Source: Escherichia coli (GTDB lineage Bacteria; Pseudomonadota; Gammaproteobacteria; Enterobacterales; Enterobacteriaceae). Taken from it: DNA of 64,000 bases. How positions within the stretch are numbered: the stretch's first letter is position 1; the number at the start of each line of letters is the position of its first letter. The notes under the pieces were generated by a model. That model worked only from the letters and a program-made list of their open reading frames with translations, was not told the DNA's origin and did no database searches. The translations under genes were made by a program, and so were the position numbers. This document shows, piece after piece, positions 1 to 64,000 of the stretch. The stretch lies in assembly GCF_041886205.1 (NCBI RefSeq), contig NZ_CP169029.1; one strand, 5' to 3'.

Positions 1-590
1 ACAATATCCCGTGGATTCTGGATAACGGGCTGCACTGCGGCAACAGTCTGGTGCAGGCGGAAAACTGGATCAATATCGGCAACCCGGAGCTGATCGGCAA
101 GCGTGCCGGGCATCCGGTACCTGTCGGAACGGGCGGGACACTGCATGACTATGTGCCGTTTTATTTTACCCCCTTCTCGCCAATGCTGATGAACATCCAC
201 AGCGGGCGCGGCGGCATTAAGCAACGCCCCAATGAGGAGATCGTTATTCTGGTCAGCAACTTGCGAAACGTGGCAGCACACGACGTACCCTTCGTGTTTA
301 CCGACAGCCATGCTTACTATAACTGGACCAACTACTACACCAGTCTGGATAGTCTGGACCAGATCGACTGGCCCATTTTGCAGGCACGGGACTTTCGCCG
401 CGATCCAGACGATCCGGCTAAATTTGAACGCTATCAGGCAGAGGCGCTAATCTGGCAACACTGCCCGATCTCTCTGCTGGATGGGATAATTTGTTACAGC
501 GAAGAGGTCAGGTTACAATTAGAACAATGGCTGTTTCAGCGTAATCTAACAATGTCCGTTCACACACGGGCTGGATGGTACTTCTCATGA
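1..590 (+). CDS. darT: DarT-like ssDNA ADP-ribosyltransferase toxin (DUF4433), 5'-partial
   Basis: ORF 51..590 remains open in frame back to base 3 ([12 protein letters not shown]...), so the gene starts left of the window; C-terminal region contains a conserved glutamate context ([20 protein letters not shown]) reminiscent of DUF4433; followed with ATGA overlap by a macrodomain protein, the DarTG operon signature. Confidence 0.55.
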
Positions 591-1654
591 TCACATATAC
601 ACAAGGCAATTTACTGGACGCACCGGTGGAAGCTCTGGTGAATACGGTTAATACCGTCGGTGTCATGGGGAAAGGCATCGCGTTGATGTTTAAAGAGCGC
701 TTCCCCGAAAATATGAAAGTCTATGCCCTCGCCTGCAAACAAAAGCAGGTGATCACCGGCAAAATGTTCATTACCGAAACCGGGGAACTGATGGGACCGC
801 GCTGGATTGTTAATTTTCCGACCAAACAGCACTGGCGCGCTGATTCCCGCATGGAGTGGATTGAAGATGGCTTGCAGGACTTACGCCGCTTTTTGATTGA
901 AGAGAACGTGCAGTCCATCGCCATTCCACCACTGGGCGCAGGCAACGGTGGTTTGAACTGGCCGGACGTTCGGGCGCAGATTGAATCTGCCCTTGGCGAC
1001 CTTCAGGACGTTGATATCCTGATTTACCAACCGACTGAAAAATACCAGAACGTTGCCAAAAGCACTGGCGTAAAAAAGCTCACTCCCGCCAGAGCCGCCA
1101 TCGCTGAACTGGTGCGTCGCTACTGGGTATTGGGGATGGAGTGCAGCCTACTGGAAATCCAGAAACTGGCCTGGCTGTTACAACGCGCCATTGAGCAGCA
1201 TCAACAGGACGATATCCTCAAACTGCGGTTTGAAGCTCACTATTATGGCCCCTATGCGCCCAATCTGAACCATCTGCTTAATGCGCTGGACGGCACCTAT
1301 CTTAAAGCCGAGAAACGCATCCCGGACAGCCAACCGCTGGATGTGATCTGGTTTAACGATCAGAAAAAAGAACACGTTAATGCGTATCTGAACAACGAAG
1401 CCAGAGAGTGGCTACCTGCGCTGGAGCAGGTCAGCCAGTTAATTGACGGCTTTGAATCGCCGTTTGGTCTGGAGTTGCTGGCAACCGTAGACTGGTTGCT
1501 GAGCCGTGGCGAATGTCAACCAACGCTGGATTCCGTTAAGGAAGGGCTGCACCAGTGGCCTGCGGGCGAACGCTGGGCCAGCCGTAAGTTGAGGCTGTTT
1601 GATAATAATAATCTGCAATTTGCCATTAACCGCGTAATGGAGTTCCATTGCTGA
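587..1654 (+). CDS. darG: DarG-like macrodomain antitoxin
   Basis: N-terminal macrodomain motifs ([38 protein letters not shown]); about 355 aa; start ATG at 587 overlaps the stop of the upstream gene. Confidence 0.65.
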
Positions 1655-1672
1655 GGGTTTAAGGAGCGCCTT

Positions 1673-4600
1673 TTGAGTACCGTGGGCCAGCGCGAACGCG
1701 CCACACAGCAGCGTCTGATTCAGTTTTTTGTTGAAGATTTAGGTTACCGCCATCTGAGTCACCGCACCGGGTACACCGGGAACAGCAACATCGACACTAA
1801 TATACTGAGCGCGTGGCTAAAACGGCGCGGCGTTAATGATACGTTGATCACCCGGGCGTTGCGGCAACTGGATTCCGCCGCCGCTCTGGGCGAAGGCAAA
1901 AAACTCTATTACGCCAATAAAGAGGTCTATCGCCTACTGCGTTACGGCGTGAAAGACAAAGAAGGCGCAGGCGAGCAGAACCAAACCGTGTGGCTGATTG
2001 ACTGGGCCAACCCACAAGCCAATGATTTCGCCATCGCCGATGAGGTGACGGTCAAAGGCGAGTACTGCAAGCGCCCGGATCTGGTGCTGTACGTTAACGG
2101 CATTGCGCTGGGCGTGATTGAACTTAAGCGTTCGTCAGTGCACGTCAGCGAAGGCATCCGGCAGAATCTCGATAATCAAAAGAAAACCTTTATCCGCGAT
2201 TTCTTCACCACTATGCAGTTAGTGATGGCGGGCAACGATACGCAGGGCCTGCGCTACGGCACCATCGAAACCCCGGAAAAATACTATCTGGAGTGGAAAG
2301 AAGATAATCCAGGCGACTATACACATAAACTCGACTTTCATTTAAGTCGTCTGTGTAGCAAATCCAGGCTGTTGGATATCGTCCATAATTACATTGCCTT
2401 TGATGTCGGGGTGAAAAAACTCTGCCGCCATAATCAGTTCTTCGGCGTCGAGGCGGCTAAACAACATATTGCCCGTCGTGAAGGCGGTATTATCTGGCAC
2501 ACACAGGGATCGGGTAAAAGCCTGACGATGGTCTGGCTGGCGAAGTGGATCCGTGAAAATGTGCCAAACTCCCGCGTGTTGATTGTGACTGACCGCACCG
2601 AACTGGATGAACAGATCGAAAGCGTGTTTATGGGCGTGAATGAAGATATTTATCGCACCTCCAGCGGCAACGATCTTATCGCAACGCTCAATCATCCTAA
2701 CCCGTGGCTCATTTGCTCGCTGGTGCATAAATTTGGTCGTCGCAGCGAAGCTGAAGACAATGCAGCTACCGACGCCTTTATCACCGAATTACAGCACTCC
2801 CTGACGAAAACATTCCGCGCCAAAGGCGATCTGTTTGTTTTTGTGGACGAGTGCCACCGCACACAATCCGGCAAGCTGCATAACGCCATGACTGCCATTC
2901 TGCCGGACGCCCTGTTTATCGGTTTTACCGGCACACCGCTGATGAAGAAAGATAAGAAGAAGTCGGTTGAGGTGTTCGGCCCTTATATCCATACCTATAA
3001 ATTTGATGAAGCGGTGGCCGACGGTGTGGTGCTGGATCTGCGCTACGAGGCACGCGATATTGACCAGTATCTGACATCAGAGAAAAAGGTCGATGACTGG
3101 TTTGAAGCCAAGACTCGCGGTTTGTCGAATTTAGCTAGGACCCAGCTTAAGCAAAAGTGGGGATCAATGCAGAAGCTGCTCTCCAGCAAGTCGCGGCTGG
3201 AGCAGATCGTTAACGACATTTTGCTGGATATGGATACCCGTCCACGCCTGATGGACGGGCGCGGCAACGCCATGCTGGTATGCAGCAGTATCTATCAAGC
3301 CTGCAAGGTTTACGAGATGTTCAGCCAGACCGAGCTGGCAGGAAAAGTAGCGATTGTGACCAGCTATCGCCCCGATGCCGCCAGCATCAAAGGCGAAGAA
3401 ACGGGCGAAGGGTTAACGGAGAAACTCTCTAAACACGCCACCTATCGTAAAATGTTGGCTGACTATTTTGAACAAAGTGAAGAGAAGGCCGCCGCACGCA
3501 TTACCGAGTTCGAGCGGGAAGTGAAACAGCGTTTTATTGAAGAGCCGGGGCAAATGCGCCTGCTTATCGTGGTGGATAAGCTGCTGACTGGCTTTGACGC
3601 GCCGTCCGCCACCTATCTCTACATTGATAAAACCATGACCGACCATACGCTGTTTCAGGCGATTTGTCGGGTGAACCGGCTGGACGGTGAGGATAAAGAG
3701 TATGGCTATATTATCGATTATAAAGATCTGTTCCGTTCGCTGGATAAAGCGATTACCGATTACACCACGGGCGCGTTTGATGATTACGATCGGGACGATG
3801 TGGCCGGGTTGCTGAAAGACAGGCTAGAGCAGGCGCAACTGGATCTCGACAGCGCGCTGGAGATGGTTCGCAGCTTATGTGAACCCGTCAAAACCCCGCG
3901 CAGCCTGCAGGACTATCAGCACTATTTTTGCGGTGAATCAGGAGAGAATCAGACTTCGTTAAACGAAAAAGAGGCGCTGCGCCTGACATTTTACCAGTGC
4001 GTCGCCCGTCTGCTACGCGCTTATGCCAACATCGCCAATGAAATGCCGGAAGCAGGCTACACTGCCGAAGAGGTAGAGAGCATTCGCGCCGAAGTCGCTG
4101 AATTCGAAAAACTGCGCTATGAGATTAAGCTGACCAGCGGCGATCTTCTGGATATGAAGCGCTTTGAACCCGCTATGCGTCATTTACTGGATATGTATGT
4201 TCGCGCCGATGATAGCGAAGTGCTGATGGATTTTGAAGAGTTAAGTCTGATTGAACTGATTGTCGAGAAAGGCTTGGCGGCGACCGTCGCCCTGCCGGAT
4301 GATATCCGTAATAATCAGGATGCGATGGCGGAAACCATCGAAAACAACGTGCGCAAAACCATCGTGGATGAAAACCCGGTTAACCCAAAATACTATGGAC
4401 GCATGTCGCAACTGCTGGATGAACTGATTACCCTTCGCCGACAAAATGCGCTCAATTATCAGCAGTATCTGGAACGTATCCGCGATTTGTGTAAACAGGT
4501 CATCCGCCCGGAGCAAACCGCCGGAGCGTGCTACCCTGCCACCATGGATACACAAGCAAAGCGCGCCTTCTATGATAACTTCGGCCACGACGAGGTACTG

Positions 4601-4768
4601 GCGACCCGCATAGATACGACGATTCGCTATACCAAAAGGGCAGAGTGGATTGGCGATCGTTTTAAAGAACGGGAAATTGCCAACGCATTACGTGAAGAGA
4701 CCGCCAGCTATAATATTGATATTGATGAGGTGATAGCGCTTGCCCGTCAGCAGAAGGAATATCACTGA
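1673..4768 (+). CDS. hsdR: Type I restriction endonuclease R subunit (HsdR)
   Basis: 1031 aa; N-terminal PD-(D/E)xK nuclease motif (PDLVLYVNGIALGVIELKRS), Walker A (TQGSGKSLTMVW), DECH box (FVFVDECHRTQSG); TTG start with AAGGAG Shine-Dalgarno 7 nt upstream. Confidence 0.85.
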   Translation: MSTVGQRERATQQRLIQFFVEDLGYRHLSHRTGYTGNSNIDTNILSAWLKRRGVNDTLITRALRQLDSAAALGEGKKLYYANKEVYRLLRYGVKDKEGAGEQNQTVWLIDWANPQANDFAIADEVTVKGEYCKRPDLVLYVNGIALGVIELKRSSVHVSEGIRQNLDNQKKTFIRDFFTTMQLVMAGNDTQGLRYGTIETPEKYYLEWKEDNPGDYTHKLDFHLSRLCSKSRLLDIVHNYIAFDVGVKKLCRHNQFFGVEAAKQHIARREGGIIWHTQGSGKSLTMVWLAKWIRENVPNSRVLIVTDRTELDEQIESVFMGVNEDIYRTSSGNDLIATLNHPNPWLICSLVHKFGRRSEAEDNAATDAFITELQHSLTKTFRAKGDLFVFVDECHRTQSGKLHNAMTAILPDALFIGFTGTPLMKKDKKKSVEVFGPYIHTYKFDEAVADGVVLDLRYEARDIDQYLTSEKKVDDWFEAKTRGLSNLARTQLKQKWGSMQKLLSSKSRLEQIVNDILLDMDTRPRLMDGRGNAMLVCSSIYQACKVYEMFSQTELAGKVAIVTSYRPDAASIKGEETGEGLTEKLSKHATYRKMLADYFEQSEEKAAARITEFEREVKQRFIEEPGQMRLLIVVDKLLTGFDAPSATYLYIDKTMTDHTLFQAICRVNRLDGEDKEYGYIIDYKDLFRSLDKAITDYTTGAFDDYDRDDVAGLLKDRLEQAQLDLDSALEMVRSLCEPVKTPRSLQDYQHYFCGESGENQTSLNEKEALRLTFYQCVARLLRAYANIANEMPEAGYTAEEVESIRAEVAEFEKLRYEIKLTSGDLLDMKRFEPAMRHLLDMYVRADDSEVLMDFEELSLIELIVEKGLAATVALPDDIRNNQDAMAETIENNVRKTIVDENPVNPKYYGRMSQLLDELITLRRQNALNYQQYLERIRDLCKQVIRPEQTAGACYPATMDTQAKRAFYDNFGHDEVLATRIDTTIRYTKRAEWIGDRFKEREIANALREETASYNIDIDEVIALARQQKEYH

Positions 4769-5484
4769 TGCCAATCATGCAAATAGGCTCGTTACACTTG
4801 CTGGTCAACCGTAAGGCGATTAAGAATCTGCATATCAGCGTGCTGCCGCCTGATGGCAAAGTCCGCGTTTCAGCGCCGGAACATATGACGGAGACGGCGA
4901 TTCGTATGGCGGTTGCTTCACGCTTTCGCTGGATCAGAAAACAGCAGCAGGATTTCGCCAGACAGCCTCGTCAATCAGAGAGGGAAATGGTCAGCGGAGA
5001 GTGCCACTATCTTTGGGGCCGAAGATATCGCCTACTTGTGATTGAGCGTCACGGGCGTCACGAAGTAAAAGTTGCGGGAAATAATAAGCTCCAGCTTTAT
5101 GTTCAACCGGGAACCCGTGATGAAAATAAGGCATTGGCGTTAAGTGAATTTTATCGACATGAACTAAAACAGCAGGTGGCTAAGCTTCTACCTGAATGGC
5201 AGGACCGAATCGGTGTTCCCCTAACATTCTGGGGCATCAAAAAGATGAAAACCTTTTGGGGCACCTGTAACACTACAACAAAACGAATCTGGCTCAATCT
5301 GGAGCTAATTAAGAAGCCGCCGGAGTGTCTGGAGTATATTCTGGTGCATGAACTGGTTCATCTTCTGGAACGTCACCATAATGCTCGCTTCCGGTTGCAT
5401 ATGGATCGGTTTATTCCTGACTGGCGTGAGCGTCGGGATTTGTTAAATAATATGCCGTTAGCGTTTGAGGCATGGGAGTATTGA
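4768..5484 (+). CDS. DUF45 / M48-like zinc metallopeptidase (YgjP-like)
   Basis: 238 aa with HExxH motif (ILVHELVHLLERHH); start overlaps hsdR stop, so it is translationally coupled. Confidence 0.7.
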   Translation: MPIMQIGSLHLLVNRKAIKNLHISVLPPDGKVRVSAPEHMTETAIRMAVASRFRWIRKQQQDFARQPRQSEREMVSGECHYLWGRRYRLLVIERHGRHEVKVAGNNKLQLYVQPGTRDENKALALSEFYRHELKQQVAKLLPEWQDRIGVPLTFWGIKKMKTFWGTCNTTTKRIWLNLELIKKPPECLEYILVHELVHLLERHHNARFRLHMDRFIPDWRERRDLLNNMPLAFEAWEY

Positions 5485-6005
5485 TTGAGCCTGTAACTGT
5501 TTTTTGTCCATAAATTAACCTTCATTTGATGCTGGATTGAACATATCAAAATCAGACAATTACACAAATCTATGTACAGGCTCAACTCCTGCCATGGAAC
5601 GTAGTACTCACCAATAAGTAAGCATCAATACGGCGCTCCGTTAACGCTTACTAGCATGGTTATCTCCTTAAAAAATTGAGGCGACAACTATGCTGACGCA
5701 GGGGGGTATTGGGTGATCTCCTTCCATGAAAATACGCAGCTTGATTGCATTAAATTTATTTAATTTGCACTAATTTTGTTTAAGTTACATTACCACACGT
5801 GGGATATTGGAATACAAGCAACGCGAGGAATCAGTAAATATACCAATAATTGTATCACCCCTTTAATATTCATTAAGGTTTCAGGCCCTCCGGCACGATT
5901 CACCTGGCGAATCAATTCACGAGTCGCCCCAGAGTCACCGCCAATAAACATGCGATTCAACTCCCGATTCGATTCTCACTAATCTATTGTTTTATATAAA
6001 GATAG

Positions 6006-6063
6006 TCAGTACTGACTCTGTGACGACTCGCCGATGACTTGCCATAGAGTCATCGGCGAGTCG
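6006..6063. repeat. Two adjacent perfect palindromes (14 bp AGTCAGTACTGACT; 16-bp stem CGACTCGCCGATGACT with 8-nt loop)
   Basis: Read directly in an ORF-free AT-rich spacer downstream of the DUF45 gene. Confidence 0.8.
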
Positions 6064-6273
6064 GATCGGCATAATAAAAATTATCATAACGTAATTCTGA
6101 AATTATAACTTTATGATTTTAAATACCTATCAGCAAAAACTTGGTTTTGCATGGGGTGTGGAGATTTTGAGGTAAGAAGCAGGCTATCGTAAAATAGCCT
6201 GCTGGGATGGATTCAGTAATCACCGAATAAATTGCGGAGCAAAAAAACCGCCAATCAAGAGATGGGTTAGCAA

Positions 6274-6609
6274 TCAATTTTCGTATTTAAATTCAATATT
6301 AATCTTTAAAGCCTCTACATCTACTGTCACTTCACAGCCATGCCAGAATGGTTTTTCCTGAGATTTAAAGTTATCTAGAAAATAATTTCTTAATTCCACA
6401 AGAAAATCAAATAAATCACCGTTTGCTTGTGCCCCTGCCGAAAACCAATCAGTATTGCCAGTATCTGCATTTATATAGTCAAATTCACATTTACAATGAT
6501 CATTTTCAGGAGACAGTTCTGCTCTCATGATCACTTTGGATGCATTTTCAGGCGCAATGGATAGCAATACTGAACCTATATCATTATAAATCTCTTGATC
6601 AGTCCTCAC
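6274..6609 (-). CDS. Hypothetical small protein, immunity-protein-like
   Basis: 111-aa ORF starting with GTG immediately after the stop of the upstream ORF, with GGAGGT Shine-Dalgarno embedded in the upstream gene end; AT-rich. Confidence 0.35.
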   Translation of the reverse strand: MRTDQEIYNDIGSVLLSIAPENASKVIMRAELSPENDHCKCEFDYINADTGNTDWFSAGAQANGDLFDFLVELRNYFLDNFKSQEKPFWHGCEVTVDVEALKINIEFKYEN

Positions 6610-6921
6610 CTACTTACCTCCGGGTACATTTTTAAACGTTTCAGATACCGGCCTTATGCTGTTACCTGTATAAGATGGCTGGATATTAACTTTAATGCTC
6701 ACTATCCCTGACTCATCCATCTGCTGCATCAACAGAACGGATAAGTCATTCTTCATTGCCCACGGAATATCTTCACCCAATGCCCTGTCTATGGCTTCGT
6801 GAACCAACAAACTGTTAGCAGGGATGTCACCGTACTTCTCTTTGCAGGCTGTCGGGCTCGAAGCACATGTTGCGATCAGTTCATTACGCTGCTTGAGACT
6901 CAGATCTTCCATTTCTTTCAC
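6610..6921 (-). CDS. Hypothetical small protein, possible toxin C-terminal-domain-like module
   Basis: 103-aa ORF abutting the downstream ORF (TAG then GTG); preceded by a 9-bp-stem hairpin at about 7010-7035. Confidence 0.3.
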   Translation of the reverse strand: MKEMEDLSLKQRNELIATCASSPTACKEKYGDIPANSLLVHEAIDRALGEDIPWAMKNDLSVLLMQQMDESGIVSIKVNIQPSYTGNSIRPVSETFKNVPGGK

Positions 6922-7047
6922 GATCTGACCACAGTCACCACGGGCCTCACAACCTTTCGCCCTCGCCGCAAAGTTATCGATCTGATCAGCACTCAGGTAG
7001 TTATTCTCAACAACAATCCCAACTAAAAGGGTTGGGATTCATTACCC

Positions 7048-7491
7048 TTATGTATAAAGACTATCGTCGTAGGGTGCTTCAGTCAGAATTTTTTGAATTT
7101 CATGTCGTGCTTTTAGCTCCCATGAAAGATTCATATTTGCCATTAACTCAATAAATTTTGGGAACGCGATACGTCGTCCATCTCTGCCTTTAACCCTGTG
7201 TTCTAATTCATATTGGAATGCTGTCTTATAAGCGAGTTCTGACATGATCCAATAAAGTAGCTCATCTAGTGACCTAGTAACCTTCCGCGAGAATTCATAA
7301 CCTCTTTCTGAATGAATGTAATTATATACATTGTTTTCAAATGTAACATATGGTGTGCCATCACCAATTGGAGCGGAACAAAGATTAACTGAATGTCTTG
7401 GGAGACCAGCTTGCAAGGTCAACGCGTCAATTTTCCTTTGTATTTCATTGATATTCAGCAACATATTAGCGAACCTCACGAATATATCCAT
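7048..7491 (-). CDS. Hypothetical protein, immunity-protein-like
   Basis: 147-aa ORF whose ATG lies inside the 3' end of an upstream open frame (overlapping toxin/immunity-style arrangement). Confidence 0.35.
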   Translation of the reverse strand: MDIFVRFANMLLNINEIQRKIDALTLQAGLPRHSVNLCSAPIGDGTPYVTFENNVYNYIHSERGYEFSRKVTRSLDELLYWIMSELAYKTAFQYELEHRVKGRDGRRIAFPKFIELMANMNLSWELKARHEIQKILTEAPYDDSLYT

Positions 7492-7721
7492 TCTTCAATA
7501 GCCATTCCACATTCACTCGATCTTGCATATTAGGTAATATCTGAATCCCCCCTCCAGGCTCACCAAAAGCGGGGGCAATCTTTCCTTGTATAGCAGGCAA
7601 GGGTTTTATTACCTCATATTCATAGTATTTATATGAACGCATCCCGTTTGCAAGGCATCCATTGTTTTGACATGACGGGTAGGTTGCAGCTTTATATCCG
7701 GCTTTATTGCAGCCGTAACGC
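7468..7721 (-). pseudogene. Start-less open frame, possible C-terminal fragment of a truncated polymorphic-toxin gene
   Basis: Open frame on the minus strand (...NKAGYKAATYPSCQNNGCLANGMRSYKYYEYEVIKPLPAIQGKIAPAFGEPGGGIQILPNMQDRVNVEWLLKNGYIREVR*) with no plausible start, ending 21 nt inside the downstream ORF. Confidence 0.25.
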
Positions 7722-7902
7722 TGCGAGCCCCTATGTAATTCGCCGACTCACCCCTTATTTTCACGGCGGACTTCAAGCCCAAAATACTGTTCAGGTTTAG
7801 TGAGTCACGGTCTTACCTGTCTTTGTCATCACTCTGGCCGCCATAGCAACCTTTCAGCATTCACCCTTTTGTTAAGAGTTCATTGTTTAATGGTATCAGC
7901 GA

Positions 7903-8064
7903 TTAATATGGTCTGATACTGACGTGGTTCCTGTCATACTTACGGTCATGGGCGGTTATCGCCCATACTGTTCGTGCCAGCTTGTTTGCCATGGCGACGA
8001 TTGCCACACTGGCTGGACGACGTTTTTTCAGTTCGGTTATCCACGGGCCAGGCTCTTTAGCTAC
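7903..8064 (-). pseudogene. IS110-family transposase, C-terminal part, separated from its 5' part by an IS66-family insertion
   Basis: Minus-strand translation continues the interrupted tnp frame across the target duplication (...KEPGPWITELKKRRPASVAISAMANKL...), a typical IS110-family C-terminal tail. Confidence 0.55.
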
Positions 8065-8094
8065 GTAAGCGACTCGTCAGAACCGTATTGATAT

Positions 8095-9666
8095 TTACTG
8101 AGAGCTCAGATCAACTTTCCAGGGCAACAGATCGCGTACCCGGTTTGCCGGCCAGTCCTGGATATGTTCAATGACGTAACGCAGCCACTTTTCTGGCTCC
8201 ACATTGTTCAGACGGCATGTGCCGATCAGCGAGTACAACACCGCCGCATGTTCACCACCGCTGTCGGAACCCGCGAACATCCAGTTTTTCCGGCCTACGG
8301 CCACTCCCCGTAAGGCGTTCTCTGCGATGTTGTTGTCGATTTCCACCCAGCCATTACTGCAGTACACGTTCAGTGCATCCCACTGTTTCAGCAGGTATGC
8401 GAACGCTTTTGCCGTATCTGAGTGACGCGACAGTGTTTTCATCTGTTGCTGTATCCAGTCATACAGTGACTGCATCAGTGGCGCGGCTCTGGCTTTTCTT
8501 GCCGCCAGACGCTGTTCTGCTGAACAGCCCCGGACCTCTGCCTCGATGGCATACAGTTCACCGATACGCTGCAGGGCTTCCGTGGTGATGTAGGTGGACG
8601 CTCTTGCATGCACATCGTGGATTTTTCTCCGGGCATGAGCCATACACGCGGCTTCCGTTATTCTGCCGGATTCGTATAACGCCCGGTAACCACCGTAAGC
8701 ATCGGCCTGAAGCACACCGCTGTAACCGGCCAGGTGATTTTGTGGATGGATACCTTTCCGGTCCGGACTGTACGCGAACCAGACCGCCGGGGGCATCTGT
8801 GAACCGGCGTTACGGTCATCACGGACGTAGACCCACAGCCGGGCTGTCCGGGTTTTACCGCTGCCCGGCTCCTGGACCGGGACGGGGATATCATCAGCAT
8901 GGACTTTACCGGGCATCAGCACATACTGGCGCAGGACGTCATACAGCGGCTCCAGCAGTTCAGCAACAGCACCTGTCCAGCGCCCCAGTGTGGCACGGCT
9001 CAGCTCCACTCCCTGACGACGGTATATTTCTGACTGGCGGTATAACGGCAGATGGTCTGCATATTTCCCGGTGACAACATGGGCCAGAAGCCCCGCTCCG
9101 GCATAACTGCGTGCAATGGGTTTTGAAGGTACTGGTGCCTGCACGATATGGTCGCACCGGCAACAGGCCTGTTTCGGACGTTGTGTTTCGATAACCTTAA
9201 AGGCGCTGCTGATAAGCTCCAGTTGCTCTGACACATCACATCCCAGAGAACTGAGTTCACCACCACAGGCAGGACAGCATTCCTCTTCCGGCCGGATAAC
9301 CCGGGTTTCACGGGGAAGTGAGGCCGGTAACGGTTTACGGGCTGAAGACTGGCGCAGGGCGGATGGCAGTACCGGGTCATATTGCTCACCCAGCGTTTCC
9401 GCCATTTCTTCCTGAAGTGCGCTGATTCGCTCCTGTGCTTCCTGTATCTGCCGTTCGGTTTTTGCACGAAGTTTTTCTGAGCTTTTACCGAACTGCATAC
9501 GTTGCAGTTTCGCAACCAGCGCCTTCAGCCGGTTGATTTCGGAAGCATAAGCCGCCACCCGCTGTGAGAGCAGGCGGTTGTATTCAGCCATCTGGCGGAT
9601 GGTGTCCTGTTGCGTCTGCAACAGTGCCCGCAGGCGGGCGTTCTCATGAGCAAGTGAGGTGTCCAT
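8095..9666 (-). CDS. IS66-family transposase TnpC
   Basis: 523 aa, N-terminal coiled-coil/leucine-zipper region, CxxC zinc-finger pairs, typical IS66 TnpC length. Confidence 0.85.
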
Positions 9667-9685
9667 ATCCTCACTTTACAACGGG

Positions 9686-10033
9686 TTATATGCGGATTCC
9701 AGCGCGTTCCGTTCGTTTCGGGTGCTTCCAGTTGATACCTTCAAGAAGCATGGATAACTGAGCCGGAGTAAGGTGCACCTTGCCGTCACGGGTGACTGGC
9801 CAGACGAAGCGGCCCCGCTCCAGGCGTTTGGTGAAGAGGCACAGTCCGTCACTGTCAGCCCACAACACTTTTATCTGGTCACCCCGGCGTCCGCGGAAGA
9901 TGAACAGGTGTCCGGAGAACGGGTCATCCTTCAGGACGTTCTGAACTTTTGATGCCAGGCCGTTAAAGCCATTTCGCATATCGGTGATACCTGCAACCAG
10001 CCAGATACGCGAACCTGCAGGGAGAGATATCAT
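9686..10033 (-). CDS. IS66-family TnpB (orfB)
   Basis: 115 aa; WLVAGITDMRNGFNGLASKVQ motif characteristic of IS66 orfB. Confidence 0.85.
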   Translation of the reverse strand: MISLPAGSRIWLVAGITDMRNGFNGLASKVQNVLKDDPFSGHLFIFRGRRGDQIKVLWADSDGLCLFTKRLERGRFVWPVTRDGKVHLTPAQLSMLLEGINWKHPKRTERAGIRI

Positions 10034-10710
10034 CAGTGGCTGCTCCCTTTTATTTCGCGGATAAGTGTCTGTAATAACGCCGGCGTCAGTTTACCTTTAA
10101 GCCTGAGAGTTCCGGCCGGCAGAACCAGCTCACAACACAGACTGTCGGACGGTGTATTTATCTGCTCTGGTTCCTGTGCGGGGGCCGGGATTTTATTATC
10201 CGGCTCCGGCGTTAACGTCACGGGAAGCAGTGCCGGCATATTTTTTCCGGAAGGCAGCAGGCCACCTTTCCGGTATTGATGGCGCCAGTTGAAGAGCAGG
10301 TTATCGTTGATTCCGTTTTCCCGGGCGATCTGCGCCACACAGGCTCCGGGCTGCAGTGACTGCTCCACTAAGGCGATTTTAAACTCATAAGGGAAGTTGG
10401 GCCGCCGGGGACGTTTTTTTACCACGGGGGCTTCGGATATAACGGTGCTTTCAGGACGTACGACTGGTACCGTGGAAAATTGTCCGTAAAGGCAGGCATC
10501 AAGTTCCTGCTCCGACATGCCTGCGGGCAAAGGCCACGAAAGGCCAGCTCTCCGAAAGCGCACGAACATACTACAAACTGTTGATTTTGGTACACCCAGG
10601 CGACGCCCGGCCACAACCCGGGGTAAATGTTCTTCAAAGTGAAGACGTAAAGCTTCAGTGATCCAGGTCCGGTGTTTCATACGATAGTGTCCATTAAAAA
10701 TGATGGACAT
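10033..10710 (-). CDS. IS66-family orfA (HTH accessory protein, extended form)
   Basis: 225 aa; C-terminal IS66 orfA-like region (FKIALVEQSLQPGACVAQIARENGINDNLLFNWRHQY); start/stop overlap with orfB. Confidence 0.7.
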   Translation of the reverse strand: MSIIFNGHYRMKHRTWITEALRLHFEEHLPRVVAGRRLGVPKSTVCSMFVRFRRAGLSWPLPAGMSEQELDACLYGQFSTVPVVRPESTVISEAPVVKKRPRRPNFPYEFKIALVEQSLQPGACVAQIARENGINDNLLFNWRHQYRKGGLLPSGKNMPALLPVTLTPEPDNKIPAPAQEPEQINTPSDSLCCELVLPAGTLRLKGKLTPALLQTLIREIKGSSH

Positions 10711-10763
10711 TATTTTTGTAGAGCCGGAGGAAACAGACCAGACGGTTTAAATGAGCCGGTTAC

Positions 10764-11629
10764 TTAGCTACTAATGCCACCGCTCTTGCACCGTGGATAA
10801 ATAATGTCCTGAGATAAGTGTCACCACGTTTGCTTATCCCCAGCAGACGTACTTTCCCTCCGGAGCCAGTTTGTTTTGGAACCAGACCAACATATGCGGC
10901 GAACTCTCGCCCCGATTTAAACGCTGATGCTTCCCCCATGGTGGCCACCGCTGCCGTCGCAATAAGTGGTCCAACGCCAGGAATATCCAGCAACCGCTTA
11001 CAGGTTTCATTCTGCCTCGCCACGCTGGTAAGCTGTTTTTCAATATCCTCTATCAGTGAGTCCAGCTCATTCAGTCGGTTGTACTGGTTTTCCAGAACCA
11101 TAATGAGATACGGTGGCAGTCTCTCTTTCATCCGTTCCAGTGCTTCGGGGAACTCCCGCTCCATCGCTGCCCGGCCTTTGTGGATGGTTTCACCAAACTC
11201 CAGTAACGTCCCGTGCAGGGCATTAATTTGTGCGGTCCGGAACTTCACCAGTTGCATGCGGGTACGGTGCAGAACCAGTACCGACTGCTGTTCTTCTGTT
11301 TTTACGGCGATTTCTTTACCCGGCTGCTGAACCGCCATCCAGATAGCCCGGGCATCCATCACATCATTCTTATTGCCCATGACGAATGCCTTAACGAAGC
11401 GGGCCTGCAACAACCGGACTTTATGACCAAGTTTTGTCAGTTCCCGTGCCCAGTGCTGAGAACCTCCACAGGCCTCCATACCAATCAGGCATGGCTCACG
11501 GTTGCCGAAGAACATCAGAAAATCCTGTCTACGCAACTGTTTATCAACCACTTCACCTGTGTGCTCATTGATGAAGTGAATCTGAATGACATGTTTTGCG
11601 ATATCAACGCCAACCGGTGTATATTTCAT
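10764..11629 (-). pseudogene. IS110-family transposase, N-terminal 288 codons, truncated by the IS66-family insertion
   Basis: N-terminus MKYTPVGVDIAKHV (DEDD/RuvC-like) and C-terminal Tnp domain (DIPGVGPLIATAAV...YVGLVPKQTGSGGK...ISKRGDTYLR); its stop codon is supplied by the terminal bases of the IS66-family element. Confidence 0.7.
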
Positions 11630-11771
11630 TTGTGGAGTCTCCAGTCTGAGGGAGCTTTATGCATCCCGTATTGGGCACTATGATGCCGGAAATCTGCGAG
11701 GCTCCACACCTGCCAGTTTCACCCTTTTAACCATCATACTGCTCCGTGTTTAATTGTGTGGGATGCGTTCA

Positions 11772-11942
11772 TTACATTTTCACCATTTTGCCACTGCGGC
11801 CCCGGAAGACGAAGATATGCCCGGAGAACGGGTCATCTTTCAGCGTGTTCTGCACCTTCGAAGCCAGGCCGTTGAAGCCACAACGCATATCTGTGATGCC
11901 AGCGATGATCCAGATTCTGGTACCGGTCGGCAGCGTTATCAT
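11772..11942 (-). pseudogene. IS66-family orfB fragment (first ~50 codons) of a second, truncated IS66-family copy
   Basis: Translation MITLPTGTRIWIIAGITDMRCGFNGLASKVQNTLKDDPFSGHIFVFRGRSG then diverges; homologous to the intact orfB at 17905..18252. Confidence 0.6.
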
Positions 11943-12613
11943 CGGATACCCCCTTTCATTTCGCGAATGAGCACCCTAAGAAGCTCCGGAGTAAGGGGGG
12001 CAAACAGTTTTACCACACCTGATTTAAGATGCAGCTCACACTGTGGTGAGTCTACGGTAGTGTCATTCTGGCTTTCATCAGACTTGTTTCGCCAGAAAGG
12101 ATTTGTCACCGGTTTGACAGGGTCAGGAGTCTCAGTGATTGCTACCGGAACGGCCTGACATTCTTGGAGATCCTCATCATACAGTAAGCCCTCTTCATAC
12201 AGTCTTTTCCAGTTAAACAACAGATTGTCATTAATATTGTGCTCTCTGGCGATCCGTGCAACGACTGTACCAGGCTGTAATGCCTGTTTTACCAGCCTGA
12301 TTTTAAATTCACGACTGTAGGAGGTTCGTCGTTCTTTTCGCCATGTGCTTTCGCTGATTTGAGGCTCGGTTAATACCTTCTTTCTGTTGGCATAAAGTAT
12401 GGCATCAAGTTGGGCGACTGAAAGTGATTCAGGTAATGGCCAGGTAATACCGGAGGCATTAAATCGTTGAAAGAGATTATGAATAGTGGAATGACTGAGA
12501 CCTAACTGCAGGGCGATAGCCCGGACAGATAATTGCTCGTCGAATCTTAGACGTAATGCGTCTGGCAAATAAGAGCGAAAGCCGGTGATATCTTTTGTTG
12601 TCTGAGAATTCAT
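11939..12613 (-). CDS. IS66-family orfA (copy 2, extended form)
   Basis: Homologous to the orfA at 10033..10710 (IRLVKQALQPGTVVARIAREHNINDNLLFNWKRLY); probable start MNSQTT at 12613. Confidence 0.6.
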   Translation of the reverse strand: MNSQTTKDITGFRSYLPDALRLRFDEQLSVRAIALQLGLSHSTIHNLFQRFNASGITWPLPESLSVAQLDAILYANRKKVLTEPQISESTWRKERRTSYSREFKIRLVKQALQPGTVVARIAREHNINDNLLFNWKRLYEEGLLYDEDLQECQAVPVAITETPDPVKPVTNPFWRNKSDESQNDTTVDSPQCELHLKSGVVKLFAPLTPELLRVLIREMKGGIR

Positions 12614-12945
12614 CGTTCGTGTCCATCTATATAGATGGACGCGATTGTTGCCAGACAGGACAACCATCACAAAACGTCACAGACGGAGCCTTACATCTCA
12701 GCTGTAGCACACGCAGGATCAATTCCGGATTATCTGCCAGTACCGCCTTTCGTGCATTCATCTTAAATGTCCTTTTACTGCGAAAATGGACATTAGTATC
12801 GGAAACAGGAAAGGGAGGCGAAAGACGGTTTAAATGATGCGCTTACTGTTGTCTGGGAATTCATCGTTTGTGTCCATCAATATAGTTGGGCACGATTGTT
12901 GCCAGACAGGACAATTTTCACAAGACGTCGCAGATGGGGCGCTTA
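12596..12945. repeat. Imperfect ~90-bp direct repeat of an IS66-family terminus / orfA 5' region (12596-12700 and 12853-12945) containing the 20-bp perfect palindrome GTCCATCTATATAGATGGAC
   Basis: Aligned by eye; both copies carry GAATTCATCG...GTCCAT...GATTGTTGCCAGACAGGACAA; a CGCTTAC-type terminus follows at 12843-12850 and 12937-12943. Confidence 0.6.
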
Positions 12946-13267
12946 CCAATAACTCGGCAGGGAGTTATCTGTGCGAGGATATTTGTGTTATGCTGTAATA
13001 TAATAATTCAATGTGTTCAGGAACAGTAATATGCTACAGTTTCTACTTTCTTGTATTTAATAAATTGTTCCGTATCGCTAAAAGCAGGTCTTTCAGAAGT
13101 CAAAAGGATTCTGTGGTCCCAGTATTTTTAGTTATCTTATTTTTATATCTAATTTGTAATACTTATAGCATTTTCATTCTTCCTAATGGAAGGCTGTAAT
13201 AATCTTTGAGCTTAGGAACATCAAAATTATGCATCTCATTAATTTTGTCAGTCACACGACCTCTGGT

Positions 13268-13304
13268 AAAAATAAAACCCACAGAAATATGCCATTTCTA
13301 TGGG
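13268..13304 (-). terminator. Rho-independent terminator downstream of the MFS transporter gene
   Basis: Minus-strand hairpin CCCATAGAAATGGCATATTTCTGTGGG followed by TTTTATTTTT. Confidence 0.55.
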
Positions 13305-13325
13305 CTTCGTAAGAATCAATATATT

Positions 13326-14609
13326 TTAGTTACATTTAGCTCTAAGTGTTTGTAGTTTCATCGCAATGAGTAAAAGGACAACAAGAATAAGTGATAACGT
13401 TAAGAGAAGAGCATAGAAACCATTCCAGTGGTATATTTCTATTATTTTAGACAATGGATAGCCAGCCGCGGATGCACCAAGATATGCGAATAAACTAACA
13501 AAACCAGTAGAAGCACCAGATGCATATTTATGTGAGTTTTCAGCAGCTGCCATTGCGATCAGAAATTGTGGACCAAAGATAAAGAAGCCAGTGATGAAAA
13601 ATAACAACGAAAAAACATATTTACTATCGATAGAAACCAACCATAGACATGCAGAAGCAATGATTATACCAATTGTATAAATAACATTCATTTGAGAGCG
13701 ATTGCCCTTAAACAGAATATCTGATCCCCATCCAGCTACGATAGCACCAAAAAAGCCTCCAACCTCAAACATCATTACTGTTGCATTTGCTGTTAGCAAG
13801 TCATATTTATGAGTCTCAATCAAATACAAATTTCCCCAGTCATTGATTCCTGTACGAATAACATAAATAACTGCATATGATATTGCCAATACCCAAATTA
13901 TATTATTTTTAAATATATAATCTTTTAAGATATTCCATTGTGACAACCCTATACCTTGTTCTTCATGATTAATCTCAGCTATATCATTACGCCACTCTCC
14001 AACTGTTGGTAATCCCATCGATCTTGGTCGATCACGCAATAAGAAACATAATAAAATGCCAATAATAACAGCAATGGCCCCCGGAATAATCATGCCATAA
14101 CGCCAACCTAGCCATAAGGCAACACTACCTGATAAAATAGGGATAATTGCTCCACCGATATTATGAGATGTATTCCATATGGACCACCAGAATCCACGTT
14201 CATTTCGGGAATACCAAGTATTTAAAATTTTTGAACACGGAGGCCATCCCCATCCCTGAAAAAAAGCATTAACCATCCATAAAAATATAAACAAAGGTAT
14301 AGATGATGTTAAACCAAACAATATATTGACACATCCAGTCATTATCAATCCAATCCCCATAAACCATCTTGGATTAGAACGATCACCTATAACTCCAGAA
14401 ATAAATTTTGATGCCCCATAAGTTAGATAAAATGCCGTTCCGACCATACCAATATCTGATTTTGTAATACCTAAATCAGATAGCATCTCAGGCATTACGA
14501 AGTTAAAGCTCTTTCGTGTGAAATAAAATACAGCATATCCTATATAGCTCACAATCATTAAATGAAGTCGCCAATATCTATATGTTTTATCAATATCAGT
14601 TTTACTCAT
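13326..14609 (-). CDS. MFS transporter, organophosphate:phosphate antiporter family (UhpC/UhpT/GlpT/PgtP-like)
   Basis: About 427 aa, 12 predicted hydrophobic segments, family-typical motifs (DRSNPRWF, FFQGWGWPP); AT-rich; likely start MSKTDIDK at 14609. Confidence 0.7.
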   Translation of the reverse strand: MSKTDIDKTYRYWRLHLMIVSYIGYAVFYFTRKSFNFVMPEMLSDLGITKSDIGMVGTAFYLTYGASKFISGVIGDRSNPRWFMGIGLIMTGCVNILFGLTSSIPLFIFLWMVNAFFQGWGWPPCSKILNTWYSRNERGFWWSIWNTSHNIGGAIIPILSGSVALWLGWRYGMIIPGAIAVIIGILLCFLLRDRPRSMGLPTVGEWRNDIAEINHEEQGIGLSQWNILKDYIFKNNIIWVLAISYAVIYVIRTGINDWGNLYLIETHKYDLLTANATVMMFEVGGFFGAIVAGWGSDILFKGNRSQMNVIYTIGIIIASACLWLVSIDSKYVFSLLFFITGFFIFGPQFLIAMAAAENSHKYASGASTGFVSLFAYLGASAAGYPLSKIIEIYHWNGFYALLLTLSLILVVLLLIAMKLQTLRAKCN

Positions 14610-14956
14610 TGTTATTTCTTTGTCAGGAGACTCTGAAAATATGGACATATATAACCTCTTTTATTATGAAATATTTTCAATAATAATCCGTTAGTAATCC
14701 TATCATAGGGTAATGCCTCATCATGTTAAAATGATCACATTTATAATCATGTCAAAAAGAACAACAGAAAAAATGATTTAAAATCAATTAAATATAATTT
14801 CAACATATTGTTGTTATTAAAACATTGGTGGTAAATGTAAAGCGAGAACAGTTTGTAACAGTGACTCCTTGCAGACTAAGTTAGAGTCTCCTGATCTTAC
14901 CCAGCAATAGTGGACACGCGGCTAAGTGAGTAAACTCTCAGTCAGAGGTGACTCAC

Positions 14957-15256
14957 ATGACAAAAACAGTATCAACCAGTAAAAAACCCCGTAAACAGCA
15001 TTCGCCTGAATTTCGCAGTGAAGCCCTGAAGCTTGCTGAACGCATCGGTGTTACTGCCGCAGCCCGTGAACTCAGCCTGTATGAATCACAGCTCTACAAC
15101 TGGCGCAGTAAACAGCAAAATCAGCAGACGTCTTCTGAACGTGAACTGGAGATGTCTACCGAGATTGCACGTCTCAAACGCCAGCTGGCAGAACGGGATG
15201 AAGAGCTGGCTATCCTCCAAAAGGCCGCGACATACTTCGCGAAGCGCCTGAAATGA
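14957..15256 (+). CDS. insE: IS3 OrfA (InsE)
   Basis: Translation [32 protein letters not shown]... matches my recollection of IS3 InsE. Confidence 0.85.
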
Positions 15257-16119
15257 AGTATGTCTTTATTGAAAAACATCAGGCTGAGTTCAGCATCAAA
15301 GCAATGTGCCGCGTGCTCCGGGTGGCCCGCAGCGGCTGGTATACGTGGTGTCAGCGGCGGACAAGGATAAGCACGCGTCAGCAGTTCCGCCAACACTGCG
15401 ACAGCGTTGTCCTCGCGGCTTTTACCCGGTCAAAACAGCGTTACGGTGCCCCACGCCTGACGGATGAACTGCGTGCTCAGGGTTACCCCTTTAACGTAAA
15501 AACCGTGGCGGCAAGCCTGCGCCGTCAGGGACTGAGGGCAAAGGCCTCCCGGAAGTTCAGCCCGGTCAGCTACCGCGCACACGGCCTGCCTGTGTCAGAA
15601 AATCTGTTGGAGCAGGATTTTTACGCCAGTGGCCCGAACCAGAAGTGGGCAGGAGACATCACGTACTCACGTACAGATGAAGGCTGGCTGTATCTGGCAG
15701 TGGTCATTGACCTGTGGTCACGTGCCGTTATTGGCTGGTCAATGTCGCCACGCATGACGGCGCAACTGGCCTGCGATGCCCTGCAGATGGCGCTGTGGCG
15801 GCGTAAGAGGCCCCGGAACGTTATCGTTCACACGGACCGTGGAGGCCAGTACTGTTCAGCAGATTATCAGGCGCAACTGAAGCGGCATAATCTACGTGGA
15901 AGTATGAGCGCAAAAGGTTGCTGCTACGATAATGCCTGCGTGGAAAGCTTCTTTCATTCGCTGAAAGTGGAATGTATCCATGGAGAACACTTTATCAGCC
16001 GGGAAATAATGCGGGCAACGGTGTTTAATTATATCGAATGTGATTACAATCGGTGGCGGCGGCACAGTTGGTGTGGCGGCCTCAGTCCGGAACAATTTGA
16101 AAACAAGAACCTCGCTTAG
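15253..16119 (+). CDS. insF: IS3 OrfB (InsF, DDE transposase/integrase core)
   Basis: 288 aa; rve-type catalytic core; overlaps orfA as expected for -1 frameshift expression. Confidence 0.9.
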
Positions 16120-16248
16120 GCCTGTGTCCATATTACGTGGGTAGGATCAATAAGCATATCCAGAGGTGGTGTACAAGCCAGAGTAAAACGTGAGTTTTAT
16201 TTGGTAAAATCGTAAGCGCCCTTTGTAGAGCGTAGTGTAAGCAGGGGT

Positions 16249-17885
16249 TTACAGAACGAGGTTCCAGTGCAACAACTCTTCCACCCGGTTTGACGGCCAT
16301 TCACTGATACAGCTGATGACCTCACGCAACCAGCTTTCCGGATCCACTCCTTTCAGCCAGCATGTCGCCAGCAGGCTGTACAGGATCGCTGCGCTCTGAC
16401 CTCCCGTGTCTGAGCCGAAGAATAGCCAGTTGCGTCGCCCTAGGGCGACACAACGCAGTGTGTTTTCTGCGATATTATTGTCCAGCTCCACACGCCCGTC
16501 CTCACAACAGAGCGACAGCGATTCACGGTGGTTCAGCATATAGCTGAACGCTTTCCCCAGCTCTGCATGCACCGACAACGTCTCCATCTGTTCTGTCAGC
16601 CACGCGAACAACGCCTTCATCTGCGGGACGCTTTTCTCCTGCCGTTCTGCCAGCCGTTTCTCTGCCGGTGACCCCGGATTGTCGCTTCCACCACATACAG
16701 CCCGGCTATATGCTTCAGCGCCTCCGTTGTCATCGCTGCCGGCCGGCGAACATGCTCATCATGGATCTTTCTCCTTGCATGCGCCATGCAGGCGGCTTCC
16801 CTGATCCGCCCTGACTCATAAAGCGCATCGTAACCGGCAAACGCATCTGCCTGCAGGATACCTTTCCACTCCGCCAGATGCCCCTGCGGGTGACAGCCCC
16901 GACGATCTGCACTGTAAGCGAACCACGCCGCTGGCGGAGCCGCTGAACCGCGGTTCCGGTCATCGAGCACATACACCCACAGCCGGCCCGTCCGGGTTTT
17001 ACCGCTCCCCGGCTCCAGCACTTTCACCGGGGTGTCGTCCGTGTGCTATTTGCTGCTCTCTCTCCATCACGTAGCGGTTCAGCGCATCGTGCAGGGGACT
17101 GAGTCGTTCTGCGGTCATCGCCACCCACCGGACCAGCGTGTTTCGGCTCAGTTCCACACCCTGGTGGCTGAAGATGACGGACTGACGATGCAGCGGGGTA
17201 TGGTCACAGTATTTACTCACCAGGATGCGGGCCAGCAGGTCCGCACCGGCCACACTGCGGGTCAGCGGTTTCGGGGGAGTGGTGCCTGGACTATCACATC
17301 GCAGCGGCTGCAGGCCAGCTTCGGGCGCACCGTTTCGATGACCTTAAAGGAGCTGCGGATTATCTCCAGTTGCTCTGAGACGGTTTCACTCATAACCTTC
17401 AGGTCGCCGCCGCATTTCGGGCAGACAGTCTCTGTCGGGGGGATGCGCCGGGTTTCACGTGACAGGTCTGCCGGCAGTTTCTGACGACGGGAGCGGCGTG
17501 CAGGCCGGTCCTGTGGGGCGACCGCCACCGGGGGCTCTGCCTGCTCAACCGTACCGACAGCGGGCTCATCGTCCTGCAGACAGCGTTTTGCCGCTGCAAG
17601 ACGGTTTTCCAGCTCAGCCAGCCGCTTCTCTGCCTGGCGGATTTTATTTTCCAGTTTATTGCGGCTTTTCTCCGAACTCTGCCCGAACAGCATCCGCCGC
17701 AGCTTATCAAGCTGTGCCTTCAGCCGTTCGATTTCCTGTTCGTAGTCGGCAACCTGTCCGGCGTACTGGCGCAGCCGGGCCTGCTGCTTTTTCATGGTAA
17801 CATTTAGCTGTTCCACAGCAACCTGCTGCTGACGCAACAGGGCTTTCAGCTGGTCGATATTATCAGGAAGCGGGATATTTTTCAT
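16249..17885 (-). pseudogene. IS66-family tnpC pseudogene (multiple frameshifts)
   Basis: Four consecutive minus-strand ORF pieces (17262..17885, 16999..17253, 16617..17027, 16249..16620) together resemble one TnpC. Confidence 0.7.
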
Positions 17886-17904
17886 CCTGCCCAGGTAAAG
17901 GGAT

Positions 17905-18252
17905 TCAGATCCGCAGACTATTACTTTTCGACCTTCCCGGTTGCATCCAGACTATACCCTCCAGCAGCATGGCAAGCTGTGCCGGGGTCAGATACACCTT
18001 TCCCTCCCGGGCGACCGGCCAGATGAACGTTCCCCGTTCAAGTCTTTTCATATAGATGCAGAGCCCTCCGCTGTCTGCCCACAGGAGTTTTACCAGCCTG
18101 CCCCTGCGTCCCCGGAAGATGAAGAGATGGCCGGAGATCGGGTCATCCTTCAGGGTGTTCTGGACCTTTGCGGCCAGACCGTTGAAGCCGTTTCTCATGT
18201 CGGTGATGCCGGCCACGAGCCAGATAAGGCAGCCAGCCGGAAGCGTAATCAT
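17905..18252 (-). CDS. IS66-family TnpB (orfB)
   Basis: 115 aa, close homologue of the orfB at 9686..10033. Confidence 0.8.
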   Translation of the reverse strand: MITLPAGCLIWLVAGITDMRNGFNGLAAKVQNTLKDDPISGHLFIFRGRRGRLVKLLWADSGGLCIYMKRLERGTFIWPVAREGKVYLTPAQLAMLLEGIVWMQPGRSKSNSLRI

Positions 18253-18659
18253 ACTGTGCTCCTGCCGGCGAGTTCGCGGACGATCCGGAGCTGTTTCTCC
18301 GGGTCAGGATTGTCGAGTGTGAGGGTGCCGTGGCGAAGCGTCAGCGAGCAGGTTGACCCCGTTCCCTGACCAGACAGAGCCGGAGACTGCCGGGTGGTGG
18401 AGTCAGGTACAATTTCGACCGGAAGTGCCGCAGGAGGGGATACAGATGGAACGGGAGCTGGCAGCCGGCGGAATACCCGGCCTTCTTTACGCCACAGACG
18501 GATCCATTTAAAAAGGACGTTATCGTTGACCCCGTGCGTACGGGCAATATCCGCAACATTGGCGTCCGGTCGGGTAGCCAGTTCGACCAGCCTGAGTTTG
18601 AATTCGCTGGAATAAACGCGGCGGGGTTCGGTCCGCCAGGCCCGGGTTTCAGATTCCAT
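18249..18659 (-). CDS. IS66-family orfA
   Basis: 136 aa; FKLRLVELATRPDANVADIARTHGVNDNVLFKWIR motif. Confidence 0.75.
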   Translation of the reverse strand: MESETRAWRTEPRRVYSSEFKLRLVELATRPDANVADIARTHGVNDNVLFKWIRLWRKEGRVFRRLPAPVPSVSPPAALPVEIVPDSTTRQSPALSGQGTGSTCSLTLRHGTLTLDNPDPEKQLRIVRELAGRSTV

Positions 18660-18796
18660 AACTTAGATGTCCGTCTGTTTCAGATGGGCGTCTAAGTTAG
18701 CGTTTTCACTCGACTGCCTGAAGACGTCTCTGACGGGTCGCTTACGTAAAATCAACCACGGGAAGCTCAACGGTGAAGTACTTTACCAGTTGATCA

Positions 18797-19090
<294 letters not shown>

Positions 19091-19288
19091 AATCGTGATC
19101 ATTTTTTGTTGACCACTACAAACATTTATGTTTTTTTATGCGAATGAAGTTATCCTTCCTTTCTGCCTGGTTGTCTCATTCATACAGATATCTGGCAGAC
19201 ATAACTTGTTGTGAAAAGTAGATGCTTACCGCATGTCTGATGCACTTTTGTATAAAGGCAAAGTATTTCAGCAAATGGAAATGATTAT

Positions 19289-19789
19289 ATGAACAACACA
19301 GACTCATTAGAAAAAATAATCAAACATCAACAAAACAACGATCCAAAATACCCCTGCCAGGAGCATCTGTTGATACAACTCTGTATCCGCGTAAACAAAA
19401 AAATACAGGATAATATATCGAGTTTACTCAGTGGATATGGAATAAATTATTAAACATATATGGTTCTTACCATATTATCCACAGCAGATAATCATTGTCT
19501 TTCGCCCTCAAAGATAAGCAGAGAACTCCAGTTTACCAGAACAAACATTACCCGCATTACAGATTTTTTAGAAAAAGCAGGGTATATAGAAAGAACTGAT
19601 AGCAGAGAGGATCGCCGTGCTAAAAAAATCAGTCTGACATCAGATGGTCTGTCCTTTATTCAGAACGTCAATATTGCACAAAGTCTGCACCTGAAAGAAA
19701 TCTGGAGCCCGCTGACCCATGCAGAGTGTGAACTGTTTGAAGACATTAATAAAAAATTACTGACGCATATTGCTGATGTGTGTCCCTAA
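19289..19789 (+). pseudogene. MarR-family regulator (PapX/SfaX-like) with in-frame TAA at 19451-19453
   Basis: Single frame reads MNNTDSLEKIIKHQQNNDPKYPCQEHLLIQLCIRVNKKIQDNISSLLSGYGINY*TYMVLTILSTADNHCLSPSKISRELQFTRTNITRITDFLEKAGYIERTDSREDRRAKKISLTSDG...; winged-helix MarR signature with DRR motif. Confidence 0.5.
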
Positions 19790-20460
19790 AGCATGAAGAG
19801 TTTGAGGAAACTGAAGAGCTTCAAGCAATGAATCATATAATAAGCAGGCATAAGAGCGACATAACTACAGGCGGAAACAGCGATACAAGAAAACTACTGG
19901 TTTAGGTCACAATGCAGCAAAATGACAAACTCATACGACGGTTCTTGTGAATGATGCGGTGCCTAACCCGCAAATATCAGCATGATTCACCGTAGAACTT
20001 ACTGATACAAGATAACGTAATGATTGAGCTTATCTCATATGGGGTAACGCGCAATAAAAATAGTTGCAACATTGTTTATAATTGTTCAATCTATCTTATT
20101 TTTATTAATATAGTTGAGCTTCTCAACACATTACTTTAAAGTTCTACACTAAAGAGAACAAAATTATCACAACGGATATGGAGATACTTTCAGGCCAGTC
20201 AAACCGGTTTAACTGATATGGTTGAATACACGCTTGACTATGAATGGTTTATGGTATTCAGTCCCGATAACTATGGGGCCAGTTTTGTGTAGCTTTCAAC
20301 TTTAGTTGTTTTCACTCATCATAGATGATGCAATAAAAACATCATTTTCTCACGCATTGCATATTGCTGGTATATCCATATCGCATGTAGCACAGAGTGT
20401 TGACTAAATTATAGAAATATGATTTTTTATCTCATTGACAAAGAAGTTAAGGACCGAGAG

Positions 20461-20886
20461 ATGAGTTTTAATACCACACACGAGAAATCTGAAATCTATC
20501 GTCTGATCCTTAGAGAAAGTGAACTCATTACAGCATGGGTAAAATCTGGAGACACGCCGTCAGCAGTTTACGGAAAACTACGTGATAAAAACCCGGATAT
20601 AATCTTTTCGATAAATGGCTTTTTATATAACCTACGTAACTTTAACTATGCACTATATGAAACAGCCACAAAGAACAAAAGCAAAACAAGGTTAATAATA
20701 CTCAACCATTATGATGATATTGCATCAGCTATCCGTGCTGGTCATACGCTTAAAGGTGTTTACAAACTCGTATGCCCACATATAACATATAACTGTTTTA
20801 TTACACAACTCAGGAAAACCTATCCTGACCTGCATTCTCAGGGTAAAGCGAATCGCAGCAACAAAAACAGAATAATAGCTAACTGA
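20461..20886 (+). CDS. Hypothetical protein (141 aa), AT-rich orphan
   Basis: ORF with AAGGA Shine-Dalgarno 9 nt upstream of ATG at 20461; no recognisable motif. Confidence 0.4.
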   Translation: MSFNTTHEKSEIYRLILRESELITAWVKSGDTPSAVYGKLRDKNPDIIFSINGFLYNLRNFNYALYETATKNKSKTRLIILNHYDDIASAIRAGHTLKGVYKLVCPHITYNCFITQLRKTYPDLHSQGKANRSNKNRIIAN

Positions 20887-21194
20887 TGATATATAAAATG
20901 TTTTACACTATATCTTTTATTGTAACTAAAATTACTTTGATCCTACAAAAAGAAAGGTAAGAAGGGGTTTAAAAGATCATCACGAGACAACTGTTCTAGT
21001 TTTTTAAGCCCCCCATTAATTTAAAAAGCAGATACCAAGCATGAATAAGATTATATAAATTTCATTACATACAATTCATTACTGTCCGGACAAATATTGT
21101 TGTTTATAAAATATAACACACCAATTGTAAAGCTGTGAGCTCATGCTACTTTTAACAGAATTTTTAAACAAGAGGGAATGGGAGACCATTAATA

Positions 21195-21380
21195 ATGCAA
21201 GAAACAAAAACCAACCGCAAATCTAACTGTACAAACTGCAATATTCCTGGATGTAAGCAAACCCCATTTTGCAAGTACTGTCGTAGTGTCAAAGACATAT
21301 CCGGAGCTAGACGCTCTTTATATCTCCATGTAGCAATATTCATCATTATTATTGTACTTACTATTATTTCAGTACTTTGA
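21195..21380 (+). CDS. Hypothetical small Cys-rich protein with hydrophobic C-terminal segment
   Basis: 61 aa; CTNCNIPGCKQTPFCKYC cysteine cluster followed by a hydrophobic stretch (VAIFIIIIVLTIISVL); Shine-Dalgarno-like GGGAG upstream. Confidence 0.25.
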   Translation: MQETKTNRKSNCTNCNIPGCKQTPFCKYCRSVKDISGARRSLYLHVAIFIIIIVLTIISVL

Positions 21381-22053
21381 CAAGCCTTTTTGCACCAACT
21401 GATGTACACAATCAGATTTCAGCCTGTCCGTAATAATTATATTTGATATTACATTAACGCTCTTTAACTGTAGGACAGCACAGCGTAAATTGTTGAATAG
21501 TTCATTTAAAAAATCATAAGGATAAAAAACCAACACTTAAAACATTGTTCTTTTTCAAGAACACATATTTAAATAAAATAACAAACCGCTACCAACTTTA
21601 AAACATTAAAAAAACTGTGAGAGATTACTCTGAAAAGAGTTCATAGCTTTTTAATAAACCATATAAAGTAAACAATACATATGTTAACCCCCCAGAAAAA
21701 ACGTGACAAGAACATAACACCATAAGCAGATACCATATACACGCACACCACCATAACGAATTGGTCACTGGTTCATGACAAACCGTTCATAATTGCTAAA
21801 AATATTAATACACCATCATATAGACTTTCATGTCTAATGAAAAAATATTTATACTCCAGAATAGCCACAACCTTTATAAAATTCAGCTCATTAGAATATA
21901 AATGCATATGCCAATGAACAGAATACATTCTCATCCTTATTGAGGAACATACTGCCTGAGAGAAAAATCATCACTCAGACTTTGAAATAACATTGTCGAA
22001 TTCATATTATACAAAAGGGGAGTCATTCCCCTTTTTTAGCTTAGGTACTCAGT

Positions 22054-22875
22054 TTATAAGGAAATGGCAGAATACTCTGTGTTTATCCATGAGTGTTCCT
22101 TTTCCCAGGTGAATATCCATTTACGTACTGGTCCGGCCATCACGTTAAGGTAATAACTGTCATACCCGGCCATCGTCGCCACCGGGTGGTACCCTTTCGG
22201 CACCATGACCACGTCACGGTTATAGACCGCCATACATTCATCAAGTGTGCGGTCATCGGTATACACCCGCTGCATGCAGAACCCCTGTTCCGGGTTGAGG
22301 CGATGGTAATAGGTCTCCTCCAGATAGCTCTCCTGAGGCGGGTTATTCGTATCGTGTTTATGGCTCGGGTACGAACTGGTACAGCCTTCGTTGGTCCAGA
22401 CCTCGACGACCAGCAGGCTGTCAGCGGGCTTGTCTTCCGGCAAAATATTATGCACATAACGCTGGTTGTGGCCGTTACCGCGCGCTTCGCCATCGATATC
22501 CTGAGGTGCAATCAACCGCGTCGGGTATGTCCCTTTTCCCGGAGCGGTACAGACTGCCAGCTCCAGTTTCGTCAGCGCCTTCACCTGCACTGCCTCCTGC
22601 GGGGTGACGTAAACTGCCCAAGGTTTGATGCGCTCGAACGGGCTCATCCGCTCCCCGATATCAGTAAACTGTGCAGAAGGAGTGCTGATGAAAGCGCGCC
22701 CGGCCACCAGCACCAGACAGCGCTCTTCACTGACAGCGGGCAGCGTCAGTTGCTGCCCTTCCTCAAGTTCATAGGCCTCAAAGCCAACATATCCCCATCC
22801 GGCGCTTTCCGGCGTGACAGACTGAGTCCGCCCCTCAGCGTTCGGCTGTTGCCAGCGTGATAACAAACGTGACAT
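22054..22875 (-). CDS. iolB: 5-deoxy-glucuronate isomerase IolB
   Basis: 273 aa, KduI/IolB cupin-like; located in the iol operon. Confidence 0.8.
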   Translation of the reverse strand: MSRLLSRWQQPNAEGRTQSVTPESAGWGYVGFEAYELEEGQQLTLPAVSEERCLVLVAGRAFISTPSAQFTDIGERMSPFERIKPWAVYVTPQEAVQVKALTKLELAVCTAPGKGTYPTRLIAPQDIDGEARGNGHNQRYVHNILPEDKPADSLLVVEVWTNEGCTSSYPSHKHDTNNPPQESYLEETYYHRLNPEQGFCMQRVYTDDRTLDECMAVYNRDVVMVPKGYHPVATMAGYDSYYLNVMAGPVRKWIFTWEKEHSWINTEYSAISL

Positions 22876-22884
22876 GTCACCTCC

Positions 22885-23811
22885 TCAGATAAGCCCGGCG
22901 TCGCGCGCCAGGCGGCTCAGATTGTTATATCCCAGACGGGCGTAGGTCAGCGGATGGGCGATCGCCGGGTCCTGTTCAGCCTCCACCACCAGCCAACCGT
23001 GATAATCCTGCGTTTTCAGCAGTTGCATAATCGGCGGATAATCCACGCAGCCGTCACCCGGCACGGTAAACACGCCGCTCAGCACCGCGTCGAGGAAGCT
23101 GGTTTTACGGTTTTTGACGTCCGCCAGCACGTCGGCGCGCACATCTTTGCAGTGAACATGATTGATGCGCGATGCCCATCGCTGTGCCACCGCCAACGGA
23201 TCGGCCCCGGCAAAGGTCAGGTGGCCGGTATCCAGCAGTAAACCAACCTCCTCACCCGTGTGGAGCATCAGGTTGTCCACGTCTTGAGCGGACTCAATCA
23301 CCGTGCCCATATGATGGTGGTAAGCAATCTGTACCCCCTGTTGCTGCGTATAGCGGGCGAACACGGTGAGCTTCTCACCATACTCTTTCCAGCATTCCTG
23401 CGGGAAACGTGGGCGCAGGTGAACCGGCGTCTGCTGCTCACCGTGAATGCAGCCACTCACTTCCGCAAAAACCAGTACTTTTGCACCCAGCTCTCGCAGC
23501 AGCGTCAGATGCGACTGCACAGCAGCAATCTCGTCCTCTACACTGCGTTCCAACAGGCGGCCGGAATACCAGCCGGAGACCAACTGCAGGTCGTGGCGCT
23601 GCAAAATGGGGCCGAGCAGGCGCGCTTCTCGCGGGAATTTATTGCCCAGTTCGAAGCCGGCAAAACCGGCCTCTTTCCCTTCACTCAGGCAGGTCTCCAG
23701 AGATGTCTCCGCGCCCAGTGAAGGCAGATCATCGTTCGTCCACGTCAGCGGGTTGATGCCCAGTTGTACACTCATTGTCGTCTCCATTATGCGTGTCCGC
23801 GCTCGCGCCAC
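22885..23811 (-). CDS. iolE: Inosose dehydratase IolE (likely start MSVQLG at 23775)
   Basis: Xylose-isomerase-like TIM barrel; sequence GINPLTWTNDD typical of IolE. Confidence 0.8.
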   Translation of the reverse strand: MARARTRIMETTMSVQLGINPLTWTNDDLPSLGAETSLETCLSEGKEAGFAGFELGNKFPREARLLGPILQRHDLQLVSGWYSGRLLERSVEDEIAAVQSHLTLLRELGAKVLVFAEVSGCIHGEQQTPVHLRPRFPQECWKEYGEKLTVFARYTQQQGVQIAYHHHMGTVIESAQDVDNLMLHTGEEVGLLLDTGHLTFAGADPLAVAQRWASRINHVHCKDVRADVLADVKNRKTSFLDAVLSGVFTVPGDGCVDYPPIMQLLKTQDYHGWLVVEAEQDPAIAHPLTYARLGYNNLSRLARDAGLI

Positions 23812-25691
23812 CAGGCGATAAGCTGCAGGTAGTTGTCCCGGATGCGCGCCACCAACTGCGCATCGTCAATATCGTATTTCAGCCATGCGCGGGAGGCATC
23901 GCCAAACAGCGTGCGCCCCACGGCGAAGCCTTTCACCAGCGCCTGCCCCGCGGCAGCTTTGAAGTCGGCACGCAACTGTTCCGCCGGAGCATCCAGACCG
24001 AGGATCACCACGCCGCGGCAGTGCGGGTCCCGGCGCGCGATAATCTCGCTCAGTGCCGTCCAGCCTTCGGCGGAGAGCGGCGGCAGTTTCCACCAGTCGG
24101 GGTAAATGCCAAGGTTGTAGAAGCGGGAAATGGCACGCAGATAAAGTTCGTCACTGCGCGGCATAGTGGCGGGTAATATCACCTCCAGCAGCAGTTCATG
24201 TCCGGACTGACAGCAGGCGTGGTACACCTCGGCGATTTTCTGCTCCTGCTCCAGACGCAAGCCGTGGGCATCTTCCGGATGGAAAAAGACCAGGCACTTC
24301 ACCACATGCTCCTGCGGCCAACTGATAAGCTGGGTACCAATGTTACCGTGCTCCATCTCCAGCGGACGCGAGCCTGGCAGTTCAATGGGACGACCAATCC
24401 ACCACCCTTCGCCGGTAATGGCGTTCAGCGCATCCTGACCAAAGGTGCCATCGCACAGCAGGCCGGCTTTCCCCTCCAGCCCGGCAGAGCTTGCCGCCTC
24501 TCGGCTGGCCTGCAGGATCAGCTGTTTCAGCGCCGGAATACGCTTAAGCGACGCGCCGCACTGCAGCGCCATATCTTCCAGTTGACTGCGGTGATCGAAC
24601 GCCATCACGCACAGCTCCGGCCATTCGCGGCGGCGGGTGGTCACCCGGTGCAGATGGTTAAGACGCGGGTCAATGTCCGGGCGCGGAACGAGCGCGGCGC
24701 GGGAGAGGTAATCATCCAGCTCAATTTTGCTCGGCATCGCCGGTGCACAGCCGTGGCGCGAGACCACCAGCGCCCCACAGGCGTTGGCGTAGCGGCACGC
24801 CTGTTCCCAGCCCTCGTCGTTCAGGTAACCGCGCAGCAGGCCAGACATAAACGCATCTCCCGCGCCAAGGACGTTAAGCACCTCCACACGCACGCCGGTC
24901 ACCGTCAGGCCGTCATCCAGCCGAGGTGGAATGGCATCGGTATACACCGAACAGCCCAGCGCGCCGCGCTTGCAAACCAGTGTCGCCTTGCTGACGTGGC
25001 GCACCTGCGCCAGCGCCTGCAACGTATCGGTGCTGCCCCCCGCAATGTGAAACTCCTCTTCGGTGCCGACAACGACGTCGAAAAGGTGTAGCACCTCCTG
25101 AAGTTCACGGGTAACCTGTTCGGCAACGATAAAACGCGTTTCGCCGTCTCCTAGAGAGGTTAGTCCCCACAGCACTGGACGGTAGTCGATGTCCAGCACC
25201 GTGCGCACGCCGTGACGGCGGGCGTAATTCAGCGCCGTCAGCACCGCCTCGCGGGTCTGCGGGTGAGAAAGGTGAGTCCCGGTGATGGCAATACACCGTG
25301 CGGAGGCAATGTAGCTTTCGTCCACATCGCTGGCAGTAATCGCCATATCCGCGCAGTTATCGCGATAAAAAATCAGAGGAAAGGTGTCCCGGTCTTTAAT
25401 GCCGAGTAGCACCAGCGCCGTGAGGCGTTCTTTATCGGTGATCAGATGGCTGGTATCGCAGCCCACCTGGTTTAACTCTTCCCGCAGGAAGCGCCCCATA
25501 TGTTCATCGCCAACGCGCGCCAGCATTGACGAGCGTAAGCCCTGACGCGCGGTACCGTACGCCACGTTGCCGGACGAGCCGCCGAGATATTTGGCGAAGC
25601 TCGACACATCCTCCAGGCGGGCACCAATCTGCTGGCTGTAGAGGTCTACCGCCACGCGGCCCATGCATATCACATCAAACTGCTTTTCCAC
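23787..25691 (-). CDS. iolC: 5-dehydro-2-deoxygluconokinase IolC with C-terminal DUF2090/aldolase-like extension
   Basis: 634 aa; N-terminal PfkB-type sugar kinase (GAGDAF motif) plus ~300-aa C-terminal domain. Confidence 0.75.
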   Translation of the reverse strand: MEKQFDVICMGRVAVDLYSQQIGARLEDVSSFAKYLGGSSGNVAYGTARQGLRSSMLARVGDEHMGRFLREELNQVGCDTSHLITDKERLTALVLLGIKDRDTFPLIFYRDNCADMAITASDVDESYIASARCIAITGTHLSHPQTREAVLTALNYARRHGVRTVLDIDYRPVLWGLTSLGDGETRFIVAEQVTRELQEVLHLFDVVVGTEEEFHIAGGSTDTLQALAQVRHVSKATLVCKRGALGCSVYTDAIPPRLDDGLTVTGVRVEVLNVLGAGDAFMSGLLRGYLNDEGWEQACRYANACGALVVSRHGCAPAMPSKIELDDYLSRAALVPRPDIDPRLNHLHRVTTRRREWPELCVMAFDHRSQLEDMALQCGASLKRIPALKQLILQASREAASSAGLEGKAGLLCDGTFGQDALNAITGEGWWIGRPIELPGSRPLEMEHGNIGTQLISWPQEHVVKCLVFFHPEDAHGLRLEQEQKIAEVYHACCQSGHELLLEVILPATMPRSDELYLRAISRFYNLGIYPDWWKLPPLSAEGWTALSEIIARRDPHCRGVVILGLDAPAEQLRADFKAAAGQALVKGFAVGRTLFGDASRAWLKYDIDDAQLVARIRDNYLQLIAWWRERGHA

Positions 25692-25703
25692 GTTGAACCC
25701 TCT

Positions 25704-26837
25704 TCAGACAATGTCATTCACGTTCAGCCAGAGGCCCTGCTGGTGTGAGAGTGCGATGGCATCCAGCACACGCGAGACCTTCCAGCCCTCTTCGAAGTCC
25801 GGCCACATCGGTGCGTCGGTGGCGATGCCGTCTACCAGATCACGCACTTCCACCGTTTTTTGATCGTTAAAGCCGATACCATGACCTGCGCCCATGCAAA
25901 ACGCGCCGTAATCCGGGTGTGCCGGACCGACCAACAGTGTCCGGAACCCCTGACGGTTCACCGGATCATCATGCAGATAGAGCTTTATCTCTGCCATCCG
26001 CTCTTGGGTAAAACTGATCGCTCCTTTGGTACCAGTAATGACGTATGACAGCCCCATCTTGCGGCCGCAGGCGACACGGGAAGTTTCAATGACGCCCTGC
26101 GCCCCGCCCGCAAAGCGCACCATCGCGTGGGCCTGATCTTCATTTTCCACGGTGACCATTTCCGACGATCCGGCCTTTGCCGGACGTGCCGGTACCACAA
26201 TTTTCAGATCGCCACAAACCTGCTCAATCTCTCCCACAAGATACTGGGCCATATTGACGATATGTGCCGCCAGGTCACCCAGAGCCCCCAGTCCGGCGGT
26301 CTCTTTAAAACAGTGCCAGTGAATAGGGGAAAGCGGGTCGGCCATATAGTCTTCGTTGTGGGTTCCGTAGAAGTGGATCACCTCACCAATTTCGCCGCGC
26401 GCAATAATCTCTTTCGCCAACTGTGCCGTCGGGTTTTTCATGTAATTGAAACCCACCAGCGTTTTCACCCCTGCCCGCTTCGCAGCGTCGACCATCTCAC
26501 GCGCGTCGTGGGCATTCAGTGCCAGCGGCTTTTCCGAATAGACGTGCTTGCCGTGGCGGATCGCCTCCAGCGCCATCTCTTTGTGAAGATGGTTAGGGGA
26601 GCAAATATCCACCACATCAATGGCCGGGTCGACCACGAGCACCCGCCAGTCTCCGGTTGAGCGATTGAAGCCAAACGCCTGCGCGCGTTCTGCCGCCAGC
26701 GCCGGATTCACCTCAGCCACCATCTCGCGCACCAGTTTGCCGCGCAGATTGAACACCGTCGGTGCCTGGGCATAGGCAATGGCATGCGCCTTGCCAATAT
26801 ACCCGGTGCCAATCAATCCAATACGAACCTCTTTCAT
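25704..26837 (-). CDS. Gfo/Idh/MocA-family oxidoreductase (second inositol dehydrogenase-like enzyme)
   Basis: Rossmann motif IGLIGTGYIGKAH; ~377 aa from MKEVRIG. Confidence 0.75.
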   Translation of the reverse strand: MKEVRIGLIGTGYIGKAHAIAYAQAPTVFNLRGKLVREMVAEVNPALAAERAQAFGFNRSTGDWRVLVVDPAIDVVDICSPNHLHKEMALEAIRHGKHVYSEKPLALNAHDAREMVDAAKRAGVKTLVGFNYMKNPTAQLAKEIIARGEIGEVIHFYGTHNEDYMADPLSPIHWHCFKETAGLGALGDLAAHIVNMAQYLVGEIEQVCGDLKIVVPARPAKAGSSEMVTVENEDQAHAMVRFAGGAQGVIETSRVACGRKMGLSYVITGTKGAISFTQERMAEIKLYLHDDPVNRQGFRTLLVGPAHPDYGAFCMGAGHGIGFNDQKTVEVRDLVDGIATDAPMWPDFEEGWKVSRVLDAIALSHQQGLWLNVNDIV

Positions 26838-26845
26838 CGTGATCC

Positions 26846-27874
26846 TCACAGTGCGCCGCGACGGCTCTTGGCATAGGTGTCGAATGCCACCGCCAGAACG
26901 ATAATTAATCCGGTGATAATTTGCTGGTAGTAGGCCGAGACGTTCATCAGTACCAGGCCATTAATCAGAATGCCCATGATGATGGAGCCGATGATAGTGC
27001 CGCCGATGCGCCCATATCCCCCCATCAACGACGTGCCGCCAATAACCACCGAGGCAATAACACGCAGCTCAAAGGAGATCCCGGCAACCGCCTCAGCGCT
27101 CCCCAGACGAGCGCTCAGGATGAAGCCCGCCAGCCCCGCCAGACAGCCAATCAGCACATAGACGCTAACCAGCACACGCTTCACGTTTACCCCAGCCAGA
27201 CGTGCCGCCTCCGGGTTGCCACCGATGGCATAGACGAAGCGCCCCCAACGGGTTTTATGCAGTGCCAGATAACCACCAATGGCAACGATGGCGAAGATCC
27301 AGATCGGAATGGAGATGCCGAGCAATTCCCCTCGTCCCCACCAGCGATAACCCTGATCGAAGCCGGCAATCGGCGCACCGTCGTTAATCACGAGCGTCAG
27401 ACCACGCCAGATGGTCATCCCGCCAAGGGTGACGATGAACGGTGGTAGGCGCAGGCGGGTGACGCCCAGACCGTGCAGGAAGCCAATCGCTGTACCCATG
27501 GTCAGACAAATCCCCAGCCCAATCAGCCAGCTCATACCGCCCCAAGCGTTCGGATCGACTGTGGTGAAATTGTCGCCTTTGATCACGTACGCCGCTGTCA
27601 TGGCGCACACTGCCAGAATAGAGCCCACGGAGAGGTCGATCCCAGCGGTCAGAATGACGAAGGTCATCCCCACGGCCATGATCCCGTAGATGGAGACTTC
27701 GGTCAGGATGTTGAAAATATTGCGTTCAGAGAAAAAATTACTGTTCTGCGACTGAAAGAAGATCAGCAGCAGGATCATGAAAATCAGTACCCCGAAGCGC
27801 TCGAAGAAGGCAATGGGATCGATGCGTCCGGCGCGTTTTACCGGGACCTGCGTTTTAGGAATCATCTGCGTCAT
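26846..27874 (-). CDS. Sugar ABC transporter permease (ribose/monosaccharide type)
   Basis: 342 aa, multiple hydrophobic segments, start overlaps upstream gene. Confidence 0.8.
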   Translation of the reverse strand: MTQMIPKTQVPVKRAGRIDPIAFFERFGVLIFMILLLIFFQSQNSNFFSERNIFNILTEVSIYGIMAVGMTFVILTAGIDLSVGSILAVCAMTAAYVIKGDNFTTVDPNAWGGMSWLIGLGICLTMGTAIGFLHGLGVTRLRLPPFIVTLGGMTIWRGLTLVINDGAPIAGFDQGYRWWGRGELLGISIPIWIFAIVAIGGYLALHKTRWGRFVYAIGGNPEAARLAGVNVKRVLVSVYVLIGCLAGLAGFILSARLGSAEAVAGISFELRVIASVVIGGTSLMGGYGRIGGTIIGSIIMGILINGLVLMNVSAYYQQIITGLIIVLAVAFDTYAKSRRGAL

Positions 27875-27885
27875 GAGAAACTCCG

Positions 27886-29433
27886 TTATGCCGCGTTCAG
27901 GGCGTTGTGGTTGATAGCCATCATCGTCATCAGCCGTTCTTCGTTAGCGTCGTCACCGTGGATCTCGCCAGTTAACCGGCCTTCACTAAGGGTGATGATC
28001 CGGTCAGACACCGCCATCACTTCAGGCAGATCGGAGGAGATCACGATCACCGCCACGCCCTTTTTCGCCATATCAAACAGCACCTGGTGCACTTCCGATT
28101 TGGTTCCAACGTCGATGCCACGTGTCGGCTCATCGACAATCAACACCCGTGGATTGAGCGCCATGCAGCGCGCGAGGATAACTTTCTGCTGGTTGCCGCC
28201 AGAGAGCTTACGCACCTCCTGCGTGCTGTTGACCATTTTGATCTGCAGCGCCTGGCGGTAGGACTCAATCAGGTCGTCCTCTTTGCGGGTATTCACAAAC
28301 CAGCGCCACTGCAACAGCGAGGAGAGGCAGGAGAGCGACAGGTTGTCGCGAATCGACAGACCCAGCACCGCCCCCTCTTTTTTGCGATCTTCCGGCACCA
28401 GCGCCAGCCCTTGCTCCAGCGCATAAAGTGGGTCACGCGGCTGGTACGGCACGCCGTCCAGCTCAAAGCTGCCGGTGGTAAAGGCGTCGGCGCCAAACAG
28501 GCAGCGCGCTACCTCAGTACGACCAGCCCCCACCAGCCCAGCGATACCCAGAACTTCCCCTGCATGGACGTGAAAACTGATGTCATGCAGGGCGATGCCG
28601 TGTGGATCCAGCGGCGGTTTTTCCCGGCTTAACCCCTTCACCGACAAACGGACAGGTTTGTCTTCATGGTGGGTTTCGCTGGCAGGGCGGCGGTTAAAGG
28701 CCACATCACGCCCTACCATCAGGCGGATCAACTGCTCTACGTTCGTCTCCGTCACTGCGCCGGTGCCGGTGAAACGGCCATCCTGGAAAACGGTGAAACG
28801 ATCGCAAAGCTGGAAAACTTCATGCAGACGGTGAGTAACGTAAATAATGCTCACGCCGCGGTTTTTAAGCTCCCGCACCACGCGGTGCAGGCTTTCCACC
28901 TCGCTGTCACTCAGGGCGGCGGAGGGTTCATCCATGATGATCAGCCTGGCATTGAGGGTCAGCGCCCGGGCAATCTCCACCATCTGCTGCTGGGCCACGC
29001 TCAGACGGGCGACTGGCGTGGTGGGTGCGACATTCAGTTGCAGATAATCGAGAATCACCTGCGCTTCCTGATTGACCGCTTTTTCGTCGACGATCAGGTT
29101 ACGTTTACGCGGTTCGCGTCCGAGAAACATGTTTTCCGCAACGGTCATATTGGGCAGCAGGTTGAATTCCTGATAGATGGTGATAATGCCCTTGTTCTGC
29201 CGTTCTACCGGGGAGTCGTCCACCGGCAGCGTTTCGCCATTGAACCAGATCTCCCCGCGCGTTTGTGGCTGTGCGCCCGCGAGTGCCTTCAACAGCGTGG
29301 ATTTCCCAGCGCCGTTTTCGCCCAGCAAAGCGTGAATTTCACCCGTGCCGACGGTGAGCTGGGCGCTGCTCAGCGCCCATACGCCGGAAAAGCTTTTTGC
29401 CAGGTCGGTTACTTTCAGTAAGGGTTGCGACAT
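27886..29433 (-). CDS. Sugar ABC transporter ATP-binding protein (duplicated ABC domains)
   Basis: 515 aa; Walker A GENGAGKST, signature LSGGNQQK. Confidence 0.85.
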   Translation of the reverse strand: MSQPLLKVTDLAKSFSGVWALSSAQLTVGTGEIHALLGENGAGKSTLLKALAGAQPQTRGEIWFNGETLPVDDSPVERQNKGIITIYQEFNLLPNMTVAENMFLGREPRKRNLIVDEKAVNQEAQVILDYLQLNVAPTTPVARLSVAQQQMVEIARALTLNARLIIMDEPSAALSDSEVESLHRVVRELKNRGVSIIYVTHRLHEVFQLCDRFTVFQDGRFTGTGAVTETNVEQLIRLMVGRDVAFNRRPASETHHEDKPVRLSVKGLSREKPPLDPHGIALHDISFHVHAGEVLGIAGLVGAGRTEVARCLFGADAFTTGSFELDGVPYQPRDPLYALEQGLALVPEDRKKEGAVLGLSIRDNLSLSCLSSLLQWRWFVNTRKEDDLIESYRQALQIKMVNSTQEVRKLSGGNQQKVILARCMALNPRVLIVDEPTRGIDVGTKSEVHQVLFDMAKKGVAVIVISSDLPEVMAVSDRIITLSEGRLTGEIHGDDANEERLMTMMAINHNALNAA

Positions 29434-29484
29434 CAGCCTGCTCCTTATTTATGGGGAGCCGCCCGTACGGCGGCTCCAGACAAA

Positions 29485-30414
29485 TCAGTTACCGGCCTCA
29501 GCAATACGCTCAGCCTGTTGCAGGTTCTCTTTGGTGATCAGCGTCGGCGGATAGTCCGCACCGGTGATAGTTTTTTTCTCACGCACGTTAGCCACCAGTT
29601 GGCTCATCGCCGTGGTCACCGCAAAGCCGGGACGCTGATCCGCCGTAACCGCCAGCCAGCCGTCGCGCACGCGGGCCAGTGCTTCCGGTACCGCATCAAA
29701 ACCGGTGACCAGGATTTCACCCGGTTTCACACCCTGACTCTGCAGCGCTTCAATCGCCCCCAGCGCCATATCATCGTTGGCAGAGAGGATCACCTGAGGA
29801 CGTTTTGGCAGCGACGGCAAAACGCTTTCGACAATGCGCATCCCTTCCGAGCGCATCCAGTTGCCGGTCTGATCGGCGACGATCTTGTACATATCCCCGC
29901 CAGCCTTCAGGCTGTCGCGGATCCCTTTGGTGCGTTCAATGTTGGAGGAGGAACCCGGTTGACCGGTCAACAGAATGATCTCCGCGCCGTTGGGGAATTT
30001 GGTTTTGACGAAGTCGCCAATCGCCTGGCCGCCCTTGTAGTTGTTGGCACCAAAGTGCGGCACTTTTTTCTGGCTGTCGACAGAGCGGTCAAGCGTAACG
30101 ACCGGCAGCTTCGTATCCTGAATTTCATCTACCGCACTGGAGACCGCGTTCACATCGTTCGGGGAGACAATAAAGCCCTGCGCACCACGGGTGATGGCGT
30201 TTTCCAGGTCAGCCACCTGCTTCGGTGAGCTGCCCTGACCGTCCAGTACCTGAAGTTTCACCCCCATCTCTTTTGCGGCTTTCACCGCCGTGCGCTGCAT
30301 GTGAACTTCAAACGGCATGGCCAGGTTTGGCGTACTGAAAACAATTTGCTCGTTTTCGGCTATGGCGGCCCCGGATGTCATGGCGATTAGGGCGGCTAAG
30401 ATCAGTTTTTTCAT
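29485..30414 (-). CDS. Periplasmic sugar-binding protein of the ABC importer (putative inositol-binding)
   Basis: Signal peptide MKKLILAALIAMTSGAAIA; ATG at 30412-30414; the longer upstream ORF extension is rejected. Confidence 0.8.
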   Translation of the reverse strand: MKKLILAALIAMTSGAAIAENEQIVFSTPNLAMPFEVHMQRTAVKAAKEMGVKLQVLDGQGSSPKQVADLENAITRGAQGFIVSPNDVNAVSSAVDEIQDTKLPVVTLDRSVDSQKKVPHFGANNYKGGQAIGDFVKTKFPNGAEIILLTGQPGSSSNIERTKGIRDSLKAGGDMYKIVADQTGNWMRSEGMRIVESVLPSLPKRPQVILSANDDMALGAIEALQSQGVKPGEILVTGFDAVPEALARVRDGWLAVTADQRPGFAVTTAMSQLVANVREKKTITGADYPPTLITKENLQQAERIAEAGN

Positions 30415-30445
30415 TATTATGTCTCTCTGTGTAGGGTTGTTGTGT

Positions 30446-31432
30446 TTAGAGGACGATCTCACGCTGGCAACGCAGTGATTCCAGCGCTTTATCCGCGAGG
30501 TACAGCGCACGTTCACCATCATCGCCGCTGCAATCAGGCACCGCTTCGCCGCGCAGAACCGCAACAAAGTGCTCCCATTCCGCTGCGTAAGCGGATTTGT
30601 AGCGTTGCAGGAAGAAGTGTTCCGGCAGCGCGCTGGTGCAACCCTGTTTGCCGTAGTGCTGCACCTGGTTTTCAAGGATATTGCCCGCGCACAGCAGCCC
30701 TTCGGAACCGTGTAGCTCCAGGCGCTGGTCGTAGCCGTATGAAGAGCGGCGACTGTTGACGATGGTCGCCATCGCGCCGGAGGCATATTTCAGAACGATA
30801 AATGCGGTGTCGATATCTCCCGCTTCGCCAATCGCCGGATCCACCAGATTGCTGCCCTGGGCATACACCGACACCGGCTCTTCACCCATGATGAAGCGTG
30901 CCATGTCAAAGTCGTGGATGGTCATATCACGGAACATGCCGCCGGAAACACGCACGTACACCGCAGGCGGTGGAGACGGATCGCGGGAGATGATCAGCAG
31001 TGATTCCGGTTTGCCGATACGCCCGGCCTGAGTGTCGGTTTTCACGCGACGGAACTGTGGGTCAAAGCGGCGGTTAAAACCGATAAACAGCGGTACGTCA
31101 TACTCTTTGACCACTTTCAGGCAGTCGCGTACGCGGGCAAGATCAAGGTGTACCGGTTTTTCACAGAAAATGGCTTTGCCGTAACGGGCGGCCATTTCAA
31201 TCAGATCCGCGTGGGTGTCGGTCGCGGAGGCGATCAATACGGCATGAACGTTCGGGTCGGTCATCGCCTCATCCAGGCTCTGCTGGCGCGCCTGATACTG
31301 TGTCGCGAGACGCGTGGCGAACTCCTGATTCGGGTCTACCACAGACCAGAGCGTGGTCGCACTATGGCTGGCGATGTTAGCTGCATGTACCTGGCCAATT
31401 CGGCCAGCGCCCAGTAAAGCAATGTTAAACAT
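30446..31432 (-). CDS. iolG: myo-Inositol 2-dehydrogenase IolG (Gfo/Idh/MocA family)
   Basis: 328 aa; N-terminal Rossmann motif ALLGAGRIGQVHA. Confidence 0.8.
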   Translation of the reverse strand: MFNIALLGAGRIGQVHAANIASHSATTLWSVVDPNQEFATRLATQYQARQQSLDEAMTDPNVHAVLIASATDTHADLIEMAARYGKAIFCEKPVHLDLARVRDCLKVVKEYDVPLFIGFNRRFDPQFRRVKTDTQAGRIGKPESLLIISRDPSPPPAVYVRVSGGMFRDMTIHDFDMARFIMGEEPVSVYAQGSNLVDPAIGEAGDIDTAFIVLKYASGAMATIVNSRRSSYGYDQRLELHGSEGLLCAGNILENQVQHYGKQGCTSALPEHFFLQRYKSAYAAEWEHFVAVLRGEAVPDCSGDDGERALYLADKALESLRCQREIVL

Positions 31433-31626
31433 AACGGCTCCCGGTGTTGATGAATGCGGTGAACTAACGACACTACAAATAAAACATTTATTTCATTTTT
31501 ATAAATAGTGAAAATTATATTTTGAGTGACAGTTAACACTTTTGAGATGTATTAGATAAATTTTGTTATCAATCTCACAACGCCGAGGAAGATATGTCCC
31601 TCCATTACAAGGGGGGGAGGGAATAA

Positions 31627-31656
31627 AAACTGTACCATCCCCTCTCCCGTTGGGAG
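31627..31656 (-). terminator. Perfect 14-bp-stem palindrome, probable terminator after iolD
   Basis: CCATCCCCTCTCCC-GTT-GGGAGAGGGGATGG; T-rich run follows on the minus strand. Confidence 0.5.
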
Positions 31657-31716
31657 AGGGGATGGGTGAGAGGAAAAAAGAAAAATGAAATGAAAATTTC
31701 GTTACGACAGGAAAAC

Positions 31717-33642
31717 TCAATACTGACGAGCTTTTTTCACCTGAGCCTGTGTTTGCTCGGCGGCCTGGCGCACTGCTGGCGACTCTGCCACCTGTGCGTT
31801 GCCGGTTCGCCACCATGACGCGTAATCATGGGTCATGGTTTTTGGTAGCACTTTGATGTCGAGGAGCGTCGGTCCCGGGTGAGCGCGCGAGGCTTCCAGC
31901 GCCGCCAGCAGGCTTTTCTCATTATGTACCCGCCATGCGCGGCAACCGTAGCTTTCCGCGTTTTGCGCAAAATCGACCTTCACCAACGGCCCGTCAAGCT
32001 GACCTGTTTTCGGATTACGGTAACGATTTTCTGTGCCAAAACTCCCCATTCCGTGCCCCATCTGCAGGTTATTAATGCAGCCAAAGCTGGCGTTATCAAA
32101 CAGCAGAATGGTGACCTTAATTCCCTCCTGTACGGCAGTTTGCAGCTCTGAGTGCAGCATCATGTACGAACCATCGCCTACCATGGCATACACCGGCTGC
32201 TGAGGTTTTGCCAGCTTCGCACCAATAGCCGCTGCGACCTCATACCCCATGCAGGAGTAACCATACTCCAGATGGTAACTGTCAGGCGTTTTAACCTGCC
32301 AGAGGCGTTGCAAATCCCCTGGCAGCGATCCGGCCGCCCCCACCACAATGGCGTTATCCTCAATATGCTGGTTAATGAGCCCCAACACCCGCGTCTGGGT
32401 CAGGTGTGTGTTGAGCGTTTCACCGTATTCCATTAGCTGTGCATCAAGGTGCCCTGCCACTTCGGGAACGTCGTCAGGATGCCACTGGCGTTCCCACAGT
32501 CGACAGCATTCATCGTGCCAAGCGGATTTCGCATGGGCAATCGCCTCCCCCCAGCCACTACGATAATCTTTCAGTGCGTGGGTCAACGCTGTCAGACCAG
32601 TTCGGGCATCGGCAATGAGCGCGGTGGCATCCAGCTTCAAGGAGTCAAACTCAGCCACGTTCAGCAGCAGGAACTCGACGTCGGGATGAGAAAAGAGCGC
32701 CTTAGAGCCGGTAGTAAAATCCGTCAGGCGCGTGCCGATGCCAATCACTAAGTCAGCCTGCGGCGCAAGCTGGTTGGCAGCCATTCCGCCCGTCACGCCC
32801 ACCCCGCCCAGATTAAGCGGGTGGTCACTTACCAGCGCCCCCTTACCGGCCTGGGTTTCGGCAAACGGCAATTGCAGCACTTCAACAAATTCCCGTAACG
32901 CCTCATGCGCACCGGAGTAACGCACGCCACCGCCGCACACCACCAGTGGACGGCGCTTGCGGGAAATCAATGCATGAGCCTGCGCCAGTCGCTGCGGGTC
33001 AGGCGGACGGCGTTCAATATGATGCACCCGACGCGCAAAGAAACTCAGGGGGTAATCCCAGGCCTCCCCCTGCACATCCTGAGGTAGGCAAATGGTCACC
33101 GCCCCTGTATTTGCGGGGTCAGTAAGCGTTCGCATCGCACTTAACATCGCGCTCATAAGCTGTTCAGGACGGTTGATGCGGTCCCAGTAGCGGGAAACCG
33201 GGCGGAAGCAATCGTTGGTACTGATGCTGAGATCGTGATACTGCTCGATCTGCTGCAACACGGGGTCAGGCTGGCGGCAGGCGTAGATATCCCCTGGCAG
33301 TAGCAGCAGTGGAATGCGGTTCGCCGTGGCCGTCGCTGCCGCCGTCACCATATTGGCAGCGCCAGGCCCAACGGATGAGGTGACAGCAAAAATACGCTGA
33401 CGGCGATGCTGTTTGGCGAATCCCGTCGCCATATGGGCAATCCCCTGCTCGTTACAGCCTTGCATCACCTGCAGATGACCAGGATCCTGCTCCAGCGCCT
33501 GGCCGATACCGAGCACGTTACCGTGCCCAAAGATCGTTGCCACGCCCTCCACAAAGGGCGTTTCTTTACCATCAACGCTAACATATTGTTGGTTAAGAAA
33601 TCTGACCAGAGCCTGGGCCATAGTCATACGTTCGGTTTGCAT
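31717..33642 (-). CDS. iolD: 3D-(3,5/4)-trihydroxycyclohexane-1,2-dione hydrolase IolD (TPP-dependent)
   Basis: 641 aa; thiamine-diphosphate enzyme motifs (GDGSYMM). Confidence 0.85.
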
Positions 33643-33653
33643 AAAACCCCCTG

Positions 33654-35159
33654 TCAGCCCAGAGTCGGCATGGAGAACGCTGCACCTGTCTCCTGCTGCA
33701 TTTCCGGCCAGCGTGCAGTGATGGTTTTCATTCGGGTGTAGAAACGCACGCCATCGTTCCCGTGAACATTGAGCGCGCCAAAAATGGAACGTTTCCAGCC
33801 ACCGAAACAGTGGAATGCCATTGGCACCGGGATCGGCACGTTGACCCCCACCATACCCGCCTGCACCTCTTCACAAAAGCGGCGTGCGCAGCCACCGTCA
33901 CGGGTGAAAATGGCCGAGCCATTACCATATTCGTGTCGGTTAATCAGATCCACCGCGCTGGCGTAATCTGCTACGCGCACCACAGAAAGCACCGGTCCGA
34001 AAATTTCTTCTTTATAGATGGTCATCTCCGGGGTGACGTTATCGAACAGAGTCGGCCCAACGAAATAGCCCTGCTCGTGCCCTTTCACGCTGAGGCCACG
34101 CCCGTCCACACGCAGGTTAGCCCCCTGAGCTTCGCCACTGTCGATATAGCCCAACACTTTGCTGCGGTGTGCGGCGGAGATCAGCGGCCCCATCTCGTTT
34201 TCTGGCGTCTGGTTCAGGCCAGGTCCGACGCGCAGCGAAGCGATCTTTTTTTCCAGCCGGGCGCAGAGTTCATCAGCCGTTTTATCGCCAACCGCCACCA
34301 CCACGGAAAGCGCCATGCAGCGTTCTCCTGCCGCACCATAAGCTGCGCCCATTATGGCGTTTGTCGCCATATCCATATCGGCATCCGGCATTAAAATGCA
34401 GTGGTTTTTCGCACCGCCGAGCGCCTGACAGCGCTTACCGTGGGCGGACGCAGTCAGGTACATGTATTCGGCAATCGGTGTTGAACCGACAAAACTGACG
34501 GCCTGCACGCGCGGGTCGGTCAGGAGCACATCAACGGATTCTTTATCGCCCTGCACCACGTTGAATACGCCGTCCGGCAGGCCTGCCTCTTTCAGCAGTT
34601 TCGCCAGCGCGAGCGCCAGAGACGGATCTTTTTCCGACGGTTTCAGCACGAAGGTGTTGCCTGTCGCCAGAGCTATCGGGAACATCCACATTGGCACCAT
34701 CGCCGGGAAGTTAAACGGCGTGATCCCGGCGCAGACCCCGAGCGGCTGCATCAGTGAGTGGCTGTCGACACCTGTGCCAACGTTCGCAGAGTGTTCGCCT
34801 TTTTGCAGATGTGGGATGCCGCAGGCGAATTCTACCACTTCCAGACCACGGGTCAGTTCACCTACTGCATCTGAGAAGACCTTACCGTGTTCTTCACTGA
34901 TAATACGGGCCAGACGCACCATATTCTCTTCAAGCAACGCTTTGAAGCGGAACATCACACGCGCGCGCTTGAGTGGAGCAAAACGTGCCCACGCGGGAAA
35001 CGCCAACTGTGCTGCGGCAATCGCCTGTTCGGTTTCCTGTGCCGTACTCATCACCACCTGGCGAATCTGCTCGCCAGTGGCCGGGTTGAAGATAGCCTGA
35101 ATGCGCTGGCCTGAACCGGTGACACATTCGCCGTGAATAAAATTCGCTACCGTCTCCAT
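33654..35159 (-). CDS. iolA: Methylmalonate-semialdehyde dehydrogenase IolA/MmsA
   Basis: 501 aa aldehyde dehydrogenase with catalytic Cys context and FTGST-like motif. Confidence 0.85.
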
Positions 35160-35449
35160 CCTTAACCTCTCGCTGTTGATACGTGACTGTTACCTGAACG
35201 TTATGTACTGAACACTATATATGAAACAAATATTCCATTTTAAGTTGAAATAAAATAAATAATGATTATTGTGATCAAGGATGGATTTTTATGTGAACAG
35301 CCAGCATCACTGACTCAGCCTGAGCTATTAGGAGTTTCGGGCGAGGAAATGACTGAAGCTTCTGTTTCATTTTTGCTGCCAGGTGGATGGCCAACATTTA
35401 AAAGACGCGGTTTTGCGTTTAGAATCATGAGACTGGATAGGGGGATAAC

Positions 35450-36310
35450 ATGACGACAGCAACCAGCCTGAACGAACTACAAAAGCAAATCCGCGATCGC
35501 TACGATAGCCTGAGCAAAAGGCTGCAGCAGGTCTCCCGCTATGTACTGGATAATACGAACAGTGTCGCGTTTGATACGGTTGCGGTCATAGCCGAACGTG
35601 CCGATGTTCCACCCTCTACACTGATTCGTTTTGCCAATGCCTTTGACTTCACCGGCTTCAACGAAATGAAACAGTTATTTCGTATGCACCTGGTGGAGGA
35701 AACCGCCAGCTACAGCGATCGTGCGCGACTGTTCCGCGAAATGGAGAGCGAAGCCGTACCTGAAACGCCGCTCGATATTTTGCAGGAGTTCGCCAGTTCG
35801 AACTCGCAGGCGCTGCAGCAGTTGGCTGCCCGCGCCGAACCGGAGATGCTGGAGCACGCCGTACAACTACTGGCCTACGCCGACACCATTTACATCGCCG
35901 GATTACGCAGATCCTTTAGCATTGCTGCTTATCTTACCTATGCTTTAAGCCACCTAGAGTGCCGCCCTATTCTGCTTGACGGGATGGGCGGCATGCTGCG
36001 CGAACAGATCAGCCGTATTAAGGCGTGCGACATTGTGGTGTCGATCAGTTTCTCGCCGTACGCGGAAGAAACGGTGATGGTCAGCAAAACCGCCGCCAGC
36101 GTCGGCGCTCGGCAGATTGTGATTACGGATAGCCAGATCAGCCCACTGGCAACGTTCAGTGATCTCTGCTTTGTGGTGAAAGAGGCTCAGGTGGACGCAT
36201 TTCGGTCTCAGTCGGCAACATTGTGTCTGGTGCAGTCGTTAGTGGTCGCGCTAGCTTACCGTTTAGGAGATAAAAAACATAATAATACCCAGGAAAACAG
36301 TAACCAATAA
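35450..36310 (+). CDS. iolR: RpiR/MurR-family transcriptional regulator IolR (HTH + SIS domain)
   Basis: 286 aa; divergent from iolA. Confidence 0.75.
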   Translation: MTTATSLNELQKQIRDRYDSLSKRLQQVSRYVLDNTNSVAFDTVAVIAERADVPPSTLIRFANAFDFTGFNEMKQLFRMHLVEETASYSDRARLFREMESEAVPETPLDILQEFASSNSQALQQLAARAEPEMLEHAVQLLAYADTIYIAGLRRSFSIAAYLTYALSHLECRPILLDGMGGMLREQISRIKACDIVVSISFSPYAEETVMVSKTAASVGARQIVITDSQISPLATFSDLCFVVKEAQVDAFRSQSATLCLVQSLVVALAYRLGDKKHNNTQENSNQ

Positions 36311-36504
36311 TAACCAATGAACTCCTCCCCCGAGTCCATATAAGAGTAAATGATTCGGTGCCAGTAGCGATACAGACTTCAGATTGAATATCAACTGTAC
36401 TGCTATCTCCCTAAAAGGTCATGCCCCATGTGAGCGTACAACGAGAGCCTTAATCCTTAATAGCGAAGAAGATTTCTCTAGTAGGTGGTAATGTAACCCA
36501 GATA

Positions 36505-36898
36505 TAACGGCTTCTTTAAACAGTTTATTTACCATCGTTTTCTTACCTAGCAGGCGCTGAAGTTCTTTAATTTTATTCATGGCGGCAGCAAGTTCAGAGG
36601 CCGGAATACCCTGTTCTTCGGCTGTCACAGTAGTGAAGCTTCCTTCAAGGTAATGATACGCCAGAGAAATAACTGGCTGGCAGCCACACCGTGTTGCCGG
36701 GCAACAAGGGAGACCGTCATTCCCGGTTCAAAACTCTGCTGAACAATAGCGATCTTTTCCTGTGTAGTACGCCGTCTGCGTTTCTCCGGTCCTAAGACAT
36801 CAATCATCTGCTCTCCAATGACTAGTCTAAAAACTAGTATTAAGACTATCACTTATTTAAGTGATACTGGTTGTCTGGAGATTCAGGGGGCCAGTCTA
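36505..36898 (-). mobile_element. IS2 remnant (left end with partial orfA/insC)
   Basis: Terminal sequence TAGACTGGCCCCCTGAATCTCCAGACAACCAGTATCACTTAAATAAGTGATAGTCTTAATACTAG (reverse complement) and orfA translation [50 protein letters not shown]; homology is lost after ~KEAV. Confidence 0.65.
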
Positions 36899-37328
36899 TA
36901 CACTACCTCAGGTAGATGATGAGATCAGATACAGGGATCAACTGACGGTGAGCGCAGGCCCGCGAGTGCCCTGATTTAGCGCTGGTTTTGCTTTCCCATC
37001 GAAGGGCCCATACATCATCACGCCCGCGAAACAGTCGACAAAATAACGCAACTTTCTCATCCGTGGATAATACGGAAACGCACTGCACAGGACTCTGCGG
37101 TTTACGTCACCATTCAATCCCATAAGCTTCAAGTTATGTTTGCCCTCAGTGCAGCTAATTCATCACTGTCAGATTTATGAACCATAGTCGTTACCTGTAT
37201 CCGATCCACTGAGGCACCACGGCAGAAATTCGGGTCCCCTACACTGATGACAAAGCCGCCCTCTTCTGCCTATTAACTCAAGCACCTCCCAACAACTTAC
37301 AGAAACTTAATCCTAATACAACTGTAAT

Positions 37329-37892
37329 TCAGTTGTGTCGTGGTCGGCCGCGGTTGCTTTTTTCGGGAAGCCTGCTACGGCCCAGAATAATACCGTGTTC
37401 TTTCTGATCCTGTTTAGCCAGATAGCTAAGGGCGTAACGTAAGTTGTCTACCGCGGACTTATCACTATAGTGCATCACGTGATCGATACGCACCGGGTAT
37501 TTGTCTTTAGCCCGGCAAAGGTGAAAGTAACCCTCCCCTTCCGTGATCTGCCTCCAGATATCTCCCAGTTGCCTGGATATCTGATAAGAGTTCTTGTGAC
37601 GTTGCCCATCCAGGTAGCCGACAAAATGAATATGAAGCCCTTTGTTTTGTGTATATTCCATTACCCAGTAATATCCCGCCAACATCGATTGGGTTTCGCT
37701 AAGTAAGCGGTATATTTCCATACACATACTGTGCTTACAGCCATGACCAAAACTGGGCGTGTCTTTCCTGTAGGCAAAATCAATTCTGAAAGGTAACAGT
37801 TTAGAAAAACGTTGAAACAGACCTTCCATGTGTTCATTCACGTCTTTCAGAATCATGAAGTCCATTTCGTAATTGGGATTAGCATTATACAT
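37329..37892 (-). CDS. YagK/YfjJ-family (inovirus Gp2-like) protein
   Basis: 187 aa; motif GLHIHFVGYLDG; typical partner of AlpA/YfjI in CP4-57-like elements. Confidence 0.65.
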   Translation of the reverse strand: MYNANPNYEMDFMILKDVNEHMEGLFQRFSKLLPFRIDFAYRKDTPSFGHGCKHSMCMEIYRLLSETQSMLAGYYWVMEYTQNKGLHIHFVGYLDGQRHKNSYQISRQLGDIWRQITEGEGYFHLCRAKDKYPVRIDHVMHYSDKSAVDNLRYALSYLAKQDQKEHGIILGRSRLPEKSNRGRPRHN

Positions 37893-38858
37893 TTTATAGT
37901 CCTTACTTTATAAAACTGACAGGAAAGTGGAATTACATAAATACTGAGAGTACAGAAACGCCGTACCGCGGCATTAATAAACGAGGTAACCAGCAGCACA
38001 GACAACCTGATAAAACTGTTTCGTATTACCTCATTACAGTAATAGGGTAATGATTCAGAATACAGTAAGACTCTCTTAAACTGAGGACCAGAACGAATTA
38101 CAATAAAAAACACACCTCATATAATTGAGTTTAAGAAAGCACCATTCAATTACTTACAGGAAATAATCTGATCTTCACAAAAGTCAGCATTGAATAGCCA
38201 CAGGCAACATCGCTATTAGTATTGCCGTACCATTAAGTAAAAACAGAGACTCTGCAGAGAGAGCCTACAGATATTTAATCTCACAATAAGAAGATTATTT
38301 CATACAGAAAAGATTATATTTACCCATAAACTGTAACGGAGCTATAACGTACGAACTAAAGACAATATACTCTAATAGTGTTCTGGTACGTAACTAGTAT
38401 TAAATACAAACCAGACATACATTCAGTGGATTAACTTTCTCAATATTACGCTATAAGTGTAGTAACATAATTTACACATAACTAAACTCCATACACCACC
38501 ACACTGTAGTGTATGGAGATATATGTATTACGCACATACAGAATACTTAGCATAAAGAGGAGTGATATTACGATAGAAAGAGATAAGACAACATAACAGA
38601 TAACATAACTCCCATTAATAATACTAATTAACCTAAATTATTTATTGAACACGAAAACAATGAAGGCCCCACCTCACCTCAGACTAAAGCCGACAATATC
38701 CTGAGCAACACTCTATCCAATAGTAAATAGTGGTTACACCAGTTATATTTACTGACTGACCTGTACCAGAGTTTTCTAATACAACGCTGACATGGTAAAG
38801 ACATTAGTCTCCTCCGCAAGTAGCAGAGGAGACTATATGTACTCAACGATTAAGTCGT

Positions 38859-39176
38859 TCAGAGGTCAAAGTTAGGTGCGACACACAACGTTTTTCCCTC
38901 AATAACCGGTACAACTCTGTTTTGTTCATACAGTAAATCCAGTAACCAGTTGATTTTATCCTTTTTCCGGAAACGGTTCGGACCACGCTGTAAAATGTCA
39001 TTTTTTTTCATACAGAGGATCCCCTTCTCAATACAATAGCTTTTTATCCAGTTGAAAAGTTCAAGCTCCTCTGGAATGAGTCGCACAGGTACGGTCAGGG
39101 CAGAGTTGTCAAAAGTTAACGGATTAGACAACCGCACATACTCATTACCGTACCATATTGCTAATTCTCTCGCCAT
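38859..39176 (-). pseudogene. DUF3987 (YfjI-like) gene, C-terminal fragment, disrupted by IS186
   Basis: Frame continues from the IS186 junction. Confidence 0.5.
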
Positions 39177-39202
39177 TTCTGCAGTGTAAGGGGAAATATC
39201 CC

Positions 39203-40541
39203 CATAAGCGCTAACTTAAGGGTTGTGGTATTACGCCTGATATGATTTAACGTGCCGATGAATTACTCTCACGATAACTGGTCAGCAATTCTGGCCCATA
39301 TTGGTAAGCCCGAAGAACTGGATACTTCGGCACGTAATGCCGGGGCTCTAACCCGCCGCCGCGAAATTCGTGATGCTGCAACTCTGCTACGTCTGGGGCT
39401 GGCTTACGGCCCCGGGGGGATGTCATTACGTGAAGTCACTGCATGGGCTCAGCTCCATGACGTTGCAACATTATCTGACGTGGCTCTCCTGAAGCGGCTG
39501 CGGAATGCCGCCGACTGGTTTGGCATACTTGCCGCACAAACACTTGCTGTACGCGCCGCAGTTACGGGTTGTACAAGCGGAAAGAGATTGCGTCTTGTCG
39601 ATGGAACAGCAATCAGTGCGCCCGGGGGCGGCAGCGCTGAATGGCGACTACATATGGGATATGATCCTCATACCTGTCAGTTCACTGATTTTGAGCTAAC
39701 CGACAGCAGAGACGCTGAACGGCTGGACCGATTTGCGCAAACGGCAGACGAGATACGCATTGCTGACCGGGGATTCGGTTCGCGTCCCGAATGTATCCGC
39801 TCACTTGCTTTTGGAGAAGCTGATTATATCGTCCGGGTTCACTGGCGAGGATTGCGCTGGTTAACTGCAGAAGGAATGCGCTTTGACATGATGGGTTTTC
39901 TGCGCGGGCTGGATTGCGGTAAGAACGGTGAAACCACTGTAATGATAGGCAATTCAGGTAATAAAAAAGCCGGAGCTCCCTTTCCGGCACGTCTCATTGC
40001 CGTATCACTTCCTCCCGAAAAAGCATTAATCAGTAAAACCCGACTGCTCAGCGAGAATCGTCGAAAAGGACGAGTAGTTCAGGCGGAAACGCTGGAAGCA
40101 GCGGGCCATGTGCTATTGCTAACATCATTACCGGAAGATGAATATTCAGCAGAGCAAGTGGCTGATTGTTACCGTCTGCGATGGCAAATTGAACTGGCTT
40201 TTAAGCGGCTCAAAAGTTTGCTGCACCTGGATGCTTTGCGTGCAAAGGAACCTGAACTCGCGAAAGCGTGGATATTTGCTAATCTACTCGCCGCATTTTT
40301 AATTGACGACATAATCCAGCCATCGCTGGATTTCCCCCCCAGAAGTGCCGGATCCGAAAAGAAGAACTAACTCGTTGTGGAGAATAACAAAAATGGTCAT
40401 CTGGAGCTTACAGGTGGCCATTCGTGGGACAGTATCCCTGACAGCCTACAAAACGCAATTGAAGAACGCGAGGCATCGTCTTAACGAGGCACCGAGGCGT
40501 CGCATTCTTCAGATGGTTCAACCCTTAAGTTAGCGCTTATG
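39203..40541 (+). mobile_element. IS186 (IS4 family) with 11-bp target duplication GGAAATATCCC
   Basis: 23-bp inverted repeats CATAAGCGCTAACTTAAGGGTTG at 39203-39225 and 40519-40541; direct repeats at 39192-39202 and 40542-40552. Confidence 0.85.
39252..40370 (+). CDS. insL: IS186 transposase (InsL)
   Basis: 372 aa; translation MNYSHDNWSAILAHIGKPEELDTSARNAGALTRRREIRDAATLLRLGLAYG... matches my recollection of IS186 InsL. Confidence 0.85.
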   Translation: MPMNYSHDNWSAILAHIGKPEELDTSARNAGALTRRREIRDAATLLRLGLAYGPGGMSLREVTAWAQLHDVATLSDVALLKRLRNAADWFGILAAQTLAVRAAVTGCTSGKRLRLVDGTAISAPGGGSAEWRLHMGYDPHTCQFTDFELTDSRDAERLDRFAQTADEIRIADRGFGSRPECIRSLAFGEADYIVRVHWRGLRWLTAEGMRFDMMGFLRGLDCGKNGETTVMIGNSGNKKAGAPFPARLIAVSLPPEKALISKTRLLSENRRKGRVVQAETLEAAGHVLLLTSLPEDEYSAEQVADCYRLRWQIELAFKRLKSLLHLDALRAKEPELAKAWIFANLLAAFLIDDIIQPSLDFPPRSAGSEKKN

Positions 40542-41660
40542 GGAAATATCCCCCTCTTCACCGCTCGAATGGTAAATAAGTCCTGCCAGTCTTGCCATAT
40601 ACTCTGCATTTTTAGCAGCATATTCCCGGCAATGTCTTAAAGGCCCCAATCCCCCCAGCTTCGATTCCACATCATTGTAATAATCCGTCCAGATTCTGGC
40701 AGCCTGAGGAGAAAAGTGAAGGCAACGTCGTTCACCACTCATCGCCAGACTTTCATCAATAAGCTCATTGATCCTCTCTTCAAACAAATCCTGATACTGT
40801 GATGAATAATTATCTCCGGTTATTATCCTTGTCCCCTGCGTTGATGTTGGTTGACACATCAAAAACCTTGCATGATGTCCTGACGTTTTCACAATTTCTT
40901 TTTTTCGCGTACAAAAACCTTTGTGGTAAACATCAGGCTGAATCATCACCGATATCGTCAGTCTTGGCTCCTTCAAATTAATTCCGGGAGATGATTTCCT
41001 GTCGATGAAAAGAGAACCTCCATCCCACAAAGTGTTAATAATTCCCAGTTTACTCATGGCCCGGCTGTCAAAAATTACCCCCCCTTCACTGGATACAAGA
41101 GCAAAAGAGCGATTGCTGTCGGAATAATATTTTAACATTCCCTCTATCGTTGTCTCATTAAAAATTGTTCGACGTATCTGCGGCGGAACAGGAGGTTTAT
41201 TCAGATGCGTTTCAAGCTCTGATTCTGTTGCCTTGTAATCTTTACCGGCACGAATCTCTTTATGAAATTTTGATTCCAGCGCTTTTTGTTTTTGCTCCCA
41301 TATTTCCTTTTCTGTACTGTAATTCTCAACCAGTTTCGCGTATTCTTCCGCCAGGGCTTCATCCCTGAGATAAAATGCTTTCATAAACACTTTATCCACG
41401 GTCGTTTTCCTTTCACCGGAATCAGCCAGAATCAGAGAGTAAAGATTAACAGGCCCATGTAAATTTCCAGGTCTGCACACGTCAATCTGATTCTGACAGG
41501 CAATTGAGATCGCTGTTAATGCGGATGTTGCCACCATAGCCAAAGGTGCCTGTGTATTTTTTTGAGTTTCAATTATTGCATTTCTCACCAGCGGTGGTAG
41601 TGCATATATCGGATAAGGATTTTCTGGTGCAAGTAAGCACATAAAAGCCTCTCTTTTCAT
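40530..41660 (-). pseudogene. DUF3987 (YfjI-like) gene, N-terminal 376 codons, disrupted by IS186
   Basis: Resembles CP4-57 YfjI; frame ends inside the IS186 terminal repeat. Confidence 0.55.
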
Positions 41661-41860
41661 TAATGGGTTAGTAAAATAGCAGCAAATCCCGCTACAATAG
41701 CGAAAATAGCTGCTATTCAGACCTGATGCTCTGAGAAATACAGAGCATTTGTAGATCTGATGTTTAATAAACCGATAAGGTTAATTCAGTGAAGACTGTA
41801 TTATTCACCACGAAATATCATTCATATTTCTCATTCTTAATACCTCCAGAAATTATTTCA

Positions 41861-42200
41861 CTAATACCTTTCCCCCGGTCTTTTCCCTTTCTCCAGAACC
41901 ATAGTGTAAATATTAACGGCCCCACGTAAATTTCCGGGACTGCATACGTCAACCTGATTCTGACAGGCAATTGACATCGCTGTTAATACTGACATTGCAA
42001 CCAGAGTCAGAGGTACTTGTTTATTGTATTGAGCTTTAATTATTGCCTTCCCTATCATTGATGGTCATGCATATACTGAATACGGCATATCCGGTTTGAT
42101 GTAAGACATAAATGCTTCCTTTTTCGTAATACGTTTCGGTTATAGCAGCAATTACCGCTACAATAGCGACAATAGCTGCTCTTTCAACAATGAATGCTGG
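41861..42200 (-). repeat. Degenerate tandem duplicate of the yfjI-like 5' end and upstream region
   Basis: 41900-42190 aligns with 41440-41700; the 65-aa ORF 41861..42058 repeats the N-terminal motif (...SIACQNQVDVCSPGNL...). Confidence 0.55.
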
Positions 42201-42284
42201 AAATTCTGTTTATCAATTAAACTTCTGGATAAATTGTTCTTATGCTTCTTTTTCCTCCTGAGGTGATCACGTGATGACAAAAAC

Positions 42285-42593
42285 TTATCTGCTCATGGTC
42301 ATATCTGAAGAAAGCGTATGTCGCACTTCGTCATTAACACCTTTGACTGCTGATCTGGCAGGTACAGTATGTAAAGTAAGCCATTCGTCAATAGCTGATG
42401 AACGCCAGCCCACAGAACCACTACCAAGACGTACCGGCCTGGGGAAGGTTGCATCGTAGTATTTCGATAACGGATTCATTTTTTCGTAAATTGTCGAACG
42501 AGATATACCTAACAATTGGCTCAGTTCAGGCATCCGTAAGATGCGTGAAGGAGTCCAGCAGTATCCGGATTGATCTGGCATTTTATCCCCCAT
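42285..42593 (-). CDS. alpA: AlpA-family phage regulatory protein
   Basis: Motif RILRMPELSQLLGISRSTIYEKMN...YDATFPRPVRLGSGSVGWRSSAIDEWL. Confidence 0.7.
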   Translation of the reverse strand: MGDKMPDQSGYCWTPSRILRMPELSQLLGISRSTIYEKMNPLSKYYDATFPRPVRLGSGSVGWRSSAIDEWLTLHTVPARSAVKGVNDEVRHTLSSDMTMSR

Positions 42594-42786
42594 AGTGTGG
42601 TGAACTGTCGTTACAGTTTGTATTCCCCGGGTAAATTTGTCTGCGTAAAAAAATGGGCTGAGCAAAAAGACAATAAATAATTAAAAATCAATACGATAGA
42701 AAACAACAGCATTATTGTTATTTTACTTTCACCTTATCGCTGTCGATTCTCATTATCATTCATTGGTAAAAAACAGCAAAAGAGGC

Positions 42787-43553
42787 CCTGGTAATGACTC
42801 CAGTCAGTAGTACAGTGTTTTCGACAAATGAACCAATGGCTTTTCGTGAATTTCCAGGGAGCGTGAAAAGCAAATCGTTTTCCGGGCTGGTCGTTTGATG
42901 TGAGTACGAAGTGTCAGATTGTTGCACTCAATGCGCCGGGTAAATATCTTGCCGACAAGATGCTTATCCTGTGGCATTTCTCTGGTATAACTGCTCCGGT
43001 TGTCTCTGGTTATCATGCCTGTGGAGAATGGCTTCAGGAGTTCCGGCAACTCACGACATGTTTCATCAGTGCGAGGACCAAAAGTGTAAGCCAGCACACC
43101 TCCAGATTTGGTGTTATACGCATACCAGTGCCACTGCTGACGAGCTTTGTTTTCGACAAAACTCCATTGTTCATCAAGTTCGCAGATAAGCGTCACATCG
43201 GCACTGGCGACTGGAGATGTGGTTACTTTGCGTGGTGAGCGTTTTATAAAGTGAGAATGACGGTGTTGATATCCACCTTCAGCGTTCTGGAACTATCGCG
43301 AACCCCGACTCCGTTATGAACCATTTCAACAATTTGCTCTTTAATGCCTGGTTTTCGGGTTTCGTAGATGTAATTCAGTTGAAATACACACGTTTGCAGG
43401 ATTAGCACTGGAAACGCTCATGATCTGAGGTGCTGTGATCATAATGGTACACTTTATAGGAATTACAGCTGGGAGAATGTACTGTAACTGTTGCCATATG
43501 GTCTCCAGATACCAATAGAATACCACATTAATCTATCGTCAGAAGGCATCACC
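42787..43553 (-). mobile_element. Divergent IS1-family element
   Basis: 767 bp; IS1-like termini (GGTAATGACTCCAG... and ...GAAGGCATCACC); InsA-like C-terminus (MVHNGVGVRDSSRTLKVDINTVIL) and InsB-like ORF. Confidence 0.6.
42804..43196 (-). CDS. IS1-family InsB-like protein
   Basis: 130 aa; resembles IS1 InsB (DEQW...RQ.W..YAY...TQRIE.NL.LR.H..R). Confidence 0.6.
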   Translation of the reverse strand: MTLICELDEQWSFVENKARQQWHWYAYNTKSGGVLAYTFGPRTDETCRELPELLKPFSTGMITRDNRSSYTREMPQDKHLVGKIFTRRIECNNLTLRTHIKRPARKTICFSRSLEIHEKPLVHLSKTLYY

Positions 43554-43693
43554 GGGGCCTTCTGACATAATCTGTTAATACGTGTACTATTACCCTGTTC
43601 AGAAAATATTGATTCAAAAATGAAAACCAGTTAACAGAAAAGCAAAATGATATAATGTTAAAATTTTATATAGTGCAATAAAAGGAGAATGTT

Positions 43694-45511
43694 ATGTATA
43701 ATTTTATCACTATAATGTATGATGTCTTTTCATGTTTTGGTGTTCTGGCTAAAAACCAGAATACCCGTGACATCCGAAATATTAAAAATTTTTCCTCACA
43801 TCAATATTCACTGGGCGACATGTTTGATGAATTAATAAACATTATTGATAAAGAACAAGTATTGAGTACAGAACAACGAAAAGTTATATTTAGGAGATAT
43901 GAAGATCTCTATGTTAAGCTAATGCACTATTCTGTTTTTACAGACCAAACACATCAAATAATAAAACAAAAATATTTTAATGACATTGTACCAATGATTC
44001 TCGCACTCGACATCAGGAACACATATCGCCCGGATAATGAGATGGCATTTTACTATCATATTCATTCTTTTCTCACTCAGATACCGGATAATGAGGATGA
44101 TATATATCATGCTGCAAGGACATATCTGCGAAATTACGTTAAGTTATGTTTATCCGGATACACACCAGCGAATGCGCATTTCAAAGATATCTTTGATGGC
44201 GTATATGAATTCATTCGTAATATTCGCAAAAACAGTACACCAGGAAAAACAAAACTTATCGCAACTATCAACACATGCAAAGAAACCTGTAAACATCTGC
44301 TTTATTTAAGTAATGAAGACAAGGAAAAAATAATTTCTGACTTAGATAAAGTTCAGGTTGCATGTTATTATCTCACTATATTACTGGCTTTCGAAAGACG
44401 AACTTCATTAACAAGCACCCTGGCAACTTTATATAAAATGCTGATAAGCGAAAGAGAAGTTTCAGAATATGAATGCCAGTTATTATATTTAACCAACCCA
44501 ATAGATGTAATGAATATACTGAACAAATACATATATTACTTTCCTAATGAAAACTCACCATTTTATACACTGAAAATTGACAGTGCATTATCGTGGGATG
44601 CCATTGACGCAATACGAGACTATAGTATTTCTGATATTTATCTTTATCCTGAACAAAAAACAATAAATTGTGTCGTTGAGATTGAAAACATTGTCTTTGG
44701 CGGTTACATTTATACATTGAACAACGGCGTCACATTACAAAACATAGAAAACACTTTAAAAGATTCTTCATGCCATTATGTCTTAAATGGCTATACAGAA
44801 TTTGTTAACTGTTTGATACAACTTACTTCAGGAAAGACTGAAAGTGTTCATCGCACCATCAATAAACTGAACTATGAGAAATTACCTTTTGGATTTATCA
44901 TTGCCGCGTTTGCTATACTAAAGATAGCATTTAAAATAAAATTCAGTAAAAATCATGTAAATATCCGAGCATTATTAAATGACATCAATTATTTTATGAC
45001 TTATCAGGGCGAGTCCATTAACCTTATTTCACTGGATCACGAATACCCAGAGTCCTGTCTTCAAAATGACACAAACACATATTTATTAGGAAGAGTAATA
45101 TTTCTGTATAACTCAATGATTTATAAGTTCATAAACTGTCAGGAACATGAAACCAATAACATTCACTCAGCTATGATAAATAACCTATTACAGGAAGTTG
45201 ATATAGCCCTTGGTAAAATAAATAACATTATAGACAGCAGAAACATATCAGCCCCCCATGAACTGGCAAATATTCTTACCCGCGAAAAAATACTTACAAC
45301 ACGGGAAAAAAAAGGAAACCTGATAAGCCTGTTTGATGGATTCACTTTATTCCATTGTGTTGGAATGATAACCTTTCTTATCCATTATCTCAGAACACCT
45401 GAAGAAAAAGTTGAAAATATATTTATGTTATATGGTGCAGATAAAAACAATAAACTACGCAGAAGACTGATTTATGACGCACTAGGAATAATTCAGTCTC
45501 AGCAGGAGTGA
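43694..45511 (+). CDS. Hypothetical protein, 605 aa, AT-rich orphan in the int-alpA variable slot
   Basis: Long uninterrupted ORF; very low GC versus flanks; no motif I can recognise. Confidence 0.5.
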   Translation: MYNFITIMYDVFSCFGVLAKNQNTRDIRNIKNFSSHQYSLGDMFDELINIIDKEQVLSTEQRKVIFRRYEDLYVKLMHYSVFTDQTHQIIKQKYFNDIVPMILALDIRNTYRPDNEMAFYYHIHSFLTQIPDNEDDIYHAARTYLRNYVKLCLSGYTPANAHFKDIFDGVYEFIRNIRKNSTPGKTKLIATINTCKETCKHLLYLSNEDKEKIISDLDKVQVACYYLTILLAFERRTSLTSTLATLYKMLISEREVSEYECQLLYLTNPIDVMNILNKYIYYFPNENSPFYTLKIDSALSWDAIDAIRDYSISDIYLYPEQKTINCVVEIENIVFGGYIYTLNNGVTLQNIENTLKDSSCHYVLNGYTEFVNCLIQLTSGKTESVHRTINKLNYEKLPFGFIIAAFAILKIAFKIKFSKNHVNIRALLNDINYFMTYQGESINLISLDHEYPESCLQNDTNTYLLGRVIFLYNSMIYKFINCQEHETNNIHSAMINNLLQEVDIALGKINNIIDSRNISAPHELANILTREKILTTREKKGNLISLFDGFTLFHCVGMITFLIHYLRTPEEKVENIFMLYGADKNNKLRRRLIYDALGIIQSQQE

Positions 45512-45698
45512 AACGTTAAAACAGGCAAATTGTTTTTTATAAATAGGAGATTGTTGAGTAATCCCCTGTTTATAAAAATACGCTTTCCTGACGATCTGAT
45601 AATTATCAGCTCAATACATTTGACATAAAAGCGGTTCCTTAATTACTACTGCCACGATCACATATCAAATCATGATCGTACAATATACATTTTCACTA

Positions 45699-46901
45699 TT
45701 ATTTATTCACAATTTGAGACATCACATAATCCGCCCATGCCTGCATCATCGGTACACGCTGCTCCAGTAGATCAGTACGATGATATGCCGCCTCAACCTT
45801 ATTTTTCAGCGTATGAGCGAGCGCCCTTTCCGCCAGATCCCGCGAATACCCCTGTTCACTACACCAGTCCCTGAATGTTGAGCGAAAACCATGTGCCGTG
45901 GCAACTCGCCCCGGAATGTCACTGACGGCTTTCTTTTTACGCAGAAAACTTGTCAACACCATATCGGAAAGGATCTGCTGCTTTCTGGGTGAAGGGAACA
46001 CCAGTTCATCATGCAGGCCACGTATATTTTCCAGAATGTAAATAGCCTGCCGGGATAAAGGAACACGATGCTGTAGCCTGGCTTTCATTCTTTCTGCAGG
46101 TATAGTCCATACCCGCTTATGAAAATCAATTTCAGCCCAGCGCATTCCCCTGGCTTCGCCCGAGCGAGTTGCTGTAAGTATCACCATTAATAACAGTGCG
46201 CGGGTAACATTATAAGGTTCATCACTATACACACTGGTCGCCACAAAAAGCGGTAACTGCCTCCAGGGCATTGCTGGTTGGTGTTCATCACGTCCTCTTG
46301 TCTGCTGAGGAAGCAAATGGTCAACCACATCAACAGGATTTGCCACACAAAAACCGTGCGCCCATCCCCACTGCATAACAACATGAATGCGCTGTTTAAC
46401 CCGGCTTGCCGTTTCTGACAAGGTTAACCAGACTGGACGCAGTGTTTCTGCCACGTCCGCAGCCGTAATCGAATCCAGCGTTTTTGCTCCCAGTTGAGGA
46501 AACGCGTAATTCTCAAGCGTCGATAACCACTGCCTTACATGCTTTGGATTTTCCCATCCTGGAGACAATTCTGCATGTACACGCCTGGCTGCATCGGCAA
46601 ATGTTGGGATAACGACTTTCTCAGATTCAGCCTTTTTAATCTCCAGAGGATCATCACCTGCAGCAAGTTGCTCTCGCATTATCCGGGCAGTACGTGCAGC
46701 TTCAGCAATACTGACCTCTGGGTAAGTTCCCAATCCAGCATTACGTCTTTTTTGTGTCACCGGACTTACATAACGAAAAACCCATTTCCCCCGCCCCTTT
46801 ACTGAAGAAGGATGAAGGGTCAGTCCGGTAATTCCCCCATGGGGCAATGGTTTGTCATCAGGTTTGATATGTCTTGCTTTCGTATCCGTCAATACTGCCA
46901 T
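45699..46901 (-). CDS. int: Tyrosine integrase, P4/CP4-57 type
   Basis: 400 aa; N-terminal MAVLTDTKARHIKPDDKPLPHGG... and C-terminal catalytic region (HGFRSTFRDW...LAH...Y). Confidence 0.85.
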   Translation of the reverse strand: MAVLTDTKARHIKPDDKPLPHGGITGLTLHPSSVKGRGKWVFRYVSPVTQKRRNAGLGTYPEVSIAEAARTARIMREQLAAGDDPLEIKKAESEKVVIPTFADAARRVHAELSPGWENPKHVRQWLSTLENYAFPQLGAKTLDSITAADVAETLRPVWLTLSETASRVKQRIHVVMQWGWAHGFCVANPVDVVDHLLPQQTRGRDEHQPAMPWRQLPLFVATSVYSDEPYNVTRALLLMVILTATRSGEARGMRWAEIDFHKRVWTIPAERMKARLQHRVPLSRQAIYILENIRGLHDELVFPSPRKQQILSDMVLTSFLRKKKAVSDIPGRVATAHGFRSTFRDWCSEQGYSRDLAERALAHTLKNKVEAAYHRTDLLEQRVPMMQAWADYVMSQIVNK

Positions 46902-47061
46902 ACGCTAATTCCCGTCACTCTGGTATGCCATCCAGTATGCCATTAGTCTCTCGCTTCACTAAGAATACATTAGATAATATCGGACAACAAAAAGTGTAAT
47001 ACATTGTTTATAATGAAATTATATAACACCCCTGGATTAAGTCAGATTTATTTCAGGCGGT

Positions 47062-47522
47062 CCCCCTCACCGCCATATTTAAAGAAGAGCTCGTACGAAA
47101 GTACGGGCTTTTTTTTCGTATATTGCACACACCGGGGGGATGAGAATCCCCGACCGGGGGTCGACAACTGGCGGCAGCCAGTTGGACAGACCGTGAACGC
47201 AGTGAGCGGGCTGCCCGCAGGGCGAGCGAAGCGAGTCAATCCCCCCCTCACCGCCATATTTAAAGAAGAGCTCGTACGAAAGTACGGGCTTTTTTTTTCG
47301 TATATTGCACACACCGGGGGGATGAGAATCCCCGACCGGGGGTCGACAACTGGCGACAGCCAGTTGGACAGACCGTGAACGCAGTGAGCGGGCTGCCCGC
47401 AGGGCGAGCGAAGCGAGTCAATCCCCCCCTCACCGCCATATTTAAAGAAGAGCTCGTACGAAAGTACGGGCTTTTTTTCGTGTATTGCACACACCGGGGG
47501 GATGAGAATCCCCGACCGGGAT
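47062..47522 (+). repeat. Tandem ~180-bp repeats (about 2.6 copies), each beginning with a tRNA-Ser(GGA)-like 3'-end copy (attachment core)
   Basis: Unit starts at about 47062, 47243 and 47424; copies 2 and 3 carry AATCCCCCCCTCACCGCCA; each unit also contains a hairpin plus T-run (GCTCGTACGAAAGTACGGGCTTTTTTT) and further stem-loops. Confidence 0.7.
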
Positions 47523-47528
47523 ACTTAG

Positions 47529-48215
47529 TTAATGCAACGGTTCACTCTTTGTCGCCGCGACTAATGGGCGAATTTTGTCACGAGTCTCCCAGACCGGAGG
47601 GATTTCCTCCAATTTAGTGACAGAAGCTCGTACAAAAGGCACTCGTGCAAGAGTCATAATCGTATCCAACCAACGGTCACGAATAATGCGATCCGCCCTT
47701 TCATGACTCGGGTCATCCAGCTCAATAACACAGACTATTTTATTGTTCTTCTTTGAAACCAGAACATAATCCATTGCCATGCCATTATAAATTGCAAAGA
47801 AACGCTTTCTTTCTTCTTCGCTAAACTCAGGTTGTTCTGGATAGTTGAGCAAGCGCCCCAGAGAGACCTGGCAATGGATATGACAATAATGTCCAAACCA
47901 TTTCTCCAGATTATCGAAATACATTTTTTCACAACGCGTGATTAACCACTCTTTTCCTTCCAATAAAATACCTTCGGCAACCATTCCCTGAAATAACTCA
48001 TCTCGTTCTTGCCAACGAGAGTCACGATAGGTTTTCTGCGGTATATAGGTCCTTGTCGACGACTTAGCAGCAGGGGAAGTTGCAGATGAAGGGACTGGTT
48101 GCGATTTAGCGATGATTACCGATGAGGCAACTTTTCGGAGTGTCAATTTTCTGGCAACAGCAAAACCGGCGACAAATGCAATTGTCAAACAAGTTACAAA
48201 AGCCATAAAGCTCAT
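47529..48215 (-). CDS. DUF2726-like membrane-anchored protein (restriction-endonuclease-like fold)
   Basis: 228 aa; N-terminal TM helix; C-terminal motif KIVCVIELDDPSHERADRIIRDRWLD. Confidence 0.45.
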   Translation of the reverse strand: MSFMAFVTCLTIAFVAGFAVARKLTLRKVASSVIIAKSQPVPSSATSPAAKSSTRTYIPQKTYRDSRWQERDELFQGMVAEGILLEGKEWLITRCEKMYFDNLEKWFGHYCHIHCQVSLGRLLNYPEQPEFSEEERKRFFAIYNGMAMDYVLVSKKNNKIVCVIELDDPSHERADRIIRDRWLDTIMTLARVPFVRASVTKLEEIPPVWETRDKIRPLVAATKSEPLH

Positions 48216-48766
48216 AATTAATTTTCACTTATCCATGTTGATTATATTTCATTACCAATGTTACTCGCTGAAGCGTGTTACATGCCAACAATGCAACGAT
48301 CAATATATAGTTAGTATCATGTTTTGATTATTACAACCATCCCTATTTTGCCATTGCAGCTTGCCTTCCACAAAAAAAATAACAACAAACAATATTAGCC
48401 AAAGAATTAATTAAGATTAACCTTGCATTTATAATATTATCCCTAAAGAATAAATCAGAGGAATATATTCGGTGTTAATCAGTCAGTCAAATTATGGCCC
48501 ATTGTTGATTAAACCTCATAAGCAAAATTGGCACCAGATCTCCTGTACAGGTTGAATGGCCGAAAAAAGATAGGCAGATGCTCGCTTTTTTGGCTTCTGG
48601 AAGAAAAACTCTCCGCACTGGCAGTATTACACTGGTCTGATGCTATGACGAAAAATGCCTGGTAAGAGTATCTAAACCAGACTCCAGTTCAGCTTATCAA
48701 CACGCTCAAAGTCGCCCCCCTGAACGCTAACCTGAAGTTAAAGTCTTTGCTGTTAATGAAATAAAA

Positions 48767-48790
48767 CAAAGCCCGGTTCGCCCGGGCTCT
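48767..48790 (-). terminator. Rho-independent terminator of phoH
   Basis: Minus-strand GCCCGGGCGAACCGGGC hairpin followed by TTTGTTTT. Confidence 0.55.
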
Positions 48791-48805
48791 GCACCGATAA
48801 CACAC

Positions 48806-49729
48806 TTAACTGTATGCATGCAGCGTACGTTGGCAAAGTGCCGAACGTACGCAATCCTCTTTACCGAACCGGACGATCCCAACCATTTCATCTTCTTCGA
48901 AACGTTCCAGCGCGTCACTTAATCCGGAGCACACGCCGCGAGGCAAATCGCATTGCGTGATATCACCGTTGACGATAACTGTCACGTTCTCCCCGAGGCG
49001 GGTTAAAAACATTTTCATTTGCGCGGCAGTCACATTCTGCGCCTCGTCAAGAATGACGACTGCATTTTCAAAGGTACGTCCACGCATATAGGCGAAAGGC
49101 GCAATTTCCACCTTCCCTATTTCCGGTCGCAGGCAGTACTGCATAAAGGAAGCCCCTAAGCGCCGGACCAGCACGTCGTAAACCGGGCGAAAATAGGGAG
49201 CAAACTTTTCTGCGATATCTCCAGGTAAGAAGCCAAGATCTTCATCGGCTTGCAGAACTGGACGGGTGACGATAATCCTGTCGACATCCTTATGTATCAG
49301 GGCCTCTGCCGCTTTTGCTGCGCTGATCCAGGTTTTTCCGCACCCGGCTTCGCCCGTGGCGAATATCAGCTGCTTACTCTCAATAGCCTTCAGATAGTGC
49401 AATTGCGCTTCATTACGCGCGAGGATGGGCGAAGTATCGCGACTGTCGCGGGCCATACCAATGGCTTCTACGCCGCTCATTTGCACAAGCGAGGTGACCG
49501 ATTCTTCTTCACGCTGCTTATGGCTGCGCGAATCCCGTCTCAGCACACGTTTTGCCTCGCGACGAGCTTTGATCACTGCTTTTTGTCTTCCCATGGAGAG
49601 CACCTTGAGTTGTTTGTATTCATCACACGCGCCGTTGGCAGCGCGATTATGCGCACGAACATCAGAGGGTTGGCTTCCTTGTAAGCCATAGTTTGCTTTT
49701 GGATAAAATGCCGAAAAACGGCTACGCAC
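48806..49729 (-). CDS. phoH: PhoH (phosphate-starvation-inducible ATPase); start codon uncertain
   Basis: PhoH/YbeZ motifs (GEAGCGKT, VILDEAQN); synteny with efeB. Confidence 0.85.
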   Translation of the reverse strand: MRSRFSAFYPKANYGLQGSQPSDVRAHNRAANGACDEYKQLKVLSMGRQKAVIKARREAKRVLRRDSRSHKQREEESVTSLVQMSGVEAIGMARDSRDTSPILARNEAQLHYLKAIESKQLIFATGEAGCGKTWISAAKAAEALIHKDVDRIIVTRPVLQADEDLGFLPGDIAEKFAPYFRPVYDVLVRRLGASFMQYCLRPEIGKVEIAPFAYMRGRTFENAVVILDEAQNVTAAQMKMFLTRLGENVTVIVNGDITQCDLPRGVCSGLSDALERFEEDEMVGIVRFGKEDCVRSALCQRTLHAYS

Positions 49730-50069
49730 ACCGTTTGCGGCGTCGGTAACACGAGTAAAGAGAGGAAGTGAGAAAAATACAGAGTGACGAAGTTGCTACC
49801 GGAGGAGAAAACTCCGCGAGTGGTGGCGCGTTGATTATCTAAAACATGTCCAGTATAGGACGTTACCATCCGCGATCTCCATAGTGACTGACTATCACTG
49901 CCGGGAACTTCCGCTGCTACTTAATAAGTACAACAGATCTCGCATTTATTGCAACAATATATTTACTTATATTTAACTATAAAACACCATTTTAGTGACA
50001 TTAGTTTCTACTGGAAAGATGACAGAGTGATGACAGTGATGAAAAAAGCTGTGTGCTTTCAGCAGGATT

Positions 50070-50405
50070 TGCATCAGGCATCAGTGCACGATCGCCGGAT
50101 GCGGCGTAAACGCCTTATCCAGCCTACCAAACCCGCACCGATTATAGGCATGATAAGACGCGCAAGCGTCGCATCAGGCATCAGTGCACGATCGCCGGAT
50201 GCGGCGTAAACGCCTTATCCAGCCTACCAAACCCGCACCGATTGTAGGCATGATAAGACGCGCAAGCGTCGCATCAGGCATCAGCGCACGAACGCCGGAT
50301 GCGGCATCAACGCCTTATCCCGCCTACCGAACCCGCACCGATTGTAGGCATGATAAGACGCGCAAGCGTCGCATCAGGCATCAGCGCACGAATGCCTTAT
50401 TCGCC
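50070..50405. repeat. REP/BIME cluster (three tandem units)
   Basis: Repeated GCCGGATGCGGCGTAAACGCCTTATCCAGCCTAC and partner palindromes between efeB and phoH. Confidence 0.75.
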
Positions 50406-50413
50406 TAAAAACA

Positions 50414-51685
50414 TTAAACCCGCAATAACGCGCTTCCGAGATAATCATTCGCGTCCTTCACTCCCGGCAGCGCAAAAAAATAACCGCCGCCGATGGGTTT
50501 AACGTATTCCTCCAGCGCTTCGCCATTGAGCCTTTTTTGTACTGTCAGGAAGCCTTTTTCCAGATCGTGTTGGTAGCAGACAAACAGTAGCCCCATATCC
50601 AGTTGCCCGGAGTTGGTGACGCCCAGTGAATAACTGTAGCCACGACGCAGCATCAGGCTGGACTCACTCTCCGCCGTACGGGGATTCGCCAGCCGGATAT
50701 GGCTGTCCAGCGCGATCACCTTCCCTTCAGGGTCGCTGGCGTAATCAGGCACATCATGCTCATGCTGCATTCCCAGCGGCGCACCGGTTTGCTTATCACG
50801 GCCAAAAATCGTCTGCTGTTCTTTCAGCGGCGTTCTGTCCCAAAATTCCACTCGAAACTGAATCAAGCGTACTGCCTGATAGCTGCCACCAATTGTCCAC
50901 GCAGGCTCCTGCTGATCTGCCGTTACCCACACCACTTTTTGCATCAACTTATCATTCTGGCTATCGGGATTGGCAGTGCCGTCTTTGAAACCCAGCAAAT
51001 TAATCGGCGTCTCTTTGCCTTTACTACGCGCTGCGTGATCGGAAATAAACCCTTCCCGCTTCCAGCGCACACTGAGCAAATCCGGCGTGTGTTTGATGAT
51101 ATCGCGCAGCGCATGGATCACCGTGTCCTGGGTGTTGGCGCAAATTTGTAGCAACACATCACCATGACATAACGCCGCATCCAGCGAGTCGTTGGGGAAA
51201 CGCGTCATCTTCTGCAACTTTTTCGGCATCTGTGGCGCAAGGCCAAACCGCTCATCAAACAATGAGTGGCCCACCGATAACGTTATGGTGAGATTATCGG
51301 GCGCAATGTAGCCGCCAAGAATGCCGGAATCGAGTGGTGGCAGGCGCGGATTTGGCGTTTCTGGTGCCGCTCCGCCCTGAGTCAGAAAAGCAAAACGCTG
51401 AGTCAACAAGCGAAACAACCGTTCAAGATCGGCTTTATCGCTGGCAAGCACATCAAACGCCACCAGCATCATTGCGGCCTGTTGTGGCGTCAGGATCCCT
51501 GCCTGATGCTCACCATAAAACGGCTGTTTCTCATTGCGTGCATCCGGTGAAAGCGTGCCCGGTGCACTTTGCGTTTTTTGTGCATGAACGACCGGACAAC
51601 TTCCCGCCAGCGCCAGCGCACCAATCCCTTTCAGTAAACGTCGGCGTGACGGTTCATTCACGCCGTTTTCATCTTCATACTGCAT
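50414..51685 (-). CDS. efeB: Dye-decolorizing (Dyp-type) peroxidase EfeB, Tat-secreted
   Basis: 423 aa; twin-arginine signal [16 protein letters not shown]. Confidence 0.9.
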
Positions 51686-51690
51686 AACGC

Positions 51691-52818
51691 TTAATCCAGT
51701 CCCAGCACACCGCGAAGTTGCGCCAGATCTTCCGCCAGCGCAGTAATCGGTCCTTTCAGTGCATTCCGGTCGGCATCGGTCAATTTGTCGTAGGTTTCAA
51801 AACCGTCTTTAGTACGGTATTTCGCCAGAATGGTATCGACCTTTTTAAAGTTGGCATCGACTTTTGCCAGCAGTTCCGGGTTGGCTTTTTGCAGTTGTGG
51901 ACGCAGCAAATCGACAATTTTCTGCGAGCCTTCAACGTTAGCCTGGAAATCCCACAGATCGGTGTGGCTGTAGCGATCTTCTTCACCGCTAATTTTGCTG
52001 GCTGCCACTTCCTCAATCAGTCCGGCTGCGCCGCCGACCACTTTTGAAGGTGGGAAAGCCAGTTCACTGATGCGTTTTTGCAAATCGACCACATCTGTAT
52101 AAAGCTGCTCAGCGTACTGATCCATCCCTTTGGTGGTGTTGTCGCCAAACAATGCTTTTTCCAGACGGTGGAAACCAGTGAATTTTGGGTCGGCGGCTTT
52201 TTGCTCGTAATCATCTTCACGGGCGTCAATGCTGCCATCCAGATCGGAGAACAGTTCAGCAATCGGTTCAATGCGCTCATAGTGCTGGCGCGTCGGCGCA
52301 TACAGTGCTTTCGCTTTTTCGATATCGCCAGCTTTAATCGCGTCGGTAAAGGCTTTGGTGTCGGTCACCAGCTGCGTGGTTTCCGCCATGACATACGCTT
52401 TATATGCAGTAATTGCACCACCAAGACTTAACAGCGCATCACTTTGCGCCGCATCCGCCGTTGCCTCACCTTTGACGATCAACTTCCCTTTCGGGTTAGT
52501 CAGCAGACCGCAGGTCATATCGTATTCGCCAGGCTGTAAATTCGCCGTCATTTTCTGGCTAAAACCAGGGGCGATATTTTCCCGCTCTTCCACCACCATC
52601 ACGCCTTTGAGGATCTCCCACTCCAGCGCCTTCTGGCTATGGTTCTGAATAATGAACTGTGTTTTCCCGGCGTTAACCGTAATGGTCATCGGTTCGCACT
52701 GCTTATCCGTCACGGTCACTTTGACCTGCGGCACATCAGCGGCGTTAGCCATAAAAGCAGAAGAAAACAGCGCAGCCACGCTCAACTGCAATGCGTTACG
52801 GCGGAAGTTAATGGTCAT
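51691..52818 (-). CDS. efeO: Iron uptake system component EfeO
   Basis: 375 aa; signal peptide; cupredoxin/M75 region; synteny. Confidence 0.9.
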
Positions 52819-52875
52819 GACGAGACTATCCCTTTAAAGTATGTTGTAACTAAGCAAGAGTTTGCGTCGTATTTG

Positions 52876-53715
52876 TTACGCGGAGCGAGACGCTGTCGCC
52901 CCTGCGCGTGGTGGCAGAGCAAATGCCACCAGCGCCGGGATGAGATAAATAAACCAGACGGCGACTTCGCTGACGCTCGGCGCTTCCTGATAGCCAAAAA
53001 TCCCTTCCATCAGCGTGCCAAACAGCGAGTGAGTTGAGAGCACCGCACTCATATCGAAGGCGATTTCCTGAAAGTGGTTCCACAATCCGGCTTCATGAAA
53101 TGCGCGAATGGCACCAGCTGCCAGCCCTGCGGCGACGAAGAGAATAAACAGGCTGGTCCATTTAAAAAATGCACCAAGATTGAGGCGAATACCGCCCCAG
53201 TAGAGCAGGAAGCCTAGCACCACGGCAGTAGCAAGACCGAGCATTGCACCCAGCGGCGGCCAGATCCCGACATCTTGTTGAAATGCCGCCAGCAGGAAAA
53301 AGACCGACTCCAGCCCTTCCCTTGCAACGGCAAAAAAGACCATCATCACCAGCGCCCAGCCATGATGATTTCCACGCTGCAATGCGCTATCGACTGCCTG
53401 TTCCAGTTGCACTTTGACGTTGCGCGACACTTTGCGCATCCAGAAAACCATCCAGGTAAGGATCACCACGGCGATCACCGCCACGATACCTTCAAACAGT
53501 TCCTGTTCTTTTTGCGGAAATTCGCCGGTGGTTTCGTTAATGAAGATACCCAAGCCCAGGCACAACGCAGCGGCAAGCAACACGCCAATCCACATCACAC
53601 CAATCCATCGGCCTCGCTGGGTACGCTTAAGATAGCTGGCAATCAAACTGACAATCAGCGCGGCTTCAAGTCCTTCGCGCAACATAATGAGAAACGGAAC
53701 AAACATGCCACCCAC
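52876..53715 (-). CDS. efeU: Ferrous iron permease EfeU (FTR1 family), apparently intact
   Basis: 279 aa; REGLE-type motifs (REGLEAALIV and REGLESVFF). Confidence 0.85.
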   Translation of the reverse strand: MGGMFVPFLIMLREGLEAALIVSLIASYLKRTQRGRWIGVMWIGVLLAAALCLGLGIFINETTGEFPQKEQELFEGIVAVIAVVILTWMVFWMRKVSRNVKVQLEQAVDSALQRGNHHGWALVMMVFFAVAREGLESVFFLLAAFQQDVGIWPPLGAMLGLATAVVLGFLLYWGGIRLNLGAFFKWTSLFILFVAAGLAAGAIRAFHEAGLWNHFQEIAFDMSAVLSTHSLFGTLMEGIFGYQEAPSVSEVAVWFIYLIPALVAFALPPRAGATASRSA

Positions 53716-53763
53716 CCTTAAACGTTTTTCTGAGTCAATCTATGCAAAGAAAAGTAAATCGCA

Positions 53764-53783
53764 GTGATAGCGATTATCATTAC
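53764..53783 (-). promoter_or_regulatory. Putative Fur box upstream of efeU
   Basis: GTGATAGCGATTATCATTAC resembles the GATAATGATAATCATTATC consensus. Confidence 0.4.
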
Positions 53784-53915
53784 GGCAAAGAAAAACACAA
53801 GCGGAATGTTTATAAAATGATGTTGGAATGTAAACAAAGAGAGGTAATGCCAGGGGATATAAACGATTATTCCAGGGTAGAAAGATGGGATTGTTTGCAA
53901 AGAACCATGTGTTCT

Positions 53916-53955
53916 TGCCGGATGCCGCGTAAACGCCATATCCAGCCGACAAAAC
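53916..53955. repeat. REP element between efeU and putP
   Basis: GCCGGATGCCGCGTAAACGCCATATCCAGCC. Confidence 0.6.
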
Positions 53956-54248
53956 TGTCCAGACTCAATGCATCAGAGCTTCCATGTAAAACTGATAAGC
54001 GGGTGTATCAAGCAATTTCGTCCATCCGCGATTATCAAATCTAACTTTTTGCCCGGAACATAATAACAGCTCGGGTGTTGGTGGCGTCAAAATCGCTGAA
54101 GCGTTCCCCTAAGGCCGGGACAGCAGGGGGCGGCGGCGATTGGCCGCCCCCTGCGCGCTCCCTGCACCATTCAATTTATATGGCGAGGCACATTAAGGGA
54201 GCGCAACCCGCTGCTGAAGCCAAACAAAACCGCCGCAGGCTAAGTCCC

Positions 54249-55757
<1,509 letters not shown>

Positions 55758-55945
55758 CTAAAGTCTCCAAAAAATTATTATCGGCAATGTCGAAACTTGC
55801 CGTTATATCTGCCACCGGAACGGGGTAACAGAGTTTATGTTTTACCAGGGCGACCGTATCCTGCCGGAAGCGCTGGTTATTCACAATCGATTTAACACAC
55901 CATTTACATTAAATTTTAGTGCTCAGCGACACTATTTTTCATCAG

Positions 55946-56153
55946 GTTGCACTCTCTCACATTTTTTGCGGTTGCACCTTTCAAAAATGTTAACTGCCGC
56001 AGAGAAAAAGTCTGAGTTATTTTTTTAATCACTGTCATATCGATTTCTTTTATTAACATTTCATTCATTTTTAAGCTTGCTACGCAAGTCACATTTAACA
56101 TGGTTGCACAAAGTTGCAACATCATGGATATTTCACGATAACGTTAAGTTGCA
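55946..56153. promoter_or_regulatory. put control region with five GTTGCA PutA operator motifs
   Basis: GTTGCA at 55946, 55971, 56103, 56113 and 56148 in the putP-putA intergenic region. Confidence 0.6.
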
Positions 56154-56179
56154 CCTTTCAGAACAACAGGAGTAATGGC

Positions 56180-59100
56180 ATGGGAACCACCACCATGGGG
56201 GTTAAGCTGGACGACGCGACGCGTGAGCGTATTAAGTCTGCCGCGACACGTATCGATCGCACGCCACACTGGTTAATTAAGCAGGCGATTTTTTCTTATC
56301 TCGAACAACTGGAAAACAGCGATACTCTGCCGGAGCTACCTGCGCTGCTTTCTGGCGCTGCCAATGAGAGCGATGAAGCACCGACTCCGGCAGAGGAACC
56401 ACACCAGCCATTCCTCGACTTTGCCGAGCAAATTTTGCCCCAGTCGGTTTCCCGCGCCGCGATCACCGCAGCCTATCGCCGCCCGGAAACCGAAGCGGTT
56501 TCTATGCTGCTGGAACAAGCCCGCCTGCCGCAGCCAGTTGCTGAACAGGCACACAAACTGGCGTATCAACTGGCCGATAAACTGCGTAATCAAAAAAATG
56601 CCAGTGGCCGCGCAGGTATGGTCCAGGGGTTATTGCAGGAGTTTTCGCTGTCATCGCAGGAAGGCGTGGCGCTGATGTGTCTGGCGGAAGCGTTGTTGCG
56701 TATTCCCGACAAAGCCACCCGTGATGCGTTAATTCGCGACAAAATCAGCAACGGTAACTGGCAGTCACACATTGGTCGTAGCCCGTCACTGTTTGTTAAT
56801 GCCGCTACCTGGGGGCTGTTGTTTACTGGCAAACTGGTTTCCACCCATAACGAAGCCAGCCTCTCCCGCTCGCTGAACCGCATTATCGGTAAGAGCGGTG
56901 AACCGCTGATCCGCAAAGGTGTGGATATGGCGATGCGCCTGATGGGCGAGCAGTTCGTCACTGGCGAAACCATTGCGGAAGCGTTAGCCAATGCCCGCAA
57001 GCTGGAAGAGAAAGGTTTCCGTTACTCTTACGATATGCTGGGCGAAGCCGCGCTGACCGCCGCAGATGCACAGGCGTATATGGTTTCCTATCAGCAGGCG
57101 ATTCACGCCATTGGTAAAGCGTCCAATGGTCGTGGCATCTATGAAGGTCCGGGCATTTCAATCAAGCTGTCGGCGCTGCATCCGCGTTACAGCCGCGCCC
57201 AGTATGACCGGGTAATGGAAGAGCTTTACCCACGTCTGAAATCACTCACCCTGCTGGCGCGTCAGTACGATATTGGTATCAACATTGACGCCGAAGAGGC
57301 CGATCGTCTGGAGATCTCCCTCGATCTGCTGGAAAAACTCTGTTTCGAGCCTGAGCTGGCAGGCTGGAACGGTATCGGTTTTGTTATTCAGGCTTATCAA
57401 AAACGCTGCCCACTGGTGATTGATTACCTGATTGATCTCGCCACCCGCAGCCGTCGCCGTCTGATGATTCGCCTGGTGAAAGGCGCGTACTGGGATAGTG
57501 AAATCAAGCGTGCGCAGATGGACGGCCTTGAAGGCTATCCGGTTTATACCCGCAAGGTGTATACCGACGTTTCATATCTCGCCTGTGCGAAAAAGCTGCT
57601 GGCGGTGCCGAATCTAATCTACCCGCAGTTCGCGACGCACAACGCCCATACGCTGGCAGCGATTTATCAACTGGCAGGTCAAAACTACTATCCGGGTCAG
57701 TACGAGTTCCAGTGCCTGCATGGTATGGGCGAGCCACTGTATGAGCAGGTCACCGGGAAAGTTGCCGACGGCAAACTTAACCGTCCGTGTCGTATTTATG
57801 CTCCGGTTGGCACACATGAAACGCTGCTGGCGTATCTGGTGCGTCGCCTGCTGGAAAACGGTGCTAACACCTCGTTTGTTAACCGTATTGCCGACACCTC
57901 TTTGCCACTGGATGAACTGGTCGCCGATCCGGTCACTGCTGTAGAAAAACTGGCGCAACAGGAAGGGCAAACTGGATTACCGCATCCGAAAATTCCCCTG
58001 CCGCGCGATCTTTACGGTCACGGGCGCGACAACTCGGCAGGGCTGGATCTCGCTAACGAACACCGGCTGGCCTCGCTCTCTTCTGCCCTGCTCAATAGTG
58101 CACTGCAAAAATGGCAGGCCTTGCCAATGCTGGAACAACCGGTAGCGGCAGGTGAGATGTCGCCCGTTATTAACCCTGCGGAACCGAAAGATATTGTGGG
58201 CTTTGTGCGTGAAGCCACGCCGCGTGAAGTAGAACAGGCGCTGGAAAGTGCGGTTAATAACGCGCCAATCTGGTTTGCCACTCCTCCGGCTGAACGCGCG
58301 GCAATTTTGCATCGCGCTGCCGTGCTGATGGAAAGCCAGATGCAGCAACTGATTGGTATTCTGGTGCGTGAAGCCGGAAAAACCTTCAGTAACGCCATTG
58401 CCGAAGTGCGCGAAGCGGTCGATTTTCTCCACTACTACGCCGGACAGGTGCGGGATGATTTCGCTAACGAAACCCATCGTCCATTAGGGCCTGTGGTATG
58501 TATCAGCCCGTGGAACTTCCCGCTGGCGATTTTCACCGGGCAGATCGCTGCCGCACTGGCGGCAGGTAACAGCGTACTGGCAAAACCGGCAGAACAAACG
58601 CCGCTGATTGCCGCGCAAGGGATCGCCATTTTGCTGGAAGCGGGTGTACCGCCAGGCGTGGTGCAATTGCTGCCAGGTCGGGGTGAAACCGTGGGCGCGC
58701 AACTGACGGGTGATGATCGCGTGCGCGGGGTGATGTTTACCGGTTCAACCGAAGTCGCTACGTTACTGCAGCGCAATATCGCCAGCCGCCTGGACGCTCA
58801 GGGTCGCCCTATTCCGCTCATCGCTGAAACCGGCGGCATGAACGCGATGATTGTCGATTCTTCAGCACTGACCGAACAAGTAGTAATAGATGTGCTGGCC
58901 TCGGCGTTCGACAGTGCGGGTCAGCGTTGTTCGGCACTGCGCGTGCTGTGCCTGCAAGATGAGATTGCCGACCACACGTTGAAAATGTTGCGCGGCGCAA
59001 TGGCCGAATGTCGGATGGGTAATCCGGGTCGCCTGACCACTGATATCGGTCCGGTGATTGATAGCGAAGCGAAAGCCAATATCGAGCGTCATATTCAGAC

Positions 59101-60142
59101 CATGCGTAGCAAAGGCCGTCCGGTGTTCCAGGCGGTGCGGGAAAACAGTGAAGATGCCCGTGAATGGCAAAGCGGAACCTTTGTCGCCCCGACGCTGATC
59201 GAACTGGATGACTTTGCCGAATTGCACAAAGAGGTCTTTGGTCCGGTGCTGCATGTGGTGCGTTACAACCGTAACCAGCTGCCAGAGCTGATCGAGCAGA
59301 TTAACGCTTCCGGTTATGGTCTGACGCTTGGCGTTCATACGCGTATTGATGAAACCATCGCCCAGGTCACTGGCTCAGCCCATGTTGGTAACCTGTATGT
59401 TAACCGTAATATGGTGGGCGCAGTGGTTGGGGTGCAGCCATTCGGCGGCGAAGGGTTGTCCGGTACCGGGCCGAAAGCAGGCGGTCCGCTCTATCTCTAC
59501 CGTCTGCTGGCGAATCGCCCGGAAAGTGCGCTGGCAGTAACGCTCGCGCGTCAGGATGCAGAGTATCCGGTCGATGCGCAGTTGAAAGCCGCATTGACTC
59601 AGCCGCTAAATGCACTGCGGGAATGGGCAGCAAATCGTCCAGAATTGCAGGCGTTATGTACGCAATATGGCGAGCTGGCGCAGGCAGGAACACAACGATT
59701 GCTGCCGGGGCCGACGGGTGAACGCAACACCTGGACGCTGCTGCCGCGTGAGCGCGTATTGTGTATCGCGGATGATGAACAGGATGCGCTGACTCAGCTC
59801 GCCGCCGTGCTGGCGGTGGGCAGCCAGGTACTGTGGCCGGATGACGCGCTGCATCGTCAGTTAGTGAAGGTATTGCCATCGGCAGTCAGCGAACGTATTC
59901 AACTGGCGAAAGTGGAAAATATAACCGCTCAACCCTTTGATGCGGTGATCTTCCACGGTGATTCGGATCAGCTTCGCGCATTGTGTGAAGCCGTTGCCGC
60001 GCGGGATGGCGCAATTGTTTCGGTGCAGGGTTTTGCCCGTGGCGAAAGCAATATCCTGCTGGAACGGCTGTATATCGAACGTTCGCTGAGTGTGAATACC
60101 GCTGCCGCTGGCGGTAACGCCAGTTTAATGACGATCGGTTAA
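56180..60142 (+). CDS. putA: Bifunctional proline dehydrogenase / P5C dehydrogenase and repressor PutA
   Basis: 1320 aa from MGTTTMGVKLDDATRERIK (ribbon-helix-helix N-terminus); the longer upstream ORF start is rejected. Confidence 0.9.
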   Translation: MGTTTMGVKLDDATRERIKSAATRIDRTPHWLIKQAIFSYLEQLENSDTLPELPALLSGAANESDEAPTPAEEPHQPFLDFAEQILPQSVSRAAITAAYRRPETEAVSMLLEQARLPQPVAEQAHKLAYQLADKLRNQKNASGRAGMVQGLLQEFSLSSQEGVALMCLAEALLRIPDKATRDALIRDKISNGNWQSHIGRSPSLFVNAATWGLLFTGKLVSTHNEASLSRSLNRIIGKSGEPLIRKGVDMAMRLMGEQFVTGETIAEALANARKLEEKGFRYSYDMLGEAALTAADAQAYMVSYQQAIHAIGKASNGRGIYEGPGISIKLSALHPRYSRAQYDRVMEELYPRLKSLTLLARQYDIGINIDAEEADRLEISLDLLEKLCFEPELAGWNGIGFVIQAYQKRCPLVIDYLIDLATRSRRRLMIRLVKGAYWDSEIKRAQMDGLEGYPVYTRKVYTDVSYLACAKKLLAVPNLIYPQFATHNAHTLAAIYQLAGQNYYPGQYEFQCLHGMGEPLYEQVTGKVADGKLNRPCRIYAPVGTHETLLAYLVRRLLENGANTSFVNRIADTSLPLDELVADPVTAVEKLAQQEGQTGLPHPKIPLPRDLYGHGRDNSAGLDLANEHRLASLSSALLNSALQKWQALPMLEQPVAAGEMSPVINPAEPKDIVGFVREATPREVEQALESAVNNAPIWFATPPAERAAILHRAAVLMESQMQQLIGILVREAGKTFSNAIAEVREAVDFLHYYAGQVRDDFANETHRPLGPVVCISPWNFPLAIFTGQIAAALAAGNSVLAKPAEQTPLIAAQGIAILLEAGVPPGVVQLLPGRGETVGAQLTGDDRVRGVMFTGSTEVATLLQRNIASRLDAQGRPIPLIAETGGMNAMIVDSSALTEQVVIDVLASAFDSAGQRCSALRVLCLQDEIADHTLKMLRGAMAECRMGNPGRLTTDIGPVIDSEAKANIERHIQTMRSKGRPVFQAVRENSEDAREWQSGTFVAPTLIELDDFAELHKEVFGPVLHVVRYNRNQLPELIEQINASGYGLTLGVHTRIDETIAQVTGSAHVGNLYVNRNMVGAVVGVQPFGGEGLSGTGPKAGGPLYLYRLLANRPESALAVTLARQDAEYPVDAQLKAALTQPLNALREWAANRPELQALCTQYGELAQAGTQRLLPGPTGERNTWTLLPRERVLCIADDEQDALTQLAAVLAVGSQVLWPDDALHRQLVKVLPSAVSERIQLAKVENITAQPFDAVIFHGDSDQLRALCEAVAARDGAIVSVQGFARGESNILLERLYIERSLSVNTAAAGGNASLMTIG

Positions 60143-60181
60143 ACAGGTAGCCGGAGGATGTTACAACCTCCTCCGGCATCT

Positions 60182-60820
60182 TTAACGTGGTCGAATCCCC
60201 TCAATAATAATCCGCTGCACGTTTTCAACCGTTTGATTGAAAAATATCTCATCGCGCAACGTCGCGCCTGTCACCGCCTCCACCTGAGGGGCGAAATCGG
60301 CGTAATGTTGAGTGGAAGCCCAAATCATAAAAATCAAATGCTGCGGATCAATCGGCGCGAGTTTGCCGCTTTTGACCCAACCGGCAATCAGCGCCGATTT
60401 CTCATCAATTAATGCCTTCAAATCACCCGTCAGTTCATCCATTAACAACGGCGCGCCTGCCAGCATCTCCATACAAAACAGACGTGAAGCCTGCGGATAA
60501 TCGCGTGAGACTTCCAGCTTAAGACGGATGTACTCTTTGATCGCCGCCAGCGGGGCGAAATCTTCACGAAACGCTTTTAACGGTGCCAGCCAGATATCGA
60601 GAATCTGCCGCAGCACGGCAATATACAGCGCCTCTTTTGACGGAAAGTAATACAGCAGATTGGTTTTTGAAACACCCGCCAACTCTGCGATCTGCTCCAG
60701 CCTTGTGCCGTGAAAACCGAATTGTGAAAAAGTGTCCAGTGCTGCGCTAAGAATCGCTTTTTTCTTCGCGCTTACTGCGCGCGAACGTTTACCCGTTGTT
60801 TTCACTGCGCCTTGCGTCAT
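60182..60820 (-). CDS. rutR: TetR-family regulator RutR
   Basis: Start MTQGAVKTTGKRSRAV; TetR HTH; divergent from rutA. Confidence 0.85.
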   Translation of the reverse strand: MTQGAVKTTGKRSRAVSAKKKAILSAALDTFSQFGFHGTRLEQIAELAGVSKTNLLYYFPSKEALYIAVLRQILDIWLAPLKAFREDFAPLAAIKEYIRLKLEVSRDYPQASRLFCMEMLAGAPLLMDELTGDLKALIDEKSALIAGWVKSGKLAPIDPQHLIFMIWASTQHYADFAPQVEAVTGATLRDEIFFNQTVENVQRIIIEGIRPR

Positions 60821-60926
60821 GCGCTCTCCCCTCTTGTAGATTGGCAACAGGATAGCAAAACCCCCGCCCGGCCTCGACCTTCTGCACTCTCATCGCGCAC
60901 GGATGCATGTTTTATGTGCAACTGTT

Positions 60927-60943
60927 TTGACCGTTTAGTCCAC
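60927..60943. promoter_or_regulatory. Putative RutR operator
   Basis: TTGACCGTTTAGTCCAC resembles the TTGACCAnnTGGTCAA consensus. Confidence 0.3.
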
Positions 60944-61006
60944 TTTTTACCAGATATTTTAGATAACGCAATGTTAACACATTAATAACATTCACTTTTT
61001 AAAAAC

Positions 61007-61022
61007 TGGCATCCGCTTTGCA
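61007..61022 (+). promoter_or_regulatory. Sigma-54 promoter of the rut operon
   Basis: TGGCAT-N5-TTGCA with correct -24/-12 spacing about 30 bp upstream of rutA. Confidence 0.5.
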
Positions 61023-61050
61023 AACAATCCATTACGCGGCTGAAAAGGAT

Positions 61051-62891
<1,841 letters not shown>

Positions 62892-62902
62892 GGAGTTTAA
62901 CG

Positions 62903-63289
62903 ATGCCAAAATCCGTAATTATTCCCGCTGGCAGCAGCGCACCGCTGGCCCCCTTCGTTCCCGGCACGCTGGCTGATAGCGTGGTGTATGTCTCCGGTAC
63001 GCTGGCTTTTGATCAACATAATAACGTGCTGTTTGCCGATGACCCAAAGGCGCAAACCCGCCACGTTCTGGAAACTATCCGCAAGGTGATCGAGACGGCG
63101 GGTGGCACGATGGCGGATGTGACCTTCAACAGCATCTTTATTACCGACTGGAAAAATTACGCCGCGATTAACGAAATCTACGCCGAGTTTTTTCCGGGTG
63201 ATAAACCGGCGCGATTCTGCATTCAGTGCGGACTGGTAAAACCTGACGCGCTGGTGGAAATCGCCACAATTGCGCATATCGCCAAGTGA
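62903..63289 (+). CDS. rutC: Aminoacrylate peracid reductase RutC (RidA/YjgF family)
   Basis: 128 aa. Confidence 0.85.
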
Positions 63290-63295
63290 GGCCGC

Positions 63296-64000
63296 GATGA
63301 AACTTTCACTCTCACCTCCCCCTTATGCTGATGCGCCCGTAGTGGTGTTGATTTCGGGTCTTGGCGGTAGCGGCAGTTACTGGTTACCGCAACTGGCGGT
63401 GCTGGAGCAGGAGTATCAGGTAGTCTGTTACGACCAGCGCGGCACCGGCAATAATCCCGACACGCTGGCAGAAGATTACAGTATCACCCAGATGGCAGCG
63501 GAACTGCATCAGGCGCTGATAGCCGCAGGGATTGAGCATTACGCAGTGGTCGGCCATGCGCTCGGTGCGCTGGTGGGAATGCAGCTGGCGCTGGATTATC
63601 CCGCGTCGGTAACTGTGCTGGTCAGCGTTAACGGCTGGCTACGAATAAACGCCCATACGCGCCGCTGTTTTCAGGTTCGCGAACGATTACTGTATAGCGG
63701 CGGCGCGCAGGCATGGGTGGAAGCGCAGCCGTTGTTCCTCTATCCCGCCGACTGGATGGCGGCCCGTGCACCTCGCCTTGAGGCAGAAGACGCGCTGGCA
63801 CTGGCGCATTTTCAGGGCAAAAATAATTTACTGCGTCGACTTAACGCCCTCAAACGCGCTGACTTTAGTCACCATGCGGATCGCATCCGCTGCCCGGTGC
63901 AAATCATCTGCGCCAGTGATGATCTGCTGGTGCCATCAGCATGTTCCAGTGAACTTCATGCCGCCCTGCCCGATAGCCAGAAAATGGTGATGCGCTATGG
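63296..64000 (+). CDS. rutD: Aminoacrylate hydrolase RutD (alpha/beta hydrolase), 3'-partial
   Basis: [29 protein letters not shown]...; nucleophile motif GHALGA; runs off the window end. Confidence 0.8.

Follow-up and report, generated by a model that had tools for sequence, protein, structure and literature searches.

A 605-codon gene of unassigned role is the constant divergent partner of alpA in a common class of enterobacterial integrative islands

Where a gene is transcribed away from the excision/replication operon of a mobile element, with a short conserved control region between them, it is classically the regulator of the element. In CTXphi, RstR adjoins the gpII-like rstA, and in lambda the rexAB genes adjoin cI. 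In PICIs, Stl/Rpr are encoded next to xis-pri-rep in divergent orientation, and in AlpA-type islands of Gram-negative bacteria AlpA is an activator, whereas it is unclear if there is a global repressor (PMC6092414). In Pseudomonas, genomic islands at the tmRNA site that carry intY, alpA and Gp2-like genes are moved by a jumbo phage (PMC12595487). Here we analyzed a stretch of 64,000 nucleotides from Escherichia coli (GCF_041886205.1, NZ_CP169029.1), hereafter the window, and a 605-aa gene within it, hereafter X. We show that X belongs to the core genes of CP4-57/SpLE1-type integrative islands, as the divergent partner of alpA-yfjI-yfjJ. The features of the locus are as follows.

37329-37892, minus strand: yfjJ / inovirus Gp2-type gene, the last of the alpA operon (by comparison with C10)
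39252-40370, plus strand: IS4-family transposase gene interrupting yfjI (NF033592, 133 bits against a cut-off of 115)
40530-41660, minus strand: yfjI (DUF3987), N-terminal 77% (tblastn, covering 77% of YfjI from strain C10 at 100% identity)
41861-42058, minus strand: remnant of a second DUF3987 N-terminus, 65 aa (ORF; annotated in ZYB62 as 'DUF3987 domain-containing protein')
42285-42581, minus strand: alpA-type HTH regulator/excisionase gene, divergent from X (RefSeq name)
42790-43553, minus strand: decayed IS1 copy in the alpA-X intergenic region, with the ends GGTAATGACTCC... and ...GGCATCACC
43683-43687, plus strand: Shine-Dalgarno sequence AGGAG of X, 6 nt 5′ of the ATG (read from the sequence)
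43694-45511, plus strand: X, with ATG at 43694, stop at 45511 and 605 codons
45699-46901, minus strand: tyrosine integrase gene (int), convergent with X (ORF, NCBIfam integrase domain and RefSeq)

X is a real, expressed and selected gene. For DNA of this composition, a run of 605 codons without a stop has a probability of about 1e-21, and each of the other five frames contains 39-63 stops across the gene. The start at 43694 is supported by distant relatives, which align from residues 1-3, and translation of X is seen in EHEC, from its own start and separately from the alpA operon. When X was compared with a 92% identical allele, dN/dS was 0.205 (int, 0.049; alpA, 0.074; yfjJ, 0.177), and this value of about 0.2 indicates purifying selection on X. 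The IS1 remnant beside it is down to 89% identity with 17 gaps relative to the LH50-c copy. X was present, at nucleotide identity of at least 90%, in 1036 of the 5426 complete E. coli genomes, and in all records among the matches listed it is annotated as 'hypothetical protein'. The GC content of X is 0.32 (GC3 0.295), versus 0.49 for int and about 0.5 for the chromosome flanks. In every lineage, X is also the gene of the module with the lowest GC (28-39%, versus 39-49% for alpA), and low GC is therefore a trait of the whole X family and not a sign of recent separate acquisition. Rare E. coli alleles end at about residue 540 (541-546 aa) by slippage in either a C run (45252-45258) or an A8 run (45306-45313), which are their frameshift sites; these alleles could reflect slippage, phase variation or sequencing error.

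The product of the alpA-type gene in the window, which RefSeq names 'helix-turn-helix / AlpA family transcriptional regulator', is 54-77% identical to the Phage_AlpA (PF05930) genes of related loci, and the yfjJ product is 98% identical to the 'inovirus-type Gp2 protein' of C10. The IS1 copy is annotated in a near-identical locus as 'IS1 family transposase, frameshifted; internal stop' by RefSeq, and it was kept in all block-carrying genomes among those listed. About 1026 E. coli genomes have inherited it together with the block, at several chromosomal sites, and a possible decayed target duplication borders it, (g)aggccct / ggggcctt. The 65-aa DUF3987 remnant between alpA and yfjI is a trace of past recombination between modules. 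The element that disrupts yfjI is IS186-like, the disrupted stretch spanning 38859-41660, and the replication module in the window copy is probably dead. On the other side, the stop codons of X and int are 187 bp apart. Beyond the integrase start, a tandem repeat with a unit of 182 bp (2.5 copies, 98% match) occupies 47062-47520, up to the DUF2726 gene, and is possibly the attachment-site region. ARAGORN found no tRNA anywhere in the window; elsewhere, the same integrase type is located at serW/serX-region sites. As in C10, int is followed directly by the DUF2726 gene (47529-48215, minus strand) and then by phoH, and the ycdU-IS3-dgcT-pgaABCD genes, located between int and phoH in ZYB62, are absent at 46902-48806. 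Opposite the 3′ part of phoH, there is a match to Rfam Ysr251, an antisense sRNA family (188 bits, 48811-49004, plus strand).

The position of X was compared among loci fetched around its relatives: those of six protein clusters and of nine species-representative genomes, that of the most distant relative, and three IMG/VR contigs. In each locus, AlpA, YfjI/DUF3987, YfjJ/Gp2 and Int were located by tblastn and precomputed Pfam calls. In all of the retrieved loci, which represent about 17 non-redundant lineages and include the most distant relative (19% identity) and the three IMG/VR contigs, X was divergent from alpA-DUF3987, with YfjJ usually next in line. The integrase gene was found on either side of the module. 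The commonest order was int, cargo, yfjJ, yfjI, alpA / X, cargo, and in most lineages X is not located between int and alpA, because int lies beyond yfjJ/yfjI. In the window type and in CP4-57 of K-12, the module is reversed so that the 3′ end of the partner gene is toward int. In E. coli O104:H4, an integrase 96% identical to that of the window was found with the other layout and with an X of the divergent E. coli type.

Within E. coli, the block of alpA, IS1 remnant, X and int was intact in 1026 of the 5426 complete genomes, located beside clpA (serW region), ycdU or phoH, and accompanied by inositol (iol) genes, sugar-acid genes or O157 island genes as cargo. Because the block is kept whole across these sites and cargo types, X belongs to the backbone and not to the cargo. 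In accordance with that, four Providencia islands carried the same X with differing defense cargo on both sides. Defense genes were found beyond yfjJ or past the 3′ end of X, and included OLD+UvrD (Gabija-like), reverse transcriptases, HEPN-Toprim, Mrr, Abi, type I RM, SIR2-HerA and GmrSD. In several E. coli islands of the family, yfjJ is followed by a gene annotated as 'TOTE conflict system archaeo-eukaryotic primase domain', of which the C10 and ZYB62 type retains only a frameshifted remnant.

These results bear on a first-pass annotation of the same stretch, which had pointed out a 605-aa AT-rich ORF between int and alpA on the opposite strand. The ORF is indeed real, as the Shine-Dalgarno sequence, the stop-free run, the selection and the translation in EHEC all agree, and its coordinates and position were as described; that description left out both the IS1 copy between X and alpA and the broken yfjI. 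The further claim that the position between int and alpA is a variable slot does not hold, because X is fixed relative to alpA and int lies at either end, nor does the view of X as swappable cargo, since the 1026 E. coli blocks and the four Providencia islands keep X while the cargo changes. The survey of the equivalent slot in other elements, which the annotation had proposed, found X conserved there. A content that differs among close elements, as in hotspots of defense cargo, was not observed for X. For the anti-phage role that the annotation had put forward, the analysis gave neither support nor refutation, and this role is kept as a rival and not as the leading reading.

Searches of Pfam, NCBIfam, PHROGs and PDB gave no significant match for X and its relatives by sequence (for PDB, also by profile), where Pfam was run on X singly and on every family member. 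PHROGs gave 0 matches for X, and PADLOC-DB v2.0.0 gave 0 families for X at E ≤ 1 and for three relatives and YfjH at E ≤ 0.1. Nor did tblastn match X to any of 50,697 phage records. An exhaustive HMMER search of 1.8 billion representatives found 31 proteins with X, about 15 of them full-length at 19-35% identity, and a profile search of a word-indexed protein database found no relatives beyond those known. The relatives found by sequence are confined to Enterobacterales, with Escherichia, Yersinia, Kluyvera, Hafnia, Dickeya, Edwardsiella, Providencia, Proteus, Morganella, Citrobacter and Klebsiella as the named genera, and all are labelled 'hypothetical'. Invariant residues in the family alignment are few (N473, L499 and K508), and no catalytic-looking motif was found in it. 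No internal repeats were detected when four segments of X were compared with each other by hhalign.

The AlphaFold model of X, calculated with the family alignment, had a pLDDT of 84.8 and a pTM of 0.85, with 29 helices and no strands. With this model, Foldseek against AFDB50 matched only the X family itself, adding members from Leclercia, Pantoea, Salmonella, Shigella, Aeromonas and Burkholderia (those from Aeromonas and Burkholderia being found by structure and not by sequence) and a 930-aa E. coli protein, A0A3L0W2L1, named 'HTH domain-containing'. No solved structure corresponded to the model, and Foldseek against BFVD gave a best E of 0.35, indicating no viral counterpart. Pfam found neither the HTH that would be expected of a Stl/Rpr-like repressor nor another DNA-binding domain in X or 15 relatives, the best being HTH_73 in one member (E 0.085). 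Across the family, the pI varies between 5.7 and 9.2, without a consistent positive charge. X is thus predicted to fold as a compact all-alpha protein that lacks an enzyme-like signature and any detectable DNA-binding domain, and its family is an uncharacterized protein family of new fold. The label 'orphan' of the first-pass annotation holds only in that no relative of known function was found, since full-length relatives do exist at 19-35% identity. Its observation that no catalytic motif could be recognized was borne out by the alignment and by the Pfam, NCBIfam, PADLOC, PHROG and PDB searches. The structure prediction that it had suggested gave a confident all-alpha model without a solved or viral counterpart, and neither profile nor fold searches revealed clear homology to a known non-defense family.

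Inspection of the alpA-X gap showed that it is 98-103 bp long in six lineages, that it measures about 100 bp in most enterobacterial lineages, and that its DNA is conserved across genera. X is divergent in all loci, and in this arrangement across a short region it agrees with Stl/Rpr-like repressors. The consensus of the gap ends with ...ATACTGTCCCCGTAAAAAAACGGAAACCAACCGGAGG directly 5′ of the start codon of X, and GAAACCAA(C/T) was invariant just 5′ of the ribosome-binding site of X in eight of the fetched loci. A consensus scan of the conserved 100-bp region found no sigma-70-like promoter at threshold, and overlapping promoters that had been read there by eye were therefore dropped. The gap also contains a 5-bp inverted repeat with compensatory changes (TCTCA-N7-TGAGA versus TGCCA-N7-TGGCA), in which 77% of cells were paired, compared with 31-46% when the partner columns were slid. 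We considered this repeat as a sign of DNA binding by X, and set this aside because islands of the YfjH type (described below) have similar half-sites; for this reason, the repeat is more likely an AlpA site than an X site.

We also compared the divergence of X with that of the other genes. Pairwise identity between lineages was 23-39% for X and 40-77% for AlpA, and X is the fastest-evolving gene of the module. In a small sample of pairs that are not independent, the divergence of X correlated with that of AlpA (Spearman rho = 0.83) and YfjI (0.74), and the value for Int was 0.09. In Kluyvera, X is 81% identical to the Yersinia/Hafnia-type protein and AlpA is 93% identical to that of Yersinia ruckeri, while YfjI is only 33% identical. 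X was split by a frameshift or a duplication in 4 of the 9 species-representative genomes (once by an 18-bp duplication and once in an A8 run), and in two of these four the rest of the module looks intact. A split X with an intact module is easier to reconcile with an accessory gene that is dispensable or costly than with an essential repressor. In addition, X is selected in the window lineage despite the IS1 gap to alpA and the broken yfjI, which suggests that it has a function that does not need the module.

In CP4-57 of K-12, the place of X between int and alpA is held by YfjH (b2623), which is likewise divergent from alpA-yfjI-yfjJ. We tested X and YfjH for homology and rejected it, with a BLASTP E of 0.4 and hhalign probabilities of 0.04% (single sequence) and 0.17% (profile versus profile). 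YfjH is similar to X in that it is AT-rich, uncharacterized and kept beside alpA in other genera. It is, however, about 290-318 aa long, compared with 605 aa for X, and its model suggests a mixed alpha/beta N-terminal part at lower confidence, whereas that of X is all-alpha. Relatives of YfjH with 44-60% identity, from Yersinia and other enterobacteria, are divergent from alpA at a distance of about 115-125 bp. Because X and YfjH are unrelated and each is fixed in its lineage, at least two families hold the place opposite alpA. The only functional hint for YfjH is a screen in which its overexpression blocked RcaT, the toxin of retron-Sen2 (bioRxiv 10.1101/2020.06.22.160242). The first 27 residues of annotated YfjH are predicted to be disordered and its relatives are 287-298 aa long; the annotated start of K-12 yfjH is probably too far upstream, and a shorter start makes the yfjH-alpA gap about 120 bp, matching the relatives.

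The reading that we tentatively place first is that X controls, or senses for, the excision/replication switch of alpA. It is suggested by analogy only, as the place of X matches that of the master regulator in other mobile elements, and we put it first because X occupies the classic position of a divergent regulator, because there is no other repressor candidate (no other repressor-like gene of the core module was called in the retrieved loci) and because the repressor question is open in PMC6092414. The name 'HTH domain-containing' of the 930-aa structural relative also speaks for it. X would set the state of the alpA switch, either keeping the island quiet or coupling its induction to a signal. 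Given the lack of a detectable DNA-binding domain, X would not be a classical HTH repressor and may work by contacting other proteins (AlpA, YfjI, or one from an incoming phage or the host). In the window lineage, the old IS1 insertion would have uncoupled X from the alpA promoter region, with X staying intact. Several results count against this reading: X has neither an HTH nor a consistent positive charge, the 100-bp region has no consensus promoters and its inverted repeat is likelier to be an AlpA site, and X is fairly often pseudogenized, yet selected where IS1 separates it from alpA and yfjI is broken. A more specific proposal, which we regard as doubtful, is that the X family is the missing control protein of Gram-negative AlpA-type islands. 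X would then be a sensor or anti-activator of new fold, without an HTH, that restrains AlpA or its promoter and is released by a phage or host signal, and YfjH-like non-homologous analogues would have the same role in sister lineages.

The pseudogenization of X, together with its retention despite IS1 and a dead yfjI, fits an accessory, host-directed function, and three rival explanations were kept for this reason. It is rather unlikely that X is a single-gene anti-phage protein, acting by abortive infection or exclusion, expressed by the quiescent island for the benefit of the host, and retained in the core in the manner of rexAB beside cI in lambda. In favor of this, X has its own start and is expressed separately from the alpA operon, and an arms race would predict the fast evolution that distinguishes X within the module; frequent loss by frameshift and selection where the mobility module is broken also agree with this explanation. 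The islands with X carry defense systems (see also PMC12595487), but association with defense islands has no weight for a backbone gene, and defense cargo varies, whereas X is constant and keeps a fixed distance from alpA. Moreover, neither X nor three relatives matched PADLOC, and X has no effector-like domain, catalytic motif or fold match to known defense proteins.

Quite unlikely is the second explanation, in which X is an anti-defense or establishment factor that shields the island or its helper from host immunity when a new cell is entered. The blocking of RcaT by YfjH, which holds the same place in CP4-57 (bioRxiv 10.1101/2020.06.22.160242), would be in line with it; however, this result is a single match in an overexpression screen, and X and YfjH are unrelated by profile comparison. 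The quick evolution of X and its predicted all-alpha, binder-like fold also agree with such a factor. Nevertheless, 605 aa is large compared with known anti-defense proteins, and X has no phage homologue by sequence or structure.

We consider it improbable that X is an accessory of island replication or mobilization, working with the helicase-like YfjI and the Gp2-like initiator YfjJ. The linkage of X with yfjI and yfjJ is constant and the divergence of X correlates with that of YfjI (rho = 0.74), but in Kluyvera a close X and a close AlpA are kept beside a YfjI that is only 33% identical, and X is under selection where yfjI is disrupted. In addition, X is on the opposite strand, outside the operon, and its model suggests no nucleic-acid enzyme fold. 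Finally, that X is an inner-membrane protein, as some UniProt fragments are named (E. coli X fragments carry 'Membrane protein' labels in AFDB), is most improbable and the label is unlikely to be right, because its one hydrophobic stretch (residues 397-415, mean Kyte-Doolittle 2.0) is an amphipathic helix in relatives (LPxGYLxSAFxxIxLALKIKL) and is modeled as a buried helix of a compact globule (pLDDT about 95), and the GRAVY of X is negative.

X is a constant companion of alpA in an enterobacterial island class that is very common. It occurs in about one in five complete E. coli genomes, among them O157:H7 (often in two copies), O111 and O145, as well as a Nissle-derived strain and UM146, and its only annotation is 'hypothetical protein'. 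X is the sole backbone gene without an assigned role in the CP4-57/SpLE1-type islands, which carry genes for tellurite resistance, urease and adhesins, metabolic clusters and many defense systems. For the repressor question on AlpA-type islands (PMC6092414), X is a concrete candidate gene. For those who search for defense genes, a caution is that a gene adjacent to the integrase and low in GC is not necessarily cargo.

The family of islands with X is rich in defense genes, as are the satellites and islands with hotspots of defense cargo (P4-like elements; AbpAB, which corresponds to yfjK/yfjL of CP4-57), but hotspot cargo varies between close elements and matches defense HMMs, and X does neither. 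The Pseudomonas islands at the tmRNA site resemble the islands with X in having a tyrosine integrase, AlpA, an inovirus Gp2-like protein and defense cargo, although no homologue of X is reported for them (PMC12595487). Stl/Rpr of PICIs/SaPIs are HTH DNA-binding repressors of about 250 aa, unlike X, with 605 aa and no detectable HTH. Nevertheless, Stl/Rpr and RstR of CTXphi are, like X, divergent from an excision/replication operon across a short regulatory region, and Stl/Rpr, again like X, are highly divergent between elements while their position is conserved. The divergent Stl proteins of SaPIs would offer a parallel if X and YfjH, as unrelated proteins, shared one role.

Follow-up and report, generated by a model that had tools for sequence, protein, structure and literature searches.

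A native tRNA-linked repeat array of Escherichia coli serX, probably displaced from its tRNA gene by a site-specifically integrated island

In Escherichia coli K-12 there are 22 tRNA-linked repeats (TLRs) at 10 loci, in each of which 18–19 nt exactly repeat the 3′ end of the upstream tRNA or rRNA (PMC8144298). TLRs were first noticed at tyrT, and the members in tRNA operons have no function assigned to them in the literature (PMC8144298; PMC3318445) [for the work of Egan & Landy 1978, Bosl & Kersten 1991 and Rudd 1999, see the summary in PMC8144298]. Transcription together with the tRNA and processing to a discrete RNA have been demonstrated for the tyrT and rrn members only (PMC8144298; PMC3318445). 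Three TLRs located 3′ of 5S rRNA genes (rrA, rrB and rrF) are members of the same broad class, bind Hfq and CsrA, and are made by read-through of the terminator followed by processing (PMC8144298); their body sequence is unlike that of the serX units described below. The probability that tRNA-operon TLRs bind CsrA is less than 0.01 according to the predictor in PMC8144298.

The other closely related systems are the genomic islands of the serX and serW genes: SRL-PAI of Shigella flexneri, OI-43/OI-48 (the tellurite-resistance and adherence island) and SpLE1 of E. coli O157:H7, and the uropathogenic PAI-serX. These islands lie between copies of a 14-bp direct repeat, which for OI-43/48 and SRL-PAI was published as TGGCGGTGAGGGGG, together with the layout of OI-48 next to ycdU (PMC3064760). 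Integrase-dependent excision and integration have been demonstrated for SRL-PAI and OI-43/48 (PMC3064760; PMC7545054). In the islands of this type, the ycdU/phoH side has the integrase gene beside a cryptic tRNA 3′ end, and the intact serX is at the other end.

The window considered here (the whole 64-kb stretch of E. coli DNA that was analysed) contains one tandem array reported by Tandem Repeats Finder, at 47062–47520, with a period of 182, 2.5 copies, 98% matches and a score of 888. A second repeat search of the window recovered the same repeat families in the same interval. The tandem units of ~180 bp that had been described in a sequence-only reading of this DNA were thereby borne out, but not the position at which they were said to begin: 46902 is the boundary set by the integrase start, the following 160 nt are unique island DNA rather than repeat, and the repeats begin at 47062 (Table 1).

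Table 1. Positions of the integrase gene, the att site, the repeat units and the right-hand flanking gene in the window
Feature	Positions	Strand	Basis or content
Tyrosine recombinase (integrase), 400 aa	45699-46901	-	ORF; NCBIfam NF007246 domain, 185.9 bits
P arm (integrase-side arm of att site)	46902-47061		Promoter-like site, GTATGCCA repeats, GGCGGT
14-bp att core CCCCCTCACCGCCA (attR)	47062-47075	+	Equal to the final 14 nt of serX; directly after island DNA
Repeat unit 1	47062-47242	+	181 nt; att core, serX terminator, TLR/RtT-like body
Repeat unit 2	47243-47424	+	182 nt; identical to unit 1 at 180/182 aligned positions
Repeat unit 3, truncated	47425-47520	+	96 nt; ends ...CCCCGACCGGG, then unrelated DNA
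Terminator hairpin + T-run	47081-47116 (unit 1), 47262-47298 (unit 2), 47444-47478 (unit 3)	+	Predicted fold
DUF2726-family gene	47529-48215	-	ORF; annotated DUF2726 in matching genomes

Exact searches of the 64-kb window located the 19-mer AATCCCCCCCTCACCGCCA at two positions, 47238 and 47420, and the 14-mer CCCCCTCACCGCCA at three, 47062, 47243 and 47425, and nowhere else; all of these are on the + strand. The recurrence of the 19-mer, with a shorter version (14 nt) at the start of unit 1, was therefore as the sequence-only reading had described it, and its match of the string to the 3′ end of serX/serW was correct: AATCCCCCCCTCACCGCCA is the final 19 nt of both K-12 serX and K-12 serW, beginning midway through the T-loop and ending with the CCA. 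The body of a tRNA had been found to be absent upstream, and ARAGORN detected no tRNA in the 64-kb window. The hairpin followed by a run of T residues, also claimed for each unit, sits straight after the CCA in all three units of the array, and is the native intrinsic terminator of serX/serW. Almost the same terminator follows K-12 serW, with two base differences in the stem, and there is no TLR there. Weak Rfam matches to MicC and to the threonine leader over the terminators were dismissed as look-alikes that scored far below the gathering scores.

The units can be identified with the known tRNA-linked repeats (RtT in Rfam, RF00391) and would be members of the same family as the tyrT repeats, to which a likeness had been suspected. 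The RtT model matched unit 1 at 47120–47256 (38.2 bits, E 7.7e-5) and unit 2 at 47302–47438 (38.6 bits, E ~7e-5), in both cases below the gathering score of 45; it is the GAGAAT/GGGGGTC variant in the units of the window that lowers their score to 38 bits. In K-12 MG1655, three complete units of the same type and a fourth, partial one lie between serX and ycdU; on the RtT model two of the complete units reach 46.3 bits, which exceeds the gathering score of 45, and the third scores 36.1. The K-12 serX array is orthologous to that of the window (178–179 of 181–182 aligned positions match between their units), and the NCBI pipeline labels the units “RtT sRNA” in genomes that share the arrangement of the window. 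When units from the window, K-12 serX and K-12 tyrT were aligned, the body of the serX-type unit proved to be homologous to that of the tyrT unit. The body has runs of G and of C that match the T-stem of the tRNA, and these segments co-vary with the tRNA: GGGGGG/CCCC/GGGG/CCCCCCC for Ser and GGGGAAGG/CTTC/AAGG/CCTTCCCC for Tyr. Just as described TLRs are tandem units of ~180 bp that lie 3′ of a tRNA gene and end in 18–19 nt of its 3′ end, the copies at 47238 and 47420 consist of the 3′-terminal nucleotides of the linked tRNA. In K-12, in strain 14EC017 and in other genera, the array is directly 3′ of a tRNA gene in the same orientation. The window itself contains no tRNA and differs from other TLR loci in that an island, at least 47 kb long, parts its array from the tRNA; insertion of this island would account for the separation.

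The distribution of such units was investigated by scanning one genome per species for the 19-mer where it is not preceded by G, which yielded 94 stretches (L009–L102) from roughly 25–30 named enterobacterial genera. Nearly all of these are TLRs, and several are in tandem with a period of ~180 bp. A tRNA-Ser(GGA) gene is nearby in the same orientation at 25 of 28 loci that were checked, and in most of these the TLR follows it directly. Two tandem tRNA-Ser(GGA) genes enclose the TLRs in Siccibacter (L017) and Erwinia (L019), comparable to the unit in the tyrT–tyrV spacer. In Trabulsiella odontotermitis (L093, reverse strand, ~12320–12391), an internal deletion within a TLR joins GATGAGAAC directly to GATCC...CCA; the TLRs of this contig, which contains N bases, have no tRNA nearby.

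An alignment of 85 distinct units, to which a structure was assigned by hand, was used to analyse covariation; the units had been chosen by their invariant 3′ 19-mer, and for this reason the closing stem carries no information. Two helices, in columns 81–100 and 103–130, stay paired through many double changes: both sides have changed at 12 pairs, and there are 116 such cells compared with 25.8 in shuffled alignments (none of 500 shuffles reached 116). The proportion of paired cells is 96%, compared with 35–63% when the 3′ partners are slid by 1–3 columns. A closing stem proposed by RNAalifold on alignment A2 was rejected as an artefact of G-runs and C-runs. Thus, the Ser-type TLR is a conserved structured element, in line with its status in Rfam. 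This bears on the suggestion of a small protein encoded in the array, comparable to the tpr ORF of the tyrT repeats. Mechanically derived ORFs of 76–148 aa do cross the array on both strands, but these owe their existence to the repetition of the unit and their lengths shift with copy number, and the variation between genera preserves the base pairs of the helices rather than a reading frame, which leaves a coding role exceedingly improbable.

The array appears to be native chromosomal DNA 3′ of serX rather than a product of the island. Strain 14EC017, which does not have the island, has the gene order ghrA, serX, 2.5 units, DUF2726, phoH, and its array stops at the same base as that of the window (...CCCCGACCGGG|ATACTTAG) and is followed by the same flank. 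Since the array end is identical, the window can be read as a 14EC017-type allele with the island inserted between serX and the first terminator. The DUF2726 gene would then be part of the chromosomal backbone of this allele, outside both the repeat and the island; the protein annotated as DUF2726 gave no match in PADLOC or NCBIfam scans. The DUF2726 allele occurs both with and without the island. The segment that contains this gene (47521–48805) takes the place of a block of ~11 kb in K-12 (ycdU-dgcT-pgaABCD), which extends from the serX repeats to phoH, and the motif ACCGGG lies just before the end of the array in both the DUF2726 and the ycdU alleles. Farther to the right, there is a strong match to Rfam Ysr251 (RF02855; 188.5 bits) at 48811–49004, antisense to phoH and within the 3′ end of that gene, and K-12 has this also.

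The integrase gene is at the serX-distal end of the island. It reads leftward into the island, with its start codon at 46901 and the repeats to its right, i.e., it is transcribed away from them, as had been claimed. The P arm includes a predicted sigma-70-like promoter for int (– strand, 47045–47018) and direct repeats of GTATGCCA at 46923 and 46935, which also occur twice in the serX-side arm of strain ZYB62 and are candidate arm-type binding sites for the integrase. At the border with the array, GGCGGT (47056–47061) is inverted with respect to ACCGCC of the core, across a 7-nt spacer (CCCCCTC). These repeats and this inversion would fit a site used by a tyrosine recombinase. An 11-nt inverted repeat (CTCGCTTCACT/AGCGAAGCGAG, 91% complementary; 46950–46960 versus 47225–47235 and 47407–47417) ties the integrase-side arm of the island to each TLR body, and may be due to chance. 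Between the integrase and an IS1 remnant is an ORF of 605 aa (43694–45511, +), which is kept in the module of O157:H7 and ZYB62 and had no match in Pfam, NCBIfam or PADLOC scans.

Both ends of the island can be seen in ZYB62, which shares the integrase module and much of the cargo with the window; its serX is ~70 kb leftward of the integrase gene. Its left junction reads serX...CCCCCTCACCGCCA|gattacaagcg and its right junction ...caggcggt|CCCCCTCACCGCCA|tatttaaag, so that attL and attR have exactly CCCCCTCACCGCCA in common. This core is the reverse complement of the published repeat TGGCGGTGAGGGGG. ZYB62 matches the window at 100% over 5584–25000 (76% of a 25-kb query) and at 99.3% over 88% of 25000–49900. 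In strain C11 the integrase is 100% identical and the serX junction is ~100 kb from it. The integrase and its arm are present in 1267 of 5426 complete E. coli genomes. In O157:H7, whose copies are 99.3% identical in nucleotide sequence and belong to a P4-family integrase module, the same module adjoins ycdU, in agreement with the layout published for OI-48 (PMC3064760). The left part of the window is still island DNA, and the expectation that the complete tRNA and the other end of the island lie beyond its left edge agrees with the distances in ZYB62 and C11 (for the present strain, by extrapolation from them). Comparison with these related genomes suggests that the window contains an island of the OI-48/SpLE1/SRL-PAI type integrated in the final 14 bp of serX. 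It differs from the described serX/serW islands in its cargo, which comprises myo-inositol catabolism, type I restriction-modification and IS66 in place of ter/ure/iha or resistance genes, and in its right chromosomal flank, which is the DUF2726 allele in place of ycdU. The myo-inositol (iol) cluster and an ABC transporter are located at ~25000–37000; in many other E. coli genomes the same cluster is found in a region without this integrase module.

The sequence-only reading had regarded the repeats as an attachment-site array. This did not hold, as the same units follow serX in K-12 and 14EC017, which are free of the island, and only the first 14-nt copy coincides with a junction. A block of identity that extends from the T-loop to the CCA is of the kind left by integrases that target the T-loop. 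If the array had arisen by repeated integration and excision at serX, then each unit would be an attR scar. Every unit does have the 14-bp core and 5 tRNA nucleotides followed by native downstream sequence, the 19-nt block resembles the footprint of such an integrase, and the homology of TLR bodies across different tRNAs makes an ancient mobile origin of the family possible. Against this, the same units are found in strains without the island, and many genera have them 3′ of tRNA-Ser(GGA), where their helices are conserved and base changes compensate one another. The body of the unit has no similarity to the arms of the present island, and units within a strain are 98–100% identical and share strain-specific variants, a pattern that tandem duplication and homogenisation would produce, unlike independent scars. 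An origin of the units as scars is thus very unlikely, and the reading of the array as native serX sequence is preferred.

A related proposal concerns the present rather than the past, i.e., that the serX/serW integrase can use the TLR copies as secondary attB sites, or is diverted by them as decoys. In its favour, a TLR copy is identical to the attB of serX across the 14-bp core, over 5 nt to the left and over at least 45 nt to the right. Occupancy was examined using a chimera of the 3′ part of a TLR and the serX-side arm of the island as a megablast query against 5,426 genomes at ≥80% coverage, a search which strongly diverged serX-side arms would escape. At this coverage, an island of this type joined to a TLR copy instead of to the tRNA was found in none of the 5,426 genomes, and among the matches listed all junctions start exactly at the 19-mer of the tRNA, under an annotated tRNA-Ser. 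Possibly, the integrase may need tRNA nucleotides farther to the left; alternatively, islands located between 182-bp direct repeats may be lost rapidly by homologous recombination, so that instability could also explain the absence of such junctions. At three loci in other genera (L033, L070 and L096), the TLR 19-mer is followed by DNA other than the terminator; inspection of these loci revealed no integrase and nothing resembling an island. Use of the copies as secondary attB sites or decoys seems highly improbable. In practice, the array would not be an attachment-site array, and only the 14-nt copy at 47062 appears to be the junction with the island.

The number of units differs between strains, a point which the sequence-only reading had thought worth checking. 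In flanks that extend from the integrase to DUF2726, the array has 0.5, 1.5 or 2.5 units in different genomes; next to the ycdU flank, there are 0.4 units in ZYB62 and O157:H7 and 3.4 in K-12 (an overall span of 0.4 to 3.4 units). The motif GAGAAT is present in all three units of the window, and GAGAAG in all units of K-12 and 14EC017. That a variant is shared by all units of one array indicates a probable homogenisation within the array, and the shared variants would fit gene conversion, or unequal recombination, inside an array. In the scan of species, the non-tRNA 19-mer had few matches among Escherichia genomes, which suggests that some E. coli lineages are without a full TLR unit after serX, like ZYB62 and O157:H7, which retain only a partial unit.

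The explanation to which a probability of about 0.9 is assigned, as judged from sequence comparison, is that this is the native TLR array of serX, displaced by an island of the OI-48/SpLE1/SRL-PAI type that integrated in the final 14 bp of the gene. A unit comprises the serX terminator, then ~105 nt of structured body, and finally 19 nt that repeat the tRNA 3′ end; the array would grow, shrink and become homogenised when units recombine unequally by homology, or by slippage between them. In strains without the island, transcription would read through the serX terminator into the units, and their RNA would be trimmed in the same way as tRNA 3′ ends. Site-specific integration of the island would leave the intact tRNA at the far left, and the displaced 3′ flank (the 14-bp core and the whole TLR array) would adjoin the integrase gene as attR. 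In the present strain, the array would thus have lost its link to the serX promoter, and it is probably silent or transcribed only incidentally.

It is possible, though unlikely, that TLR arrays serve a role which is under selection and connected with the tRNA 3′ end, and this estimate is for the two forms of the idea taken together. Processed RNAs could mimic the tRNA 3′ end and so titrate end-processing or binding factors, or the DNA of the array could buffer against integrases directed at tRNA genes, or be a decoy for them. If there were such a role, it would change once insertion of the island had separated the array from the serX promoter.

The locus combines two things that were already known, a serX TLR array and the attR of a serX-type island, and the current understanding is unchanged by these results. 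What has been documented is that, in the search of 5,426 genomes, no near-identical pseudo-attB copy was found to be occupied. For annotation, the lesson is that repeats of a tRNA 3′ end beside an integrase gene need not be products of an island: here, they would be displaced backbone. For the TLR family, strains in which the array is joined to serX and those in which it is detached offer a natural comparison.

Follow-up and report, generated by a model that had tools for sequence, protein, structure and literature searches.

The window, i.e. the whole stretch of DNA analysed here, comprises 64,000 nucleotides of the Escherichia coli contig NZ_CP169029.1. Read from right to left its core genes stand in the order rutABCD, rutR, putA, putP, efeUOB and phoH, as an earlier note on this DNA had stated. 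Their positions were transferred from the annotation of strain 6EVA; this strain and wlxctx60 are 100.0% identical (rounded) to the window over positions 48800–64000, the 15.2-kb phoH–rutD core. Leftward of phoH we find a 590-bp AT-rich spacer, a DUF2726 gene, 2.5 tandem units of 182 bp, an integrase and at least 47 kb of a genomic island, which continues up to position 1. The features are the following:

1–47061, no strand assigned: right-hand 47 kb of a serX-integrated island, delimited by its match to the island of strain ZYB62 and by the end of identity with 6EVA at 47061/47062
45699–46901, minus strand: P4-type tyrosine integrase, 400 aa (Pfam Arm-DNA-bind_3, Phage_int_M and Phage_integrase)
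47062–47075, plus strand: attR core CCCCCTCACCGCCA, equal to the 3'-terminal 14 nt of serX (cryptic ser'X)
47062–47520, plus strand: 2.5 native tandem units of 182 bp (TRF period 182, 2.5 copies, 98% matches)
47521–48762: allele-specific filling of the serX–phoH interval, 1242 bp, 40% GC
47529–48215, minus strand: DUF2726 gene, 228 aa (Pfam PF10881, E 2.7e-18, residues 90–205)
48216–48762: AT-rich spacer, 36% GC, presumed site of the DUF2726 promoter
48763–48805, minus strand: phoH terminator region, 100% identical to the 43 bp past the K-12 phoH stop
48806–49594, minus strand: phoH in its 262-aa RefSeq form (NCBIfam equivalog PRK10536)
50035–50420: REP cluster (6EVA annotation)
50414–51685: efeB (6EVA annotation)
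51691–52818: efeO (6EVA annotation)
52876–53715: efeU (6EVA annotation)
54249–55757: putP (6EVA annotation)
End at 60142: putA, then rutR, then rutA–D (6EVA annotation)

The phoH translation starts with MGRQKAV and ends with HAYS*; its score of 510.8 bits exceeds the curated cut-off of 380 and places the protein in the PRK10536 family. The longest open reading frame which contains the gene extends to 49729. K-12 phoH is annotated with 354 aa, the N-terminal extension of which is out of frame in the window. Past the stop codon the terminator forms a hairpin (48792–48766) followed by a run of T. In K-12 the same region adjoins the end of pgaD and, judging by the alignment, it is the right-hand breakpoint between the two alleles described below.

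In MG1655 the order is phoH-pgaDCBA-dgcT-IS3-ymdE-ycdU-serX-ghrA, so that the earlier note had correctly given the pga genes as the K-12 neighbours of phoH. They are indeed missing from this position in the window. None of the K-12 proteins PgaA–D, DgcT, YcdU and GhrA gives a tblastn match anywhere in the 64 kb. When the K-12 phoH–serX interval is compared as DNA with blastn, only three pieces of it are found: one IS3 copy, which belongs to the island, the repeats downstream of serX and the first 43 bp past the phoH stop. ARAGORN detects no tRNA gene in the window.

The repeats had been interpreted in the earlier note as attachment repeats lying between the DUF2726 gene and the island. The order is as described there; the repeats, however, are native units downstream of serX which are also present in K-12, and attR corresponds only to their first 14 bp. 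In each 182-bp unit the 3' end of serX is repeated, together with its terminator hairpin and a segment that resembles RtT, and the 14-bp core occurs three times within the array. The number of units is 3.5 in K-12, 2.5 in 6EVA, 4.5 in wlxctx60 and 2.5 in E. albertii. These units resemble the 178-bp RtT repeats of tyrT-tyrV, which are likewise arranged in tandem past a tRNA gene and repeat its 3' end in every unit; the two arrays share weak collinear sequence motifs. They differ in the tRNA, which is here Ser-GGA, and blastn similarity is confined to motifs of about 35 nt. Membership in the RtT family (Rfam RF00391) was rejected, since the scores, 38.2 and 38.6 bits, do not reach the gathering threshold of 45. 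In RefSeq the O26 copies of these repeats carry the label RtT sRNA. A match to MicC at 47020–47124 (37.6 bits against 90) was dismissed as a chance result driven by the terminator.

The island has an integrase next to this junction, with 185.9 bits for the NCBIfam integrase domain. Its amino acid sequence is 100% identical to that of ZYB62, 99.2% to its counterpart in O26:H11 strain 11368, whose serX island bears urease genes, and 96.8% to that of VE-T9. Homology of the window with the serX region of 6EVA starts at 47062, exactly where the attR core begins. The ZYB62 island has the core CCCCCTCACCGCCA at either end, one copy closing an intact serX, and the junction in the window has it too. 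Its reverse complement, TGGCGGTGAGGGGG, is the 14-bp direct repeat reported for OI-43/OI-48 and SRL-PAI (PMC3064760), and excision of OI-43/48 and SRL-PAI at such repeats has been demonstrated experimentally (PMC3064760, PMC7545054). The window shares several traits with the SRL-PAI, OI-43, OI-48 and SpLE1 islands, which integrate into serX or serW: a P4-type integrase at the island end beside a cryptic ser'X, insertion into the 3' end of serX and the identical 14-bp repeat at the junction. Known members of this group are SRL-PAI of Shigella flexneri and the tellurite-resistance and adherence island of EHEC O157:H7. The cargo is different. In the window we find a partial darT with darG and a type I hsdR, copies of IS66, IS3 and IS4, a uhpC-like transporter and an iol cluster for myo-inositol catabolism; by analogy with ZYB62 the complete island would also carry Ag43 and a CbtA/CbeA module. 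Genes of the ter, ure and iha groups are absent from it, as are resistance genes. A 605-aa ORF which adjoins the integrase has no match in PADLOC, NCBIfam or Pfam, and no role in defence can be assigned to it.

Between the repeats and the phoH terminator, tblastn and blastn find no pgaABCD, dgcT or ycdU. The breakpoints of the 1242-bp filling were set from an alignment and from a blastn comparison of the window with the K-12 interval; its K-12 counterpart (ycdU-ymdE-IS3-dgcT-pgaABCD) has about 10.9 kb. The GC content is 40% in the DUF2726 filling, 44% in the pga filling and 53% in the core, and the values below the core average would fit a foreign origin for either filling. Among 5426 complete E. 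coli genomes the DUF2726 segment is present in 1051 (19%), and 4410 have a match to the K-12 pga operon.

The DUF2726 protein has a hydrophobic N-terminal segment and a predicted C-terminal domain of the PD-(D/E)XK type, the restriction-endonuclease fold, and its match to PF10881 is significant; the fold of the family has been assigned to the PD-(D/E)XK superfamily (PMC3424549). We considered a role in a defence system, which is unsupported: PADLOC, NCBIfam and PDB give no match, and in PHROGs there is just family 14167 (E 2.4e-11), of unknown function. The spacer holds no ORF longer than 30 aa, and it is 79–93% conserved in E. albertii, in Escherichia sp. MOD1-EC7003 and in a 1.45-kb Escherichia-like contig. 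These are also the three DUF2726 loci found in a scan of species representatives, in which the short contig is filed under a Collinsella MAG; the scan relied on exact peptide words and is uninformative for E. fergusonii, E. marmotae, Salmonella and others. Intact orthologues are present in E. albertii and in MOD1-EC7003, which has phoH followed by the spacer and DUF2726. In E. albertii NBRC 107761 the order is efeOB-phoH-spacer-DUF2726-2.5 repeats-serX-ghrA. The synonymous divergence (dS) from E. albertii is 0.42 for DUF2726 and 0.36 for the adjoining phoH; dN/dS of the DUF2726 gene is 0.14–0.16, and by this measure it is under purifying selection. The same position in E. albertii and a synonymous divergence like that of phoH indicate that this allele is old and not borne by the island. 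The view that the DUF2726 gene is accessory DNA which arrived with the island is not supported, as the gene lies outside the island boundary and in an orthologous position in E. albertii.

Intervals between serX and phoH devoid of pga have already been published, as have serX islands. In the part of PMC5635171 which concerns them, strains Tob1, Fec101 and B-8638 are described as devoid of pga, ycdT and the IS between phoH and csgG, with serX-ghrA retained. The window resembles these strains by the absence of pgaABCD and ycdT; according to the same part of that paper they keep serX, ghrA and ycdXYZ. It differs in its occupied serX and in a gap whose filling, DUF2726 and the spacer, has been delimited by breakpoints. 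The frequent absence of the diguanylate cyclase YcdT (DgcT) is also mentioned there, by Cimdins et al. 2017 citing Povolotsky and Hengge 2016 (PMC5635171).

Comparison with other strains separates the island from the loss of pga. In 6EVA and wlxctx60, which are closest to the window by core sequence, the layout is ghrA-serX-repeats-DUF2726-phoH, with neither island nor pga, and the arrangement of NCTC9080 matches it. Window positions 47062–48790 align with 6EVA gap-free and with 2 SNPs; both have the same 2.5 repeat units with their unit-specific variants, and the identity stops exactly at 47061/47062. ZYB62 has a near-identical island, spanning from serX to the same integrase and situated between serX and an intact ycdU-ymdE-IS3-dgcT-pgaABCD-phoH. 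It matches window positions 1–6167 at 100%, 6160–38294 at 99.8% and 40541–47136 at 99.6%. There are thus relatives with no island and no pga, and an island which stands alongside pga, which shows that the two are independent. None of the database genomes joins this exact island to this exact core lineage, so that the order of events rests on comparison and not on an observed before-and-after pair.

The layout is very probably explained by an old, short serX–phoH allele plus a separate insertion of an island into serX, as judged from the sequence comparisons. Two independent events, each of them ordinary, would account for it. The host lineage carries the short allele, formed by the 182-bp repeats, the 1.24-kb DUF2726 segment and the phoH terminator, whereas the long allele of K-12 has ycdU-ymdE-dgcT-pgaABCD between the same landmarks; the two fillings are essentially alternatives for one chromosomal slot. 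The short allele is at least as old as the split between E. coli and E. albertii. Later an island of about 69 kb with its P4-type integrase would have entered the 3' end of serX, presumably by integrase-catalysed site-specific recombination, leaving a 14-bp duplicate (attR, ser'X) at 47062–47075. From ZYB62, which also provides the estimated island length, the intact serX and attL should lie some 22 kb left of the window start; attL is predicted to read CCCCCTCACCGCCA followed across the junction by GATTACAAGCG, with serX-ghrA located there, and no pga is expected at either junction of the island. Placed between serX and the native repeats, the island would have moved serX away from phoH and removed nothing. 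It is unlikely that the empty-site strains are excision derivatives which lost pga along with the island, given their clean serX junction and the same arrangement in E. albertii.

The earlier note had also offered, as one alternative, that the island replaced pga. In this case ycdU-dgcT-pgaABCD would have been removed either on insertion or by a later island-associated deletion, for example one mediated by IS elements, and DUF2726 would be the outermost island gene. The island is rich in IS elements, and IS-mediated co-deletion of the backbone beside OI-48 is documented (PMC3064760). Nevertheless we give this possibility practically no credence: it is contradicted by the identical serX-repeats-DUF2726-phoH arrangement of the island-free 6EVA, wlxctx60 and NCTC9080 and by ZYB62, in which the same island coexists with pga. 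Furthermore DUF2726 lies beyond the attR core and is in place in E. albertii without this island, and at the breakpoints there are neither IS elements nor remnants of pga or ycdU. It is also unlikely, to a lesser degree, that the DUF2726 segment is a recent foreign insertion which, in E. coli, took the place of an ancestral pga block. Its low GC content and minority frequency would agree with such an origin, as would the vicinity of DUF2726 genes to mobile elements, frequent in other phyla (PMC3424549), and the existence of the phoH-pga adjacency in two deeply diverged allelic forms. However the gene in E. albertii agrees in position, orientation, spacer and repeats, with a dS close to that of phoH; MOD1-EC7003 shares the arrangement, no integrase, IS or direct repeat is found at the breakpoints, and the gene is under purifying selection. 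Nor can the opposite polarity, with DUF2726 ancestral and pga derived, be claimed, because the phoH-pga adjacency is also present in a second pga allele, whose pgaB, pgaA and GGDEF gene are diverged by about 20% (just 78–80% identical to K-12). The pga arrangement is therefore old too.

A displaced pga, with a copy elsewhere in the genome, for instance as cargo of another island, is very improbable. There are precedents: VE-T9, 99.9% identical over phoH–rutD, has a divergent phoH-pgaDCBA-GGDEF module in its own serX island, and XD35, with DUF2726 beside phoH, bears the module about 2.15 Mb from there, on an island that adjoins nfeF. The module is found at 90% identity or more in about 110 genomes, and in 80 genomes no match to the K-12 pga operon exceeds 90% identity, a level that corresponds to the divergent copy. 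Against this, neither the 47-kb island portion of the window nor the other 22 kb of its ZYB62 twin contains pga, and at most about 80 of the 1051 genomes with the DUF2726 allele (8% or less) can carry the divergent copy alone, a bound drawn only from the totals (1051, 4410, 80 and about 110). A copy elsewhere would be compatible with the explanation of the local layout preferred here.

Beyond correct annotation these results matter little. The K-12 order is not the species norm at this locus: about one fifth of E. coli genomes lack the pga operon beside phoH, O26:H11 and O111:H11 EHEC among them. To locate the integration site of a serX island one should rely on the 14-bp core and not on the native repeats. 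Strains with the short allele are predicted to be PNAG-negative unless they carry an island-borne copy, which is relevant to biofilm phenotyping and to vaccines or antibodies directed against PNAG. Tentatively, and with some doubt, we suggest that the serX–phoH interval may be polymorphic in the genus Escherichia, with two long-lived alleles: a single membrane-anchored DUF2726 nuclease-fold gene versus the PNAG biofilm operon plus a diguanylate cyclase. Both alleles would have been kept since before the E. coli/E. albertii split and exchanged by homologous recombination through the serX repeats and phoH, and lineages devoid of pga would occasionally be re-supplied by islands with the deeply diverged phoH-pgaDCBA-GGDEF module. 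If this were true, it would be a sign that PNAG production is under balancing or niche-dependent selection, possibly with a functional trade-off with the DUF2726 gene.

The surroundings of phoH were laid out from the ORF listing, family searches and a comparison with annotated genomes, with coordinates on the + strand.

Features in the window
1-47061: island DNA, with an integrase at its end
45699-46901, minus strand: tyrosine integrase, 400 aa (domains Arm-DNA-bind_3, Phage_int_M, Phage_integrase)
47062-47520: tandem 182-bp units, 2.5 copies
47529-48215, minus strand: DUF2726 gene, 228 aa (Pfam PF10881, E 2.7e-18)
between the DUF2726 gene and phoH: AT-rich spacer
48806-49594, minus strand: phoH (NCBIfam PhoH equivalog, 510.8 bits, cut-off 380)
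beyond phoH, in order: REP cluster, efeBOU, putP, putA, rutR, rutA-D

In MG1655 (K-12) the order is phoH-pgaDCBA-dgcT-IS3-ymdE-ycdU-serX-ghrA. We have found no protein-level trace of PgaA-D, DgcT, YcdU or GhrA anywhere in the window, and no tRNA genes in it. The layout and the untraced Pga proteins agree with the earlier note, which had placed phoH beside the DUF2726 gene, the repeats and the island instead of pga.

Two alleles of the serX-phoH interval can be distinguished: a short one with the DUF2726 gene and a long one of K-12 type with ycdU-ymdE-dgcT-pgaABCD. Homology between K-12 and the window breaks within the last partial repeat unit (47520) and again at 48763, 43 bp beyond the phoH stop and just past its terminator hairpin. 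Between these positions the window has 1242 bp at 40% GC and K-12 about 10.9 kb at 44% GC; the core has 53% GC. No integrase, IS or direct repeat was found at the two breakpoints. Of 5426 complete E. coli genomes, 1051 have the DUF2726 segment, among them O26:H11, O111:H11 and UMNK88, and 4410 a match to the K-12 pga operon; this integrase and the DUF2726 allele occur together in about 93 genomes. According to a published account, pga and ycdT are absent between phoH and serX in Tob1, Fec101 and B-8638, and the diguanylate cyclase YcdT is often absent among E. coli strains (PMC5635171). Both components, pga-less strains and serX islands with a 14-bp repeat, are already described, and the finding is an ordinary one.

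Only 8 genomes cover the DUF2726 segment in part. A third junction type is present in E. coli E8 (locus L010, 7323-9282): serX is followed by pieces of ycdU and pgaC with IS1 between them and by a truncated pgaD, which runs into 266 bp matching window 48517-48790; phoH comes next. This arrangement resembles a hybrid of the short and long alleles.

The closest relatives without the island define its boundary. The 15.2 kb phoH-rutD core has 100.0% (rounded) identity to E. coli 6EVA and wlxctx60, and only 8 of the 5426 complete genomes reach at least 99%. Both relatives are annotated as ghrA-serX-(repeats)-DUF2726-phoH: island and pga are both missing. From 48790 down to 47062 the window aligns to 6EVA without gaps and with two SNPs, and the 2.5 repeat units are identical, unit-specific variants included. 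Identity ends exactly at 47061/47062. The first 14 nt of the common sequence, CCCCCTCACCGCCA, are those with which serX ends, so that the island is inserted in serX itself, not in a downstream repeat copy. By sequence, the 14 bp at 47062-47075 are attR; in ZYB62, a strain with the same island, these 14 bp close an intact serX at the opposite island end. Read as the reverse complement, the motif is TGGCGGTGAGGGGG, the published 14-bp direct repeat of OI-43/OI-48 and SRL-PAI (PMC3064760), for which integrase-dependent excision at the 14-bp repeats has been shown (PMC3064760; PMC7545054). O26:H11 11368 has a urease-bearing serX island with an identical junction sequence, and the integrases of the two islands share 99.2% identity.

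The 182-bp units had been regarded as attachment repeats of the island. This does not hold, since the same unit is also found downstream of serX in K-12 (3.5 copies, between serX and ycdU), 6EVA (2.5), wlxctx60 (4.5) and E. albertii (2.5). The units are native, not created by island integration; they supply the three att core copies of the window. In each unit the serX terminator hairpin is combined with about 21 nt from the 3' end of serX and some 130 nt resembling the tyrT RtT repeats, a weak likeness for which blastn yields just short collinear motifs. Membership in RtT was rejected (38 bits in Rfam, where the gathering score is 45); the O26 copies carry the RefSeq label "RtT sRNA".

Has the island replaced pga, as the earlier note suggested? 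The absence of pga here is confirmed; the island as its cause is not, because ZYB62 keeps pga and island-free strains of the window's lineage are already without it. ZYB62 has the order ghrA-serX-island-integrase-ycdU-ymdE-IS3-dgcT-pgaABCD-phoH. Its island matches the window at 1-6167 (100%), 6160-38294 (99.8%) and 40541-47136 (99.6%); the two differ by an ISEc23 copy that only ZYB62 has, at the equivalent of window 6167, and by an IS4-family copy that only the window has (39204-40540, with a 372-aa transposase ORF at 39252-40370). One element therefore occupies both backgrounds. By analogy with ZYB62, to the left of the window start we should find the rest of darT, hsdS, hsdM, Ag43, a CbtA/CbeA module, serX and ghrA, not pga.

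Displacement of pga to another place in the window's genome is improbable. Some islands carry a divergent phoH-pgaDCBA-GGDEF module flanked by IS3-family and IS5-family copies. VE-T9, of the window's lineage, has it within its own serX island (locus L007, 29862-39644); in XD35 (L014, 14001-22943) it is found on an nfeF-adjacent island with a 438-aa integrase, and DUF2726 adjoins the strain's own phoH. The module is present in about 110 RefSeq genomes, and 80 genomes are without a K-12 pga operon match above 90% identity, which limits displaced pga to no more than about 8% of the short-allele genomes. The identity of the module to K-12 forms a gradient: 96.6% in phoH, 91–92% in pgaD/pgaC and 78–80% in pgaB/pgaA/GGDEF.

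The DUF2726 gene had been considered island-borne accessory DNA. One genome per species was scanned, and the outcome contradicts this: E. albertii NBRC 107761 has it in the same slot (efeO-efeB-phoH-spacer-DUF2726-2.5 repeats-serX-ghrA-ycdX), with a dS from the window of 0.42, close to that of the neighbouring phoH (0.36), and a dN/dS of 0.16. These values fit vertical co-divergence and purifying selection, which makes the gene a long resident of the slot, not island cargo; we do not claim that it is the ancestral state. A second pga allele, with the identities to K-12 given above for the island-borne module, also adjoins phoH, so that the pga arrangement is old too. The N-terminal segment of the DUF2726 protein is hydrophobic, and the C-terminal domain is PD-(D/E)XK, a restriction-endonuclease fold (PMC3424549; PMC3710099). 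It has no match in PADLOC, NCBIfam or PDB, and in PHROG only one of unknown function. At most we infer a nuclease-like protein that is tethered to the membrane and under purifying selection.

Escherichia sp. MOD1-EC7003 (L012, 2641-12684) also has phoH-spacer-DUF2726. Here phoH directly follows putP, efeUOB is missing, and after DUF2726 a three-gene molybdopterin-oxidoreductase-like cluster takes the place of serX and the repeats; of the latter, a 70-bp fragment is all that is left, about 4.3 kb away. The same phoH-spacer-DUF2726 arrangement, with 93–97% identity to the window, is found in a 1.45 kb contig of a Collinsella sp. MAG (JAIJJM010000775.1), almost certainly an Escherichia contaminant of that bin.

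In the core, efeU is an intact ORF (52876-53715) and a pseudogene in K-12. The N-terminal extension of the 354-aa K-12 PhoH is out of frame at 49595-49869 (residues 1-32 and 32-354 align in different frames), which supports the shorter 262-aa RefSeq start. Rfam Ysr251 (Yersinia sRNA 251, antisense type) matches 48811-49004 on the + strand (188.5 bits, gathering score 100), wholly within the phoH 3' end on the opposite strand; conservation of phoH is probably all that lies behind this match.

As for the island cargo, a 605-aa ORF (43694-45511, + strand, about 32% GC) immediately beside the integrase is conserved in the serX islands of O26:H11 11368 and ZYB62, with no match in Pfam, NCBIfam, PADLOC or PHROG. 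At 51-4768, darT, truncated at the edge of the window, and darG (575-1654, NCBIfam DarG 451 bits) lie between hsdS and hsdR of a type I restriction-modification operon: they are a toxin-antitoxin defence pair embedded in this locus. A complete-looking myo-inositol catabolism cluster at 22054-36310 has iolB, iolE, an iolC-like gene, iolG, iolD, mmsA, an ABC sugar transporter and a MurR/RpiR regulator; the same cluster recurs, with 99.3–99.7% identity over 12.9 kb, in several bovine isolates and in ATCC 8739.

Follow-up and report, generated by a model that had tools for sequence, protein, structure and literature searches.

SNIPE, which combines a TM helix, a DUF4041 domain and a GIY-YIG nuclease, cleaves lambda DNA at injection, and the protein becomes toxic and nucleoid-bound when its TM helix is removed (Saxton et al., bioRxiv 10.1101/2025.11.03.685801). 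Its DUF4041 domain is a DNA- and tape-measure-binding module (bioRxiv 10.1101/2025.11.03.685801). Within the PD-(D/E)XK superfamily, the DUF2726 family falls into the Vsr/DUF559 group (Steczkiewicz et al. 2012, PMC3424549). No functional study was found in the literature on DUF2726, PF10881 and four RefSeq protein accessions, in agreement with the preliminary description of the present locus, which called proteins of this type poorly characterised.

The DNA analysed here, referred to as the window, is a stretch of 64,000 nucleotides from Escherichia coli (contig NZ_CP169029.1) in which a complete gene for a 228-aa protein lies between serX-associated repeats and phoH (Table 1), as had been described. 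RefSeq lists this gene in >1000 genomes under the name 'DUF2726 domain-containing protein', and the finding thus amounts to having correctly recognised a family that is known, and already annotated in RefSeq, but uncharacterised. The additions made by this analysis are modest, namely a clean dimorphism between the pga genes and the DUF2726 gene at this locus and the consistent embedding of the closest paralogs in loci for conjugation or type VI secretion.

Table 1. Features of the DUF2726 locus and of related loci; positions are those of the window unless another locus is named.
Feature	Position	Strand	Basis or remark
605-aa ORF between P4-type integrase and IS1 fragment + AlpA gene	43694-45511	+	
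P4-type tyrosine integrase of adjacent island	45699..46901	-	Pfam Arm-DNA-bind_3, Phage_int_M, Phage_integrase
RtT-like 182-bp repeats after serX, about 2.5-3 copies	47062..47520	+	repeat search; alignments with LHM10-1 and K-12
serX-phoH variable interval	47521-48765; K-12 locus L002 8058-18830		
TM-DUF2726 gene, complete	47529..48215	-	ORF, ATG start, 228 aa
DUF2726 core, predicted Vsr-like PD-(D/E)XK fold (residues 90-205)	47601..47948	-	
Motif IELDDPSHERADRIIRDRW (residues 164-182)	47670..47726	-	invariant columns in 110 homologs and in 18 close homologs
Ser/Pro/Ala/Lys-rich disordered linker (residues 32-65)	48021..48122	-	pLDDT 47-66
Predicted N-terminal TM helix (residues 3-22), then basic stretch RKLTLRK	48150..48209	-	hydropathy, AlphaFold2
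AT-rich (32-42% GC) upstream region, restricted to the locus form with DUF2726	48216..48765	-	composition
Candidate promoter-like TATAAT	48246-48241		alignment; 25 nt 5' of ATG
Candidate promoter-like TTGACT-17-TATATT	48490-48462		promoter scan
phoH intrinsic terminator	48766..48792	-	terminator scan; right end of variable segment, K-12 homology starts
phoH, conserved upstream neighbour, same orientation	48806..49729	-	
Rfam Ysr251 match	48811-49004	+	antisense to phoH 3' end
Four tandem naRNA4 (REP/BIME-type) elements	50035-50420		phoH-efeB gap
Type VI-linked close copies	L103 7001-7648; L104 8001-8657; L012 7001-7636; L004 6001-12272		
230-aa membrane protein gene and TM-DUF2726 gene, F-like plasmids	L096 4059-5261; L108 3059-4261		
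Variable copy number of 182-bp repeats	L003 19004-20000; L015 8908-9000		

The N-terminal part of the protein was evaluated by hydropathy and by an AlphaFold2 model for which 110 homologs served as input. A segment at residues 3-21 (FMAFVTCLTIAFVAGFAVA) reached a Kyte-Doolittle value of 2.3, with no positive charges before it and four after it, and residues 3-31 formed a helix in the model at a pLDDT of 91-96, both of which agree with the TM helix proposed in the preliminary description. By the positive-inside rule, a hydrophobic segment followed by positive charges predicts that the N-terminus lies outside and that the C-terminal nuclease domain is cytoplasmic. The true start of the protein may be Met4, as homologs begin at the residue that aligns with it. 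The linker that follows the helix differs between homologs in both length and sequence, as seen from variable alignment columns.

The domain search confirmed the restriction-endonuclease-like DUF2726 domain, a homology on which the preliminary description had staked its claim. Pfam DUF2726 (PF10881) matched the core region at E=1.7e-18 and 67 bits, compared to a gathering cut-off of 24.7, and the alignment spanned positions 3-116 of the 126 in the family HMM. The mean pLDDT of the model was 86.7, and a compact alpha/beta domain extended from residue 70 to the end of the protein at a pLDDT >93. Its restriction-endonuclease-like core superposes, as a predicted model, on solved members of the fold, of which Vsr was the nearest, with I-Bth0305I and a DUF559-like protein also close. 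Residues E96, E165, H171 and D180 were invariant in the 110 homologs, while D149, D167, D168, R176 and R179 were kept in at least 90% of them; E96 and D149 sit upstream of the motif IELDDPSHERADRIIRDRW. This conserved acidic/His core has the appearance to be expected of an active site. In comparison with the DUF2726 family the HMM match is clear, the pattern E...D...ExDD..H...R..RD is shared and no difference was observed, and in all aspects of sequence and predicted fold that were compared the protein is a typical DUF2726 protein and member of the Vsr-like PD-(D/E)XK group. An NCBIfam scan gave no match, and no defence model of PADLOC-DB 2.0 was matched at E values up to 1. The only PHROGs match was to a family without an assigned function, and no relative emerged when PDB sequences were searched with a profile.

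From hydropathy, charge and the AlphaFold2 helix the protein is predicted to resemble SNIPE in having one N-terminal TM helix, an N-terminus on the outside and a cytoplasmic nuclease; like SNIPE it is encoded by a solitary gene, and its target discrimination would presumably also be spatial and not sequence-based. It differs in the nuclease, which is of the GIY-YIG type in SNIPE and of the predicted, unrelated Vsr-like PD-(D/E)XK fold here, in being half the size and in lacking DUF4041, as DUF2726 is the one domain found by Pfam. The absence of the defining domains of SNIPE places it outside the SNIPE family; it is not a homologue, but it may be a functional analogue with a SNIPE-like working mode. 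Identity to Vsr (PDB 1cw0) was 16%. Vsr is soluble and dcm-linked whereas the DUF2726 protein is predicted to be membrane-tethered and has no linked methyltransferase, and this latter feature also distinguishes it from restriction-modification systems. No DNA methyltransferase gene was found between serX and phoH.

From the sequence and the model we infer that the domain is cytoplasmic, active and confined near the membrane. We tentatively propose, at chances somewhat short of even, that the protein is a nuclease confined to the membrane and directed against incoming DNA, and that it would thus form a barrier which targets foreign DNA by location. It would be a single-pass inner-membrane protein with its cytoplasmic Vsr-like PD-(D/E)XK domain on a flexible linker of ~35 residues, a tether that would keep the nuclease in a shell of ~10 nm beneath the membrane. 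Held at the membrane in this way, the nuclease would leave the nucleoid untouched and cleave DNA on its way through the inner membrane, for example injected phage DNA or DNA delivered by conjugation. The gene is solitary, with its own putative promoter region and no partner gene.

The same architecture could serve an abortive-infection or toxin effector, in which an inactive nuclease is held at the membrane until the linker is clipped upon an infection signal, resulting in degradation of the chromosome and death of the infected cell. The disordered linker is exposed between anchor and domain, the SNIPE construct without its TM helix is nucleoid-bound and toxic, and some proteins exist in which DUF2726 is joined to AbiJ N-terminal domains, all of which are consistent with such a function. 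The linker sequence is however not conserved, which makes a specific cleavage site improbable, and neither a recurrent neighbour nor a partner gene for a protease, sensor or antitoxin is present; we consider this mode of action quite unlikely.

The gene was found in 1049 out of 5426 complete E. coli genomes (~19%) at 95.8-99.9% identity, and 1043 of these copies were full length. The Salmonella homolog shares 71% protein identity. For the last 160 codons dN/dS was 0.046 versus the Salmonella copy, a comparison in which synonymous sites are saturated, and 0.19-0.25 within E. coli; in the first 60 codons, which cover anchor and linker, it was about 1 within E. coli. These ratios, about 0.05-0.25, show purifying selection on the nuclease domain. 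The conservation in 1049 genomes, the protein identity to Salmonella and the purifying selection confirm that 47529..48215 is a genuine gene and not a chance ORF. Disrupted copies are known, including an IS1 insertion, a 139-bp remnant and frameshifted forms. These, along with forms in Salmonella that lack the TM helix, a weak ribosome-binding site and an AT-rich, possibly silenced upstream region, would be compatible with a catalytically dead or decaying remnant, which would either tether DNA to the membrane by binding it or have no present function. As the acidic/His core is invariant across phyla, the dN/dS of the domain is well below 1 and all but six of the E. coli copies are full length, this is a very unlikely explanation.

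A scan of 1.8 billion representative proteins returned 920 relatives. A hydrophobic segment was present in 99 of the 110 sampled homologs, nearly always at the N-terminus and with positive charges after and not before it, and the same combination of TM segment and charge pattern was found at no fewer than 60 loci from Saccharibacteria, Verrucomicrobiota, Planctomycetota and Proteobacteria, and also in Firmicutes. Judged from these sequences TM-plus-DUF2726 is an old, widespread single-gene architecture. Two tandem DUF2726 domains stand behind one anchor in some relatives (P0042 and P0045), which hints at a dimer as the working unit. In Salmonella serovars such as Agona, forms of 151 aa that start at an internal Met and have no anchor (P0009 and P0010) occur on at least 1000 contigs.

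The surroundings of the more distant members of the family were then evaluated from the 134 nearest genes of ~70 distant homologs. Housekeeping genes made up most of these, a scattered minority belonged to restriction-modification, Lamassu or Mza systems, and no recurrent partner gene or methyltransferase was observed among them. The absence of a conserved neighbour and of a linked methyltransferase rules out self/non-self discrimination of the classical restriction-modification kind. A frequent location in defence contexts, which the preliminary description had also ascribed to proteins of this type, is only weakly borne out: the scattered defence systems speak for it and the missing PADLOC match and the mainly housekeeping neighbours against it. 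A housekeeping role in membrane-associated DNA metabolism, be it Vsr-like nicking or repair, processing of DNA imported as a nutrient or in transformation, or resolution of DNA trapped at the membrane, would agree with Vsr being the closest fold, with the many homologs amid housekeeping genes and with the frequency of the family in Saccharibacteria and other small-genome lineages. The gene is however accessory in E. coli (19%) and absent from the K-12 and LT2 representatives, the family is frequent on plasmids, ICEs and phages, and linkage to a cytosine methyltransferase, as in vsr-dcm, is missing. A role of this kind is distinctly improbable.

Close paralogs, which are 36-50% identical and have the same architecture, gave a different picture from that of the preliminary description in that their recurrent contexts are conjugation and type VI secretion clusters rather than defence. 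In five ICEs the paralog is located right after traG_N and a small, divergently transcribed gene, and it is followed by an Integrase_1 recombinase gene in 4 of the 5, which are those with contigs that reach far enough. In two metagenomic type VI secretion clusters it is located between tssM/tssA and tssF, in Erwinia it lies directly upstream of vgrG, and the phoH-adjacent copy of Salmonella abuts type VI secretion genes (Table 1). The Salmonella type VI secretion island was not identified from literature on SPI-19 with phoH. F-like plasmids carry a more distant TM-DUF2726 gene in the order traG-(traS position)-traT-hyp-DUF2726-traD, and TM-bearing DUF2726 genes were also observed on IncHI2 and IncT plasmids. 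In total, 101 of the 116 plasmids with a DUF2726 match are conjugative. In Vibrio filamentous phages DUF2726 is found as an accessory gene. Between traT and traD of the F-like plasmids, the TM-DUF2726 gene is inserted together with a gene for a 230-aa membrane protein to which no function is assigned. Papers on mcr-1 plasmids describe a DUF2726 gene beside mcr-1-pap2, which is linked to the present gene by family name alone.

The paralogs hence share their neighbourhood with traS and traT of F and eex of SXT/R391, the entry and surface exclusion genes of these elements. DUF2726 paralogs are located after traG and after traS/traT, and like the exclusion proteins they are inner-membrane proteins, in their case by prediction. 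Exclusion proteins are not nucleases and act via protein-protein contact with TraG. Paralogs next to conjugative exclusion genes fit a barrier to incoming DNA. The conserved position after traG_N in five ICEs and the location inside the F-like tra operon, together with the two type VI clusters, the vgrG neighbour in Erwinia and the type VI neighbours in Salmonella, could alternatively mean that the protein is an accessory part of type IV conjugative and type VI machines, serving the machine, for example in DNA processing at the channel, and not the defence of the host, with the phoH copy being a leftover of such an island or a gene taken over from one. The E. coli and E. albertii gene is however solitary with no transfer genes nearby and yet under purifying selection, most of the ~70 distant homologs have no such neighbours, and conjugation has its own relaxase and no known role for a second nuclease. 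This alternative appears rather unlikely.

Returning to the proposed barrier, we count in its favour the intact ORF, the DUF2726 match, the confident model, the conserved core, the purifying selection, the hydrophobic segment of most homologs with positive charges behind it, the lack of a conserved neighbour or linked methyltransferase and the precedent of SNIPE, as well as the contexts connected to DNA entry, that is traG_N in the ICEs, the F-like tra operon, the conjugative plasmids and the Vibrio filamentous phages. Counted against it are the lack of a PADLOC match, the mostly housekeeping neighbours of the distant homologs, the lack of a module similar to DUF4041 of SNIPE, and the paralogs in type VI clusters and adjacent to vgrG, which DNA entry does not explain. 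The 151-aa Salmonella forms, which are common, argue against it as well since an active nuclease without its tether should be toxic, unless these are dead genes.

The proposal may be extended to the family as a whole, in that TM-DUF2726 proteins would represent a large class, spanning many phyla, of nucleases that are encoded by single genes, confined to the membrane and active in destroying DNA during its passage through the inner membrane. They would be used by chromosomes against phages and plasmids and by plasmids, ICEs and filamentous phages for nuclease-based superinfection or entry exclusion. This extension is doubtful at present. If true, it would be a second, independently evolved case of the SNIPE-type spatial self/non-self principle and would add a DNA-degrading layer to conjugative exclusion. 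A correct mechanism would furthermore assign a function to a very common and readily recognisable family of small proteins found in thousands of chromosomes, conjugative plasmids, ICEs and filamentous phages, and would make positional immunity at the membrane a general strategy and not a peculiarity of SNIPE. If there is no such role, this is an ordinary conserved hypothetical gene.

The gene occupies a site that is filled differently in K-12, where pgaD directly follows phoH and homology to the window ends at ~48763, at the phoH terminator, in agreement with the preliminary description, which placed pga genes here in K-12. K-12 shares the serX repeats, the last of which runs into ycdU-ymdE-IS3-dgcT-pgaABCD, and rejoins the window at the phoH terminator. 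The serX-phoH interval is thus filled by either a 1.24-kb DUF2726 segment or a ~10.7-kb pga segment. A comparison of the phoH-proximal region across the 5426 complete E. coli genomes, which had been suggested as a check, showed these two forms: the phoH|pgaD junction was found in 4375 and pgaC in 4379, and the DUF2726 and pga states are almost perfectly complementary. The interval exists in E. coli in two alternative forms, the other one being pgaABCD-dgcT-ycdU, and as these are nearly complementary ~19% of complete E. coli genomes are without pga. In these genomes, O111 isolates included, the DUF2726 gene replaces pgaABCD-dgcT, a point of interest for work on PNAG-dependent biofilm and on gene flow.

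A haplotype without pga was noted earlier with no mention of the replacing gene (PMC5635171), and linkage of pga to phoH was argued to be ancestral in Enterobacteriaceae by Echeverz et al. (PMC5464674). The presence of phoH-DUF2726 in E. albertii and in some Salmonella runs counter to this ancestry. The K-12 and LT2 species representatives gave no DUF2726 match. An ancestral phoH-DUF2726 arrangement, considered on the basis of E. albertii and Salmonella, was withdrawn given that LT2 and K-12 are without the gene, that synonymous sites are saturated and that Echeverz et al. (PMC5464674) argue otherwise.

An integrase-bearing island adjoins the gene on the other side of the repeats. In the preliminary description the gene was placed at the junction of island and core, which is accurate as to its place beside the repeats; of the two sides it belongs to the chromosome and not to the island, since it is kept in strains in which serX is unoccupied. 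Strains LHM10-1, GPEC856 and SCU-313 show ghrA-serX-repeats-DUF2726-phoH without island or integrase, and E. albertii shares serX-repeats-DUF2726-phoH, likewise without either. Adjacency of phoH and DUF2726 is also seen in some Salmonella. As the strains with an empty serX site and E. albertii retain the gene, it is on the chromosomal side of the junction and is not island cargo. The reading that it is defence cargo which arrived with the island draws on the short distance to the integrase, about 630 bp with nothing but att-like repeats intervening. Carriage without island in the three strains and E. albertii, and a junction at ~47060, on the opposite side of the repeats from the gene, contradict it; it is hardly credible and effectively refuted by the empty-site strains.

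The island ends at ~47060 within one repeat copy, and the repeat region holds both this right junction of the island and the left end of the variable segment. Every 182-bp copy terminates in the tRNA-Ser 3' end CCCCCTCACCGCCA according to a motif search, and the Rfam RtT score of the repeats was 38 bits, under the gathering score. Depending on the strain, between about 0.5 and 5 copies of this serX-linked repeat were present. As ARAGORN detected no tRNA gene in the window, serX and the left end of the island lie before its start, which gives the island a length of more than about 47 kb. The 605-aa ORF next to the integrase has 33% GC, no Pfam or PADLOC match and the RefSeq name 'hypothetical protein'; its position recalls the accessory-gene hotspots of P4-like elements.

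Upstream of the DUF2726 gene the phoH terminator stands between it and phoH, and no conserved small partner ORF was found at the locus. The 550-bp upstream region cannot be aligned with the shorter Salmonella spacer except near the start codon, where the candidate TATAAT is kept in Salmonella, and a promoter subject to silencing or regulation may be located there. The ribosome-binding site of the gene is weak. On the opposite strand of phoH the Ysr251 match scored 188 bits, compared to a gathering score of 100, and further on, two of the four naRNA4 elements scored above the Rfam gathering threshold.

Follow-up and report, generated by a model that had tools for sequence, protein, structure and literature searches.

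Does the efeU gene in this stretch of Escherichia coli DNA encode a complete iron permease, as in strains with a functional EfeUOB system, or is it the cryptic allele of K-12? Expression of efeUOB is induced by acid and repressed by Fur and by CpxAR. The system is described as functional in O157:H7 by Cao et al. 2007, as cited in passages of PMC3577903; literature statements call it cryptic in K-12, and further secondary statements on EfeUOB are found in sections of PMC2808357, PMC7549933, PMC4746246 and PMC9174327. The stretch analysed here, referred to as the window, comprises 64,000 nucleotides of contig NZ_CP169029.1. We find that its efeU gene is intact, and we put at about 0.9 the probability that the locus is an ordinary wild-type E. 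coli efeUOB operon with an undamaged efeU. The features on which this reading is based, and those of the surrounding DNA, are collected in Table 1.

Table 1. Position, strand and properties of the features discussed, numbered along the window
Feature	Position	Strand	Properties
efeU CDS	52876..53706	minus	ATG at 53706; 276 aa plus stop; inner-membrane Ftr1-type iron permease
In-frame codons GTG GGT GGC	53707..53715	minus	Ahead of the RefSeq ATG
First REGLE (REXXE) motif	53665..53679	minus	Residues 10-14, hydrophobic segment 1; from translation and motif search
GG of codon Gly36 (GGT)	53600..53601	minus	Only variable column of 840
Second REGLE (REXXE) motif	53308..53322	minus	Residues 129-133, hydrophobic segment 4; from translation and motif search
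efeO	51691..52818	minus	375 aa, periplasmic; Pfam Cupredoxin_1 and Peptidase_M75 (imelysin/M75); NCBIfam EfeO 1-375/375
efeB	50414..51685	minus	423 aa; DyP-type haem peroxidase/deferrochelatase; Pfam Dyp_perox_N and Dyp_perox_C
putP-efeU intergenic region	53707..54248	minus	542 bp, the K-12 length; putative efeUOB promoter/regulatory region
Candidate Fur-box-like site CGTAATGATAATCGCTATC	53766..53784	minus	15/19 consensus matches; 60-78 nt upstream of ATG; identical in K-12
Tyrosine integrase	45699..46901	minus	400 aa, with arm-binding, central and catalytic domains; sits at the island end
DUF2726 gene	47529..48215	minus	228 aa; occupies the pga-dgcT-ycdU position
605-aa ORF	43694..45511	plus	Beside the integrase; 32% G+C against 50% for the whole window

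The efeU reading frame

An open frame of 279 codons, counted from a GTG, occupies positions 52876..53715 of the minus strand and has no internal stop in the list of open reading frames. The earlier note, made from the letters and that list, had called efeU intact on the strength of this frame; the frame is indeed there and open from the GTG, but the gene lies on the minus strand and is better placed three codons shorter, with the likely start at the ATG. DNA of the window between 52700 and 53950 is 100% identical to that of E. coli O19:H7 strain 730V1, and in that identical DNA RefSeq annotates efeU as a CDS of 831 nt and 276 aa whose ATG is three codons downstream of the GTG; 276 aa is also the length of EfeU given in a passage of PMC9174327. 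Translation from the GTG at 53715 to yield 279 aa is very unlikely. That codon shares the frame, and no other start codon comes between it and the upstream stop, but RefSeq and the literature agree on 276 aa, and the purine-rich AAGGGTGGG directly adjoins the GTG, whereas it stands 5-13 nt before the ATG, a normal spacing. Moreover, matches to the family models set in only between residues 3 and 8 of the 279-aa frame (the Pfam match at residue 4). The three additional codons probably belong to the ribosome-binding region (AAGGGTGGGTGGC-ATG) and not to the coding part of the gene.

The protein matches Pfam PF03239 FTR1 over positions 1-283 of a profile of 284 (E = 1.9e-89; 300 bits, cut-off 25.3), TIGR00145 with 353 bits (cut-off 303.8) and the NCBIfam EfeU equivalog NF041756 with 331 bits (cut-off 255). 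Given that the FTR1 and EfeU equivalog matches extend over the full length, the efeU frame is not a chance ORF. A Pfam MFS_1 match of 27.2 bits was below its cut-off of 33.4 and was put down to the hydrophobicity that membrane proteins share. Both of the REGLE-type motifs that had been read from the letters are present (Table 1). By a Kyte-Doolittle estimate of topology in 19-residue windows, six segments score 1.6 or more (roughly residues 4-24, 32-60, 68-94, 146-173, 177-204 and 242-266), and a seventh, residues 119-137, which holds the second REGLE, scores 1.59. EfeU is thereby predicted to have seven hydrophobic segments with REXXE in segments 1 and 4, as in the Ftr1 (OFeT) family. A sequence search with EfeU against all PDB chains gave zero matches at E ≤ 0.01; judged by sequence similarity alone, the permease family is without a solved structure in the PDB copy searched.

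The K-12 frameshift at codon 36

In a three-way alignment of efeU from the window, from MG1655 and from 730V1, 1 of 840 columns varies, and it falls on the GG of codon Gly36. Where the window reads ATTGGTGTG, K-12 reads ATTGTGTG, one G fewer; at every other aligned base K-12 b4490 is the same as the window, and the two loci share their putP and efeO flanks. The consequences for the protein differ widely. Translated from its ATG, K-12 efeU ends in ...RGRWIV* after 36 residues, with the other 240 residues in another frame, whereas window efeU reads on to 276 aa. In accordance, b4490 of MG1655 is annotated as a pseudogene of 830 nt and efeU of the K-12-type strain Origami2-DE3 as 'frameshifted', and a single-base difference in codon 36 agrees with what is stated in PMC3577903 where that article deals with efeU. 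Loss of a single G in codon 36 is the frameshift that inactivates K-12 efeU. Because the window retains both G residues at a site where K-12 has one, its efeU is not the cryptic allele.

The comparison with K-12 bears on three statements of the earlier note. The alignment with K-12 efeU reveals neither a masked frameshift nor a premature stop in the window, and the one-G deletion that characterises the K-12 pseudogene is missing from it. That K-12 efeU is a frameshifted pseudogene is confirmed by both annotations, and that EfeUOB is non-functional in K-12 agrees with statements in PMC3577903, which call the system cryptic in that strain.

Distribution of the two alleles in E. coli

How common is each allele? 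Of 5,426 complete E. coli genomes, 5,417 hold the efeU locus, and these were typed with short queries so designed that any 28-base seed word had to include the codon-36 site. The K-12 deletion, with a single G, was found by a 31-mer query in 367 genomes (6.8% of those that hold the locus). The undeleted GG was found by a 32-mer query in 3,926 genomes in the version of the window, and by a second 32-mer, taken from FDAARGOS_1303 and carrying the synonymous GTA, in 1,023. As these two queries differ at their central base they cannot cross-seed, so that the two sets of genomes are disjoint; the undeleted site is thus present in at least 4,949 genomes, 91% of the locus-holders, a figure that concerns the codon-36 site only and not inactivating mutations elsewhere in efeU. 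Around 101 genomes carry other variants within the typed 32 bases, among them strain N96, which has an efeU annotated as intact. Among the 60 matches listed for the deletion allele, the overwhelming majority are K-12 laboratory strains (MG1655, W3110, DH10B, MC4100, TOP10, JM83, XL1-Blue, O16:H48 colonisation isolates and transconjugants). C43(DE3), a derivative of the B strain, has the intact allele.

An intact efeU is the norm of the species and no distinguishing mark of the window strain. EfeUOB is complete here as it is in most E. coli, and the finding matters little beyond annotation; what it does mean is that iron-uptake phenotypes of K-12, in which EfeUOB is cryptic, should not be transferred to the window strain. 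Intact efeU has already been described in the literature, and the small value added here lies in the match of the window allele, one G apart, to that of K-12 and in the census, which puts numbers to a textbook remark on K-12 efeU. Because window efeU equals that of K-12 but for the G, and the deletion occurs almost only in K-12 laboratory derivatives among the complete genomes listed, we lean towards the view that K-12 efeU descends directly from the window allele, by a frameshift that is very recent, confined to the K-12 lineage and not in circulation in natural populations.

The efeUOB operon and its upstream region

Downstream of efeU follow efeO and then efeB, both full length and on the same strand, with gaps of 57 nt and 5 nt; upstream, the neighbours are putP and putA, the same as in K-12. 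The gene order is that of the O157:H7 system (EfeUOB, also YcdNOB; Cao et al. 2007), and the proteins are very close to it. Family models cover each of the three proteins from end to end, with scores above their curated cut-offs. Window EfeU is residue for residue identical to O157:H7 EfeU WP_000497942.1. EfeO has one substitution relative to O157:H7 (E237D) and is identical to that of K-12. EfeB carries three substitutions relative to O157:H7 (E6K, V33A and D48V), none of them beyond residue 48; against K-12 the count is four, and over three reference strains the range is 3-5. EfeB matches the equivalog TIGR01412 ('tat_substr_1') end to end with 617 bits (cut-off 428), and its NCBIfam label is 'deferrochelatase/peroxidase subunit'. 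Its N-terminus, read from the translation, contains the twin-arginine (Tat) signal SRRRLLKG, by which export is predicted.

The spacer between putP and efeU departs from that of K-12 at 3 bases, which lie 147, 232 and 404 nt ahead of the efeU ATG. O157:H7 differs from both: in strain PV15-279 an extra hypothetical gene of 1.3 kb, absent from the window and from K-12, lies between putP and efeU (L006:1385-2728), and the upstream context of efeU is therefore different in O157:H7 from that in the window strain, whose spacer is of the K-12 type. When the window was searched from end to end for the 19-bp Fur-box consensus with at most 3 mismatches, no site was found. The closest Fur-like sequence upstream of efeU departs from the consensus at 4 positions and is therefore listed as a candidate only. 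A scan for consensus sigma-70 promoters between 50200 and 54300 found none; it is uninformative, because the promoter region of K-12 is nearly identical. Indeed, the weak results of the promoter and Fur scans apply equally to K-12, since the two upstream regions part at 3 distal positions only. Terminator-like matches numbered 11, all within the efe genes or the efeU upstream region, against a chance expectation of 5.4, and were not deemed meaningful.

Probable function and alternative explanations

What would the operon do? As in O157:H7 and in Nissle 1917, EfeU, EfeO and EfeB may together take up ferrous iron at low pH independently of siderophores. EfeU is an inner-membrane permease of the Ftr1/OFeT type, with seven predicted segments; if yeast Ftr1p is a guide, the REGLE motifs of its segments 1 and 4 would carry iron across the membrane. 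EfeO is a periplasmic cupredoxin and M75 protein, and EfeB a DyP haem peroxidase with predicted export by the Tat pathway. K-12 lost this system when a single G dropped out of codon 36, a base that the window retains. The earlier note's interpretation, that a working and acid-induced uptake system for ferrous iron is likely in this strain, is supported. Iron transport by EfeU is expected from its 100% identity to the O157:H7 protein reported as functional, and acid induction and control by Fur and CpxAR are what the near-identity to the characterised K-12 region, together with the literature, leads us to predict for the window operon.

Several known systems resemble this locus. Besides the O157:H7 operon, the EfeU system of Nissle 1917 (Grosse et al. 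2006) is a close one, likened here by description. The yeast Ftr1p/Fet3p pair (OFeT) has in common with EfeU the FTR1 Pfam family and two REXXE motifs in transmembrane segments; the similarity of EfeU to Ftr1p in sequence is only about 25%, as given in a passage of PMC3577903, and the partners differ, the yeast permease working with the multicopper ferroxidase Fet3p and EfeU with EfeO (cupredoxin/M75) and EfeB (DyP peroxidase). The Gram-positive systems YwbLMN of B. subtilis and FepABC of S. aureus are distant orthologues, likened by description as well, which according to statements in PMC3577903 share the three-part make-up and are encoded by Fur-repressed operons.

Is ferrous iron the main substrate? 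The alternative is that the system serves mainly to extract iron from haem in the periplasm, with EfeB as deferrochelatase and EfeU as importer, and that uptake of free Fe(II) is secondary or additional. The statements of PMC3577903 on O157:H7 point in this direction: EfeUOB with a complete efeU pulls iron from haem in the periplasm, and EfeB frees the iron while the tetrapyrrole is left intact. The NCBIfam label of EfeB agrees with it. Uptake of Fe(II) by EfeU in acidic medium has, however, been shown independently, as stated in papers that cite this work, PMC3577903 among them. The two roles are not mutually exclusive and the sequence does not discriminate between them; we regard haem iron as the main role as a tentative possibility, on the doubtful side.

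A different concern is whether the frame, although intact, belongs to a system that is idle by a defect elsewhere, be it in the substituted residues of EfeB, in altered regulation or in damage beyond the window, for instance to the Tat pathway. EfeB does depart from O157:H7 at three positions, and the upstream region from K-12 at three, but EfeU is the O157:H7 protein and EfeO the K-12 protein, the changes in EfeB are confined to its first 48 residues in a protein that matches its equivalog end to end, and those upstream lie 147 nt or more away from the ATG. With no sequence feature in its favour, such a defect is unlikely. That the integrity of efeU is itself an artefact of sequencing or assembly, an extra G called in a strain that has the K-12 allele, is barely credible. 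A one-base indel is a type of error that sequencing can make, but the site is only a GG dinucleotide and no long homopolymer, the GG recurs in the 4,949 independent complete genomes, and the window does not come from a K-12 derivative: its flanks share 98.4% identity with those of K-12, and it has a different genomic island and no pgaABCD at the K-12 position. A K-12 derivative in which the frameshift has reverted was likewise rejected, given 223 mismatches in these flanks and the different content of neighbouring genes. An ordinary wild-type operon with an undamaged efeU is accordingly the reading that we retain.

Genomic surroundings

The window is collinear with K-12 only from 48763 to 64000, that is, from phoH to the rut operon. 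Positions 1 to about 47500 are occupied by a genomic island that is rich in mobile elements and not collinear with K-12; its insertion sequences include an IS3 copy at 14891..16150 and, by the annotation of matching genomes, elements of the IS66 and IS110 families. No complete E. coli genome holds at least 80% of window positions 1-24000 in one place, and a single one, the bovine strain ZYB62, does so for positions 24001-49000. Within the island, at about 22000..36300, there is a cluster for myo-inositol catabolism with 99.7% identity to the annotated region of ZYB62. By that annotation it comprises iolB, iolE, a kinase/aldolase gene, iolG and iolD, and also a methylmalonate-semialdehyde dehydrogenase, a sugar ABC transporter and a MurR/RpiR regulator. 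Carriers of the cluster are mostly cattle-derived among the matches listed.

At the end of the island marked by the tyrosine integrase, positions 47062..47520 match the K-12 repeat region 1097120-1097578, which abuts the tRNA gene serX, in several matches that overlap with offsets of about 181 bp. ARAGORN found no tRNA genes in the window, and serX itself is therefore probably situated past the opposite end of the island. In K-12 and in ZYB62, pgaABCD (for the biofilm polysaccharide PNAG), dgcT and ycdU are situated between serX and phoH; these genes are absent from the corresponding window position, 47520..48763, where the DUF2726 gene is found. The 605-aa ORF next to the integrase, low in G+C, matches no Pfam family; at the equivalent site ZYB62 encodes a hypothetical protein. 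This ORF is likely foreign cargo.
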